A DNA stretch of 34,346 nt from a virus (lineage: Duplodnaviria; Caudoviricetes), in the IMG/VR virus record IMGVR_UViG_3300027769_000079, positions 1 to 34,346 of that record; one strand, written 5' to 3'. Positions 1-34,346 of the stretch are shown one piece after another. The position numbers and the translations under genes are program-made. Positions within the stretch are counted from its first letter, which is position 1. Every line of letters starts with the position of its first letter. The notes beneath the pieces are model-generated. The model was not told the origin of the DNA. It was given only the letters and a program-made list of their open reading frames with translations, and ran no database searches.

Positions 1-97
1 GGACTCAATCGAATATACAATGTATACTCGTGTTGGTACCCAAATTGAGCAGGCAGATGCATGGGTAGTCGTAAAAGACGTTAAGGTTGCTTCTTAA
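1..97 (+). CDS. Major capsid protein, C-terminal fragment (5' truncated by window)
   Basis: Frame 2 reads DSIEYTMYTRVGTQIEQADAWVVVKDVKVAS-TAA(95-97), resembling the C-terminus of large-actinophage capsid proteins. It is followed by a strong terminator and head-tail genes. Confidence 0.75.
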   Translation, partial: DSIEYTMYTRVGTQIEQADAWVVVKDVKVAS

Positions 98-117
98 TTA
101 AATAAGAAATAACTACC

Positions 118-154
118 GAAAGGCCCCCAATTAATTTTGGGGGCTTTTCATTTT
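118..154 (+). terminator. Rho-independent terminator after capsid gene
   Basis: Stem GAAAGGCCCCCAA / TTGGGGGCTTTTC with TTAATT loop, followed by a T-rich tract. Confidence 0.9.
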
Positions 155-173
155 AATTTTATAGTGCTATAAT
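145..173 (+). promoter_or_regulatory. Sigma70/SigA-type promoter with extended -10
   Basis: TGCTATAAT at 165-173. Weak -35 (TTTTCA, 145-150) at 17-bp spacing, overlapping the terminator. Confidence 0.6.
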
Positions 174-200
174 TTGTATACATACCAAAGGAGTATATAT

Positions 201-599
201 ATGTCATTTGACACACTTAAGGTCAAAGATCTAAAAGCATTAGCAGCGGACTTCGCAGTTGATGTGGACGGCCTAAAAAACAAAGCAGATATTATTGCAT
301 CACTTTCAGAAGAAGGTGTAACTTGGTCAGTTTACCAAGGCACACTTAAAAACATAGAAAACGCAAAAGAAGATGCGGATGAAATCCTTCCTAGACTAGA
401 TCCAAATCAAAAGCTTGATGAAGACATGGTTCTTGTAAAGATGGATCGACCAAACTACAGATACGATGCACTTGGATTTACTTTCACAATTGAGCATCCA
501 TTTGTAGCAATGAAGCCAGAAGTGGCTCAAGAAATTTTTGATAAGGAGGAAGGGTTTAGATTGGCTACACCTAGAGAAGTACAGGAGTATTACAACTAA
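201..599 (+). CDS. Hypothetical virion-module protein with N-terminal HeH/Rho-N-like domain
   Basis: SD AAGGAG precedes ATG 201, a better start than TTG 174. N-terminus FDTLKVKDLKALAADFAVDVDGLKNKADIIASL fits the HeH/Rho_N pattern. Confidence 0.7.
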   Translation: MSFDTLKVKDLKALAADFAVDVDGLKNKADIIASLSEEGVTWSVYQGTLKNIENAKEDADEILPRLDPNQKLDEDMVLVKMDRPNYRYDALGFTFTIEHPFVAMKPEVAQEIFDKEEGFRLATPREVQEYYN

Positions 600-608
600 G
601 CCTAACAC

Positions 609-1592
609 ATGGCAGAGATATACCAGAATACAAGTACGGCAGCAACAACAAAGCTTTTCGTAAAAGGTGAAGCAGTTACGCCTACCGCATCAGTAATCGT
701 AAAGTTTTATGATATAACTGGTGACCCAGTTGTCTTTCCACAGATAAGCCCCTCAACAATTATTGCTACTGTTACAGCAGAAGCAAGCGAAGTGGATCAG
801 GGATCATTTAGCGTATATCTTCCAACACAACACACATCAAGAAATAGAAAGTTTAAACTTGTTTGGGATTGGCAGCACGACTCAGTTTCCTACTCAAATA
901 CAACCTATCTTGATGTTGTTACTCCATATGTTGATATCCAAGAAGCAGCACAAGAAATGGGTCTTGGGTCAGATGCAAATGATCCAAGTCATAAAACATA
1001 TCAGGAATTAAAATTAGCGGAGAGATACGCTAGAAACATAATTGAAGGGCACACGGGACAAAAGTTTTATTTGCATGATGATAGCTTTTTTACAATAGGA
1101 AGTGATTCAGATACACTTTCAATGCCTAAAAAAATAAATAGGCTACACACACTATATGCCAATGATGAATTGCTTATAGACAATATCAATAGTATTAATA
1201 ACTTAGGAATAGTTGTTGAAAATACAGTAAGTGGATTTGGAATAAGAGCCAATCATTTTTCTGGCGTTAATGACGATGTGTATATTGCAAATGGAATGGT
1301 GCCCCCTTCAATAAATGATTCATCTCCAAATATTTTTAGAAGATCTAAAAGTTACAAAGTATATGCAAGATTTGGTTGGGATTATATTCCAAATGAAGTC
1401 CGAGACGCAACTGTAGAGCTAATGAAGATGTATTTTGCAAAAGACCGTGTATGGAGAGATAGATATGTTAAGAAGATATCTACAACAGACTGGGACTTTG
1501 AATATTCTTCTGAGGCTTTTAGTGGAACTGGATCCTCATACGCAGATAAACTTCTAGCAGACTATGTTATAACACAAATGGTTCTGGTGTAA
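609..1592 (+). CDS. Head-to-tail adaptor with N-terminal Ig-like extension
   Basis: 327 aa. Motifs YVDIQE..LKLAERYAR.IEGHTGQKF and GWDYIPNEVRDATVELM are typical of gp6/gp15-like connectors. Position after capsid. Confidence 0.7.
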   Translation: MAEIYQNTSTAATTKLFVKGEAVTPTASVIVKFYDITGDPVVFPQISPSTIIATVTAEASEVDQGSFSVYLPTQHTSRNRKFKLVWDWQHDSVSYSNTTYLDVVTPYVDIQEAAQEMGLGSDANDPSHKTYQELKLAERYARNIIEGHTGQKFYLHDDSFFTIGSDSDTLSMPKKINRLHTLYANDELLIDNINSINNLGIVVENTVSGFGIRANHFSGVNDDVYIANGMVPPSINDSSPNIFRRSKSYKVYARFGWDYIPNEVRDATVELMKMYFAKDRVWRDRYVKKISTTDWDFEYSSEAFSGTGSSYADKLLADYVITQMVLV

Positions 1593-2017
1593 TGTTTGAT
1601 ATAGTTGATGGTTTGATGACCATGAAAATGGATGTACACCGTCAATCTGAACGGCAAGACCCAAACACTGGAGCAATGATTAGAGAGTTTTCTTATATTA
1701 AAACTCTAGATTGTTACGCTAGAGGTGTTATTACAGAAAGCCGAAATAGGTCAAATGATAGTCAAAAGTTTTCAAATAGGTATTCAAACAATCAGTATAT
1801 TGAAGTAAGAACTTCTGAAAGATTAACCGCAAGAGATAAAGTTAAAAACATTAGAGATGTAAACGGAACCCCAATTTGGTATGAGTTAAATTATCCAAAT
1901 GATACGGATACAGTTTTTGATGTAGTTGGAACAACTCCAATAGCAGACCCATTTGGGAATGTTGTTGGATACAACTCATCACTTCAAAGGGCGGAGAATC
2001 AGCAAATTGGCATCTGA
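1592..2017 (+). CDS. Putative head closure/stopper protein
   Basis: 141-aa beta-rich ORF translationally coupled (TAATG) to the adaptor gene; synteny. Confidence 0.6.
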   Translation: MFDIVDGLMTMKMDVHRQSERQDPNTGAMIREFSYIKTLDCYARGVITESRNRSNDSQKFSNRYSNNQYIEVRTSERLTARDKVKNIRDVNGTPIWYELNYPNDTDTVFDVVGTTPIADPFGNVVGYNSSLQRAENQQIGI

Positions 2018-2798
2018 AATTTTAGCAATTAAAGCAGCAAGCGGATTAGTTAACTTAATGTCTAATAAGCCGATAAGTGGTGCACTAAAAGATAGCACAG
2101 TTGCACAAATATCTGCAGCATTATTTTACAAAACAAATGTGATGGCAAAGCTTGCATCTAATGCACAATTTCAATTAGCATTTAGAAATGTAATATTTGA
2201 TCAGCTTGAAGTTGATTTTGGAGAATATATTGATGCAAAATCAAGAACATCTCCAAAAGCTTTTCACCATGTTTATGAATGGGGTAGAACTGGTCAGGAT
2301 GAAGCAAGATTATTTAAGCTAAACAAATTGCCATCAGACGGCTTATCCCTAAAGGTAAACTACGAACTAACAGATTCTCAATCATTTGTGCCATCTGAAA
2401 ATTCTAATAACAGACATGTATTTGTAAAAAAAGCTTCTGTTATGGAAGAAGGAAAGACTGTAGTTATTGCTCCTAGGTTTTCAGAAAGACTGGTATTTGA
2501 TGTAAGTGGATATACAGTTTTTATGCCCAAAGGACAATCAGTTACCGTAAGAAAGCCTGGCGGAGCGGCAGTTAAAAATTCCTTCTTTTCTGCTTACAGA
2601 TATTTCTTTACTGGCCAGCTAGTTAATATGTCTATAAAAAAATCGGGATTTCAAAGACTATTCAATTCATCTATATCTAGAGCATTAGGAGTACCAGCAC
2701 AAATTAAAACAGTTAAGTACAGCTTCTCGGCAAATCAGCTGGCAAATGAAGCAGAAGCTGCAACATCAGCAGCATTTGCGAGGTTATCAAATGGCTAA
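2007..2798 (+). CDS. Putative neck/tail completion protein
   Basis: Likely TTG start at 2007 with GGAG upstream. FHHVYEWG motif. Lies between head closure and tail terminator positions. Confidence 0.5.
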   Translation: MASEILAIKAASGLVNLMSNKPISGALKDSTVAQISAALFYKTNVMAKLASNAQFQLAFRNVIFDQLEVDFGEYIDAKSRTSPKAFHHVYEWGRTGQDEARLFKLNKLPSDGLSLKVNYELTDSQSFVPSENSNNRHVFVKKASVMEEGKTVVIAPRFSERLVFDVSGYTVFMPKGQSVTVRKPGGAAVKNSFFSAYRYFFTGQLVNMSIKKSGFQRLFNSSISRALGVPAQIKTVKYSFSANQLANEAEAATSAAFARLSNG

Positions 2799-3300
2799 TT
2801 ATAAACTAGATGCAATGTTTGAAATAAGAAAATTCTTATGGAGTAGACTCGCAGCACTTGATATATTTAATGAAGACGACTACTACTCAGATAATTTAAA
2901 TGAGACACTTGTGCCTATTGTTCCAGTCCAGCAACAGCCAGAAATGAATCAATTTTTGAGCGGCAAGAAGCACATAGTCTACGATAAGATAGGAATGTCT
3001 TATGAAAATAACTGGATGATATGCTGCGAACAAATCCTATTAACCCTATATTCACCAGATCTCCTTGATATTGTTGAAATAAGAAACTTCCTAACTGATG
3101 AGTTTAGAAGAATGGATGAGTCTGCCAAGGATGTAAATAGGTGGGCGGGGCTATCTAATAAATTTAAGTTTCATAGCATTCATATAGCAGATATATCATC
3201 TACAGCCCCATCAGAAGAGATCCAAGGATTCTATGCAGCAGATGTAATATTAGAGGTAAAATACTCTAGGATAACTGATGGCAAGGGTAGATTTGCCTAG
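2791..3300 (+). CDS. Putative tail terminator protein
   Basis: ATG 2791 with GAGG upstream, about 169 aa, immediately before the major tail gene. Confidence 0.55.
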   Translation: MANYKLDAMFEIRKFLWSRLAALDIFNEDDYYSDNLNETLVPIVPVQQQPEMNQFLSGKKHIVYDKIGMSYENNWMICCEQILLTLYSPDLLDIVEIRNFLTDEFRRMDESAKDVNRWAGLSNKFKFHSIHIADISSTAPSEEIQGFYAADVILEVKYSRITDGKGRFA

Positions 3301-3301
3301 T

Positions 3302-3330
3302 TTGCCTTTTATTAAGTAATACAGTAAAAT
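3302..3330 (+). promoter_or_regulatory. Putative promoter for major tail gene
   Basis: TTGCCT (3302-3307) - 17 bp - TAAAAT (3325-3330) in the intergenic gap. Confidence 0.55.
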
Positions 3331-3403
3331 TGGAACAGAGGAAAGGGCCTAGCCAGCCAAATAGATATATTAATTTCATATGAAATCAGGAGGCAATACA
3401 ATT

Positions 3404-4165
3404 ATGGCATATCAAAATACAGGAGACGCCCGCAACATTCTTGTTGGCGCATCACCACTATTTTTGTCAGTAGAAGATTCAACAGTATCTGGTTACGATT
3501 CAAGCATGGATGCAGGCGAAGCAAACGCTTTTGTTGCATCAAAGAACCGTTTTGTACCAGCATTCTCATCAGGAGAGTCTTACACTACAACACTAAATAA
3601 AGTTTTAACAACAACAGGTGCTACTCAGACAGCAACGCCTACAGAGGCATCACCAGCAATTGGTGGAGCTTACCGTAACGTTGGTTACACAAATAACGGT
3701 CTACAGATCAGCTACCAGCCAACATTTGACTCAGTAACTGTTGACCAGTTGCTAGATACAGCTAAGCTGTTTAAGTCTGCAATGATGGTTCAGATCTCAA
3801 CAGAAATGGCAGAAGGTACTCTAGAGAACGTTCTTGCAGTATTTGGTCAAAAGGGATCAACACTTACATCAACAGGAACAGGTGCAACAGCAGTTGACAC
3901 ACTAGGAATGGAAGCAGGTGCACTAGGTGCAGCTCCAACAGAGCGTCAGCTAATTGCAGTTGGACAGGCTCCAACTTCAGAAGCATCAGCAACTGAGCGT
4001 GTATATTATGCACGTCGCGTTTTGTCTGTTGAACAGTCACAGTTCTCTTTGGCTCGTACAGCAGCAACAACATTCCCAGTAACATTCCGTCTTCTACCAT
4101 CAGGTGACTCAGCTCACGCTGGTTCAGAATACGGTAAGATTATTGACCGCGTTCTAGCAATTTAA
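3404..4165 (+). CDS. Major tail (tube) protein
   Basis: SD AGGAGG before ATG 3404. Motifs ARNILVGASPLFLS and VGYTNNGLQISYQPTFDSVTVDQLLD. Followed by a terminator, then chaperone and TMP genes. Confidence 0.85.
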   Translation: MAYQNTGDARNILVGASPLFLSVEDSTVSGYDSSMDAGEANAFVASKNRFVPAFSSGESYTTTLNKVLTTTGATQTATPTEASPAIGGAYRNVGYTNNGLQISYQPTFDSVTVDQLLDTAKLFKSAMMVQISTEMAEGTLENVLAVFGQKGSTLTSTGTGATAVDTLGMEAGALGAAPTERQLIAVGQAPTSEASATERVYYARRVLSVEQSQFSLARTAATTFPVTFRLLPSGDSAHAGSEYGKIIDRVLAI

Positions 4166-4184
4166 TTATATTAATAATTAATAT

Positions 4185-4217
4185 CAAAGCCCCCAAGAAA
4201 TTGGGGGCTTTGTTGTT
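4185..4217 (+). terminator. Rho-independent terminator after major tail gene
   Basis: CAAAGCCCCCAA-GAAA-TTGGGGGCTTTG followed by TTGTT. Confidence 0.9.
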
Positions 4218-4244
4218 GTATCCGTATAATGGTTATGCTATAAT
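4216..4244 (+). promoter_or_regulatory. Sigma70/SigA-type promoter for chaperone/TMP operon
   Basis: TTGTAT (4216-4221) - 17 bp - TATAAT (4239-4244) with TG extension (TGCTATAAT). Confidence 0.75.
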
Positions 4245-4272
4245 AATTTAGACGATCCTTAAGGAGGATAAA

Positions 4273-4605
4273 TTGGCAACAACAGTATATGATGTAGAAG
4301 AGATTGAACTACAAAGCGGAGCTAAAGTAAAGCTCAAGCCATTATCAATCAAGCAATTAAGAAAGTTTATGGAAGTAATTAAGAAAGTTCAAGACGCAGA
4401 AGACGAAGCCGCAACACTTGGAATTTTAGTTGAAGCATGTGGAGTAGCGCTAGAAACTCAACTGCCAGACCTAGTTGCTGACCTTGACAAACTTGAAGAT
4501 GCATTGGATGTTCCAACTATTAATAGAATCCTTGAAGTTTGCGGAGGAATTAAGATGGACGACCCAAACCTAATAGCGGCAGCGGTACTGGCTGGCCAGA
4601 ACTAG
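4273..4605 (+). CDS. Tail assembly chaperone (gpG-like, short form)
   Basis: TTG start after AAGGAGG, 110 aa, between major tail and TMP genes. Confidence 0.8.
   Translation: MATTVYDVEEIELQSGAKVKLKPLSIKQLRKFMEVIKKVQDAEDEAATLGILVEACGVALETQLPDLVADLDKLEDALDVPTINRILEVCGGIKMDDPNLIAAAVLAGQN
4563..4569 (+). other. Programmed -1 ribosomal frameshift slippery site C CCA AAC
   Basis: In-phase X XXY YYZ heptamer (codons GAC CCA AAC). The -1 frame is closed at TAA 4551-4553 and open from 4554 to 4940. Confidence 0.8.
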
Positions 4606-4940
4606 ATTTAGCCGCTTTAGAAGGTCAAGTTTTTCTTCTAGGTCACTGGAAGAATTACGAAGAACTAGAAGAAAGTTTATCGCTGCCAGAATTGATTCAA
4701 ACAATTACAGCAATAAATGAAAAAGAGCACAACCAAAGAAAGTTTGCAGCATCACTAAAGGGAATACAGTTAGATGATGATGTGGAAGAAAAAGAAAAAG
4801 GTTCTACCTTTGAAGATATCCAAAGAAGAGCTCTTGGAATTAAAGCATCAGCAGATGATGTCGTTAGTTTGCAAGGACCCTTCGCAGCACAAGCTGGATT
4901 TGGAATCGGAGCAGGATTAGGATACTCTAGGAGTAATTAG
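4569..4940 (+). CDS. Tail assembly chaperone frameshift extension (gpGT-like C-terminal part)
   Basis: The -1 frame reads PNSGSGTGWPELDLAALEGQVFLLGHWKNYEELEESLSLPELIQTITAINEKE... to TAG 4940. It includes the 4692..4940 ORF, which has no evident SD of its own. Confidence 0.8.
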   Translation, partial: PNSGSGTGWPELDLAALEGQVFLLGHWKNYEELEESLSLPELIQTITAINEKEHNQRKFAASLKGIQLDDDVEEKEKGSTFEDIQRRALGIKASADDVVSLQGPFAAQAGFGIGAGLGYSRSN

Positions 4941-7900
4941 TGGCTGACGAACAAATTGTAACCAGCATAGTCGCCAAAGCCGACTTGTCTAGCCTTGTGT
5001 CTGAAGTACACAGGGCTAGTTCTAGTCTCCAACAATTACAAAGAGAGCTGCTTGCATCAAACAAAGCAATATCTTCTTCTACAAAATTAGCAAATAATTT
5101 ATTTAGAGATACATTAACTGGAAGCGGACAGTTCTCAAGCCACTTTGTAAACCTTAATTCTGATGTAGATAAGTTTGGTAAAAATTTAGATTCAGGCAGA
5201 TTAAAGCTTAAGAACTATTTCCAAACATTTAGAGAACACGCCACTACTCAAAAGGGCATGATCAGGGAGCTTGCCAAAGAGCAGGTAATGCTTCAAAACT
5301 CAGTACTTCAGCCGCTAGGTAGAAATGCTCAAGGCTTAATGCAGTACAATGTTATGATTCCTAGAGGACTAGATGCTATAGCAAATAGCGGAAAGTTAGC
5401 TCGAATGGAAATGCAGATTATGAATCGTGCATTATCCGAAGGAGCAGGTTCTTTAATTAACTGGGGTAAGAATACTCAGTGGGCTGGTAGACAGCTAACA
5501 GTAGGTCTAACTGTTCCAATGACTATGTTCGGTGCCGCAGCTGGAAAAGCTTTTAGAGAAGCAGATGCTGAACTAGTTAGATTGACAAAAGTTTATGGTG
5601 GCCTAGCTGCAACCTCAGCAAGTGATTTAAAAGCTATTAGAGAAGAAGTTGTTGAAACGGCAAAAGTTTTATCTAAAACAATGGGTGCATCTTTTAAAGA
5701 TACTATTGCATTGGGTGCTGATATCGCAGCAACAGGACAAACTGGAAATGAGCTTCTAGGATCTATTGCAGAAACAACAAGGCTTGCAGTACTTGGTGAA
5801 GTTGATAGACAAGATGCAATGAAAGCAACGTTATCTATTCAAACAGCATTTAAACAAAATACTCAAGAACTTACTGAATCAATTAACTTCCTTAACGCAG
5901 TTGAAAACCAAACCTCAACAACTCTTAATGACCTGGTAGAAGCAATTCCAAAAGCTGGGCCAGTAATTCAGCAACTAGGCGGAGATGTTAAAGATCTGGC
6001 TTTATATTTAACAGCAATGAGAGAAGGCGGTATTAGCGCATCAGAAGGTGCAAACGCACTGAAGTCTGGACTAGCCTCTTTGATTAACCCAACAAAACAA
6101 ACTGTCGGAATGATGTCGGATTTTGGAATTGATGTAATGGGAATGGTTGCTAGAAATACTGGCGATACAACTGGACTTCTAATGGATTTGCAAAAAGCAT
6201 TAGACTCACTTGATCCATTAAGCAAAGCAAGAGCAATGGAACAAATGTTTGGAAAGTTTCAGTTTGCAAGAATGAGCGCACTACTTAATAACTTAGGAAA
6301 ACAGGGAAGCCAGACGCTTCAAGTTTTAGATTTAATGAAAGCGAGCACAGCAGATCTTGCAGATGTAGCAAGCCGAGAATTAAAAATGGTTACAGAGTCT
6401 GCATCTGGTAAATATAAAAGAGCTATTGAAGGTCTTAAAGCAGAGCTTGCAGATGTTGGAGAAGAGTTCTTAGGAGTTGCAACTAAGCTTATAACCGCAG
6501 CGTCAAAAATATTAGATTTCTTTACTAGATTACCAGACCCAATCAAAAAAGGATTAACATTCCTTGCTGGGTTTACTGCATTAGTCGGACCACTTATTAT
6601 GTTAACTGGTGTACTTGCAAACTTCTTTGGTTATATAACTAAGGGTGTTGTTCAGTTAAGAGCATTCTTCATGAAAGCAAATGGCTGGAAGATGCTTACC
6701 CCAGAAATTATTGCTGCTGAAAAAGCAGCTCTTATGGTTGAGAATGCATTCTACTCAGATGCAGCAGCAGCTCAAGTTCTTCACAATGCTCTACAAAAAC
6801 TTGTTTTAGATTATCAAAATCTCCAAGCTGCATCTATGAAAAATGCAGTACCAGTTAATCCAGGAGTAAGCACAGTTGCTGGTTCACCAGTAATGGTTGG
6901 CGGAAGAAGAGTCGTTGATCCTAACGATCCATATGTTGGAGACCCTAATACTAGAGCCATGTCTCATATTAGACCAAGAGATATAAATAACCCAGCAACA
7001 ATATTTGGCGGTGTACCAGGAGCAATTCCAGTTAATAGAGGAATATCAAGAACTCCTCAAATGTATATGCAAGATAGACTTCCAAACATTGAAGGATTAA
7101 CAAGCGTAAAGGGAATATCAACAGGAATTGTTTCAGGTGAAGCAGCTAAATTCCATGCGCTGATGGCAACACTAGGAATGCAAACAGAGCAAGAAGTTGC
7201 TACATTAAAGAAAACTATTGCAATGGGCGGAACAGTTAGCAGAGAGCTTCTAGACACATTTGATGACATACTTCCAATAACTCAAAGATTTGCAGAGAGT
7301 GCAGCAACACAGTCAGCTTTAATTGTTCAGCAAATGAGAAATGCCGAAATAACTGTTGATCAAGCAAAAGCAAGGATACTTGCACTTAATGCACAAATAG
7401 AAACAGATATGGGATCAGCAGTAAGCATGTATGCTGCTGGACGAGGAAGAACAATTGATTTAACAAGAGCTCCAATGATGGATCAACCAGTTGTTGACGC
7501 TAATGGACAATTTACACTTAGAGATTTGTATAAGAAGAAAGCAAATGCTTCTGTTATGGAAGAGTTTGGAAGACTTCGCGGCGTAAGAACATTTGGAGCA
7601 CCTTATAGTATTCAGACAACTAGAATGCCTAAATTTAATATTGGTGGAGATGTAGAGTCATTTGGTCCAGGAAAGACTATGGTGTCTGGGCCATCTTCAA
7701 TTAACTATGATGACAGACTGGGAAGCGTTCCTCTAGGAGGGTATGTTTTAAATCAGCAAGCTTCGATGGATCCAGCAAATGCTGCATTAGTTGAGATGGC
7801 TCCGTCTACCTACTTAAATAATGGTGGAAACATTACTGCAGCGCTTACCCCACGGGAAGTCGTTTTTGGCCCTGAAATTCAAAGAATGCCTGAGCTTTAT

Positions 7901-10900
7901 GCAGCAGTAGATGCAGCCAACAACGGATATAGTTTTGGCGGGCAGATCATGCGTGGCATTAATTCATACGGAAAAGAAATGTCTAAGTCTGCTAAGGCTA
8001 GAATGAAAGAAGAAAACTTTAAAAGACAGTATAGAGAGTATCTAAAGTTTATCAATAACCCAAGATACGAAGATGATATAAGAATAAGAATGATCATGCT
8101 TGACGCAGCTGAATTATCTTATGAGCGTAATTTGCCAATTGATAAAGCTATAAATATTGCAACAAGTAACTTTGATTTAGCTAAAGCCCAATCTGGTGGA
8201 AACGATGAGAATTTTGTAAAAATAAGAATTAAGCAAGTGCAGGGGCTAGAAAGAGACGGCATGGTTCCCCGTGTTAAAGATGCAGAAAATTCTCCAAGAA
8301 GCGGTAGCAAAGCTTTAAATTATCAATTAAATGACGTTAGAGAAGCAATGCTAAAGAATAAAAAATTTGCTGGTGTGCATGATCTTATATCAGCAGTTGC
8401 TCCAACAACATTTTTAAATGACGACGGTTCTCCATCTATTAAAGGCTTGCACGATAAGGCACATTTTAGACGTAAAGATCTAGTTGGATATACAACTAGT
8501 GGGTACATGGGAGTTGCTGCTGTATTGCCTTCTGGTATAAATAATATCATGAGCATACTTGAGGGAATAGGTTTATCAAGAGATGTTTTAAATTTAAGTG
8601 CAGATGATGCAAGAGAAAACCTCGCAGTAGCATTAAAGAAAACAGGTTTAGACAAGCTTGCAAACGTAGATGACATATATACAGCTTTGCAAGATGATGG
8701 ATTATTTAAGAGTAAGGCTCAGATTGCATCTGGAAATGTGGTAAGGGCAAATAAGGATCAAAGAAAATCTTTAAGCATGCTTTTAGAAGCTGCAGCAAAA
8801 AGATCAAGGTGGGTATTTGCTGGAAGGCCTCCAAGACCAATGCTTGTAGCGGGAGCATACAATAAGGGCGGAATGATTCCAGGAGGATCAATATCTAGAA
8901 GTAGATCTAACTATGGAAACATATCACCACTATTAAAATTAATAGCACCAGATAAGCAGCTAAAGATCTTGCAACAAGCTCGTGAAATGTCAAAGGCTAC
9001 AGCAACTGGATCTTATAAGGACATGCCTCCTGTTAAATATGGACACATGGTTACCCCAAGCTCTGGAATGAGTTATCCGATACCTGGTGTTTCTGGCTTG
9101 TACAAAGATAGTGATGGTCGACTTAAGTTCTTTAAGGGTGTTCCAAATGAGATATCTGCCAGGGCTGAAGTGTATGGAACCAGAATGGCTAGAGAAGTAT
9201 TTGGTCTTGATGCTCCTGAGCAAACAATTAAAACAATAGCAAACCCATTAGACCCAACTGGAAAATCAAAGCTACTTGGTGTTGAATCCCCGTTTGATAA
9301 AAAGTTTACTACTGGTGGAACAGTCTTTTCAGAAGATGAAATGATTAGGCAAACAATTGCATCTTTAGTTATGAATAATAAAGATTTATCTCCAAGCAAT
9401 GTCTACGGAAATGTTTTAGCAGATGTCGGAGCAGCAGGAGTATTCTCTAAAGCCTCAGCTAACACAGCACACGCAGACTCTCTTCCTTCTATGATAGATC
9501 AAGCTATGATAAATCTACTTGGAGTTAAGGGCGGAGCTAGAAAAGACTTTGCAGTAAATACTGCTCCAATTGCTGCAGGAATGACAGCTAAGCAGTATAA
9601 CAGAAAAATAAAATCCGCAATGAAAAAAATGCATCCAAAACTTATTAAGTTTGTTGCAACGTTGCCAAGAGAAGACAGAGCTCCATATATCAAATTGCTA
9701 CAAAGATTTGAACAGGGCATGGATGATGCAACGGACTTCGGTCCGCTGCATGCAGTTCATGTTGCAGCTAAAAGAAATAGCGGAGGCCCAATTGGTGGAG
9801 GCCCAGTTAGATCAGGAAGATATGCCTATGGCGCTAAGAATAAAAAGGGTTCACAGAGGTCAGGAAACCCAGCTAAAAGAGCTCAGGATGAAAGATCCAG
9901 AGCGGCAAGAGCTGCCTCCTATAGCACTCCATCTGGTTCTGGCTATACAGCTTCAGATAATCCTCAGATGCAAGTGCAAAGAGCTCCTTATGTTGGTGGA
10001 TCTGGAATTTCTGGAAACGCATTTGGGGCAATTCAAAATCAACAATCTCAGCAGTATATTAACGCATTGCAAGTTTCTCAAATTGGTCAGCTTCCAGCAG
10101 GCATATCAAGAGCCTTTGATTCTTTAACTAAAACAATTGTATTAAAAACAACAGGGTTAAGATATGGAATTACAAGTTCTGTTCCTTATATTAATGAAGC
10201 TTACTCTTCTTTTACAAGAGGAATAATAAATTCTTCAAAACAGCAATCTGCAAAACTTTCTAACTATGTACAAACGCAGACAAGGGATTTAAAAGCAGGC
10301 ATATTAAGAGAGCAAGCAGTCAGAACAAATGCAGCATATCCAGGTATGAATATGCCAGTGTCTATGTTTGGTCCTGGAATGGTAGGAGAATGGCAAGATA
10401 TTGGACAAGATGGAATCAGAAGTCGTAAGGTAGGAGCACTCGGATATAGACAACGCGAGTACATGCTTCCTGACGGAACCATCCTTGATTCAAATGCTGC
10501 TAAAGCAAAAGGAATTTCAGCTCCTAGAGGAGGAATGGGAATAGGCGCCCAGATGGGCATCGGTATGGCTGGTAACATGGCTGGAATGTACTTGATGCAA
10601 CAACAAGAAATATTTGGAATGAAAGGGTCAAACGTAGGACTTGGCGTAATGGCTGCATCCAGCATAGCTCCAATGGTTCCTTATGCAAGAATGGGAAAGG
10701 CAGCCAAAGACGCTAAGAATTACGTAGCAGCGTTAATCGCAGCAGGTCTTACAGCTAAAGAAGTTATTTCTGCGCTTCTTGCCAAAGGATTAAGCATAGC
10801 AAAAATGTTGGGCTGGGTTGGTAAGGTCGTAGCTGTTGTAGCAAGTTTAGCTATGGCTTATAAGAATGTTAAGGATCGACAGCAAGATGCTGCCATAAGC

Positions 10901-13900
10901 CTTTCTACAACAGAAAAAGCTGCAGAACAAGCTGGATTTAAGTATGTAAGCCTAACGGACAAAATTCAAACATATTTAGATAAACAAAAATTAGCAGCAG
11001 AATCAGCAAAAACAGGATCAACAGCTTCATTTTCAATGCCTGGTATTCCTAGATCTGTAGAGGACATGAAGAAGGCTAAGAAAGAGGGCGAAGGTCTTAA
11101 AGATCTAATTGAATCTCTTAACCGAGCAGCCGTCGGAGAAGAAACTCAAATGATGATTAACAACCAAAAAGCACAAATGGTTGCAGCTGGAATGAGCATT
11201 GAAGAGGCAAACAGAAAAATTTACGGTGCTTTGGCAAATAGCAATAAAGCTCAACAAGCATACAAATATCTAGCAGATGTTCAATTTGGAGGAATTAAAG
11301 ACAAGGCTTCTGCCGCACAAGTTGCAGTTGGAAATTTAGTTTCAGTATTGGCTAACCCAAGCTCCACAGGACAAGAAATTTCATATGGGTTTGAGGGTCT
11401 TATTAATACATTTGATGCAGCAACATCTAGTCTTATAGGTACAAAAGATGCTATGGGAAATGTTATAGATGAGTATGAAGCTTATGGAATTGTTATGTCT
11501 TCTGCAGAATCCAAGTTTCCATCTTTTGGAAATGAGCCAATAGGTACAGAATCTTTTAGAGCGCTTTCAGAAGCTCAGCCCTTGCTAGCTGATATTTCAA
11601 ATAAATCTGATAGCATAAAAGGAATATTGGCAAAATGGAAACTATTTACTTCTGGAATAAATATAGATCTTAAAAATATTGACTCTACTTTAGCAATTAA
11701 GCTAGCTGGATTTACTCAGGCAATTGGAACAGGAATTTCTGAGCTAACCGCTGCTGCTGATAATGCAACTACATACGGAGCAACTGGAGCAGCACTAGCT
11801 AAATTACAAAAAGTAATTTCTGCAACTTCTGCTGCCTCACAAAGAGCAGCAGCTGCCTCTCAAAGAAGCGCACAAGAAGAGCTAAAATTAATTGCTAAAA
11901 AAATTAAGCTTATTGATGATGAAAAGAATAAAAAGTTAGAATCTTTAAGAGCAACTCAAGACGCATCTAATTACGCACTAGAGTTACAAAAACTTCAGAT
12001 ACAATATCAAGATGCCTTGTCTCGTGGAGATATGGCTGCTGCAAACAGAGCTCAACTAGAGATAGATCAGCTTACATCAAATAGACAATCTGAATTGGCT
12101 CAAAAAGCAATAGAAGATGCGGCAGCAAGAGCTAAGGCTCCACTAGAAGCAGATGCTTTAGCAATTTCTAATGCACAAGATCGAGCAGCAGCATCAGCTG
12201 CAGCAGGTCAAGATAATGCTGCGGTAGCAGGTGAGATTACTGCTACAATTCAAAAGCTACAAACAAGATATAATGATCTTACAACAATGGCACTCAATGC
12301 AAAAGTTCTTCCAGAAAAAGAAAGATTGGCTCAAGAGTCTGAGGTTAGAAGACAACTTATTATACTTGTTCAGGAAATGCAGAAAGCTGGTACTGGATCT
12401 AGCCTGCTTGCTAAAACAGTAAGAGATGCATTCCCAGGATACTTTGATGCAAATGGAAAACCATTAGCTCCAGTTTCAACATTTACTGGATCTCCAAGAG
12501 GATTTAACCCTGATGGCACACCAATTCTTTCAACAAACACTGTAACCAATAACAGCGCACTAACTCAATTTAATAAAGATATTGCAGCTGTAGAAAAACT
12601 AGCTTTAGGAATTACAGGCGGAATGACTATTAAGCAATTAGCTGCAGACATTGCTAAAAGCCTAGGTGTTAGTGATATTAGAGCTAAGAATCCTATTGGT
12701 TCAGGAACTTCAACTTCAACAAAAATTGCTGCAATAACTGCAAAAGATGGAAATGCAGCAGGATCTGCTGCTTTAAAATTGGGTTCTCAAACAAGACAAT
12801 TTACTTTACCAGATGATCCTTATAGAAAGTACTCAGTATTTACATATAACGGAAAGACATATGCTATAGATCCAATTAGCGGATCGATATTTAATTTTGA
12901 TTCTAGCAACAACATATTAGGATCTGTAGTTAAAGACAGAAAAAAAATGTATACTGGTGGAAAAGTTTCTGGTCCAGGAACTGCAACATCAGATTCAATT
13001 CCAGCAATGCTTTCAGATGGAGAATATGTATTTAGTGCAAAAGCTGTAGATGCCGCTGGAGGACCAGATGTTGTTGACAACTGGCACAAAGCACTTAGAA
13101 GAGCAGATGGTGGACCAGTCTACCCTTCATGGAAAAAGCCAAAGTCTGCATACAACTCTAAGAATCAACCTACTGGAAGTCCTTACGGAAGATACTGGGG
13201 AGAATTAGAAAGACTATATCAAAGCTCACCAATCGGTTTTGATAAAAATGGAAAGCCTATATTTAATAATGCTGGAAAAGATCCATGGGGCGGAGTAGAG
13301 ATACCAGGACTTCCATTTAGTGGCAAGGTGGGACAGTTCTCAGATTACTGGCATCAGCTAGCAGAGCAACTAAGAAAGTCTAGCGGTCCTGGAATGGGCA
13401 TCGATAAGTCTACGCCACCACTAGTTGGATCGGGTGCATCTGCTTGGACTGGAGGCTTACTAGGAGGCGGCGGAGGCGGCATGCTTGGATATGCAGATGG
13501 AGGCCTGGTTAAGGGACAATCCGCATGGTCTAAGGTTATGCACACTGCAATGAAGGCGATAGACCCATTTAAATTTGGTAAACATAGTTTAGGATATAAT
13601 TTCTTAGGCGGAAAAGAAATTGCAAATGTATTTTCTGGAACTGGGAAAAAGTCAGACTACCTATCTGCAGCTCTAGCACCACTTGGAGGATTTGGAAGAG
13701 GGGCAGCAAAAGCACCAGGTGCTATATCAAAACTTACATCTGAGATGAAATCTTTCCATATGTCAGATATTGATTCTAAGGCCATGAATGCTTTATCAAA
13801 TATGGATCTATCCTCAATTAGAATTCCAGAAACAGGTATTAGCTTTAGTCCAGCATCAGCTAAAGCTGGTTTAGAAGCATTAAAAGAAGGGGTTACATCA

Positions 13901-16195
13901 TCCTCTGCTTGGGAAATTGTTCAAGCACAAAGAGAAACATTATTAAAGAATAAATATCCAAAAGTTGATCTATCTGATGTAGCAAAATTTAATGAGTATT
14001 ACGCAAAAGAATTTTACGGCTTGCTTCCAGATGATTCTATTAAATTATTTAAGGGAGTAAGAAGCACAATAGGAGGCGCTTGGAGAACTGGAGAAAAAGA
14101 TCTAGCAACTTATTTCTCCACTAACCCACATGTAGCCGCCCTATACAGTGCAATGATAGGCAAAGCAAAGCTTGGCGATGAACTTCCAATGTTTGCAATT
14201 GATAGAAGGATATCTGATCTTAGAAATTTCTTGGGTGAAGGTGCTGTAAGAAATGGAAATGCACAGGGAAGCATGGAGTTTCCACAACTTCTTGGAGGGA
14301 AAGATTTATCAGATGTTCTTCCTAGTATGTATTCTTTGCCAGGACAAGTTTATGGTCAGATGTTTGGTGGAGCAGCAACATCATTAACAAAAATAAAAAA
14401 TTTGTGGCCAAAAGGTTTCCACGAAGGTGGTTGGGTGCACGCACATCCTCATGAGACCTCATGGAAACAGCATGTTCCAAATTATGAAAGCAGTGGAGGA
14501 CCAGGCTCTTACAATTCATCATTAGGTAAAGGCATGTTTGATGGATTCTCCATACCCTGGCTAGATTCTTTAGGTGTTAAAGGAATACACCAAACCTTTA
14601 ATAAAATTTTTCAAGGTGGAAAAAATAAAGGTATAAATGATGCTTACTCATCTTCTCCAAATAAAGGAGACTATGCAAATGCAGCTTTATTCCCTCTCAA
14701 CTTTGCTGGAATGGGAATAGGCAAAAAATTTGCGTCAATGGGAATGCGGCAAAACCTTGCTAATCTTCTGGGAGGAACAAAGCTCCCAGGCCAAATACCA
14801 AATCAAATTTATGAAAGCGCAATAGAAAAGGGTATAAGGCTAGAAAAAGGCGAAACTGGAGTAAATGAAACCTATCGCGCAATTTTAGACGGAGTTAGTG
14901 GTTTCTATAAACCTCAACTTGGAAACATGGAAACCAAAAGAGAAATGTTTGGCTCTATATTTTCTAGGGCACTCGGACTTCTTGCCCCTGCTAATGTACC
15001 AGTTGTTACAGGAAACTTCTTGAGACCAGGTGGAATATTTAGTCCAGATGTGGCAGCTCAGGGTGGTTCACTTTTAAAAAATATAAAAGGATCTACTACT
15101 GGTATATTTGGAGAGTATGATAAGCTTTCATCTGTTGAGGAGGCTATTTCAAGCGGGTATAGAGCAGCAATGATGTCTGCTATGAGATATGTAGATGGTC
15201 ATGATGGAAATTTAGTATTAAATCCAATCACAAAACAGCCAGGTCTTATAGATTTTGGAATGATTTTAGATTTTTATCCAAAAGGAGCTGGAAGCTTCAT
15301 CCCCTCCATGTTTTCGCCACTAAGACAACACGTTCCAAATTTAGTTGATGCAGTTGCTGACCCAAAAAGACAAGCATTTTTTGAGGGTTTGCTAAAAGCA
15401 AAAGATGTATTGTCTGGCTTGTCTAGATCAGACATTAAGGATATGTTAAAATCTGCTGGATATAAAGGAATAGATCTTAATAAAAAATTAAAAATTGTAA
15501 CAAATAGCATTAAGGATACAGTTAATGCAATGCCATCTGCAGTTGATGACGCTCTATTTGATGTACCAGATGCTCCATCGTGGCCTAGCAATGCCATGAT
15601 TGGTCCTGATGGTAAGATTACATTAGGTAAAGGCAAAAAGGGATTACAGCCTAATATCAGCGCACCATCAATAAAGGGATTCCCATCATTTGACACCCTA
15701 TTCAAAACACCAAAGGGATTCCCATCTATTAGCAGCTTGCCAAATTCCATTAAAAATGTACGCAATCTGTGGAGCACCCCAAAAGAAGTAACAGGTACTG
15801 GATGGAGTGACGTAGCAGGAAAAATAATATTTGACAGCAGTACAATTAACCCAGTGGTTAAGAATATACGCAAGCTGTGGAATGCTAAAGGATTCTCCGA
15901 AGGTGGACCAGCAAATGCTTTATCAAACCTTGGAGTCCCAATGTTTGAAGATGGAATTAATATGGTTCCTGCAAATATGCTGGCGCTGCTTCATAAAAAT
16001 GAAGCAGTTGTTCCAGCTAACATGAACCCATTTAATCCAAATGCATCAGCGGCTGTATCTGGTTCAGTGTATAATATTAATGTAGAATTAAATGGAACAA
16101 CAGTGACGGCAAAAGATGTTGCACTAGAAATACGTAATGAGATGAGAATTAAAGAAATGGCAGCGGGAGTAAATAGAACGGTGGGCAGATCATGA
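4940..16195 (+). CDS. Giant tape measure protein (3751 aa) with embedded kinase-like and ART-like cargo domains
   Basis: Directly after the chaperones. TP901-type TMP region (FLNAVENQTSTTLNDLVEAIPKAGPV...GANALKSGLASL), hydrophobic segments, Ala-rich coiled coils and the C-terminal GPGTATSDSIPAMLSDGEYV motif. Confidence 0.93.
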   Translation: MADEQIVTSIVAKADLSSLVSEVHRASSSLQQLQRELLASNKAISSSTKLANNLFRDTLTGSGQFSSHFVNLNSDVDKFGKNLDSGRLKLKNYFQTFREHATTQKGMIRELAKEQVMLQNSVLQPLGRNAQGLMQYNVMIPRGLDAIANSGKLARMEMQIMNRALSEGAGSLINWGKNTQWAGRQLTVGLTVPMTMFGAAAGKAFREADAELVRLTKVYGGLAATSASDLKAIREEVVETAKVLSKTMGASFKDTIALGADIAATGQTGNELLGSIAETTRLAVLGEVDRQDAMKATLSIQTAFKQNTQELTESINFLNAVENQTSTTLNDLVEAIPKAGPVIQQLGGDVKDLALYLTAMREGGISASEGANALKSGLASLINPTKQTVGMMSDFGIDVMGMVARNTGDTTGLLMDLQKALDSLDPLSKARAMEQMFGKFQFARMSALLNNLGKQGSQTLQVLDLMKASTADLADVASRELKMVTESASGKYKRAIEGLKAELADVGEEFLGVATKLITAASKILDFFTRLPDPIKKGLTFLAGFTALVGPLIMLTGVLANFFGYITKGVVQLRAFFMKANGWKMLTPEIIAAEKAALMVENAFYSDAAAAQVLHNALQKLVLDYQNLQAASMKNAVPVNPGVSTVAGSPVMVGGRRVVDPNDPYVGDPNTRAMSHIRPRDINNPATIFGGVPGAIPVNRGISRTPQMYMQDRLPNIEGLTSVKGISTGIVSGEAAKFHALMATLGMQTEQEVATLKKTIAMGGTVSRELLDTFDDILPITQRFAESAATQSALIVQQMRNAEITVDQAKARILALNAQIETDMGSAVSMYAAGRGRTIDLTRAPMMDQPVVDANGQFTLRDLYKKKANASVMEEFGRLRGVRTFGAPYSIQTTRMPKFNIGGDVESFGPGKTMVSGPSSINYDDRLGSVPLGGYVLNQQASMDPANAALVEMAPSTYLNNGGNITAALTPREVVFGPEIQRMPELYAAVDAANNGYSFGGQIMRGINSYGKEMSKSAKARMKEENFKRQYREYLKFINNPRYEDDIRIRMIMLDAAELSYERNLPIDKAINIATSNFDLAKAQSGGNDENFVKIRIKQVQGLERDGMVPRVKDAENSPRSGSKALNYQLNDVREAMLKNKKFAGVHDLISAVAPTTFLNDDGSPSIKGLHDKAHFRRKDLVGYTTSGYMGVAAVLPSGINNIMSILEGIGLSRDVLNLSADDARENLAVALKKTGLDKLANVDDIYTALQDDGLFKSKAQIASGNVVRANKDQRKSLSMLLEAAAKRSRWVFAGRPPRPMLVAGAYNKGGMIPGGSISRSRSNYGNISPLLKLIAPDKQLKILQQAREMSKATATGSYKDMPPVKYGHMVTPSSGMSYPIPGVSGLYKDSDGRLKFFKGVPNEISARAEVYGTRMAREVFGLDAPEQTIKTIANPLDPTGKSKLLGVESPFDKKFTTGGTVFSEDEMIRQTIASLVMNNKDLSPSNVYGNVLADVGAAGVFSKASANTAHADSLPSMIDQAMINLLGVKGGARKDFAVNTAPIAAGMTAKQYNRKIKSAMKKMHPKLIKFVATLPREDRAPYIKLLQRFEQGMDDATDFGPLHAVHVAAKRNSGGPIGGGPVRSGRYAYGAKNKKGSQRSGNPAKRAQDERSRAARAASYSTPSGSGYTASDNPQMQVQRAPYVGGSGISGNAFGAIQNQQSQQYINALQVSQIGQLPAGISRAFDSLTKTIVLKTTGLRYGITSSVPYINEAYSSFTRGIINSSKQQSAKLSNYVQTQTRDLKAGILREQAVRTNAAYPGMNMPVSMFGPGMVGEWQDIGQDGIRSRKVGALGYRQREYMLPDGTILDSNAAKAKGISAPRGGMGIGAQMGIGMAGNMAGMYLMQQQEIFGMKGSNVGLGVMAASSIAPMVPYARMGKAAKDAKNYVAALIAAGLTAKEVISALLAKGLSIAKMLGWVGKVVAVVASLAMAYKNVKDRQQDAAISLSTTEKAAEQAGFKYVSLTDKIQTYLDKQKLAAESAKTGSTASFSMPGIPRSVEDMKKAKKEGEGLKDLIESLNRAAVGEETQMMINNQKAQMVAAGMSIEEANRKIYGALANSNKAQQAYKYLADVQFGGIKDKASAAQVAVGNLVSVLANPSSTGQEISYGFEGLINTFDAATSSLIGTKDAMGNVIDEYEAYGIVMSSAESKFPSFGNEPIGTESFRALSEAQPLLADISNKSDSIKGILAKWKLFTSGINIDLKNIDSTLAIKLAGFTQAIGTGISELTAAADNATTYGATGAALAKLQKVISATSAASQRAAAASQRSAQEELKLIAKKIKLIDDEKNKKLESLRATQDASNYALELQKLQIQYQDALSRGDMAAANRAQLEIDQLTSNRQSELAQKAIEDAAARAKAPLEADALAISNAQDRAAASAAAGQDNAAVAGEITATIQKLQTRYNDLTTMALNAKVLPEKERLAQESEVRRQLIILVQEMQKAGTGSSLLAKTVRDAFPGYFDANGKPLAPVSTFTGSPRGFNPDGTPILSTNTVTNNSALTQFNKDIAAVEKLALGITGGMTIKQLAADIAKSLGVSDIRAKNPIGSGTSTSTKIAAITAKDGNAAGSAALKLGSQTRQFTLPDDPYRKYSVFTYNGKTYAIDPISGSIFNFDSSNNILGSVVKDRKKMYTGGKVSGPGTATSDSIPAMLSDGEYVFSAKAVDAAGGPDVVDNWHKALRRADGGPVYPSWKKPKSAYNSKNQPTGSPYGRYWGELERLYQSSPIGFDKNGKPIFNNAGKDPWGGVEIPGLPFSGKVGQFSDYWHQLAEQLRKSSGPGMGIDKSTPPLVGSGASAWTGGLLGGGGGGMLGYADGGLVKGQSAWSKVMHTAMKAIDPFKFGKHSLGYNFLGGKEIANVFSGTGKKSDYLSAALAPLGGFGRGAAKAPGAISKLTSEMKSFHMSDIDSKAMNALSNMDLSSIRIPETGISFSPASAKAGLEALKEGVTSSSAWEIVQAQRETLLKNKYPKVDLSDVAKFNEYYAKEFYGLLPDDSIKLFKGVRSTIGGAWRTGEKDLATYFSTNPHVAALYSAMIGKAKLGDELPMFAIDRRISDLRNFLGEGAVRNGNAQGSMEFPQLLGGKDLSDVLPSMYSLPGQVYGQMFGGAATSLTKIKNLWPKGFHEGGWVHAHPHETSWKQHVPNYESSGGPGSYNSSLGKGMFDGFSIPWLDSLGVKGIHQTFNKIFQGGKNKGINDAYSSSPNKGDYANAALFPLNFAGMGIGKKFASMGMRQNLANLLGGTKLPGQIPNQIYESAIEKGIRLEKGETGVNETYRAILDGVSGFYKPQLGNMETKREMFGSIFSRALGLLAPANVPVVTGNFLRPGGIFSPDVAAQGGSLLKNIKGSTTGIFGEYDKLSSVEEAISSGYRAAMMSAMRYVDGHDGNLVLNPITKQPGLIDFGMILDFYPKGAGSFIPSMFSPLRQHVPNLVDAVADPKRQAFFEGLLKAKDVLSGLSRSDIKDMLKSAGYKGIDLNKKLKIVTNSIKDTVNAMPSAVDDALFDVPDAPSWPSNAMIGPDGKITLGKGKKGLQPNISAPSIKGFPSFDTLFKTPKGFPSISSLPNSIKNVRNLWSTPKEVTGTGWSDVAGKIIFDSSTINPVVKNIRKLWNAKGFSEGGPANALSNLGVPMFEDGINMVPANMLALLHKNEAVVPANMNPFNPNASAAVSGSVYNINVELNGTTVTAKDVALEIRNEMRIKEMAAGVNRTVGRS
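15673..15881 (+). repeat. Short direct repeats near TMP 3' end
   Basis: AAAGGGATTCCCATC exact at 15673-15687 and 15712-15726. A 24-mer with 21/24 identity at 15750-15773 and 15858-15881. Confidence 0.85.
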
Positions 16196-16776
16196 GTTTC
16201 CAAAACTTATCTAAAGGATCAATTCTATACATAGAAGCCATAGACCCATTTGCAATTGATACTAGTACTAATACCTTTGATTATAAAGGTGCTACAGTTA
16301 CTCCACCAGGTAATATATATGATGCTACAACAGCATCTAGAAATGGTCTATCTCATTTAACAAGAACTCAACCAGCTTTTAGACGGGTTACTGAGCATAA
16401 CAGATCCCCAATATCATTAAATACAAATAGAATTGAGCAGTCAACGAGAATGGCAAACGGAACAACAAGGAAGTATTTTGTGGCAGATAAGATAAATATT
16501 GCCGCATCTTGGGAAATGGTTCCATCATTTAGAAATGAAACAGTTGATGGAGCCTGGGGAGCAGAAGATTTAAAAGAGTTTTATGAAAGTGAAGCTGGTC
16601 AAGGTGCATTTAGAATAAAATTAAACCCAACAGTATTTTCTCCAAGCTTAATAACAGATGGAGCACTATCAGATGATTATACATATACAGTGATGATTAC
16701 TTCTTGCGACTTTACTCTTGCAAAAAGAGGTATCCAGCCATTTTGGAGTATTGACATATCTATGGAGCAGGTATGA
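16192..16776 (+). CDS. Minor tail protein (distal-tail/Dit position)
   Basis: 194 aa, ATGA overlap with TMP stop. Motif EHNRSPISLNTNRIEQSTRMANGTTRKYFVADK. Confidence 0.7.
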   Translation: MSFQNLSKGSILYIEAIDPFAIDTSTNTFDYKGATVTPPGNIYDATTASRNGLSHLTRTQPAFRRVTEHNRSPISLNTNRIEQSTRMANGTTRKYFVADKINIAASWEMVPSFRNETVDGAWGAEDLKEFYESEAGQGAFRIKLNPTVFSPSLITDGALSDDYTYTVMITSCDFTLAKRGIQPFWSIDISMEQV

Positions 16777-19700
16777 TAACGGTTGAACCTGCAACAAAAA
16801 ATTTACTTAAAACTGGATTAAATGTTTCAACTTCAGCTGGTGCTGAGTTAGAGTACAATTTAAATTCAATGGTTGAGCATATAACGGCAACATCATCTGC
16901 TTTAACAAATACATTTGCGGCTGCCTTTAAAAAGCTATTTCCAATAGATACAATATATAAACCATTTAGGCCCGTGTCCCCAGGAATTAAATATTTAGTT
17001 CATACAGATGGATTCACAGACACAAAAAAAGATTCTTTTGAAAACCCAAGGAATATAGAGATGGGAACAAATCCTAGACTTTATTATCCTGGCCCAGACA
17101 TGGTTTATAAATATTGGCTGGCTCCTAAGAATACAAATATTGATATATCTCTTGAGTATTTTTCAGATGAAGCAAAGACTACAGCCAAACTAATACCTGT
17201 AAATAAAATTGTTGCAAGGTTTGAAACTGGCCACGACACGCCAATCTCTTGGGTAATAAGTGTAGTTAAGCAAGATAACACAGTTGTTAACACACCTGGC
17301 ACATATATTAATTCAAGCGGTGAAGCAACAATATACTACAATGGAACTGCATGGTCAACAACAAAGCCTGATACATATACAACAACTCAATATGTAAAGA
17401 AGATATCTTTGACGGCAGTTAATTCAAATACAGGAAAGTTTCTAGGAGTAATTGAGTTAAGCCCTAGATGGGTTTTGCCAGTTGATTCAGATATAGTTTC
17501 TCTTTCAATAAATAAAGAAACTACTTCGGATGACAATTCAATTGTTCCAGTCGGCATAATAACTGCAAACTATTTAAATCTAACTATAACAAAGCCACCA
17601 TTACCTTCTAAAAAAATTTTTGAATACGACAGGGCATCAACATCAATAGATAACACAAAGGTTTATTTATTTAAAAATGTTATAATTAGGCCCTATATAA
17701 ATATTGGAAATTCCTCTAGTTCAGAAAAAGTTCCTCAAGGCACATTTTACATAAATTCCTGGACACTTTCAGAATTTGGAGAAGCATCTATAGATGCAAC
17801 AGATGCTGCAAAGATATTGCAGGACACATTATGTCCACAGCTATTTGTTGAAGACTCACCAGCAACATCTGTTATTAAGAGAGTTTTAGATTCAATTGGT
17901 TTTTCTAATTATAAGATAAATGTTGCAAAGGCTGATGGCGAGGTTGATGTTACTTCTATACCTTCATTTGGGTACTGGTGGTCTGATGGCGACAAGACAG
18001 TCTGGGATGTTCTTCAAGAAATCTGCAGAGATATTCAGATGAATGCTTTTGTAGACGAGTATAATGTTTTAAATTTTTATAGTAGAAATGTTATATACGA
18101 TAAAACAATTACACCAAAGTGGACATTTACTAGTGAAAATATAAACACTGGCGGAGTCTTAGACTATGCACCAAATATAATTTCTCTTTCAACCAAAGAA
18201 CTTTTTTCAGCAAACCAAGTTAGGGTTAGATATTCAACAGCATTTTCTTCTTCAAACAGCCAGTCATCTTCACCGCTTTGGAAGTCTGACACATCATTTT
18301 TAGGAGCTGGAGCTTTGGCAAAGACAATAGAAGATAACGATACTGATTTTTATCTTAATCCAAATACAGTGAACACTGCGAGAACAGATAGGATTATGGA
18401 TCAGTTCAATGGATATGTTTTAATTAATGGAGAAGTAATTGAATACGATGGAGTTTGGTATCAATATACTCCTGCAGAACAGAATACAACAGTTAACCCT
18501 CCTATTGACAAAGCCCCAGTTGAAGTTCTGATTAAAAATCAATCTGACATATGGAAACATTCAGTAAAAGCTAAAGCTGGCTATAAGTATTTTCAGCCTA
18601 TGAATAAATATAATATTAAAACAAGAGGAGCGCTAGGAACTTCAAAACCATTAGTACCCCATAAACCAGCTCCAGAAGATTACATTAATAAAGAAGGGGA
18701 AAATAATTCAAATAAGTTTAATCAAAAGAAGATTACTTTGGCCTCACTAGATCCTGCAACTTCCTCAATTGGAGTTGGGTCTATTAAAAATGTAAGAAAT
18801 TCTGATGAATTTATAAAGAAGGGGTATCTTACAGTTTCAAACCCAGACTTTGATAAGTCAACATTTACTATGGTTTTAAAAGAATTTAATTCTATTAATC
18901 TTTCCGACAACTACTTGTCATTTGGAACTAGAATGTTTTTTGATAGCCAGCTAAGCAGCCAGGCACAAGTTGCTGGCATAGGATTTTGTTTAGATGCAGA
19001 CGGCAAGAATGGATACTATGTATTAATTAGAACAACAGCTTACGCGGAATTGCAGAAAGACATAATGATTGTTAAGGTTAAAAACAATAAGCTTACTGTT
19101 TTAAAAGATAGCCAGCAGGTATCTACAAAAACATTATCTGGAATATATGCAGGAGCTTCATACGTAATTGATGCGCTAGTTAAAAAAGAAAGCCTGCCAT
19201 TCGGTGCAACAAGAAATGTAATAACTGTTTTTATTAATGGATATAAAATTACAGCAACTGACACTGGATCAGATTCAATAAATAATTATATTCCGCCAGT
19301 ATCTTTTACAAAAAATGTTGGTGTACACTGTGGCCAAGGAACAGCATATTTTGAATTCTTATATGCAAAAAGTCTTGACGAGAAAAAATATCTAGATAAA
19401 AGCGAACGTGCAATGATTCAGTATAATGGTGTTTATTCAGATGACACACTTTCAATGCTTTATGGAGATTTAATTTATAATTCTGGAGAAGTGGCTACAG
19501 TTGATAGCGGTGCCATTTTTGAGTTTGGAACTACAGCAAGAGAAATTAAAAAAACAAAGGTTTCTTATGACGATAGGCCAGCACTACCTATTCAATTTAG
19601 AACATCTTTAAATAAGTATGTTACAGTTTTAGCTGAAAAGCTGCAGCCTTTTGGAGCAGAAAGCTACGTCCTAAACAATACTTCAGTAACTGTAGCACTA

Positions 19701-20069
19701 GACGACAGTAATAACACAACATTTTATGTGCTTGGAAATTCAATTCAACGCTCTGGAGCCATAGATTATGATACAGATCAGTCTAAGGATTCTTCAAATA
19801 AAGAGTCTGTGGTTTTTGACTCCTCATGGATTCAGTCAGAGGCAGATGCTAAGAGCCTGGCGGAATGGATAAAGTCTACTATTTTAAATAAGGGCAGAGC
19901 TGTTAACATGACAGTTTTTGGAAACCCTATAATATCAGCTGGAGACATTGTAACAATAAATTATCCGCTGGTTGGAATAGATACGTCTTCCAACAAGTAT
20001 GTAGTAACAAGATGTACATTAGATTATAAGGAAGGACTAAGTACCTCAATTTCGTGTAGAGCAATCTAA
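16773..20069 (+). CDS. Large minor tail / baseplate hub protein
   Basis: 1098 aa. Hub-like motifs TVWDVLQEICRDIQMNAFVDEYNVLNF and C-terminal VFGNPIISAGDIVTINY. Internal beta-rich, lectin-like segment. Confidence 0.75.
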   Translation: MITVEPATKNLLKTGLNVSTSAGAELEYNLNSMVEHITATSSALTNTFAAAFKKLFPIDTIYKPFRPVSPGIKYLVHTDGFTDTKKDSFENPRNIEMGTNPRLYYPGPDMVYKYWLAPKNTNIDISLEYFSDEAKTTAKLIPVNKIVARFETGHDTPISWVISVVKQDNTVVNTPGTYINSSGEATIYYNGTAWSTTKPDTYTTTQYVKKISLTAVNSNTGKFLGVIELSPRWVLPVDSDIVSLSINKETTSDDNSIVPVGIITANYLNLTITKPPLPSKKIFEYDRASTSIDNTKVYLFKNVIIRPYINIGNSSSSEKVPQGTFYINSWTLSEFGEASIDATDAAKILQDTLCPQLFVEDSPATSVIKRVLDSIGFSNYKINVAKADGEVDVTSIPSFGYWWSDGDKTVWDVLQEICRDIQMNAFVDEYNVLNFYSRNVIYDKTITPKWTFTSENINTGGVLDYAPNIISLSTKELFSANQVRVRYSTAFSSSNSQSSSPLWKSDTSFLGAGALAKTIEDNDTDFYLNPNTVNTARTDRIMDQFNGYVLINGEVIEYDGVWYQYTPAEQNTTVNPPIDKAPVEVLIKNQSDIWKHSVKAKAGYKYFQPMNKYNIKTRGALGTSKPLVPHKPAPEDYINKEGENNSNKFNQKKITLASLDPATSSIGVGSIKNVRNSDEFIKKGYLTVSNPDFDKSTFTMVLKEFNSINLSDNYLSFGTRMFFDSQLSSQAQVAGIGFCLDADGKNGYYVLIRTTAYAELQKDIMIVKVKNNKLTVLKDSQQVSTKTLSGIYAGASYVIDALVKKESLPFGATRNVITVFINGYKITATDTGSDSINNYIPPVSFTKNVGVHCGQGTAYFEFLYAKSLDEKKYLDKSERAMIQYNGVYSDDTLSMLYGDLIYNSGEVATVDSGAIFEFGTTAREIKKTKVSYDDRPALPIQFRTSLNKYVTVLAEKLQPFGAESYVLNNTSVTVALDDSNNTTFYVLGNSIQRSGAIDYDTDQSKDSSNKESVVFDSSWIQSEADAKSLAEWIKSTILNKGRAVNMTVFGNPIISAGDIVTINYPLVGIDTSSNKYVVTRCTLDYKEGLSTSISCRAI

Positions 20070-20077
20070 TAACGTAA

Positions 20078-20086
20078 TGGTATAAT
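20078..20086 (+). promoter_or_regulatory. Extended -10 promoter, probably driving a leaderless mRNA
   Basis: TGGTATAAT ends 6 nt before ATG 20093, with no SD. Confidence 0.6.
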
Positions 20087-20092
20087 AAATAA

Positions 20093-20410
20093 ATGGGAAT
20101 TCAATCAGGAAAAATAGGAATCATAATTGACGATGATCCACGCCTTGCTGCTGTTTGGAAGGGCATTCCTGGACAGCTAAAAAATTATGAAGAAGATGGC
20201 GACGGCAATGAAGGCGGAACTGGAAACCCTGGAGATCCTAATAGACCTCAACGTAGTGATATTGTGTTCAAAAATTTTGTTGCATACAAAGATGACTTTG
20301 GGATAGAGAAAAGAAAAGCAGTTTTTAGAATTTATAATTCAAGCGTAGAGCCAATCAGTGGATTCTCATTTGCATTAACCTTACCAGATCAAGAAGGAGG
20401 AAGAGCATGA
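20093..20410 (+). CDS. Hypothetical tail-module protein
   Basis: 105 aa with an acidic Gly-rich linker; ATGA overlap with the next gene. Confidence 0.6.
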   Translation: MGIQSGKIGIIIDDDPRLAAVWKGIPGQLKNYEEDGDGNEGGTGNPGDPNRPQRSDIVFKNFVAYKDDFGIEKRKAVFRIYNSSVEPISGFSFALTLPDQEGGRA

Positions 20411-21267
20411 TAACAAAGTTTGGAAAAAGATTTTTAACTAGTTATATTGCAGGAACATCCTCTCTAGATTTAAAAGAGATGGCATTAGGAATTGCAACAA
20501 ATACCGAGTACCCCTTGGCGGATACAAATTCAAGATTAGGATTTGAGTTTTATAGAGTTCCAATTAGGCAGGGTGGAATTGATATTGATGCAACAACATC
20601 TCCAGTAACGTATACAGTAATATTTTCTGCAATACTTCCTACAGATATAGCTGGAAAAATTAATGAGATTGGAATATACTCTGGCGTATCATCTTCTAGG
20701 AATATGTACACTGGTAGATTTATATCAGATTTCGAATTGCCGTACTCTTGGACTCCAACACCTACATTAGATCAAGTAAATAATAGAATTTCTGACAGCT
20801 CATTAGTCTTTACATCAAGCGGCACAAGCCCGCAGGAGTATAACTATCCATTAAGTGAACTTGATATTTCTGGATATAATCCCCTAGACACGCTGTGCCT
20901 TTCATACAAAGCCAATGATGCAAATTTAGCTTCAGTAAAGGTTAGACTATATAGTTCGGATTCAGACTATATTCAATTTACATTTACTGGACACTCTGTA
21001 GGAAGAAATATTAAACCTTTAGCCATGTCTTCTGGAGTAATTACTGGTACATTTAATTCTCAAAGTGTTACAAAGGTTGGGATTATAATTACACCAACAG
21101 GCGCACAAACATCTGTATCTATGGACGGCCTAAGAATAAATGATGAGGACACGTTTGACCCAGAGTATGGATTAATTGCTAGATCTTTGTTGACATCAGA
21201 AATGATTAAGGTAGTTGGAAGAGAAGCATCAATAGAGTTTAAACTAGACTTGTCGTTTGGAAGTTAA
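20407..21267 (+). CDS. Minor tail/baseplate protein
   Basis: SD AAGGAGG. N-terminus MITKFGKRFLTSYIAG..MALG..INEIGIY resembles baseplate/fibre-anchoring domains, with a central beta-sandwich. Confidence 0.65.
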   Translation: MITKFGKRFLTSYIAGTSSLDLKEMALGIATNTEYPLADTNSRLGFEFYRVPIRQGGIDIDATTSPVTYTVIFSAILPTDIAGKINEIGIYSGVSSSRNMYTGRFISDFELPYSWTPTPTLDQVNNRISDSSLVFTSSGTSPQEYNYPLSELDISGYNPLDTLCLSYKANDANLASVKVRLYSSDSDYIQFTFTGHSVGRNIKPLAMSSGVITGTFNSQSVTKVGIIITPTGAQTSVSMDGLRINDEDTFDPEYGLIARSLLTSEMIKVVGREASIEFKLDLSFGS

Positions 21268-21270
21268 TGC

Positions 21271-23376
21271 ATGGCTGGCAAATACGATGATTTAGGAATT
21301 ACTCAAACTAAAGACGGAGATTACTATGACGTCATTATTCCAAACTTAAATCTAAGTACAGAGTATGAGCTTCAAGTTGCTTGGGTGTATGCAGATAAAA
21401 CTTTAGGTATTAGCGAGTATTCAGACCCTTATACATTTGTAACGACAGGTGAGCAGCCATTAAATAAACCAAGATTTCTTCAATCTGATTTGACTACATC
21501 TTTAAATGCGCTTATTGTTAATTGGTCTGGGCTAGATTACCTAGGCAGCGTTTACCCAAAAAGTTTTGATAGAGTTGACATATATGTAAAAGGTGGAGAT
21601 TTTGGAAACACTTATGTTGTTGCTGGAAGCTTTAAAGAAGCTGGCAAGCAAACAATTATTGCACAGGCTGGAACATATTATGTAAAACTAAGAGCAGTAA
21701 GCAAGCTTGGAACCCCATCAGATTTTAGCGATGAGTGGTCAGCAGATACTTCTAATCCAGGAGAAGTTATTGAGCCCCCAACTCTTCCAATTGGACTAAC
21801 AGTCTCAAGCACTGCATTTGGAATTTCTGTAAACTGGAATGGTGCATACCAAGCAAATGATCCTTTTTCTGGATTTAAAACAATTGAGGTTTATGCAACA
21901 ACAAATGCAACATTAGGCGCTAGTACAACTACAGCATTTGCAAGTACAGCACTGGTAGCAAATTTAACAGTAACTCAATCTTTAAATAGACAAAATGTTG
22001 GAATTGATAATCTCAAGCAGGCACTAGGACTTGCAACATCTGAAGCAGTTTATGCAGCAAATGTTTATTTTTATTACATAGCATACAACAAAAATAACGA
22101 GCCTTATAAAGTTGGCGGTGTTGCAACATACACTCGGATTAGTGCAACTCCTCTGTCTCCAACCAAAGCTAACTTAATTGATTTAGAAAACGGAATTATA
22201 TCAATTGAAAACTTAGTTGCTGGAAATGGAAAGTTTACTTCATGGCTAAGAGCAGGATCAGATGTTGGTGGAGCACGAATAGAATTAAATGGTGGGAGCA
22301 GCTTTGCAGATGGGGCAACTGGAAGATCAATACTAGATGGATTTACAGTATATAGTTCTGGCAATAGTCCAATATTTAGAGCAAGCACAACAAGCGGAAC
22401 CGTAACTTTTGGTGGGTATACACCATCAGATATTGCTACAATACAATCAACAGCTACATCAAAAACAAAAATATTTAGGCAAGCAACAACCCCAACTTCA
22501 ATTACAATCGGAGATTTATGGATTAATACTGCAGACACTACAATTGGTAGAAACACAATATATGTTGCTACAATGGTTGGAGCAAACTCAATAACAACCG
22601 ATCCAACACCTGGTTGGAATGTTTCAAAAGATAGCGACATAACTACAGCTTTATTAAAAGCTGGCGGGTTTGATTCAAATGGAAATATTAATAGAGCCAT
22701 TCAGATTCCAACTCCAAATGGCACTTCAGCAGGATCAATTTATTCTGTAAAAAGCTCTTATACAGATACAACATCAGGATGGTTCCTTGGATGGGATGGA
22801 ACCTCTGTAAATAGCTCTCCAGTAATACACATAGGAAATTTAAATAACTGGTTTAAGTGGACAGGTTCTGCAATAGATGTTAAAGGATCATTTACTACAA
22901 CTGGAACCCAGTCTGGCCTGCTTGGTGGCACTACTAATTTAACTACAACTTTAAGCGCTGGTAAATTATCATTATCTTCAGATCAGACAACTGGTTTTAT
23001 GGATTGGGCAAATGCTGCTGTGCTAGGAGTTTCAAGCACAGACTCTAAAGCAACTATTTCCCCTGCTGGAATAGCAATCTCACATACTGGATTGTCTTCT
23101 GGGTTTTCCATTTCTTATGTTCCAGGTGGCGGATACGCAAACATTATTGTGTCTGGGGGCGGTTCTCCACTAATTAGATGGGTTAATTATCAAGGCAGCG
23201 AAAGAACTGCAAACTTAATGCTAGGGGATATTGCAAATAGACCACTAGTTGTTACAGATCAAGGCCTACAGTATCTTGGAGCACAAAATTATTATACAAA
23301 TTCCTCTTCAGCAACCATGGCTACGGCTACATGGGGAGTAGATGGAGATTTAGCTTTTAGTACGAATGCGAATTAG
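21271..23376 (+). CDS. Tail fibre/minor tail protein with FN3-like domains
   Basis: 701 aa. FN3-like motifs (NLNLSTEYELQV; GTYYVKLRAVSKLGTPSDFS), KIFRQATTPTSITIGDLWINT motif, Ser/Thr/Gly-rich. Confidence 0.7.
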   Translation: MAGKYDDLGITQTKDGDYYDVIIPNLNLSTEYELQVAWVYADKTLGISEYSDPYTFVTTGEQPLNKPRFLQSDLTTSLNALIVNWSGLDYLGSVYPKSFDRVDIYVKGGDFGNTYVVAGSFKEAGKQTIIAQAGTYYVKLRAVSKLGTPSDFSDEWSADTSNPGEVIEPPTLPIGLTVSSTAFGISVNWNGAYQANDPFSGFKTIEVYATTNATLGASTTTAFASTALVANLTVTQSLNRQNVGIDNLKQALGLATSEAVYAANVYFYYIAYNKNNEPYKVGGVATYTRISATPLSPTKANLIDLENGIISIENLVAGNGKFTSWLRAGSDVGGARIELNGGSSFADGATGRSILDGFTVYSSGNSPIFRASTTSGTVTFGGYTPSDIATIQSTATSKTKIFRQATTPTSITIGDLWINTADTTIGRNTIYVATMVGANSITTDPTPGWNVSKDSDITTALLKAGGFDSNGNINRAIQIPTPNGTSAGSIYSVKSSYTDTTSGWFLGWDGTSVNSSPVIHIGNLNNWFKWTGSAIDVKGSFTTTGTQSGLLGGTTNLTTTLSAGKLSLSSDQTTGFMDWANAAVLGVSSTDSKATISPAGIAISHTGLSSGFSISYVPGGGYANIIVSGGGSPLIRWVNYQGSERTANLMLGDIANRPLVVTDQGLQYLGAQNYYTNSSSATMATATWGVDGDLAFSTNAN

Positions 23377-23379
23377 CAT

Positions 23380-26157
23380 ATGCCCATATATAGAAAATCA
23401 GGAGGCTCCTGGACAACCATTAGGAGTATTTATAGAAAATCTGGTGGAGTATGGACATCTATAGAAAATGTTTATAGAAAAGCAGGCGGTGTATGGAATA
23501 GCGTATTCCTAAGAAACAATTCTCCAGTAATACAAAATAGAGTTACTATAGCATCTGATGTTTCTTATATAGGAGATGGTCAGTTTGCTACTTTAACTGG
23601 AAGAAATTACTCATGGACTCCAACATCTGGATTAACATTGACTTATCGTTTTGAAAAATCTACAACTATAGATTTTGCTTCTGTAACACTAATATCGTCT
23701 GGAAATATATCAAACCCAGCTTCTGGATCATCTAATACAGTAACTCAAGCAGTATATCCAGCTGCATTTTCACAGACTGATATGTACTTTAGGTTTAAAG
23801 TTACTGCCGTAAATTCTTCTGGAACAACTGTATCCGTAAGTGATGTAGTAGGTGTTTCATATTATGGAACACCAGTTCCACAATCCCCTTACCCTGAAAT
23901 TACTGGCAGCACTACAGTAGGAAATAATGCATTTGGAAATATTGGTGTGTGGACTAATTCTCCAACATCTTATAGCTATAGATGGTATTTTATGAGTGGG
24001 GCAACAAGCTACCCACTTACATTTGAGCAGTCAAGATCTGTTTCAAATAAAAGTTTATCTGGGTTTACAGCCACTATTATAACTTCTACAAACCATGGAT
24101 ATAAAACATCAGATGTAGTTTCAATCTCATCTGTTGACTCCTTGCTTAATAAATCAACTGCAACAATTTTTTCTGTTACAAATAACTCTTTTTCGTATAC
24201 TATTACTACACCAACTGCTTGGGTGGATGCTGGCACATCGTATTCTTCTGGAACATATGTATCTTATTTAGGAAATGTTTACCAAGCAATTAACTCAATA
24301 TCTTCAGTTTCAGTATACAATGGCGGAACAATATACTCATCTGGAGCAATTGTATTTGCAAACAGTAATAGATACCAGTCAAGGGTTAGTAATAATATAG
24401 GCAACTCAGTTACGAATACAACATACTGGACCTCACTTGGTAGCTATACACCAACTGGACCACAATGGACACTGCAAAATTTTTCAAACACTGCTTCATC
24501 TGGAACAACAACTGGTCCAAATTATTATGAAGGGACATCTTCATATTCAACATCATTTTTATTAACAGTTCCAGCAACTGATTATAAGTCTACATTAAAC
24601 ATGATAGACAAAGCTTTGTATTTTGCGGTAAAAGCATATAATCCAGCAACCTCTTCTCCATCAGAATATTCAAATTATAAATTGGTATACGGATTTCCAG
24701 TAATTAATTTAGGTGCCACAACAATAGCAGACACATCTTTTTCTATAGCTTATACATCATCATATATGACTAAGTATATAGTTGATGCAAAATTTGGAGG
24801 TGTATCTGTAAGTACATATCCAAAAACAATAACCTCGCCATCAAGCCCAATACAAGTAACTGGTTTATCTGCTGGAAGAAACTATGATATTTATGTTACT
24901 CCTTACAATGGAGAAAATACAGCAGGAACAATAAAGTCAAAAAACGAAACTACTACATCTGCACCTACAACTCCTACTATAATAACAGTAACTTCTGGAT
25001 ATCCAAACGATGCAGTATCAGTTTCTTTTTCTGGAGGAAGCGGTCCATTTTATCAAATGTATTGGACAGCATCTGCAACAGCACCATCTGGCATTACAAA
25101 CCCAGATGCATCTGGAAGTTCATCACCTTTAACAGATGCTTCTGGTCCATCATTAGCTGGCACATACTATATGTATGTTAGATCAACTAAGGTGCAAGGC
25201 TATACAGGAATAGATTCCGCACAGGCAAGCCCTTGGAGCGCAGGAACTCAATTTATTATTAGCAATAGGCCTGCAATTGCATTTTCATACGGAGCTGCAA
25301 CATCAGCATCTGGAGGTTGGTCTGCATCTATAAATAGTGGAACTCAATCTGGAGCAGTTTACTCATTGGTATCAGTATCTGCTGGATCTGCATCGGTAAG
25401 CTCTTCAACAGGTGCAATTACTGCGTCAGGGTTGGCACCTGGACAAAGCTCTACTGTGGTAGTTAGAAAATCTGTTACTAGCTATCAAGATACAACAGCT
25501 TCAGCATCTGGAACAGCAACTAATCCTGTTTACAGTATAACATTTGATCCAAGTGGATATGTTTCTGGGCTTTCAAACACAAGAGTAACTAGCCCTACTC
25601 CAAGTACAATTAGAACTGGAACTGTTGGCCAGTCAGCTCTTGCTCCAGCCAACCCGACACCACCTTCAGGTTATACATTTGCTGGCGTTTGGAGAGATGA
25701 CTCTCCATTTAATTATGTAAACCAAGTTAACTCTGGTGGATCTTGGACTATAACTGCAACAAATAAAACATTCTATGCATACTATAATACAATTGTTCCA
25801 AATATTTCTCAAATTGTTGTAGCTGGAAATGTTACTGCTGGAGTTACATGTACTGTAACTGGAAGCAACCTAGGTTCAATAGAGTACACATTCTTTGCAA
25901 GAGATACTGCAACTTCTGCATGGGTTCAAATTTCTGCTGGAACAGCAGCACCAAGCAGCAGCACTTCTGCTACAATTGCTACAACAGGAAAAACTACTGG
26001 AGCTTTGCCAGATCAATACTACGTTCAGATGATTCCATATTTTGGGCCAAGAAGCACATCTGGTGCAAATGGTGGGACAGGAACCTCTGGAACATTAAGA
26101 AGCACAATAGGAAGTCCAAAAAACAATAACGCTGGAAGCGTTACAGTTAATTTCTAA
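23380..26157 (+). CDS. Putative receptor-binding/adhesin tail protein (Ig/FN3, CBM5/12-like and InlB B-repeat-like domains)
   Basis: 925 aa, very Ser/Thr-rich. VTGLSAGRNYDIYVTPYN (FN3), W..G.SYSSGTYVSYLGNVYQA (CBM5/12-like), PANPTPPSGYTFAGVW...TFYAYY (B-repeat-like). Confidence 0.7.
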   Translation: MPIYRKSGGSWTTIRSIYRKSGGVWTSIENVYRKAGGVWNSVFLRNNSPVIQNRVTIASDVSYIGDGQFATLTGRNYSWTPTSGLTLTYRFEKSTTIDFASVTLISSGNISNPASGSSNTVTQAVYPAAFSQTDMYFRFKVTAVNSSGTTVSVSDVVGVSYYGTPVPQSPYPEITGSTTVGNNAFGNIGVWTNSPTSYSYRWYFMSGATSYPLTFEQSRSVSNKSLSGFTATIITSTNHGYKTSDVVSISSVDSLLNKSTATIFSVTNNSFSYTITTPTAWVDAGTSYSSGTYVSYLGNVYQAINSISSVSVYNGGTIYSSGAIVFANSNRYQSRVSNNIGNSVTNTTYWTSLGSYTPTGPQWTLQNFSNTASSGTTTGPNYYEGTSSYSTSFLLTVPATDYKSTLNMIDKALYFAVKAYNPATSSPSEYSNYKLVYGFPVINLGATTIADTSFSIAYTSSYMTKYIVDAKFGGVSVSTYPKTITSPSSPIQVTGLSAGRNYDIYVTPYNGENTAGTIKSKNETTTSAPTTPTIITVTSGYPNDAVSVSFSGGSGPFYQMYWTASATAPSGITNPDASGSSSPLTDASGPSLAGTYYMYVRSTKVQGYTGIDSAQASPWSAGTQFIISNRPAIAFSYGAATSASGGWSASINSGTQSGAVYSLVSVSAGSASVSSSTGAITASGLAPGQSSTVVVRKSVTSYQDTTASASGTATNPVYSITFDPSGYVSGLSNTRVTSPTPSTIRTGTVGQSALAPANPTPPSGYTFAGVWRDDSPFNYVNQVNSGGSWTITATNKTFYAYYNTIVPNISQIVVAGNVTAGVTCTVTGSNLGSIEYTFFARDTATSAWVQISAGTAAPSSSTSATIATTGKTTGALPDQYYVQMIPYFGPRSTSGANGGTGTSGTLRSTIGSPKNNNAGSVTVNF
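23386..23508 (+). repeat. Three tandem 14-aa (42-nt) repeats (I/V)YRK(S/A)GGxW
   Basis: IYRKSGGSWTTIRS / IYRKSGGVWTSIEN / VYRKAGGVWNSVF; TATAGAAAA recurs at 42-nt spacing. Confidence 0.9.
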
Positions 26158-26166
26158 TAAGGAGAA

Positions 26167-26394
26167 ATGATGACATACGAATATAAATACTTGAATAAAC
26201 AAGAAAAAATTGATGCAATTAGAATAAGGCAGAAGATAAATGAGGCTGATATTTATGAATTTGAGCTACATATTGCAGAATTGAATATAGCAGAAATCAA
26301 AGAGAATGATGTAATTCAAGAGTACACTACCAGAATTAACGATAAAATAAGTCAAAATGCCATGCTAGACTTGATGATAACACAGTTAGGATAA
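26167..26394 (+). CDS. Small coiled-coil hypothetical protein
   Basis: 75 aa after AAGGAG; resembles the next ORF. Confidence 0.7.
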   Translation: MMTYEYKYLNKQEKIDAIRIRQKINEADIYEFELHIAELNIAEIKENDVIQEYTTRINDKISQNAMLDLMITQLG

Positions 26395-26399
26395 GCCTA

Positions 26400-26428
26400 T
26401 TGTAAATAAAACTATAGGATGCTATAAT
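26400..26428 (+). promoter_or_regulatory. Sigma70/SigA-type promoter
   Basis: TTGTAA (26400-26405) - 17 bp - TATAAT (26423-26428) with TG extension, followed by SD AAGGAGG. Confidence 0.75.
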
Positions 26429-26445
26429 ATGAAAGGAGGAATAAA

Positions 26446-26664
26446 ATGACAACAATTTTAACAAATGAAGAAAAGTCTGCAATTATAAATCAGCATATTA
26501 AAAATATTGAATATTCAATTTACAACTTAGAGATTTCAGTTATTGAAGAAGAAGCTGTTTCAACTCCAGACTCTACTAAAGTTACCAGCCTTAATTCTGA
26601 AATTACAGAATTAAACGCAAAAAAGGCGGCTCTTACAGCAGAGCTAGCATTACTTACAGCATAG
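26446..26664 (+). CDS. Small coiled-coil hypothetical protein
   Basis: 72 aa with strong SD AAAGGAGG. Confidence 0.75.
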   Translation: MTTILTNEEKSAIINQHIKNIEYSIYNLEISVIEEEAVSTPDSTKVTSLNSEITELNAKKAALTAELALLTA

Positions 26665-26673
26665 GAATAAATC

Positions 26674-26853
26674 ATGGCAGATAGATCAGAGCTAATCATA
26701 GCTGCATTGCAGCAAAGAATTGGTGAACTAGTTGTAAATTATGAAACCCAAATAGCTGTCTTGCGAGCAGATTTAACACAGATGGTTGATGAAAAAAATA
26801 ATAAAGAAGAAGCAATTAAAGAGTATGAAAAAAGTTTAGGAGATTTAAAATGA
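26674..26853 (+). CDS. Small coiled-coil hypothetical protein (59 aa, not in ORF track)
   Basis: MADRSELIIAALQQRIGELVVNYETQIAVLRADLTQMVDEKNNKEEAIKEYEKSLGDLK*. AGGA upstream, fills the gap, ATGA overlap with the next gene. Confidence 0.8.
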   Translation: MADRSELIIAALQQRIGELVVNYETQIAVLRADLTQMVDEKNNKEEAIKEYEKSLGDLK

Positions 26854-27272
26854 CAACAGAAGTATTTCAGGATGGCGAGCCAGTAGACCCAGATAAGCTG
26901 AGAGGTTTACAGAACCAAATAAATGCTATTAAAAAAACTGCAGACAGTTCATATGCACTTAGTCAAAGTACAGCTAACGATATAACTGTCTTAAAGGTGA
27001 TGCACCTTGCTGCAGGACAAATGAAGTTTCCATCATTAAAAAAGGGCGGAAATAATAGACTGGAAATCCCTCATGAGTGGGGATCAAACTATAAAGCATC
27101 TTTCGTAGTAGCTACACCCAGAATTACAGGCTCAAAATCAATTACTGGTTGGGCAATCAGCGGTAAATTTGACTCAGAAGTTTTAACTGTATATGCTAGC
27201 GCAGATGTAAATGAGCCAGTTGTTTTTAATTGGATTAGCGCAGGACAAAAAATACTGACTGATACCGAATAA
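26850..27272 (+). CDS. Hypothetical protein, probable short tail-associated protein
   Basis: 140 aa, SD AGGAG. N-terminal FQDGEPVDPDKL plus coil, and a C-terminal beta domain ending VVFNWISAG. Confidence 0.6.
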   Translation: MTTEVFQDGEPVDPDKLRGLQNQINAIKKTADSSYALSQSTANDITVLKVMHLAAGQMKFPSLKKGGNNRLEIPHEWGSNYKASFVVATPRITGSKSITGWAISGKFDSEVLTVYASADVNEPVVFNWISAGQKILTDTE

Positions 27273-27278
27273 AGTCTA

Positions 27279-27306
27279 TTGACACACCGCATCAATATGT
27301 TACAAT
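27279..27306 (+). promoter_or_regulatory. Promoter for the phosphoesterase/replication operon
   Basis: TTGACA (27279-27284) - 16 bp - TACAAT (27301-27306) with TG extension. Confidence 0.7.
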
Positions 27307-27318
27307 TGCTATAACATT

Positions 27319-27340
27319 AAGCCACGACATCGTGGCTTTT
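27319..27340 (+). terminator. Terminator-like hairpin
   Basis: AAGCCACG-ACAT-CGTGGCTT followed by TT and an AT tract. Confidence 0.6.
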
Positions 27341-27359
27341 ATATATATTAAGGGTTTTC

Positions 27360-28160
27360 ATGAGTAACGATTTAAAGTGGATGATTTCATCCGACCAGCA
27401 ATTTCCATATCAGGATGATAAGATGATCGCACTTTGGTTCAAGGTCATGAAGTGGTTTAAGCCAGATGTTGTAGACTATTTGGGAGACACAGATGACCAA
27501 GCATGCTATAGCAAGTATACAGAAGGAAGATCTGCAGAATTTTTAAATCTTCATAAAACTGATAGTAGAGACCTTATTGTTCCAATGATGCGTCATGAAG
27601 CAAAAGGCGCTAGAGATTTTTATACAAAGACAAGAGAAATGCTACCAGAGGCTCAGCTTTTTTCAGCGTTAGGAAATCACGATGTTAGAATTTTTAACTA
27701 TGTAGATGCAAAGCTTCCAGATTATATTAATGAGGTTACTCCAGAAGCACTATGGGGATTAGATTCATTGGGTTACGAATATATTCATTATAATGAATTG
27801 CCTAAACGCCGCTTTGGAGATATACACGTTCACCATGGACTTTCAATTGCAGCAACTGGATCTGTTCGTAAAGATATGGAAGATCTACAGGTGTCTTTAA
27901 TTAGAGGCCACTCACATAGAATTGCTTCTCACCTAGTAACATATGAACTAAGAAACGGTGGAGAAGGAGAAACTCTTCGTGGATATGAGCTTGGTCACAT
28001 GTGTGATGAAAAGGGACCAGGAATGAAATACATGCAGCACCATGATTGGCAAAAAGGTTTTGCTATTGCACATATTGTAAATGACTATCCACACATTCAA
28101 ATGATTCATGTGGCTCCAGATTACTCATGTGTTGTTGACGGGAAGCTATTTACACTATGA
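27360..28160 (+). CDS. Calcineurin-like metallophosphoesterase
   Basis: Motifs SSDQQ, GDTDD, GNHD, HHG, GHSH in canonical order. Confidence 0.85.
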   Translation: MSNDLKWMISSDQQFPYQDDKMIALWFKVMKWFKPDVVDYLGDTDDQACYSKYTEGRSAEFLNLHKTDSRDLIVPMMRHEAKGARDFYTKTREMLPEAQLFSALGNHDVRIFNYVDAKLPDYINEVTPEALWGLDSLGYEYIHYNELPKRRFGDIHVHHGLSIAATGSVRKDMEDLQVSLIRGHSHRIASHLVTYELRNGGEGETLRGYELGHMCDEKGPGMKYMQHHDWQKGFAIAHIVNDYPHIQMIHVAPDYSCVVDGKLFTL

Positions 28161-28348
28161 TGATGAAGTGTCAAAAATGCAATGGCAGGGTTTTTATAGA
28201 TAGAGTATTTTCTCAAAAATTACATATGGAAATGTTTTGCGTGATGTGCGGGAAACGATGGATGATTAATAAAGATACGAGCCCACTAGGAAAATGGTTA
28301 GAGAAATTAGAAAAAGCAAAAGAAAAAAGCTTAGCTATTTCTTCCTAA
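28157..28348 (+). CDS. Small zinc-ribbon protein
   Basis: CQKC...CVMCG; ATGA overlap with the upstream gene. Confidence 0.7.
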   Translation: MMMKCQKCNGRVFIDRVFSQKLHMEMFCVMCGKRWMINKDTSPLGKWLEKLEKAKEKSLAISS

Positions 28349-28776
28349 ACAATAAGATACACAAGGTGATCAGTTCTTCTTGGGCAAAGGATGAGCTGAC
28401 CGCCTGGTGCTATCCAGATAAAAAAAGAGTAATGTATTCTTATTCTCAAGTGGTTAAAAGTATGGAGAATGCATATTCTACAAAACAAGTTTCTCAGATA
28501 TTAAATAAGCATAAGGTTACAATTGAAGATTATATTTTAGATGGTAAGATAAGGTACCCTCAAAAAGTTTATCCTATTGGAAACCCAGACAGCGATTGGT
28601 ATAAGTTTATGTATAGCGAATCGGACATAATGGACATACATGATTTTATATTAGAGGCTGGATATTCAAAAGATATGCCATCAAAAAATGAACTAAGGGC
28701 CCTTCTCAAACACAATACAATATTGTATACTAAGACAACAGAAGGAAACTTTGTTCCAGTATGGAAGGCAGAATAG
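28294..28776 (+). CDS. Putative helix-turn-helix DNA-binding protein
   Basis: AYSTKQVSQILNKHKVTIEDYILDGKI...YSESDI matches the MerR/excisionase-like HTH pattern. Confidence 0.65.
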   Translation: MVREIRKSKRKKLSYFFLNNKIHKVISSSWAKDELTAWCYPDKKRVMYSYSQVVKSMENAYSTKQVSQILNKHKVTIEDYILDGKIRYPQKVYPIGNPDSDWYKFMYSESDIMDIHDFILEAGYSKDMPSKNELRALLKHNTILYTKTTEGNFVPVWKAE

Positions 28777-28883
28777 TGTCAGGTAGAGTTGTAGTTTGTG
28801 ATATATGTAAAAAAGAAATAGAATTACGTTGGGGCATTTTTGCTCATGACAGTTTAAGTAGGCATCGGAAGGCGGAGCACTAA
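28776..28883 (+). CDS. 35-aa C2H2 zinc-finger-like microprotein (not in ORF track)
   Basis: GTG 28776: MSGRVVVCDICKKEIELRWGIFAHDSLSRHRKAEH*. One-base overlaps with both neighbours (TAGTG, TAATG). Confidence 0.7.
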   Translation: MSGRVVVCDICKKEIELRWGIFAHDSLSRHRKAEH

Positions 28884-29092
28884 TGGAAAAAGGAACGCAT
28901 GTCAGAGTCGATCTATCGTTTACACGCAACCTTGGAAATTTTGAAAGCATAAAAATTGGTATAGGTGTTGATGATTTTGTAAGAGACGGAGAGACAGTTG
29001 ATGCTGCAACAGACAGAGTCTATAAGTTTGTTGAGGATAAGCTAATTCAAAAGACTCAAGAAGTTGAAGAGGAATTACGTGGCAGTAAATAA
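28883..29092 (+). CDS. Hypothetical protein
   Basis: 69 aa, GGAG SD, motif SFTRNLGNFESIKI. Confidence 0.7.
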   Translation: MEKGTHVRVDLSFTRNLGNFESIKIGIGVDDFVRDGETVDAATDRVYKFVEDKLIQKTQEVEEELRGSK

Positions 29093-29393
29093 AGAACCAT
29101 ACATTCTGCTATCAATATACTCTGGTCTTTATGAAGAGCTTTATAAAACAAAGCCAACAATAAATAGGTATAAAGAAAAGTGGGCTATGCAAGATGTTAT
29201 AGACAGCATAGGGTTTGATCGTGCAAGAGATGTACTAAGTTATTATTTTCAAACTGGGAAAAATAGACACCCTTTAAATTTCTTTTATAATAATTTTGAA
29301 AGAATAGAAGACATGATGATGCAGATTAAAGAAGATAAGGCTAATAGAAGCCGTATGCTAAAGGAGACAAAGAAAATGGTTGAGGAAAACTAA
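29079..29393 (+). CDS. Hypothetical protein upstream of helicase
   Basis: Likely GTG start at 29079 after GAGGA; coupled to the helicase by TAATG. Confidence 0.65.
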   Translation: MAVNKEPYILLSIYSGLYEELYKTKPTINRYKEKWAMQDVIDSIGFDRARDVLSYYFQTGKNRHPLNFFYNNFERIEDMMMQIKEDKANRSRMLKETKKMVEEN

Positions 29394-30628
29394 TGAATAC
29401 AGAGGCAGAGCTGCTCTCAGCAGTTTGCAAGAATAAAGATATTAGTACCATACTCGCCGACAATTCGGACGACCTGTTTGTTTCACATAAGGATATATGG
29501 GAGGGGCTAAAGTCATACTACTATAAGTTTAGAGCAGTTCCAGAAGTTGGAATCCTTCAAGATAAGTTTAAAGACTTTGAACCAGTTGAAACAAAAGGAG
29601 AGACTGGGTACTATTTAGACAAGCTTAAAAATGAATTCGTAGGCAACAAGCTAAAGACAATTCTTATGCAGGCAGGCTCTTCTTTAAAAGAAGATGCACC
29701 TTCCAGAGTTTTGGGAACAATGCAGTCTCAACTTGCAAACTTAAGCCGATACACGAATAACGTTAAAGACTTAGATATCACAGATTTAGATTCAGCAGAG
29801 AGACACTATGAGTCAGTAAGAACTAGATCTTTAGCAATGGGAGGAAGCCCAGGAATCCTAACTGGCTTTGATGCAATTGATAAAGCTTATCCAACTGGAA
29901 TGGCTCCAGGACACCTTATTGTTGCTATTGGTTGGCCAGGACGTGGTAAGACTTGGTTTACGTCCTACCTTGCATGCAAAGCTTGGGAGCAAGGTTTTAA
30001 GCCAATGATTGTTTCGCTTGAGATGGCTCCAGAAAATATGCGAGATAGAATTTATACTATGCTTGGCTCTGGATTGTTTAGAGCAAGCGACCTTTCTAAA
30101 GGTGACATTAACATTGATGATTTTAAAACTTGGGGAAAGAAAAAAACTGAGGGCAAAAATAGTTTTATCCTTGTCTCTAATGAAGGTGCAGGAGAAGTAA
30201 CTCCAGCAACTATTCAGGGAAAGATTGATCAGCATAAGCCAGACCTAGTTATTCTAGATTATCACCAGCTATTTAATGATAATAAGCGAAGTAATTCTGA
30301 AGTTGAAAGAAATAGAAATATTTCAAGAGACTTTAAGCTGCTTGCAGTAACAAATGGAATTCCTATTATTGATATTACGGCTGCAACTGCAGATGATATT
30401 TCAGATCAGAAGGAGCCTCCAATGATGAGTCAGGTTGCATGGTCAAAGGCAATTGAGTACGATGCTGACATGGCTATTGCTATTCATAAGCATGCCAACA
30501 CTGATTTAATTGAGGTAGTTTCAAGAAAGAATAGGCACGGGCATGACTTTAGATTCTTCCTTGATTGGGATATTAACAGAGGTGTTATTACTCCAATTTA
30601 CGAAGATCTACCAGAGTTGAGCAAGTGA
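29393..30628 (+). CDS. dnaB: DnaB-like replicative helicase
   Basis: Walker A GWPGRGKT, SLEM, LVILDYHQL, IEYDAD, KNRHG. Confidence 0.93.
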   Translation: MNTEAELLSAVCKNKDISTILADNSDDLFVSHKDIWEGLKSYYYKFRAVPEVGILQDKFKDFEPVETKGETGYYLDKLKNEFVGNKLKTILMQAGSSLKEDAPSRVLGTMQSQLANLSRYTNNVKDLDITDLDSAERHYESVRTRSLAMGGSPGILTGFDAIDKAYPTGMAPGHLIVAIGWPGRGKTWFTSYLACKAWEQGFKPMIVSLEMAPENMRDRIYTMLGSGLFRASDLSKGDINIDDFKTWGKKKTEGKNSFILVSNEGAGEVTPATIQGKIDQHKPDLVILDYHQLFNDNKRSNSEVERNRNISRDFKLLAVTNGIPIIDITAATADDISDQKEPPMMSQVAWSKAIEYDADMAIAIHKHANTDLIEVVSRKNRHGHDFRFFLDWDINRGVITPIYEDLPELSK

Positions 30629-30915
30629 CCCATCAAAATATTAAAAGGTTTCAGATAAGAGTTGAGTTTTTAGATGATTCAGATATGATCAGAATAAAAA
30701 AGCAATACGAAGATCTTTTAGTAAATCAAATGAAAGATGCTGGGTACTCAAGAGTACTTGACATAGACCCAGCCTTTTCGGTAGAATTTGACGGAGAGAC
30801 ATGGGAGTTCTTAATGACTTTACATGGAGTATATGTAGGAAAGAAGAAGGCATGGCAATTAGAGGGTATAACCCAAGGCAAGCTGATACATCGGAATACA
30901 CCCATGCCCACATAA
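30625..30915 (+). CDS. Hypothetical protein
   Basis: 96 aa, GTGA overlap with the helicase; overlaps the primase start. Confidence 0.65.
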   Translation: MTHQNIKRFQIRVEFLDDSDMIRIKKQYEDLLVNQMKDAGYSRVLDIDPAFSVEFDGETWEFLMTLHGVYVGKKKAWQLEGITQGKLIHRNTPMPT

Positions 30916-31856
30916 AGTCAATAGTACAAAGCCTTGGGATAGACATAGTTGGAGAAACATCAAATGATTATTTGGCTTATTGTCCATTTCATTCAAACAG
31001 ACACACATCAAGTTTTAGCATAAGTAAAACAAAAGGTGCCTATATTTGCTTTAACCCTTCATGCGGAGAGACTGGCACTATAAATGATTTAGTTAAAAGA
31101 ATTTTAAACAAAAATGAATTTCAGTCTTTAAGGTATATTGAATCAAAACAACTAGAGGCGTTTGAAAATTTTGACGAATCCCTTAAGGATATCCTTGAAG
31201 ACAAGCCAGACTTTATAGAATTTTCAGAAGAAACATTGAAAAATTTGTACAATGGGCTTTTGGGTAGCGATAAGGCAAAAGCATATTTAAAATCTCGTAG
31301 TATTGATTTAGAATCAATTGCATATTTTTCTCTAGGGTATTCAGACAATATGGACATGATAACTGTACCAGTACATAGTCCAGACGGAATTCCAGTTGGA
31401 GTTGTAGGAAGATCAATATCTGATAAAAGATTTAAGAATAGTAAAGATCTTCCAAGAAGCAAAACAATGTTTAATATACACCGTGCTAAAAAAGTTGGAG
31501 ACAGAGTTATAGTTGTTGAGTCAAGCTTTGATGCAATACGAGTTCATCAGGCAGGATTTCCAAATGTTGTTGCTACGCTTGGTGGTCATATATCTGGAGA
31601 TAACCTTAAGCTATTAAATAGATATTTTAATACGGTAATAATAATGACAGATGCAGATCAGGCTGGCAGAGATCTCGGTTCGGCAATTGCTTATAAATTA
31701 AACAATAAAAACATCTTGTGGGCCTCTCACTCTTATGGTAGAATATATCCAGAGGGTGTAAAGGATGCTGGTGATATGTCCGATGAAGACATTAAGTCCT
31801 GCATAACAAATGCCATATCTAATTTTGAATATATATCTGGGATTCAAGAAAAATAA
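30852..31856 (+). CDS. dnaG: DNA primase (zinc finger + TOPRIM)
   Basis: CPFH...SF...CFNPSCG zinc finger; TOPRIM VVESSFDA and MTDADQAG. Likely start ATG 30852. Confidence 0.9.
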   Translation: MAIRGYNPRQADTSEYTHAHIKSIVQSLGIDIVGETSNDYLAYCPFHSNRHTSSFSISKTKGAYICFNPSCGETGTINDLVKRILNKNEFQSLRYIESKQLEAFENFDESLKDILEDKPDFIEFSEETLKNLYNGLLGSDKAKAYLKSRSIDLESIAYFSLGYSDNMDMITVPVHSPDGIPVGVVGRSISDKRFKNSKDLPRSKTMFNIHRAKKVGDRVIVVESSFDAIRVHQAGFPNVVATLGGHISGDNLKLLNRYFNTVIIMTDADQAGRDLGSAIAYKLNNKNILWASHSYGRIYPEGVKDAGDMSDEDIKSCITNAISNFEYISGIQEK

Positions 31857-31896
31857 ACAGGCGAATATATATCGTCAATATAAAAGGAGAATACAA

Positions 31897-32571
31897 ATGA
31901 GTATAGTAAAAGGTCTAAAAGACTTAAACAAGGCATTAGATAAGCCTACGTATACAGCAAGTGATGACAACAAAGGTCGTTGGTTTAAAATTGAAGATGG
32001 TGAAAGCGTAAAGATTCGTTTCTTGCAAGAGCTTGATCCAGACTCACCGCACTATAACGAAAAATTTGGTTGTGGATTTATTGCTCTTGAGCACACTAAT
32101 CCAAAAGACTATCGCAGAAAAGCTTTAGATACAATGGAGCTAGAAGGACGTGACTGGGCAAACGAACAGCACCGCAAGGACCCAAAGGCTGGCTGGAAGG
32201 CTAGAGCAAGACTGTACATTAATGTTTTAGTTGATGACGGTAAAGAAGCTCCTTACGTAGCCATTCTTTCTCAAGGCACAAGTGGTAAGGCAATTACTCC
32301 AACACTAATTGAGTACGCTGGTGAAATTGGAAGTATCACAAATCTAATGTGGCGCATAAAGCGTACTGGAACAAAGACAGACACAAGCTATACAATAATC
32401 CCATTAGCAAAAGATGAGACACCTTTTGATGTTTCTGGAATTGAATTATTTGATCTTGAAAAGTCAGCAGTTCGACATGTACCATACGACGAGCAGGAAG
32501 CGTTTTATACTGGAGATGCAAATACAGAATCAAAAGAATCATCTTCAACAAGTAGCAGTGTAGACTGGTAA
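31897..32571 (+). CDS. Single-stranded DNA-binding protein (gp32-like)
   Basis: SD AAGGAG before ATG 31897. WFKIEDGESVKIRFL and IKRTGTKTDTSYTIIP motifs, acidic/Ser tail ending in W, lies between primase and polymerase. Confidence 0.75.
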   Translation: MSIVKGLKDLNKALDKPTYTASDDNKGRWFKIEDGESVKIRFLQELDPDSPHYNEKFGCGFIALEHTNPKDYRRKALDTMELEGRDWANEQHRKDPKAGWKARARLYINVLVDDGKEAPYVAILSQGTSGKAITPTLIEYAGEIGSITNLMWRIKRTGTKTDTSYTIIPLAKDETPFDVSGIELFDLEKSAVRHVPYDEQEAFYTGDANTESKESSSTSSSVDW

Positions 32572-32596
32572 CAGAGAGCATAGGCGGAGAATTAAG

Positions 32597-34346
32597 TTGA
32601 ACTTCACACATTTACATGTGCATTCTTTCTATTCATTAATGGATGGGCTTAATTCTCCTGCCGAGCTTGTAAAAGCCGCAAAAGAATCTGGTCAGACTTC
32701 TTTAGCAATTACTGACCATGGAACATTGTCTTCTCACCGTGAAATGCAGATTGCATGCAAAGAACATGGAGTTAAGCCTATCCTAGGAGTAGAAGCATAT
32801 ATTTCACCTACAGATAGATTTGATAGATCTTCAAAAACTGACAAGTCTATTCAGGCTTACAATCATATTATTCTTTTAGCTAAAAATAAAAAAGGCTTAG
32901 AAAATATAAACACACTACAAGAGCTTGCTTGGACAGAAGGCTTTTACCATAAGCCAAGAATTGATAGAGAGGTGTTAAAAGAATATGCAGAAGGTATTAT
33001 TGTACTTAGCGGATGCCTTAATGGTCTTATTAGTAAATGCATCGAAAAGGGTGAGTTTTCAGAAGCAAAGCTTATACTCAAAGATTTTAAGCAAGCTTTT
33101 CAAGAAGATTTTTATGTGGAGGTTCAGTCTCATAATCCGAAGGAAATAAATTCTAAGCTTCTTGAGCTTGCAGATGAACTTAAAATTAAGGTGGTAGCAA
33201 CAGGAGATGCTCACTTTGCCAAAGAAGAAGATAGAGTACTAGAGGAAGCAATGCTTATTCTATCAACATCTCCTAAGTCAGATAAAGATGCAGACTTTGA
33301 AATGTCTAGACAAATGCCAGACATGCTAGATAGATTTAATTACTTGTATCCAGACCGCCGAATATCATTCCAAGACTATAATCTATTTATTCAAAGTAGG
33401 TCTGAAATTGAGGCGGACTTTAATAATGCAGGTATTACTCGTACAGATATATATGATAATACAATGGAAATTGCTGACAAGATTGAAGAGTATGACTTCC
33501 ATGAGGGGTTAGATCTGTTACCTATCCCAAAGACCAATGCTGACAAGAAACTGTCTGATATGGCCTTAGAAGGCCTTAAAAGACTATCTCTGGACAAAGA
33601 TCAGGTCTACTTAGATAGAATTGCAGAAGAGTTATCTATAATTAAAGATAAGGCATTTGCCTCATATTTCCTAGTTGTAGCAGACATGATTACTTGGGCT
33701 AAGTCAAATAATATTATGGTTGGTCCAGGTCGTGGATCTGCAGCTGGCTCATTAGTTTGCTATGCCCTTGGAATTACAGATGTGGACCCAATTAAATATG
33801 ATCTACTGTTCTTTCGATTTATTAATCCAGAACGCAATGACTTTCCAGATATTGATACCGACTTTGAAGACCGTCGTCGCAAAGAGGTTAAGGATTACTT
33901 AAAGAAAAAGTTTAAGCACGTTGCATCAATTTCTACATTTACTTACTTTAAAGATAAAGGTGTTATTAGAGATGCTGCTAGAGTATTTATGGTGCCACTT
34001 TCAGATGTTAATCGTGCAATGAAATCAATTGATACGTTTGAAGATTTTATGGATTCTCCTAATACAAAAGAGTTTAGGGCAAAGTACCCAGAAGTAACTT
34101 GGCTTGCAGAAAGACTTCGTGGAAAGATTCGAAGTGTTGGAGTACATGCAGCAGGTGTCGTAGTAGCAAAAGATGATTTAAGAAAGTACGCACCAATAGA
34201 GTCTAGGGCCGATGCAAATGATGAAGTCTCTGGAAGAATTCCAGTCGTGGCATACGATATGGATACGGTTGCAGATATAGGTCTTATTAAGCTAGATGCC
34301 CTAGGTCTTAAGACTTTATCTGTGATCTCTGACACTTTAAAATCAA
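32597..34346 (+). CDS. dnaE: DNA polymerase III alpha subunit (3' truncated by window; absent from ORF track)
   Basis: TTG 32597 after GGAG: MNFTHLHVHSFYSLMDG, ITDHG, GPGRGSAAGSLVCYALGIT, RFINPERNDFPDIDTDF, GVHAAGVV, GLIKLDALGL. Confidence 0.95.
   Translation, partial: MNFTHLHVHSFYSLMDGLNSPAELVKAAKESGQTSLAITDHGTLSSHREMQIACKEHGVKPILGVEAYISPTDRFDRSSKTDKSIQAYNHIILLAKNKKGLENINTLQELAWTEGFYHKPRIDREVLKEYAEGIIVLSGCLNGLISKCIEKGEFSEAKLILKDFKQAFQEDFYVEVQSHNPKEINSKLLELADELKIKVVATGDAHFAKEEDRVLEEAMLILSTSPKSDKDADFEMSRQMPDMLDRFNYLYPDRRISFQDYNLFIQSRSEIEADFNNAGITRTDIYDNTMEIADKIEEYDFHEGLDLLPIPKTNADKKLSDMALEGLKRLSLDKDQVYLDRIAEELSIIKDKAFASYFLVVADMITWAKSNNIMVGPGRGSAAGSLVCYALGITDVDPIKYDLLFFRFINPERNDFPDIDTDFEDRRRKEVKDYLKKKFKHVASISTFTYFKDKGVIRDAARVFMVPLSDVNRAMKSIDTFEDFMDSPNTKEFRAKYPEVTWLAERLRGKIRSVGVHAAGVVVAKDDLRKYAPIESRADANDEVSGRIPVVAYDMDTVADIGLIKLDALGLKTLSVISDTLKS

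Follow-up and report, generated by a model that had tools for sequence, protein, structure and literature searches.

The window, i.e. the complete stretch of 34,346 nucleotides analysed here, stems from a virus record that is 29% complete. On its plus strand it holds an open reading frame (ORF) of 3751 amino acids (aa), initially annotated as a tape measure protein (TMP). This identity is confirmed by a PF10145 domain in aa 240-438 (E 9.7e-27, 94.6 bits vs. a Pfam cut-off of 33.2), by a match to the TMP family PHROG 10030 (E 2e-119) and by the gene order: the ORF lies 3' of a tail tube gene (PF25681, E 2.7e-5, under the Pfam cut-off) and two small chaperone-like genes, and 5' of tail-tip/minor tail genes. 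The same gene order surrounds the TMP of Streptomyces phage Angela. The frame is long and helical, with PF10145 in a single copy in its own record as well as in each of five near-complete relatives. Its nearest cultured matches are Streptomyces phage TMPs with 30-34% identity over about 600 residues.

The ORF is thus a PF10145 TMP of an uncultured siphophage, the host of which is probably a freshwater actinobacterium, because WhiB is present in all five near-complete relatives tested (110-117 kb) and because the runs with the cassettes are from freshwater. WhiB is used as a marker for actinobacterial hosts in PMC6802176. Nine runs contain at least half of the slot 2 stretch (see below), all of them freshwater metagenomes, of which eight are possibly the source itself; runs with small shares (X10-X24) are excluded from this count. 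Relatives of the TMP scaffold are absent from prokaryotic genomes in GTDB contigs, and no prophage or host was found there. The gene comprises the following features:

4940..16195, plus strand: TMP gene, 3751 aa (ORF call, PF10145, PHROG 10030, gene order)
4940..7633, plus strand: N-terminal scaffold, aa 1-898 (PF10145 at 5657-6253; aa 150-900 73-100% identical in 120 homologues)
6560-6616, plus strand: hydrophobic, membrane-spanning-like stretch of the N-scaffold, aa 541-559 (hydropathy)
7634..7939, plus strand: left fence of slot 1, aa 899-1000, a pair of degenerate GG...GE-V TMP elements (sequence; conserved in the identity map)
7946..8854, plus strand: module A, aa 1003-1305, helical bundle and beta-beta-alpha unit with His1175/Asn1201 (secondary structure of the model, motif)
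8858..9775, plus strand: kinase 1 cassette, aa 1307-1612, predicted fold in 1345-1612 (structural match, motifs)
9776..10519, plus strand: basic, low-complexity and poorly conserved stretch, aa 1613-1860 (sequence and identity map)
10520..12946, plus strand: second helical scaffold, aa 1861-2669 (identity map)
10724-10852, plus strand: hydrophobic helices of the second scaffold, aa 1929-1971 (hydropathy)
12947..13099, plus strand: left fence of slot 2, aa 2670-2720, the GG...SDSIPAMLSDGEYV element in its full form (PHROG TMP families)
13100..13489, plus strand: Trp/Pro-rich module of 130 aa (cluster C5, 21 copies in 109 split proteins)
13490..13732, plus strand: leader 1, aa 2851-2931, amphipathic/hydrophobic, here before the ART-like domain
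13733..14416, plus strand: ADP-ribosyltransferase (ART)-like domain, aa 2932-3159 (model fold, motifs)
14417..14770, plus strand: leader 2, aa 3160-3277, with GG motif, H-x-H and hydrophobic Gly-rich end (sequence comparison)
14771..15574, plus strand: kinase 2, aa 3278-3545, predicted HipA/PI3-PI4-kinase-like (language model, motifs)
15575..15892, plus strand: Pro-rich trailer of the kinase 2 cassette (module M49)
15893..16195, plus strand: terminal cap and right fence of slot 2, aa 3652-3751, containing a GG motif and an L-H-K-N-E-A-V element and closing with a helix (PHROG, identity map, splitting of relatives)

An assembly chimera as the source of this array is ruled out: contigs of other runs bridge the cassette junctions at 13490, 14417 and 15893 with zero differences.

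Scaffold and slots among relatives

A search with aa 150-900 as query yielded 4044 matches at E <= 1e-20 among 7988 candidates scored. The best 120 of these, with the window's own protein included (73-100% identity, 2477-4576 aa), were examined, and 63 IMG/VR loci plus seven loci found through cassettes were compared in addition. The identity map against the relatives has steps at about aa 1000, 1310, 1615, 2720, 2850, 3160 and 3655. Two clusters of non-TMP-like modules, noticed earlier from the sequence, are indeed foreign to the scaffold, as both diverge or vanish in relatives whose aa 150-900 remain 73-100% identical. As to their former limits (about aa 900-1860 and 2720-3650), aa 899-1000 consist of TMP element copies and aa 1613-1860 are low-complexity sequence. 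We delimit slot 1 to aa 1000-1612 and slot 2 to aa 2721-3651. None of the window's cassettes reaches a Pfam or PHROG cut-off.

The two slots behave differently, slot 1 being kept and slot 2 freely refilled among relatives. Module alleles of slot 1 recombine, and its whole replacement is rare, restricted to more distant proteins (P0106, P0108, P0109 and P0119, besides the loci L066 and L069); two such replacements carry an R-S-E-type ART-like domain there, by motif reading only. Slot 2 is empty, i.e. has <200 residues after its left anchor, in 58 of the 112 homologues with a findable left anchor (eight without anchor were dropped) and filled with 200-1837 aa in the other 54. These 54 show 43 different module strings, although clustering may over-split them. 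Single relatives illustrate the switching: P0002 tracks the window up to aa 2850 and P0122, at 96%, up to aa 3179, both diverging thereafter, and P0017 shares just the end of kinase 2. Kin share modules and breakpoints, so that all such counts overstate independence. The expected exchange of modules on a conserved scaffold is free in slot 2 only, slot 1 keeping its kinase in 116 of 120 homologues.

Contents of the slots

Slot 1 opens with module A. In the model, its His lies at the end of strand 1 and its Asn in the helix, as in the His-Me finger arrangement. The Asn is found in 100% of 119 distinct sequences and the His..Asn pattern in 116 of 120; in the other four the His is visible by eye. 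Relatives possess D-R-G-H or E-H-x-x-P at the His site. The motif makes module A a possible His-Me (HNH-like) nuclease. It has neither a Pfam nor a PDB profile match, and a homologue search among proteins of 150-578 aa returned four unnamed matches without Pfam domains. Module A was folded jointly with kinase 1, which fills the list of the fold search, so the missing fold match of module A is uninformative.

Kinase 1 is, according to the model, clearly a bilobed atypical kinase fold of the CtkA/CotH/MavQ/PI4K/HipA type. The model covers aa 1003-1612 and was built from 33 sequences (mean pLDDT 72). Its VIA matches are CtkA (Z 10.5, rmsd 4.3, 195 residues aligned), CotH (Z 10.3), MavQ (10.0), PI4KII (9.3) and HipA (9.1), and Foldseek likewise finds CtkA (prob 1.00, E 7.5e-3). 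Protein and lipid kinases tie in these lists. All of 24 sequences compared, the most divergent of them at 36% identity, have K1399, E1410, D1482, N1487 and D1495, and the catalytic motifs are kept in 116 of the 120 homologues. The catalytic loop reads K-D-L-S-x-S-N without the usual His. Among 50,697 records of cultured phages kinase 1 has zero matches.

The first module of slot 2, 130 aa long and rich in Trp and Pro, usually occupies this first position in relatives as well, is duplicated in P0002 and gave nothing in Pfam. It is followed, after leader 1, by the ART-like domain, which is probably an ADP-ribosyltransferase-fold domain. The motifs comprise an F-K-G strand (K3038), Y-F-S-T-N-P and Q-G-S-M-E (E3113), i.e. 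a triad K-Y/S-E with Lys at the first catalytic position, rather than H-Y-E or R-S-E. In a family of 16 sequences the Glu is invariant, and F-K-G and Y-F-x-T-x-P are present in at least 90%. The model (pLDDT 81) points weakly but uniformly to ART folds: 42 of 50 VIA rows are ARTs by title, over model residues 93-206. Scores stay under the trust level of the tools, with a best Z of 5.3 and Foldseek E >= 0.17 (E > 0.1); against BFVD the matches are mostly unnamed proteins (best E 3.6e-3). Among 1.84 billion representatives all 16 matches are TMPs or pieces of TMPs; two of these are complete TMPs whose scaffolds are 34-38% identical.

Kinase 2 is likely a HipA-like kinase, as predicted by a language model (Atlas) and motifs. 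Atlas places it at 0.94 to HipA_2 (76% of the cluster) and PI3_PI4 (38%), with recognition 2872. K3324, E3335, D3419-G-H-D-G-N and D3438-F-G include an intact D-x-H-x-x-N and D-F-G, and these motifs are invariant in four of four sequences. In Pfam, ABC1 reaches only E 0.12. Searching proteins of 497-2000 aa with the kinase 2 alignment gave no homologue, a negative that the tool rates as weak evidence. Profile searches of both kinases against PDB sequences gave only unrelated matches, and a profile comparison of kinase 1 with kinase 2 is not significant (prob 0.8%). The Pro-rich trailer also stands behind a different kinase in L011. Of the enzyme domains noticed at first, kinase 1 is hence backed by its model fold, kinase 2 by language model and motifs, and the ART-like domain by the weak but uniform fold evidence above; enzyme folds do occur in the array.

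Purifying selection acts on the cassettes. The dN/dS is 0.15-0.22 for module A, 0.11-0.13 for kinase 1 and 0.14-0.35 for the ART-like domain (three pairs each), 0.62 for kinase 2 (one pair) and 0.05-0.06 for the N-scaffold (3 pairs). These ratios bear on the idea that the cassettes are captured, mostly inert filler which changes the tail length or rides neutrally between repeats. The many empty copies of slot 2 would suit such filler, as would the tandem duplications and 8-13-aa stubs between GG motifs that occur among relatives, and the deviation of kinase 1 and the ART-like domain from canonical catalytic signatures. Nevertheless we judge it most improbable, with dN/dS well below 1 in module A, kinase 1 and the ART-like domain, with catalytic residues that stay invariant beside neighbours diverging to 36-50% identity, and with whole domains, not fragments, being exchanged between distant phages.

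Slot 2 of the relatives contains further enzymes. Typing of 120 modules by motif, a set enriched for ART by the search and with some modules carrying two types, gave CHAP (43), HExxH (37), ART-like (22), GNAT (10), kinase (5) and unassigned (7). Pfam confirms CHAP, LysM, OmpA and Phage_lysozyme2 in this cargo, and GNAT stays below cut-off. The commonest cassettes, CHAP wall amidases and HExxH peptidases, are partly a known kind of TMP cargo. From these sequence assignments, the TMP family is predicted to use the ruler as a carrier for shuffled protein-modifying enzymes. The window's array is without a peptidase of its own.

Fences, crossovers and leaders

Judged by its matches, the GG...SDSIPAMLSDGEYV form at aa 2670-2720 is a common TMP element. 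It matches the PDB TMPs 8zdo (two copies) and 8rk3, among four PDB matches. With aa 2651-3751 as query 81 cultured phage records match, and among the matches listed (40 of 81) all cover only aa 2670-2720. Both aa 899-1000 and the terminal cap resemble worn copies of the GG...GE-V element; clearer copies are found at the place of aa 899-1000 in L065, L067 and L069, and the C-terminal end of the Angela TMP is similar to the window's cap. Each slot thus appears to sit between copies of an ordinary TMP element, of which the inner GG motifs are probably remnants or shrunken copies.

Plain [FY]xxGG occurs seven times in the TMP against 2.2 in shuffles (10 of 2000 shuffles reach 7). A wider GG pattern, fitted afterwards on relatives, occurs nine times against 0.8 in shuffles (maximum 5), whilst 102,000 residues of N-scaffold contain it a single time. 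Homology breakpoints, of which 808 were taken from 58 proteins with filled slot 2, lie within <=10 aa of a GG motif in 136 cases, compared to 57 +/- 7 at random (maximum 84 in 2000 draws), a 2.4-fold excess in counts inflated by shared ancestry. Contents therefore vary, and breakpoints are related to the motif. The earlier proposal that a repeated xxGG bounds each module was too strict: the motif is enriched, but the match at aa 1456 falls within kinase 1 and is no boundary, and 83% of the breakpoints lie elsewhere. A second crossover site, between the hydrophobic leader and the enzyme, accounts for part of these.

DNA-level repeats at the GG motifs were absent from the 20 largest of at least 60 repeat families, and BLASTP gave no alignment between two GG motif flanks. 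GG homology is short and mainly found between phages. The motif probably acts as shared homology for crossovers, and perhaps as a folding or cutting mark. Lambda gpH is absent among the four PDB matches of the GG...GE element; since its cut site is stated as unknown (PMC12617516), the GG motif cannot be tied to cutting.

Exchange also reaches beyond close relatives. L065 and L066 share DNA identity with the window from aa 2932, the end of the leader, to aa 3157-3160, the next GG (82% and 78%). The N-scaffolds of L066 and L069 are only 53-55% identical to that of the window in protein. The ART cassette moves between distant phages, because its DNA is 78-82% identical between phages with so divergent scaffolds.

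Cassettes of slot 2 start with GG, often followed by H-x-H, and then possess a leader of 60-130 aa ending in a hydrophobic Gly-rich helix. Leaders are exchangeable: one family is joined to HExxH (6), kinase (1), GNAT (1), ART (1) and an unassigned module (1), and leader 1 precedes an HExxH peptidase, not an ART, in P0016. The leaders were also considered as PT-TG pre-toxin domains on account of a likeness; for 15 leaders Pfam gave no such match, nor any other pre-toxin family (PT-VENN and HINT being further known ones) at E <= 10.

Median hydrophobicity is 1.3-1.7 in leaders of kinase, ART and GNAT cassettes (n=33) and 0.91 at the start of CHAP cassettes (n=40), kin not being independent. CHAP without and kinase, ART and GNAT with a hydrophobic leader would fit a division in which wall enzymes remain outside and enzymes in need of a cofactor are carried up to the membrane or through it. 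This difference is pertinent to a narrower role, in which active cassettes leave the tail but act on the envelope only, with no wider host takeover or anti-defence: CHAP and HExxH would cut the wall, and the kinases would act on membrane lipids or envelope proteins beside the DNA channel, helping entry. Actinobacteria have phosphatidylinositol, and in the structural comparison of kinase 1 the lipid kinases MavQ and PI4KII score on a par with CtkA and HipA. The predominance of CHAP and HExxH, the Pfam-confirmed CHAP, LysM, OmpA and Phage_lysozyme2 domains and the muralytic metallopeptidase T5 pb2C (PMC10038345) agree with that role. We nonetheless regard it as unlikely, as ART, GNAT and the possible nuclease require cytoplasmic cofactors or substrates, as many unrelated enzymes in one slot suit conflict better than a fixed entry step, and as the non-CHAP cassettes have the leader that CHAP cassettes are without.

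Proposed delivery and comparison with known systems

The explanation that we favour, and hold to be reasonably probable, is a TMP with two slots of enzyme-fold cassettes that are swapped by recombination, likely stored in the tail, delivered before the DNA, and modifying molecules of the actinobacterial host. TMPs leave the tube at infection and form a DNA channel (PMC12617516, PMC10038345). The cassettes would lie in the tail with the ruler, the chain being extended in the tube and refolding on exit. Slot 2 would exit first, and leaderless CHAP cassettes, in relatives that have them, would open the wall; enzymes that depend on ATP, NAD or acetyl-CoA would reach or cross the membrane by means of the hydrophobic leaders of slot 2. 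Slot 1 is flanked by two hydrophobic stretches, aa 541-559 and 1929-1971, which may span the membrane, as suggested by hydropathy. Leaderless and with a kinase and a candidate nuclease, slot 1 would then face the cytoplasm while attached to the DNA channel, like the polymerase of P23-45. Delivered cassettes would modify host proteins, lipids or nucleic acids and so secure the infection. Toxic domains may be kept unfolded until ejection, which would explain why no immunity gene was found next to the TMP.

The proposal of a role at ejection contends with one in which the cassettes act late in infection within the cell that makes the phage, or once tail assembly has clipped them off the ruler, the fusion setting timing and dose only; they might then serve as virion proteins in their own right, block superinfection, or poison grazers feeding on infected cells. 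Assembly of lambda and T5 includes a cut close to the C-terminus of their TMPs, gpH and pb2 (PMC12617516, PMC10038345), the HExxH peptidases of many relatives might cleave the TMP chain, freshwater phage ARTs have been proposed to act as a Trojan horse (PMC6802176), and up to 1837 extra residues in the tube would greatly lengthen the tail. Yet the cut pieces of lambda and T5 remain in the virion, the window's array lacks a peptidase, and the GG motif, as stated, is not linkable to cutting. Toxic enzymes folded in the producer would moreover require immunity genes. No cognate immunity gene lies directly 3' of the TMP: about 550-580 bp separate it from the large tail-tip gene, in the window and in empty and filled close relatives alike, so that this spacing is unaffected by cargo; in the window the interval contains one 194-aa gene, where Angela has a minor tail gene. 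Orphan cassettes are equally absent from five near-complete relatives searched with two cassette sets, matches occurring in three of the five and each lying within the TMP frame. On these grounds we hold a role in the producing cell, or one that follows cutting, to be distinctly unlikely.

Delivery at ejection can be extended to a bolder reading, which we put forward tentatively as possible: the freshwater actinophage TMP would be a programmable multi-effector injector, a system of two tiers with element-fenced slots and exchangeable leaders that take kinases, ADP-ribosyltransferases, acetyltransferases, peptidases and nucleases through the host membrane prior to phage gene expression, from a pool shared by distant phages. 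If so, the load would cost near-identical phages tail lengths that differ by hundreds of nm, and a new route of pre-emptive anti-defence as well as a new protein-translocation signal would be at hand.

To our knowledge, TMPs have been treated as rulers and DNA channels with at most wall hydrolases as cargo. The present family of thousands of sequences (4044 matches, of which the best 120 were examined) carries enzymes that Pfam does not detect. If delivered, these would strike first at the abundant actinobacteria of freshwater and provide a list of candidate enzymes against host defences, including TMP-restricted ART and kinase families. Natural empty and filled TMPs on 90-99% identical scaffolds make it testable whether all TMP length counts for tail length, and allow asking how much folded cargo a non-contractile tail delivers. 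As a rule of thumb, each TMP residue adds about 0.15 nm of tail, which would amount to roughly 420 nm for 2800 aa and 560 nm for 3751 aa. The slots also suggest where a siphophage tail tolerates inserted proteins.

The polymorphic enzyme array in the TMP is well supported as real. In open-access full text, with subscription papers and supplements outside the search, no description of a TMP-borne shuffled effector array was found; TMP-fused wall hydrolases and one TMP-fused RNA polymerase are already published. Mycobacteriophage TMPs possess wall-hydrolase-type motifs. In such wall-hydrolase TMPs the cargo lies near the C-terminus between the GG...GE element and the terminal cap, as in slot 2 here, and the CHAP, LysM and lysozyme cassettes of the window's relatives are of this cargo type. 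The Angela TMP (gp56) has the same terminal slot, filled with a wall hydrolase (M23). It belongs to the same protein class as the window's TMP, as does T5 pb2, whose muralytic part pb2C is thought to refold and digest the wall (PMC10038345). While this known cargo acts on peptidoglycan, the present array has kinases, ARTs, GNATs and a possible nuclease in the family, and a second slot in mid-chain.

The best precedent for cytoplasm-acting cargo on a TMP is gp96 of P23-45 (PMC10770324), a giant TMP that is full-size in virions and carries an RNA polymerase on the cytoplasmic side besides membrane and metallopeptidase domains. In the account of PMC10770324 it has one conserved N-terminal transcription enzyme, in contrast to several internal cassettes varying between near-identical phages here.

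The kinases and the ART-like domain differ from known enzymes as well. CtkA, CotH, MavQ, PI4KII and HipA have the fold of kinase 1 and likely that of kinase 2, and Tpt1/KptA, RES, diphtheria-toxin and PARP-type ARTs weakly that of the ART-like domain, at a sequence identity of 8-16%; compared to these, kinase 1 and the ART-like domain have non-canonical catalytic positions.

An organisation like that of polymorphic toxins had also been suggested. The shuffling agrees: polymorphic toxins, MuF included, likewise combine a conserved delivery part with swappable effectors and a conserved pre-effector segment at the swap point (Zhang et al. 2012, PMC3482391), a paper in which the word "tape" is absent from the first 300,000 of 357,715 characters. 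The membership does not agree. In the window the effectors are internal, several in series and capped, instead of a single toxin at the extreme C-terminus, and the target is probably the phage's own host. Because the cassettes are internal and serial, the spacing 3' of the TMP is constant with cargo and orphan copies of two cassette sets were not found in five near-complete relatives, the TMP is not a polymorphic toxin system.

By analogy, the known system closest in its working to the window's TMP would be a phage polyvalent protein, here incorporated in the ruler. In polyvalent proteins a single large chain associated with the virion unites several protein-modifying domains of unrelated kinds (ART, kinase, GNAT, peptidases, wall hydrolases); their injection along with the DNA is predicted, and recombinational variation has been suggested for them (Iyer et al. 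2017, PMC5512222). The main text of that paper does not contain the term "tape measure". Named polyvalent-protein Pfam domains (ART-PolyVal, LPD, MPTase-PolyVal and others) are absent from the window and from the relatives' cargo searched; Atlas points weakly (0.85) to a cluster of which 19% is ART-PolyVal. The window's kinases keep their C-lobe, unlike the kinase described in PMC5512222. Biochemically unrelated effector folds are nonetheless joined in one TMP chain, kinases and an ART-like domain in the window with GNAT, HExxH and CHAP added by relatives, and the ART, kinase, GNAT and peptidase classes are those that typify virion-delivered polyvalent proteins (PMC5512222). What sets the present array apart from them is its carrier, a tail ruler in which two slots have fixed positions, the fence is repeated and leaders can be exchanged.

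Probable recent exchange and tandem duplication in slot 2

The HipA-like kinase 2 in slot 2 of the tape measure protein (TMP; window 14771-15574) diverges from that of the related locus L012 with a dS of 0.14, against 0.66 for the helical scaffold of the same pair, which suggests that kinase 2 was exchanged recently. Its dN/dS of 0.62, obtained from this one pair (window vs L012), may mark diversifying substrate contacts. Short slot 2 segments bounded by the repeated [FY]xxGG motif (GG) are tandemly duplicated in the related TMPs P0002, P0011 and P0017 and in that of locus L064 (TMP aa 2980-3113); these near-perfect duplications point to recent unequal crossing-over.

Cargo and empty slots of relatives

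The distant TMP of locus L069 (L069:1217-12676) has a scaffold identity of 53%. According to motif reading, its slot 2 carries CHAP-LysM, the Trp/Pro-rich 130-aa module, the ART-like domain of the window, a different kinase and an H-Y-type ART, and its slot 1 an R-S-E-type ART. The related TMP P0116 possesses an OmpA-family peptidoglycan-binding cassette in slot 2 (Pfam match), and a stretch in slot 2 of P0136 resembles it by eye. The empty slot 2 has a conserved end of its own. Relatives in this state (e.g. L019, L038 and L061) retain three GG stubs, spaced 13 and 8 residues, followed by a terminal cap that is shorter and lacks the L-H-K-N-E-A-V element.

Genes flanking the TMP

4273-4940, two chaperone-like ORFs preceding the TMP
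21271-26157, a pair of tail-fibre-like genes, both long (701 and 925 aa)
27360-34346, a block of replication genes: metallo-phosphoesterase family, DnaB helicase, primase, SSB and DnaE-type polymerase III alpha, the last incomplete, extending past the window end (34346)

Neither tail-fibre-like gene has a PHROG match; the second (925 aa) contains a weak match to CBM_5_12, and GC skew dips at 23.5-26 kb. Judged by sequence, this is likely a swapped receptor-binding region. Upstream of the TMP, the heptamer CCCAAAC occurs at 4563, close to the 3' end of the first chaperone-like ORF, where it is a candidate for the frameshift site typical of tail chaperone genes.

Follow-up and report, generated by a model that had tools for sequence, protein, structure and literature searches.

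The locus analysed here raises the question of what a kinase-like domain is doing in the middle of the protein that serves a phage tail as its ruler. The window (the whole 34-kb stretch, 34,346 nt) is a virus-record fragment in which head-tail connector genes are followed by tail genes, and these by genes for DnaB, primase, SSB and DNA polymerase. The domain lies within a 3,751-aa ORF (4940..16195, + strand) that we identify as the tape measure protein (TMP) gene: PF10145 matches at aa 240-438 (Pfam, E 1e-26), 12 PHROG TMP families match the ORF, and the gene order is that of Streptomyces phage Daubenski. The PF10145 core, together with a position between the major tail/chaperone and minor tail genes, places the protein among the siphophage TMPs. 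Judging from position, the two small ORFs just upstream (4273..4940, +) probably take the place of tail assembly chaperones; they match the unknown-function PHROGs 10504 and 10474, and Daubenski has two small genes there. The nearest cultured relatives of the N-terminal part of the TMP are Streptomyces phages of 126-134 kb, at 31-34% identity; Daubenski (Stanwilliamsviridae) is one of these, and its TMP is 2,097 aa. WhiB is encoded by all five near-complete relatives that carry the domain (106-117 kb), and the host of this phage is therefore likely actinobacterial. A search of GTDB genomes for a prophage that would name the host returned 74 pattern hits, none of them confirmed. The domain-bearing group is well represented in IMG/VR, with 327 confirmed matches in one scan. 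Elsewhere in the window, GC skew goes negative at 23001-26000, inside a 925-aa ORF (23380-26157) that has no PHROG match; it is probably a tail fibre or adhesin of recent acquisition.

The earlier note had placed a divergent PI3/4-kinase/HipA-like domain at 9050..9770. The motifs it quoted and their coordinates all proved correct, in the frame of the TMP ORF; the start needs a small correction, as in our model the fold begins some 20-60 nt upstream of 9050. We map the domain to aa ~1364-1608 (9029..9763, +), its first strands being model residues 14-23, or aa 1364-1373, from nt ~9029. A Gly-rich loop, G1376-x-S1378 (9065..9073, +), is followed by GVSGLYKDSDGRLKFFK (aa 1383-1399), whose K1399 (9134..9136, +) is the beta3 lysine at the end of model strand 45-50. 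The segment ARAEVYGTRMAREVFGLDAP (aa 1407-1426) contains the alphaC glutamate E1410 (9167..9169, +), in model helix 54-69. NKDLSPSNV (aa 1480-1488) holds the catalytic loop D1482-L-S1484-P-S-N1487 (9383..9400, +), where S1484 takes the His position of HipA-type kinases. The second LADVG then supplies the DFG-like metal-binding motif D1495-V-G (9422..9430, +), eight residues past N1487. The order beta3 Lys, alphaC Glu, D-x4-N and metal-binding Asp is thus kept, and the residues fall on the expected elements of the model. Mis-assembly or a frameshift artefact is ruled out by the single open frame and by the same fusion in 237 proteins. At one related locus (L012) the frame is broken across the domain, which we read as a sequencing error.

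A first structural model, from 18 close sequences, was discarded (catalytic loop unresolved, pLDDT 63). The AlphaFold2 model built from 75 sequences has a pLDDT of 90.7 and a pTM of 0.89. It shows a beta-sheet lobe with K at a strand end and E in the next helix, a helix that runs up to the D-x4-N loop, a hairpin of two-residue strands ahead of D1495, and five C-lobe helices after DVG (model residues 168-258). The bilobal kinase fold on which the earlier reading hinged is thus present in the predicted structure, with an N-lobe sheet plus alphaC and a helical C-lobe. A structure search of 48,161 chains, independent of Foldseek, bore out the assignment to the atypical PI3/4K-HipA-type fold: the top 20 rows all came from that branch (Z 8.1-11.7), with CotH at 11.7, PI4KIIalpha 10.4, MavQ 10.2, CtkA 9.9, Fam20 9.1, HipT 8.8 and HipA 8.3, while RIO (7.3) and canonical kinases (about 6) scored lower. 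A second look gave CtkA 11.0 (rmsd 4.3, 198 aligned), PI4KIIbeta 10.5, PI4KIIalpha 10.4 and MavQ 10.4, so that lipid kinases tie with protein kinases in Z; the CotH match has an rmsd of 4.1 over 217 aligned residues, Fam20, HipT and HipA lie at Z 8-9.5, and rmsd overall is 4-5 A. Foldseek matches to the PDB have E 2e-3 or worse and TM-scores of at most 0.43 (the best, 0.40-0.43, being CtkA and Fam20C), and all matches listed are kinases. Against viral models Foldseek gave 11 matches with E of 0.001 or better, including phage portal, ART and PI3/4K-annotated proteins; the phage proteins in which it detects related kinase folds are head, portal and ART fusions. In the ESM Atlas the closest clusters are unnamed phage clusters (0.96), followed by the nearest named one, with HipA_2 on 46% of its members, and a neighbour with PF00454 on 38% (both 0.92).

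Sequence searches with the domain returned little. Pfam gave no match with E up to 1, including HipA_C/HipA_2, PF00454 and the CotH family PF08757, and none of these ranked within the top 25 families when 75 members were scanned; the PHROG search was blank, and PDB sequences yielded no kinase match with one sequence and two profiles. Uteroglobin and leucine-rich-repeat rows in the PDB search were dismissed as chance helix or Leu-Asn matches. The model supports membership of the kinase branch that holds CotH, CtkA, PI4KII, MavQ, Fam20 and HipA, in no single named family.

How far is the active site conserved? Relatives of the domain number 237 among TMP-sized proteins, 120 of them listed. In an alignment of the query with 119 close homologs, the five residues K/E/D/N/D are invariant in 120/120 rows. 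When 1.84 billion representatives were searched with a profile, the matches formed a closed family of 164 clusters (50%-cluster representatives); the 150 listed contain 137 full-length domains, after 13 partial ones were dropped, with 26-97% identity to the window's domain. In these, K1399 is kept in 135 (the other two are gaps in truncated proteins), E1410 in 137, D1482 in 136, N1487 in 137 and D1495 in 137, and the spacing from N1487 to D1495 is eight in every member. In the Gly-rich loop G1376 is present in 135/135 and S1378 in 134/135 non-gap rows. Only 12 of the 274 columns reach at least 99% across the 137 members, and these include K/E/D/N/D, G1376 and S1378. Invariance in the close set and near-invariance in the broad one argue that the motif set did not arise by chance. 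The ratio dN/dS against seven close loci is 0.10-0.20; the domain is under purifying selection. The family also has invariants of its own (Q1471, S1450 and A1505-S1506), and R/D, found in 130 of the 137 members, is replaced by M1478/N1480 in the clade of the window.

The TMP core is matched by 113 of the 150 listed clusters; among the 114 with a domain start no earlier than residue 700, the figure is 109. A separate search gave 14 shorter matches: 13 were on contigs under 10 kb, and one was on a 28-kb contig whose length equals that of the frameshifted locus L012. Neither that search nor the 1.84 billion representatives contained a stand-alone form at the distances such searches reach, which very distant forms could escape. 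On the sequences searched, the family is confined to TMP-sized phage proteins; two queries against 50,697 annotated phages returned no relative, and the domain is in no cultured phage. Where the kinase sits in the TMP can differ: the usual start is aa 750-1400, and in two members it lies near the C-terminus (aa 2212 in P0226, aa 2860 in P0249), which suggests that the cassette is movable within the protein.

The earlier note's remark that the usual His is replaced stands, with S1484 in the window. Across the 137 members this column reads S in 54, Q in 31, G in 23, A in 14, K in 9, H in 4, and T and R in one each, with some 31 parsimony changes on a quick FastTree tree. The alignment register here is fixed by the four members that read D-L-H-x-G-N and by those with D-L-K-x-x-N. 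HipT carries His212 two residues past its catalytic Asp210 (PMC10627512), the register of D1482-x-S1484. A dead copy created by His loss was ruled out, as the column is freely variable across the family; this variability points instead to substrate-side variation, and the position is probably a variable, substrate-side one.

We next consider how the domain behaves as a unit. Retrieval by TMP core gave 78 loci. Short length or an early stop removed 18, and of the 60 related TMPs legible over a sufficient length 57 carry the kinase module. The three that do not (L148, L149 and L152) are 2,110 aa long and probably represent one lineage; they serve as deletion controls supplied by nature. Together with the cultured phages that have no such domain, they suggest that the kinase is dispensable for the ruler role. 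On TMP backbones of 97% identity, the kinase may share 92-94% or just about 51% of its residues with that of the window; P0086 and P0088 pair a 97% core with a 49-50% kinase, and P0036 a 76% core with a 73% one. The module just upstream (aa 1000-1300) and the kinase reassort independently: identity goes from 18-30% to 90-94% in L094 and from 77-88% to 53-54% in L092. The switches lie near xxGG at aa 997, 1307 and 1612. Kinase and core similarity are nevertheless correlated (Spearman 0.42, 107 proteins), so plain descent explains part of the pattern.

The xxGG motif recurs in the window's TMP at aa 899, 997, 1307, 1612, 2670, 2721, 2851, 3160 and 3652, a repeated joint that splits the protein into modules. 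The window's kinase is flanked by the short motif only, upstream at 8858..8878 (+; aa 1307, in the 100-aa bin where identity to relatives switches) and downstream at 9773..9793 (+; aa 1612, from the motif scan and an identity switch); the sole full joint-model match in the window is the long joint at aa 2659-2731 (12914-13132, +). Among 124 family representatives, 71 have a longer joint module no more than 60 aa upstream of the kinase and 43 have one as close downstream; random placement would give 7.7 and 9.8. The long joint also matches 1,020 annotated phage records, mostly TMPs among the 30 matches listed. TMP length in the group ranges from about 2,100 to 4,576 aa, which would mean very different tail lengths if all TMP residues measure. 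We predict from the model that a swappable module of about 250 residues inside the TMP has an unusually compact atypical kinase fold with its five core catalytic residues kept.

Other segments of the window's TMP, and of its relatives, also look like cargo. The module upstream of the kinase (aa 1004-1300; 7949-8839, +) has an H-D-K-A-H motif and is matched in 81 of 278 collected proteins, with ESM Atlas scores all below 0.8. A second, unrelated-looking kinase cassette (aa 3290-3545; 14807-15574, +) keeps D-x-H-x-x-N and DFG and has a weak Pfam match to ABC1; it occurs in 13 of the collected proteins including the window's own, and in 2-3 of 119 close TMPs. Profile comparison of the two kinases aligned the N-lobe only (probability 61%, E 8e-5), with the catalytic motifs unaligned. 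The segment at aa 2990-3150 (13907-14389, +) has an aromatic-R/K strand, S-T and a distal E, an order that we take to recall ADP-ribosyltransferases; it has no Pfam or PHROG match and no relative among the 278 collected proteins except the window's own. In other members (P0013, P0071, P0116, P0179, P0210 and P0249) the TMP carries CHAP, LysM, OmpA-like or M23 domains.

Could such a domain reach the cytoplasm, where an ATP-dependent enzyme would need to be? A Kyte-Doolittle scan marks a possible membrane span upstream of the kinase at aa 537-566 (6548..6637, +) and weaker hydrophobic segments downstream at aa 1929-1974 (10724..10861, +). Of 107 TMPs, 104 have a hydrophobic segment ahead of the kinase and 69 have segments on both sides. 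By hydropathy, the position of the kinase after the first hydrophobic segment would allow a cytoplasmic location. One simple topology cannot place all cargo, because in P0013 CHAP cell-wall domains and a second kinase share the same C-terminal region. With a tail lumen about 4 nm wide, there should be no room for three to six 250-residue domains in folded form, from which we infer that the kinase travels unfolded and regains its fold once ejected. TMPs are described as filaments in the tail lumen that are ejected to form the entry channel, as in the trans-envelope channel of lambda gpH* (PMC12617516).

From these elements we propose the following course of events. The nascent TMP would be held extended while the tail is built and then in the tube, keeping the kinase off in the producing cell, and the loop Ser1378 may be a second off-switch; by analogy with Ser150 of HipA and Ser57/59 of HipT (PMC10627512), it is a candidate autophosphorylation site. 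On ejection, the segment past the first hydrophobic stretch would pass into the cytoplasm, where it could stay tethered to the DNA channel or be cut free at the xxGG joints; T5 pb2 is cleaved after R1127, separating its enzyme (PMC10038345). The kinase would then refold, bind Mg-ATP and, ahead of phage gene expression, phosphorylate Ser/Thr residues in at least one host protein at the entry site, the most plausible targets being early defence or expression machinery. Host counter-pressure would in turn drive allele exchange. A precedent is the T7 kinase, which modifies host proteins (PMC8008677, PMC5512222). Judging from the model, it is likely that the phage injects a ready-made kinase into its host; the entire chain, from a virion-borne kinase ejected with the TMP to phosphorylation of host proteins at entry, we rate at a little under an even chance. 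The presence of the domain in 57 of 60 related TMPs counts against an injected effector, as it exceeds what is typical of an optional one.

The same near-fixed presence would fit a constant substrate, and a possible objection is that the injected enzyme instead phosphorylates a lipid or envelope precursor: tethered to the channel, it would work at the inner leaflet on phosphatidylinositol, on PIMs or on a precursor of the cell wall, stabilising the pore or blocking superinfection. Actinobacteria make phosphatidylinositol, the WhiB genes make such a host likely, the Z scores of PI4KIIalpha/beta and MavQ (10.2-10.5) are level with those of the best protein kinases, and a hydrophobic segment almost always precedes the domain. 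However, the exchange of alleles at about 50% identity and the roughly 31 changes at the His/Lys/Ser position fit better with a protein target that changes, and lead us to favour protein over lipid. Lipid-kinase catalytic loops carry His, which only 4 of the 137 members have, and the aligned PI4KII and MavQ ranges (about 345 residues) exceed the domain by about 100 residues. We therefore consider a lipid target unlikely. Less likely still is that the kinase works on phage proteins or within the producing cell, phosphorylating the TMP or tail proteins during assembly or host targets late in infection, so that its location in the TMP would be a matter of timing and not of delivery. The best fold match, CotH (a Bacillus kinase by its PDB title), is a spore-coat assembly kinase; S1378 is near-invariant; and HipA-like kinases in late-gene regions of Gratiaviridae are read as late-acting (PMC8008677). 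Against this, some TMPs of the same group and those of all cultured relatives do without the domain, and a late enzyme would need no fusion in mid-ruler, yet a stand-alone form was not found.

The weak global similarity (TM at most 0.43), the very short beta7-beta8 hairpin with its constant eight-residue N-to-D spacing, the family-specific invariants and the lack of a fixed residue at the His/Lys position could also indicate a kinase-fold enzyme of other chemistry or an ATP-binding pseudokinase, acting in nucleotidyl transfer, ATP hydrolysis or as a defence decoy. Pseudokinases usually lose at least one of the core residues, whereas here the full K/E/D/N/D set and the Gly-rich loop stand in canonical order, and we regard this explanation as improbable, ranking it below action in the producing cell. 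A kinase-derived spacer kept for tail length alone might be suggested by the wide range of TMP lengths and the free gain and loss of cassettes, but the near-invariance of five active-site residues in members as distant as 26% identity, a pLDDT of 90.7 and the low dN/dS leave it hardly credible. The reading in which an injected kinase acts on host proteins remains the one we prefer.

How does this domain compare with known systems? CotH (5jda) and CtkA (3akk/3akl) are its best structural matches and cover nearly the whole domain, at 8-12% identity; the phage domain differs in being shorter, internal to a TMP and without a PF08757 match. Relative to PI4KII and Legionella MavQ it is shorter, as noted above, and PF00454 is likewise missing. 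HipA and HipT belong to the same fold branch and conserve a Ser in the Gly-rich loop (PMC8262856, PMC10627512), whereas HipT has 23 residues from D210 to D233 where the phage domain has 13, and a His that the phage family does not conserve (PMC10627512). HipA-homologous kinases (PMC8262856) are characterised by a catalytic D-x-H, where the window has S1484, and by an adjacent antitoxin gene, of which there is none among the tail-region neighbours of this TMP-embedded domain.

TMP-borne enzymes used at entry, as proposed here, are represented by the active virion RNA polymerase of P23-45 gp96 (PMC10770324) and the muralytic domain of T5 pb2 (PMC10038345); the former is N-terminal and the latter, a wall enzyme, C-terminal, whereas the window's kinase is mid-protein, among several exchangeable cassettes. 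Polyvalent and MuF/portal-fused effectors similarly put several host-modifying domains on one virion protein, with a head protein rather than a TMP as the carrier (PMC5512222, PMC9503650). Such head-carried polyvalent proteins include a different kinase (PMC5512222, PMC9503650, PMC7824862), which is described as having no C-terminal subdomain (PMC5512222), unlike the five-helix C-lobe of our model. The main texts of PMC5512222 and PMC9503650 do not mention tape measures, and we found no paper in open-licence PMC and bioRxiv that reports a kinase inside a tape measure or any other tail protein. Characterised phage protein kinases are few, T7 and 933W being those named in PMC8008677. We conclude that both the kinase-fold family and its location are undescribed, that the ideas combined here are known ones, and that the fold, as a prediction, is well supported.

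More broadly, we suggest, tentatively and as a possibility more doubtful than the entry mechanism itself, that a large group of uncultured actinophages of 105-117 kb uses the TMP as a modular injection magazine, in which this minimal kinase family would be a near-universal payload, off while packed unfolded, refolding in the host within seconds and swapped as polymorphic alleles against host defence proteins. The natural His, Lys and Ser variants at a substrate-side position, in a small and well-predicted domain, may show how little an atypical kinase needs. If active, the domain would give a very common phage group a route to phosphorylate its host ahead of any phage gene expression, and it bears on whether tape measures ferry folded-on-arrival enzymes into the cytoplasm.

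Follow-up and report, generated by a model that had tools for sequence, protein, structure and literature searches.

The tape measure protein (TMP) of a 34,346-nucleotide stretch of Caudoviricetes DNA (IMG/VR record IMGVR_UViG_3300027769_000079; the whole stretch is called the window here) raises the question of whether a tail protein of a phage carries a working kinase, and what such an enzyme would act on. The open reading frame in question has the two attributes expected of a siphophage TMP, a PhageMin_Tail domain (PF10145, E 9.7e-27, residues 240-438, Pfam) and a place in the tail gene block, with a tail-tube-like gene (PF25681, E 2.4e-5, below the cut-off) on one side and a minor tail gene (phrog_10359) on the other. 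Its N-terminal core shares 39% identity with TMPs of Streptomyces phages. WhiB was found in 3 of 5 related records, which points to an actinobacterial host; the source is an uncultured freshwater phage likely infecting actinobacteria. A separately assembled contig of run X1, possibly from the same source sample, covered positions 11940-16800 with 0 differences, and the same in-frame fusion of kinase and TMP was present in a relative, L001. Together these rule out an assembly chimera. No RNA holder was listed. The features discussed below are collected in Table 1.

Table 1. Features of the TMP gene and its variable C-terminal array (positions in the window).
Feature	Position	Strand	Basis
TMP, 3751 aa, carrier of kinase 1 and kinase 2 folds	4940..16195	+	PhageMin_Tail, position, core identity
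Kinase 1 domain (1365-1610 in the protein), placed by its model in the fold group of kinase 2, separate family	9032..9769	+	model, invariant residues
Conserved YTGG..GPGT.TSDSIPAML block, opens variable array	12947..13039	+	
Upstream cassette, function unassigned	13100..13489	+	no Pfam/PHROG match
Neighbouring cassette, ADP-ribosyltransferase-like motifs by eye	13490..14416	+	label unconfirmed
Whole kinase 2 cassette, FHEGG joint to just beyond FSEGG joint, exchanged unit	14417..15915	+	
Hydrophobic Gly-rich stretch in cassette leader (DYANAALFPLNFAGMG)	14669..14716	+	by-eye pattern
Kinase 2 domain (3285-3534 in the protein), predicted fold of the PI3K-like atypical kinases	14792..15541	+	predicted model, structural matches
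GETGVNETY, residues 3304-3312, loop between model strands 1 and 2 (Gly-loop position)	14849..14875	+	
K3324, closing model strand 3, with E3335 in the next helix; predicted ATP-positioning pair	14909..14944	+	
Catalytic loop D3419-G-H3421-D-G-N3424 within VDGHDGNLVL, D3419 at 15194	15194..15211	+	
DFG metal-binding motif, residues 3438-40 (D3438)	15251..15259	+	
Conserved TMP C-terminal end, after last joint	15893..16195	+	phrog_25966 tape measure, E 1.4e-6

The preliminary description of this DNA had placed a second kinase-like domain with intact catalytic motifs at 14830..15540. All of the motifs that it quoted were found in frame in the TMP, with K3324 at 14909 in GFYKP and E3335 at 14942 in KREMFG; the location was correct, and only the start had to be moved slightly upstream, as the first strand of the model is formed by residues 3295-3300 (nt ~14822). 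The motifs are intact in the sense that K3324, E3335, D3419, H3421, N3424 and D3438 did not vary in any of the 23 distinct full-length copies, an invariance that extends to copies of only about 28% identity. Since no more than 25 of the 248 alignment columns were invariant, the presence of all six catalytic residues among them is improbable by chance (hypergeometric, 6e-7). N3309 of GETGVNETY and G3423 of the catalytic loop were also invariant, the D and F of DFG were kept in every copy, and its G was replaced by S in one (L053). When the whole TMP was shuffled 20,000 times, the pattern D-x-H-x-x-N..[ILV]D[FH]G appeared twice, and in the model the Lys, the Glu, the D..N loop and the metal-binding Asp follow the expected secondary-structure order. 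The residue after DFG was Arg in 20 of the 23 copies and Met in the window copy. Kinase 2 is likely an active enzyme. A metagenome scan had returned four loci (L067 to L070), of which L067, being identical to the window, was excluded from all counts, and L068 repeats L054. L069 and L070 were left out as non-members, since their match is limited to a catalytic stretch, DPHPGN..IDFG, which we take to be ABC1-like.

An AF2 model of kinase 2, built from a 10-sequence alignment, had a pLDDT of 71.8, falling below 50 at model residues 134-140, near the catalytic loop. In the VIA comparison this predicted model matched CtkA (Z 13.8, rmsd 3.9, 214 aligned) and MavQ (Z 13.1, rmsd 4.2, 209 aligned), and also actin-fragmin kinase (Z 11.9) and PI4KIIa (Z 11.1). 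The best 50 rows were all kinase-fold entries, with the top 23 in the PI3K-like atypical group, and Foldseek agreed on that group (best PDB E 3e-4). The fold is thus predicted to belong to the PI3K-like atypical kinases (PI3K/PI4K/HipA/CtkA/CotH/Fam20). CtkA, actin-fragmin kinase, CotH and HipA, all among the top eight VIA rows, are protein kinases, while MavQ and PI4KIIa are lipid kinases, and PI4KII, PI4KIII and Vps34 also rank high. Because the neighbours mix protein and lipid kinases, the term "PI3/4-kinase-type" leaves the substrate undefined.

This fold assignment and the catalytic residues uphold one half of the PI3/4K-HipA assignment originally proposed; the other half, membership in the PI3_PI4_kinase or HipA_C families, found no support. 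Kinase 2 gave no significant family in Pfam, PHROG, NCBIfam or PADLOC, and PDB sequence searches gave helical chance matches only. In the HMM check that the preliminary description had itself suggested, PF00454 did not match the window protein; it reached at best E 0.089 in a set of 10 members, 2 of which matched weakly, and E 0.16 in a set of 16, where 1 did. The catalytic loop of that family is DRH, with an Arg that kinase 2 lacks in 23 of 23 copies, the second loop position being G, D, N, S, T, K, L or A. HipA_C and HipA_2 were not found in Pfam (10 and 16 members) or PADLOC, leaving as the single HipA lead an Atlas feature of rank 29, HipA_2, seen on 46% of a single cluster. Nor is kinase 2 a stand-alone toxin gene beside an antitoxin, being internal to the TMP with tail genes as flanks. 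DxHxxN...IDFG, read at first as diagnostic of the PI3/4K-HipA group, cannot on its own serve in that way, since the best weak Pfam match across it was ABC1.

The TMP carries another domain predicted to be of this fold group, kinase 1 (model pLDDT 89.8; VIA Z 11.8 with CotH and 10.6 with PI4KIIa), with invariant K, E, D-L-x-x-x-N and D and with no family in Pfam, PHROG or NCBIfam. It was present in 31 of 35 loci retrieved by the gene next to the TMP and is fixed in close relatives. The two domains are only distantly similar, as had been suggested (BLASTP E 0.003 across 59 aa; hhalign probability 6%), and the models therefore bear out two different kinase-fold domains, of separate families, in one TMP. 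Of 10 kinase 1 pattern matches in GTDB, one was confirmed. It is a TMP contig found within an Acidimicrobiaceae MAG; because this contig is possibly co-binned, it was not taken as a host call.

What the preliminary description had missed is that kinase 2 is an optional, exchangeable cassette lying between [FY]xxGG joints. The DNA match between the window and L001 begins at 14411 and stops at 15906. In a contig of run X10, from a phage ~95% alike to the window phage, the 1484 bases between 14431 and 15916 give way to 1157 others, so that kinase 2 is replaced at the joints and the frame is kept. Within the window no long DNA repeat was found at the joints, and recombination there is inferred from the breakpoints only. 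The block that opens the array matched 976 of 50,697 phage records, and most of the 40 matches listed were annotated as tape measure proteins. Elsewhere in the array, 12956-13398 shares 94.6% identity with L014, and 13559-14418 shares 79% with L065 in a match that stops at the joint. The cassette containing the latter has motifs that look ADP-ribosyltransferase-like by eye, a label that received no support from family searches, including PHROG and NCBIfam. Among relatives, cassettes with CHAP, LysM and OmpA domains, weak GNAT matches and HExxH motifs were found, TMP length in close relatives ranges from 2795 to 4711 aa, and the DNA of the C-terminal end is common to these close relatives.

Kinase 2 is sparsely distributed and, in the sets searched, confined to ORFs of TMP type. 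It was found in 1 of the 35 loci retrieved by the gene next to the TMP and in 0 of 5 near-complete relatives; a control search over 5 records missed none of the 3 known carriers. A search of 1.84 billion representatives gave only 8 matches, all TMP-like. Among proteins of 136-476 aa there was one match, of 433 aa, and a stand-alone copy was not confirmed; none of 19 pattern matches in GTDB bacterial genomes was confirmed, and neither kinase matched any of the 50,697 INPHARED phage records. The kinase 2 tree conflicts with that of the TMP core: L037/L062 are 97% identical to the window over the core and only 33% over kinase 2, and their kinase 2 shares 92% with that of L064, whose core is 49% alike. 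Two subfamilies are maintained, and L064 has two copies. Against L040, dN/dS fell from 0.62 in kinase 2 to 0.14 in kinase 1 and 0.04 in the core; over eight close pairs, kinase 2 gave 0.39-0.62 in six, and 0.23 and 1.5 in two nearly identical pairs. Sparse presence, exchange and dN/dS amount to conflict-like behaviour.

We lean, by little more than an even chance, towards kinase 2 being an exchangeable, likely active, PI3K-like cassette that is packed in the tail, ejected, and likely to phosphorylate host proteins early in infection. It would be packed with the TMP, probably unfolded, and leave with it at infection, possibly be released by cleavage at or near the joints, enter the cytoplasm, where ATP is, and refold there. 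Host proteins would then likely be phosphorylated before any phage gene is expressed, the target perhaps being a defence or housekeeping factor of the actinobacterial host. On this reading the TMP would be a polyvalent carrier for delivery whose kinase 1 is fixed and whose kinase 2 differs by strain, swapped by putative recombination at [FY]xxGG joints. The protein kinases among the eight best fold neighbours, the invariant catalytic residues, the restriction to TMP-type ORFs and the conflict-like behaviour speak for this reading. The CHAP, LysM, OmpA, GNAT-like and HExxH cassettes, a domain mix known from injected polyvalent proteins (PMC5512222), argue for delivery. In the parts of the sources available, the C-terminal TMP fragments of lambda and T5 remain in the particle, with a proposed release of the T5 one into its host (10.1101/2022.09.20.507954, PMC12617516), and T7K provides a precedent for a phage protein kinase disarming host defences (PMC13645617). 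However, on the T5 analogy the C-terminal piece would go to the cell wall and not the cytoplasm, and a leader stretch that may possibly interact with the membrane is a weak candidate for crossing it: the pattern, drawn by eye and written after data inspection, matched 9 of 16 kinase 2 cassettes, 1 of 9 CHAP and 14 of 40 others, hydropathy did not cleanly separate the cassette classes, and no pre-toxin Pfam family matched in the leaders. The Met after DFG in the window copy, the low pLDDT near the catalytic loop and dN/dS values that also fit relaxed constraint also count against the effector reading.

The lipid kinases among the fold neighbours count against a protein substrate, and the delivered enzyme could instead be a lipid or small-molecule kinase, anchored by the leader, that phosphorylates phosphatidylinositol or another envelope lipid or sugar at the entry site. 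This we consider unlikely. MavQ ties with CtkA; PI4KII, PI4KIII and Vps34 rank high, and BFVD matches include phage proteins that bear the database label "PI3K/PI4K domain". Among the points on the other side are the absent PF00454 match and the region after DFG. A basic patch there marks PI3Ks, and none was found within 25 residues in kinase 2, where 2-6 K/R are roughly balanced by D/E. According to the accessible portions of two papers, the bacterial PI kinase PikA cannot do without an H-x-x-N..D motif (PMC12607708), and mycobacteria make inositol phospholipids (PMC6506517), which fits the actinobacterial host suggested by WhiB; the actinobacterial MAG with the kinase 1 contig, however, has only a below-cut-off PIP-synthase match (128/170 bits), and our literature search on host lipids found nothing relevant. 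A bolder version, to which we give little credence, makes the TMP a programmable injection magazine whose cassettes, cut at [FY]xxGG, would be fired through the tail, with kinase 2 as a phosphatidylinositol kinase rewriting bacterial membrane lipids; if true, it would be a phage-on-bacterium use of chemistry known from pathogens of eukaryotes.

Delivery itself could be mistaken. An active kinase might be excised at the joints while the tail is assembled and stay in the producing cell, never entering the virion and acting late on the host, a competing phage or lysis timing. In T5 and lambda the TMP is cleaved near the C terminus in assembly, and half of the lambda gpHC copies may be lost, as far as the available part of PMC12617516 goes; the spread of 2795-4711 aa is also large if all of the TMP sets tail length. 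We nevertheless hold this quite improbable, as a late enzyme would need no TMP fusion, yet no stand-alone copy was confirmed, and the CHAP and LysM cell-wall cassettes that share the array are most easily understood as borne by the particle. That kinase 2 is a decaying or inactive passenger adding only length would fit its high dN/dS and its dispensability in most relatives, but is very improbable given the six invariant catalytic residues down to about 28% identity, the two maintained subfamilies and the two copies in L064. Least credible of all is a "Trojan horse" effector against flagellates that eat infected cells or particles: its closest folds are host-directed bacterial kinases, and the same idea has been put forward for freshwater phage ADP-ribosyltransferases (PMC6802176, in the part available), yet its place in a protein of the tail lumen suggests that delivery is directed to the bacterial host, and Pfam found no eukaryote-targeting domain in the cassette.

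Cell-wall hydrolases make up most of the known TMP cargo, and the openly accessible literature covered, including the main text of PMC5512222 as well as PMC7824862, PMC9503650, PMC6802176 and PMC13645617, yielded no report of TMPs with kinase domains. Kinase 2 would be an intact PI3K-like kinase family, as modelled, that no profile library recognises, and its exchange in frame among phages that are ~95% alike implies that these freshwater phages change a ready-made, putatively ATP-dependent effector from one strain to the next. The window phage and the X10 phage form a natural pair with and without the cassette, and the locus makes testable what share of the TMP determines the length of the tail, whether cleavage occurs at the GG joints, and whether the tail lumen delivers foldable enzymes to the cytoplasm.

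Among known systems, CtkA (3akj/3akk), MavQ (7m7a), actin-fragmin kinase (1cja), CotH (5jda), PI4KIIa (4pla) and HipA/HipT share with kinase 2 the predicted two-lobed fold (about 210 aligned residues, Z 10.6-13.8) and the layout of K, E, DxHxxN and DFG. Unlike them, kinase 2 lies inside a phage structural protein, at 9-17% sequence identity to the set and outside its HMM families, with neither an accessory lipid-binding domain nor a neighbouring antitoxin. Polyvalent proteins, in what was available of Iyer et al. 2017 (PMC5512222), likewise join disparate enzyme domains in one polypeptide among virion genes, and our TMP family shows the same theme, with two kinase folds here and, in relatives, GNAT-like, HExxH peptidase-like and cell-wall hydrolase domains under cassette-like variation. 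The carrier differs, being a tape measure, and the word "tape" is absent from the main text of that paper; its kinase clade also lacks the whole C-terminal subdomain, whereas the kinase 2 model retains it (helices 115-130 and 171-246) and so falls outside the clade. T5 pb2/pb2C and lambda gpH/gpHC also have cargo in the C-terminal part of the TMP, although theirs is a peptidoglycan hydrolase and ours a predicted ATP-dependent fold in an exchangeable multi-cassette array; C-terminal proteolytic maturation is not universal among TMPs (PMC12617516, available part). T7K, the anti-defence kinase of a phage that has been studied best, bears a DPV motif together with a shut-off domain, and the part of PMC13645617 at hand does not present it as virion cargo, whereas kinase 2 has DFG, a modelled PI3K-like fold and no PHROG match. 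Still, the T7 kinase gp0.7 (PMC13645617) and JSS1_004 (PMC12345140), as described in the available parts of these sources, are phage kinases that act early on the host, and they provide a plausible functional model for kinase 2.

Kinase 2 (residues 3285-3534 of the tape measure protein, TMP) is a real, intact and exchangeable kinase-fold cassette; the same protein has another kinase-fold domain, kinase 1, ahead of it. Every motif of the preliminary description was found at its position in the TMP translation, and shuffling the TMP 20,000 times reproduced the catalytic pattern in 2. A contig of metagenome run X1 covers 11940-16800 with 0 differences to the window, and the same kinase-2/TMP fusion occurs in the related locus L001 (86% identity). 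Profile matching gave 24 distinct matches, or 23 once L069/L070, matching in the catalytic stretch only, was dropped. K3324, E3335, D3419, H3421, N3424 and D3438 were unchanged in all 23 copies, which bears out the claim of intact catalytic motifs; identity among the copies falls as low as ~28%, 25 of 248 alignment columns are invariant, and two subfamilies, DxHDGN and DxHGGN, were seen.

Features in the window and in related loci (L numbers)
Feature	Coordinates	Remarks
TMP	window 4940-16195	3751 aa; PF10145, E 9.7e-27
Three further [FY]xxGG joints	window 7634-8890	residues 899, 997, 1307; TMP N-terminal half
Kinase 1	window 9032-9769	model pLDDT 89.8 from 27 sequences
Cassette common with L065	window 13490-14416	LFKGVR, YFSTN and late Glu by eye; possibly ADP-ribosyltransferase-like, a label no profile library supports
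Residue directly after DFG	window 15260-15262	Met, likewise in L001
ORF with motifs read by eye	window 27360-28160	motifs resemble those of calcineurin-like phosphoesterases; no Pfam match
TMP cassette	L060:7583-8434	OmpA-family peptidoglycan-binding domain, E 1.2e-16
Short cassette	L001:9017-9327	duplicated in tandem between GG joints
Three consecutive kinase cassettes in one TMP	L064:9314-13327	kinase 2, kinase 1, kinase 2
TMP ORF in several pieces across kinase 1	L051:7986-10858	frameshifts or sequencing errors
Related 2913-aa TMP with kinase 1	L071:3242-11980	contig of Acidimicrobiaceae MAG; prophage or co-binned phage

None of the profile libraries searched claimed kinase 2. Its sole Pfam traces were ABC1 (E 0.06 in the window copy, up to 0.5 in 8 of 16 members) and PI3_PI4_kinase, whose best E of 0.089 among members leaves kinase 2 outside that curated family. 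Modelled with AlphaFold2 on 10 sequences (pLDDT 71.8, low near the catalytic loop), kinase 2 matched CtkA (VIA Z 13.8, rmsd 3.9, 214 aligned) and MavQ (Z 13.1, rmsd 4.2, 209 aligned), followed by actin-fragmin kinase (11.9), CotH (11.3), PI4KIIa (11.1), Fam20 (10.8) and HipA (10.6), and Foldseek returned the same group of PI3K-like atypical kinases (E 3e-4 to 1e-3). Of the PI3/4K-HipA assignment proposed earlier, the fold is retained, since kinase 2 is predicted to fold as a PI3K-like atypical kinase, and membership of the curated PI3K or HipA families is not; as modelled, kinase 2 represents a family of kinase fold that keeps its active site and falls outside both.

The kinase-1 model matched the same fold group (CotH 11.8, PI4KIIa 10.6, MavQ 10.4, CtkA 10.3), its catalytic loop, D-L-x-x-x-N, is its own, and profile comparison with kinase 2 gave a probability of 6%. 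The models support two different kinase-fold domains in one TMP, which share a predicted fold and belong to distinct families. Kinase 1 is mobile too in the wider family, being missing from L059-L061, L063, L065 and L066. The two kinase-2 copies of L064 are 54% identical to each other.

The array opens with a block common to many TMPs (matching 976 of 50,697 phage records), beyond which the C-terminal part consists of segments each starting with [FY]xxGG. Array cassettes are absent in L003-L007, L017, L041 and L042 (TMP ~2800 aa) and numerous in others, up to 4711 aa. Among 35 loci fetched via the downstream gene, many near-identical and one (L013) too short to reveal the array, kinase 2 occurred in 1 and kinase 1 in 31, with 3 of the 4 misses stopping short of its position; a search backed by a control found kinase 2 nowhere in 5 of 5 near-complete relatives. 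In relatives, Pfam recognised CHAP, LysM and OmpA in other cassettes, mostly above cut-off; weak GNAT matches and HExxH motifs were seen as well. The tandem duplication in L001 is as expected from unequal recombination at joints. Since the segment between the joints at residues 997 and 1307 looks unrelated between window and L001, there is likely another variable array ahead of kinase 1.

DNA similarity to relatives breaks at joints (14411-15906 with L001, 13559-14418 with L065, 12956-13398 with L014). In a contig of another study, 14432-15915 is replaced by 1157 different bases between flanks 95.7% and 94.4% alike to the window, a length difference of 327 that keeps the frame. Kinase-2 and core trees were compared for the 13 copies with the TMP core in hand, leaving out 10 of 23. 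The window groups with L037 in the core tree (99/97), and in the kinase-2 tree, on a long branch, with copies P0004-P0006, which belong to the other core clade (100/100); there L037 is sister to L064 (89/100, not starred; 92% identical). Against L040, dS was 0.13 for kinase 2 and 0.68 for the core, and dN/dS reached 0.62 in kinase 2, compared with 0.14 in kinase 1 and 0.04 in the core (42.5 and 20.5 differences). The low dS and high dN/dS of kinase 2 fit recent exchange with fast change, through diversifying selection or relaxed constraint.

The 34-kb contig carries tail genes, the TMP, minor tail genes, helicase- and primase-like ORFs (labels read by eye) and a DnaE-like polymerase. An actinobacterial host is likely, because the closest isolates are large Streptomyces phages (DnaE ~59%, TMP core 39%), WhiB was above cut-off in 3 of 5 related records, including that of L001 (TMP core 96-97% identical to the window), and all 9 runs with half or more of the window stretch were freshwater metagenomes (8 marked possible source; X9 from another study). 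WhiB is given an actinophage marker role in PMC6802176.

TMPs occupy the tail lumen and exit at infection. Those of T5 and lambda are cut near the C terminus with the piece staying in the tip, and for the T5 piece digestion of the wall upon release has been proposed (10.1101/2022.09.20.507954, PMC12617516); T7K phosphorylates host proteins, disarming defences (PMC13645617). By analogy, we consider it on balance probable that kinase 2 would be packed inside the tail as part of the TMP, ejected with it, possibly freed at the joints, and reach cytoplasmic ATP, where it would phosphorylate host proteins as T7K does. Against this reading count the position of the cassette beyond the last TMP hydrophobic segments (541-559, 1929-1971), a candidate membrane leader in just 9 of 16 kinase-2 cassettes, the T5 analogy, which would point to the cell wall for that region, and, at the position following DFG, a Met in place of the Arg of 20 of 23 copies.

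Structure cannot tell the substrate, because both protein and lipid kinases are among the neighbours, with CtkA and MavQ tied at the top. A lipid or small-molecule kinase is unlikely in our judgement. Cutting near the C terminus, as in T5 and lambda, would also agree with a kinase 2 that is cut out and acts late, which we hold to be rather improbable beside ejection with the TMP. A passenger, which would agree with a dN/dS raised by relaxed constraint but not with six catalytic residues kept throughout, is quite improbable, and an anti-grazer effector in these freshwater phages more improbable still.

In the literature searched, which took in PMC7824862, PMC9503650, PMC6802176 and PMC13645617 and few subscription papers, neither kinases carried by TMPs nor the array had been described, and the available text of PMC5512222 does not mention tape measures. 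The kinase-2 TMP would work like the polyvalent proteins described there, whereas their kinase clade is without the C-terminal subdomain and kinase 2 lies outside it. The fold itself has precedents in phages, since BFVD holds similar predicted folds in other long phage proteins, some named ADP-ribosyltransferase or portal; examples were Gordonia phages GodonK and Sixama, Mycobacterium phage Onyinye, a portal fusion and haloviruses. Going by these predictions, the PI3K-like fold may be widespread among multidomain proteins linked to virions.
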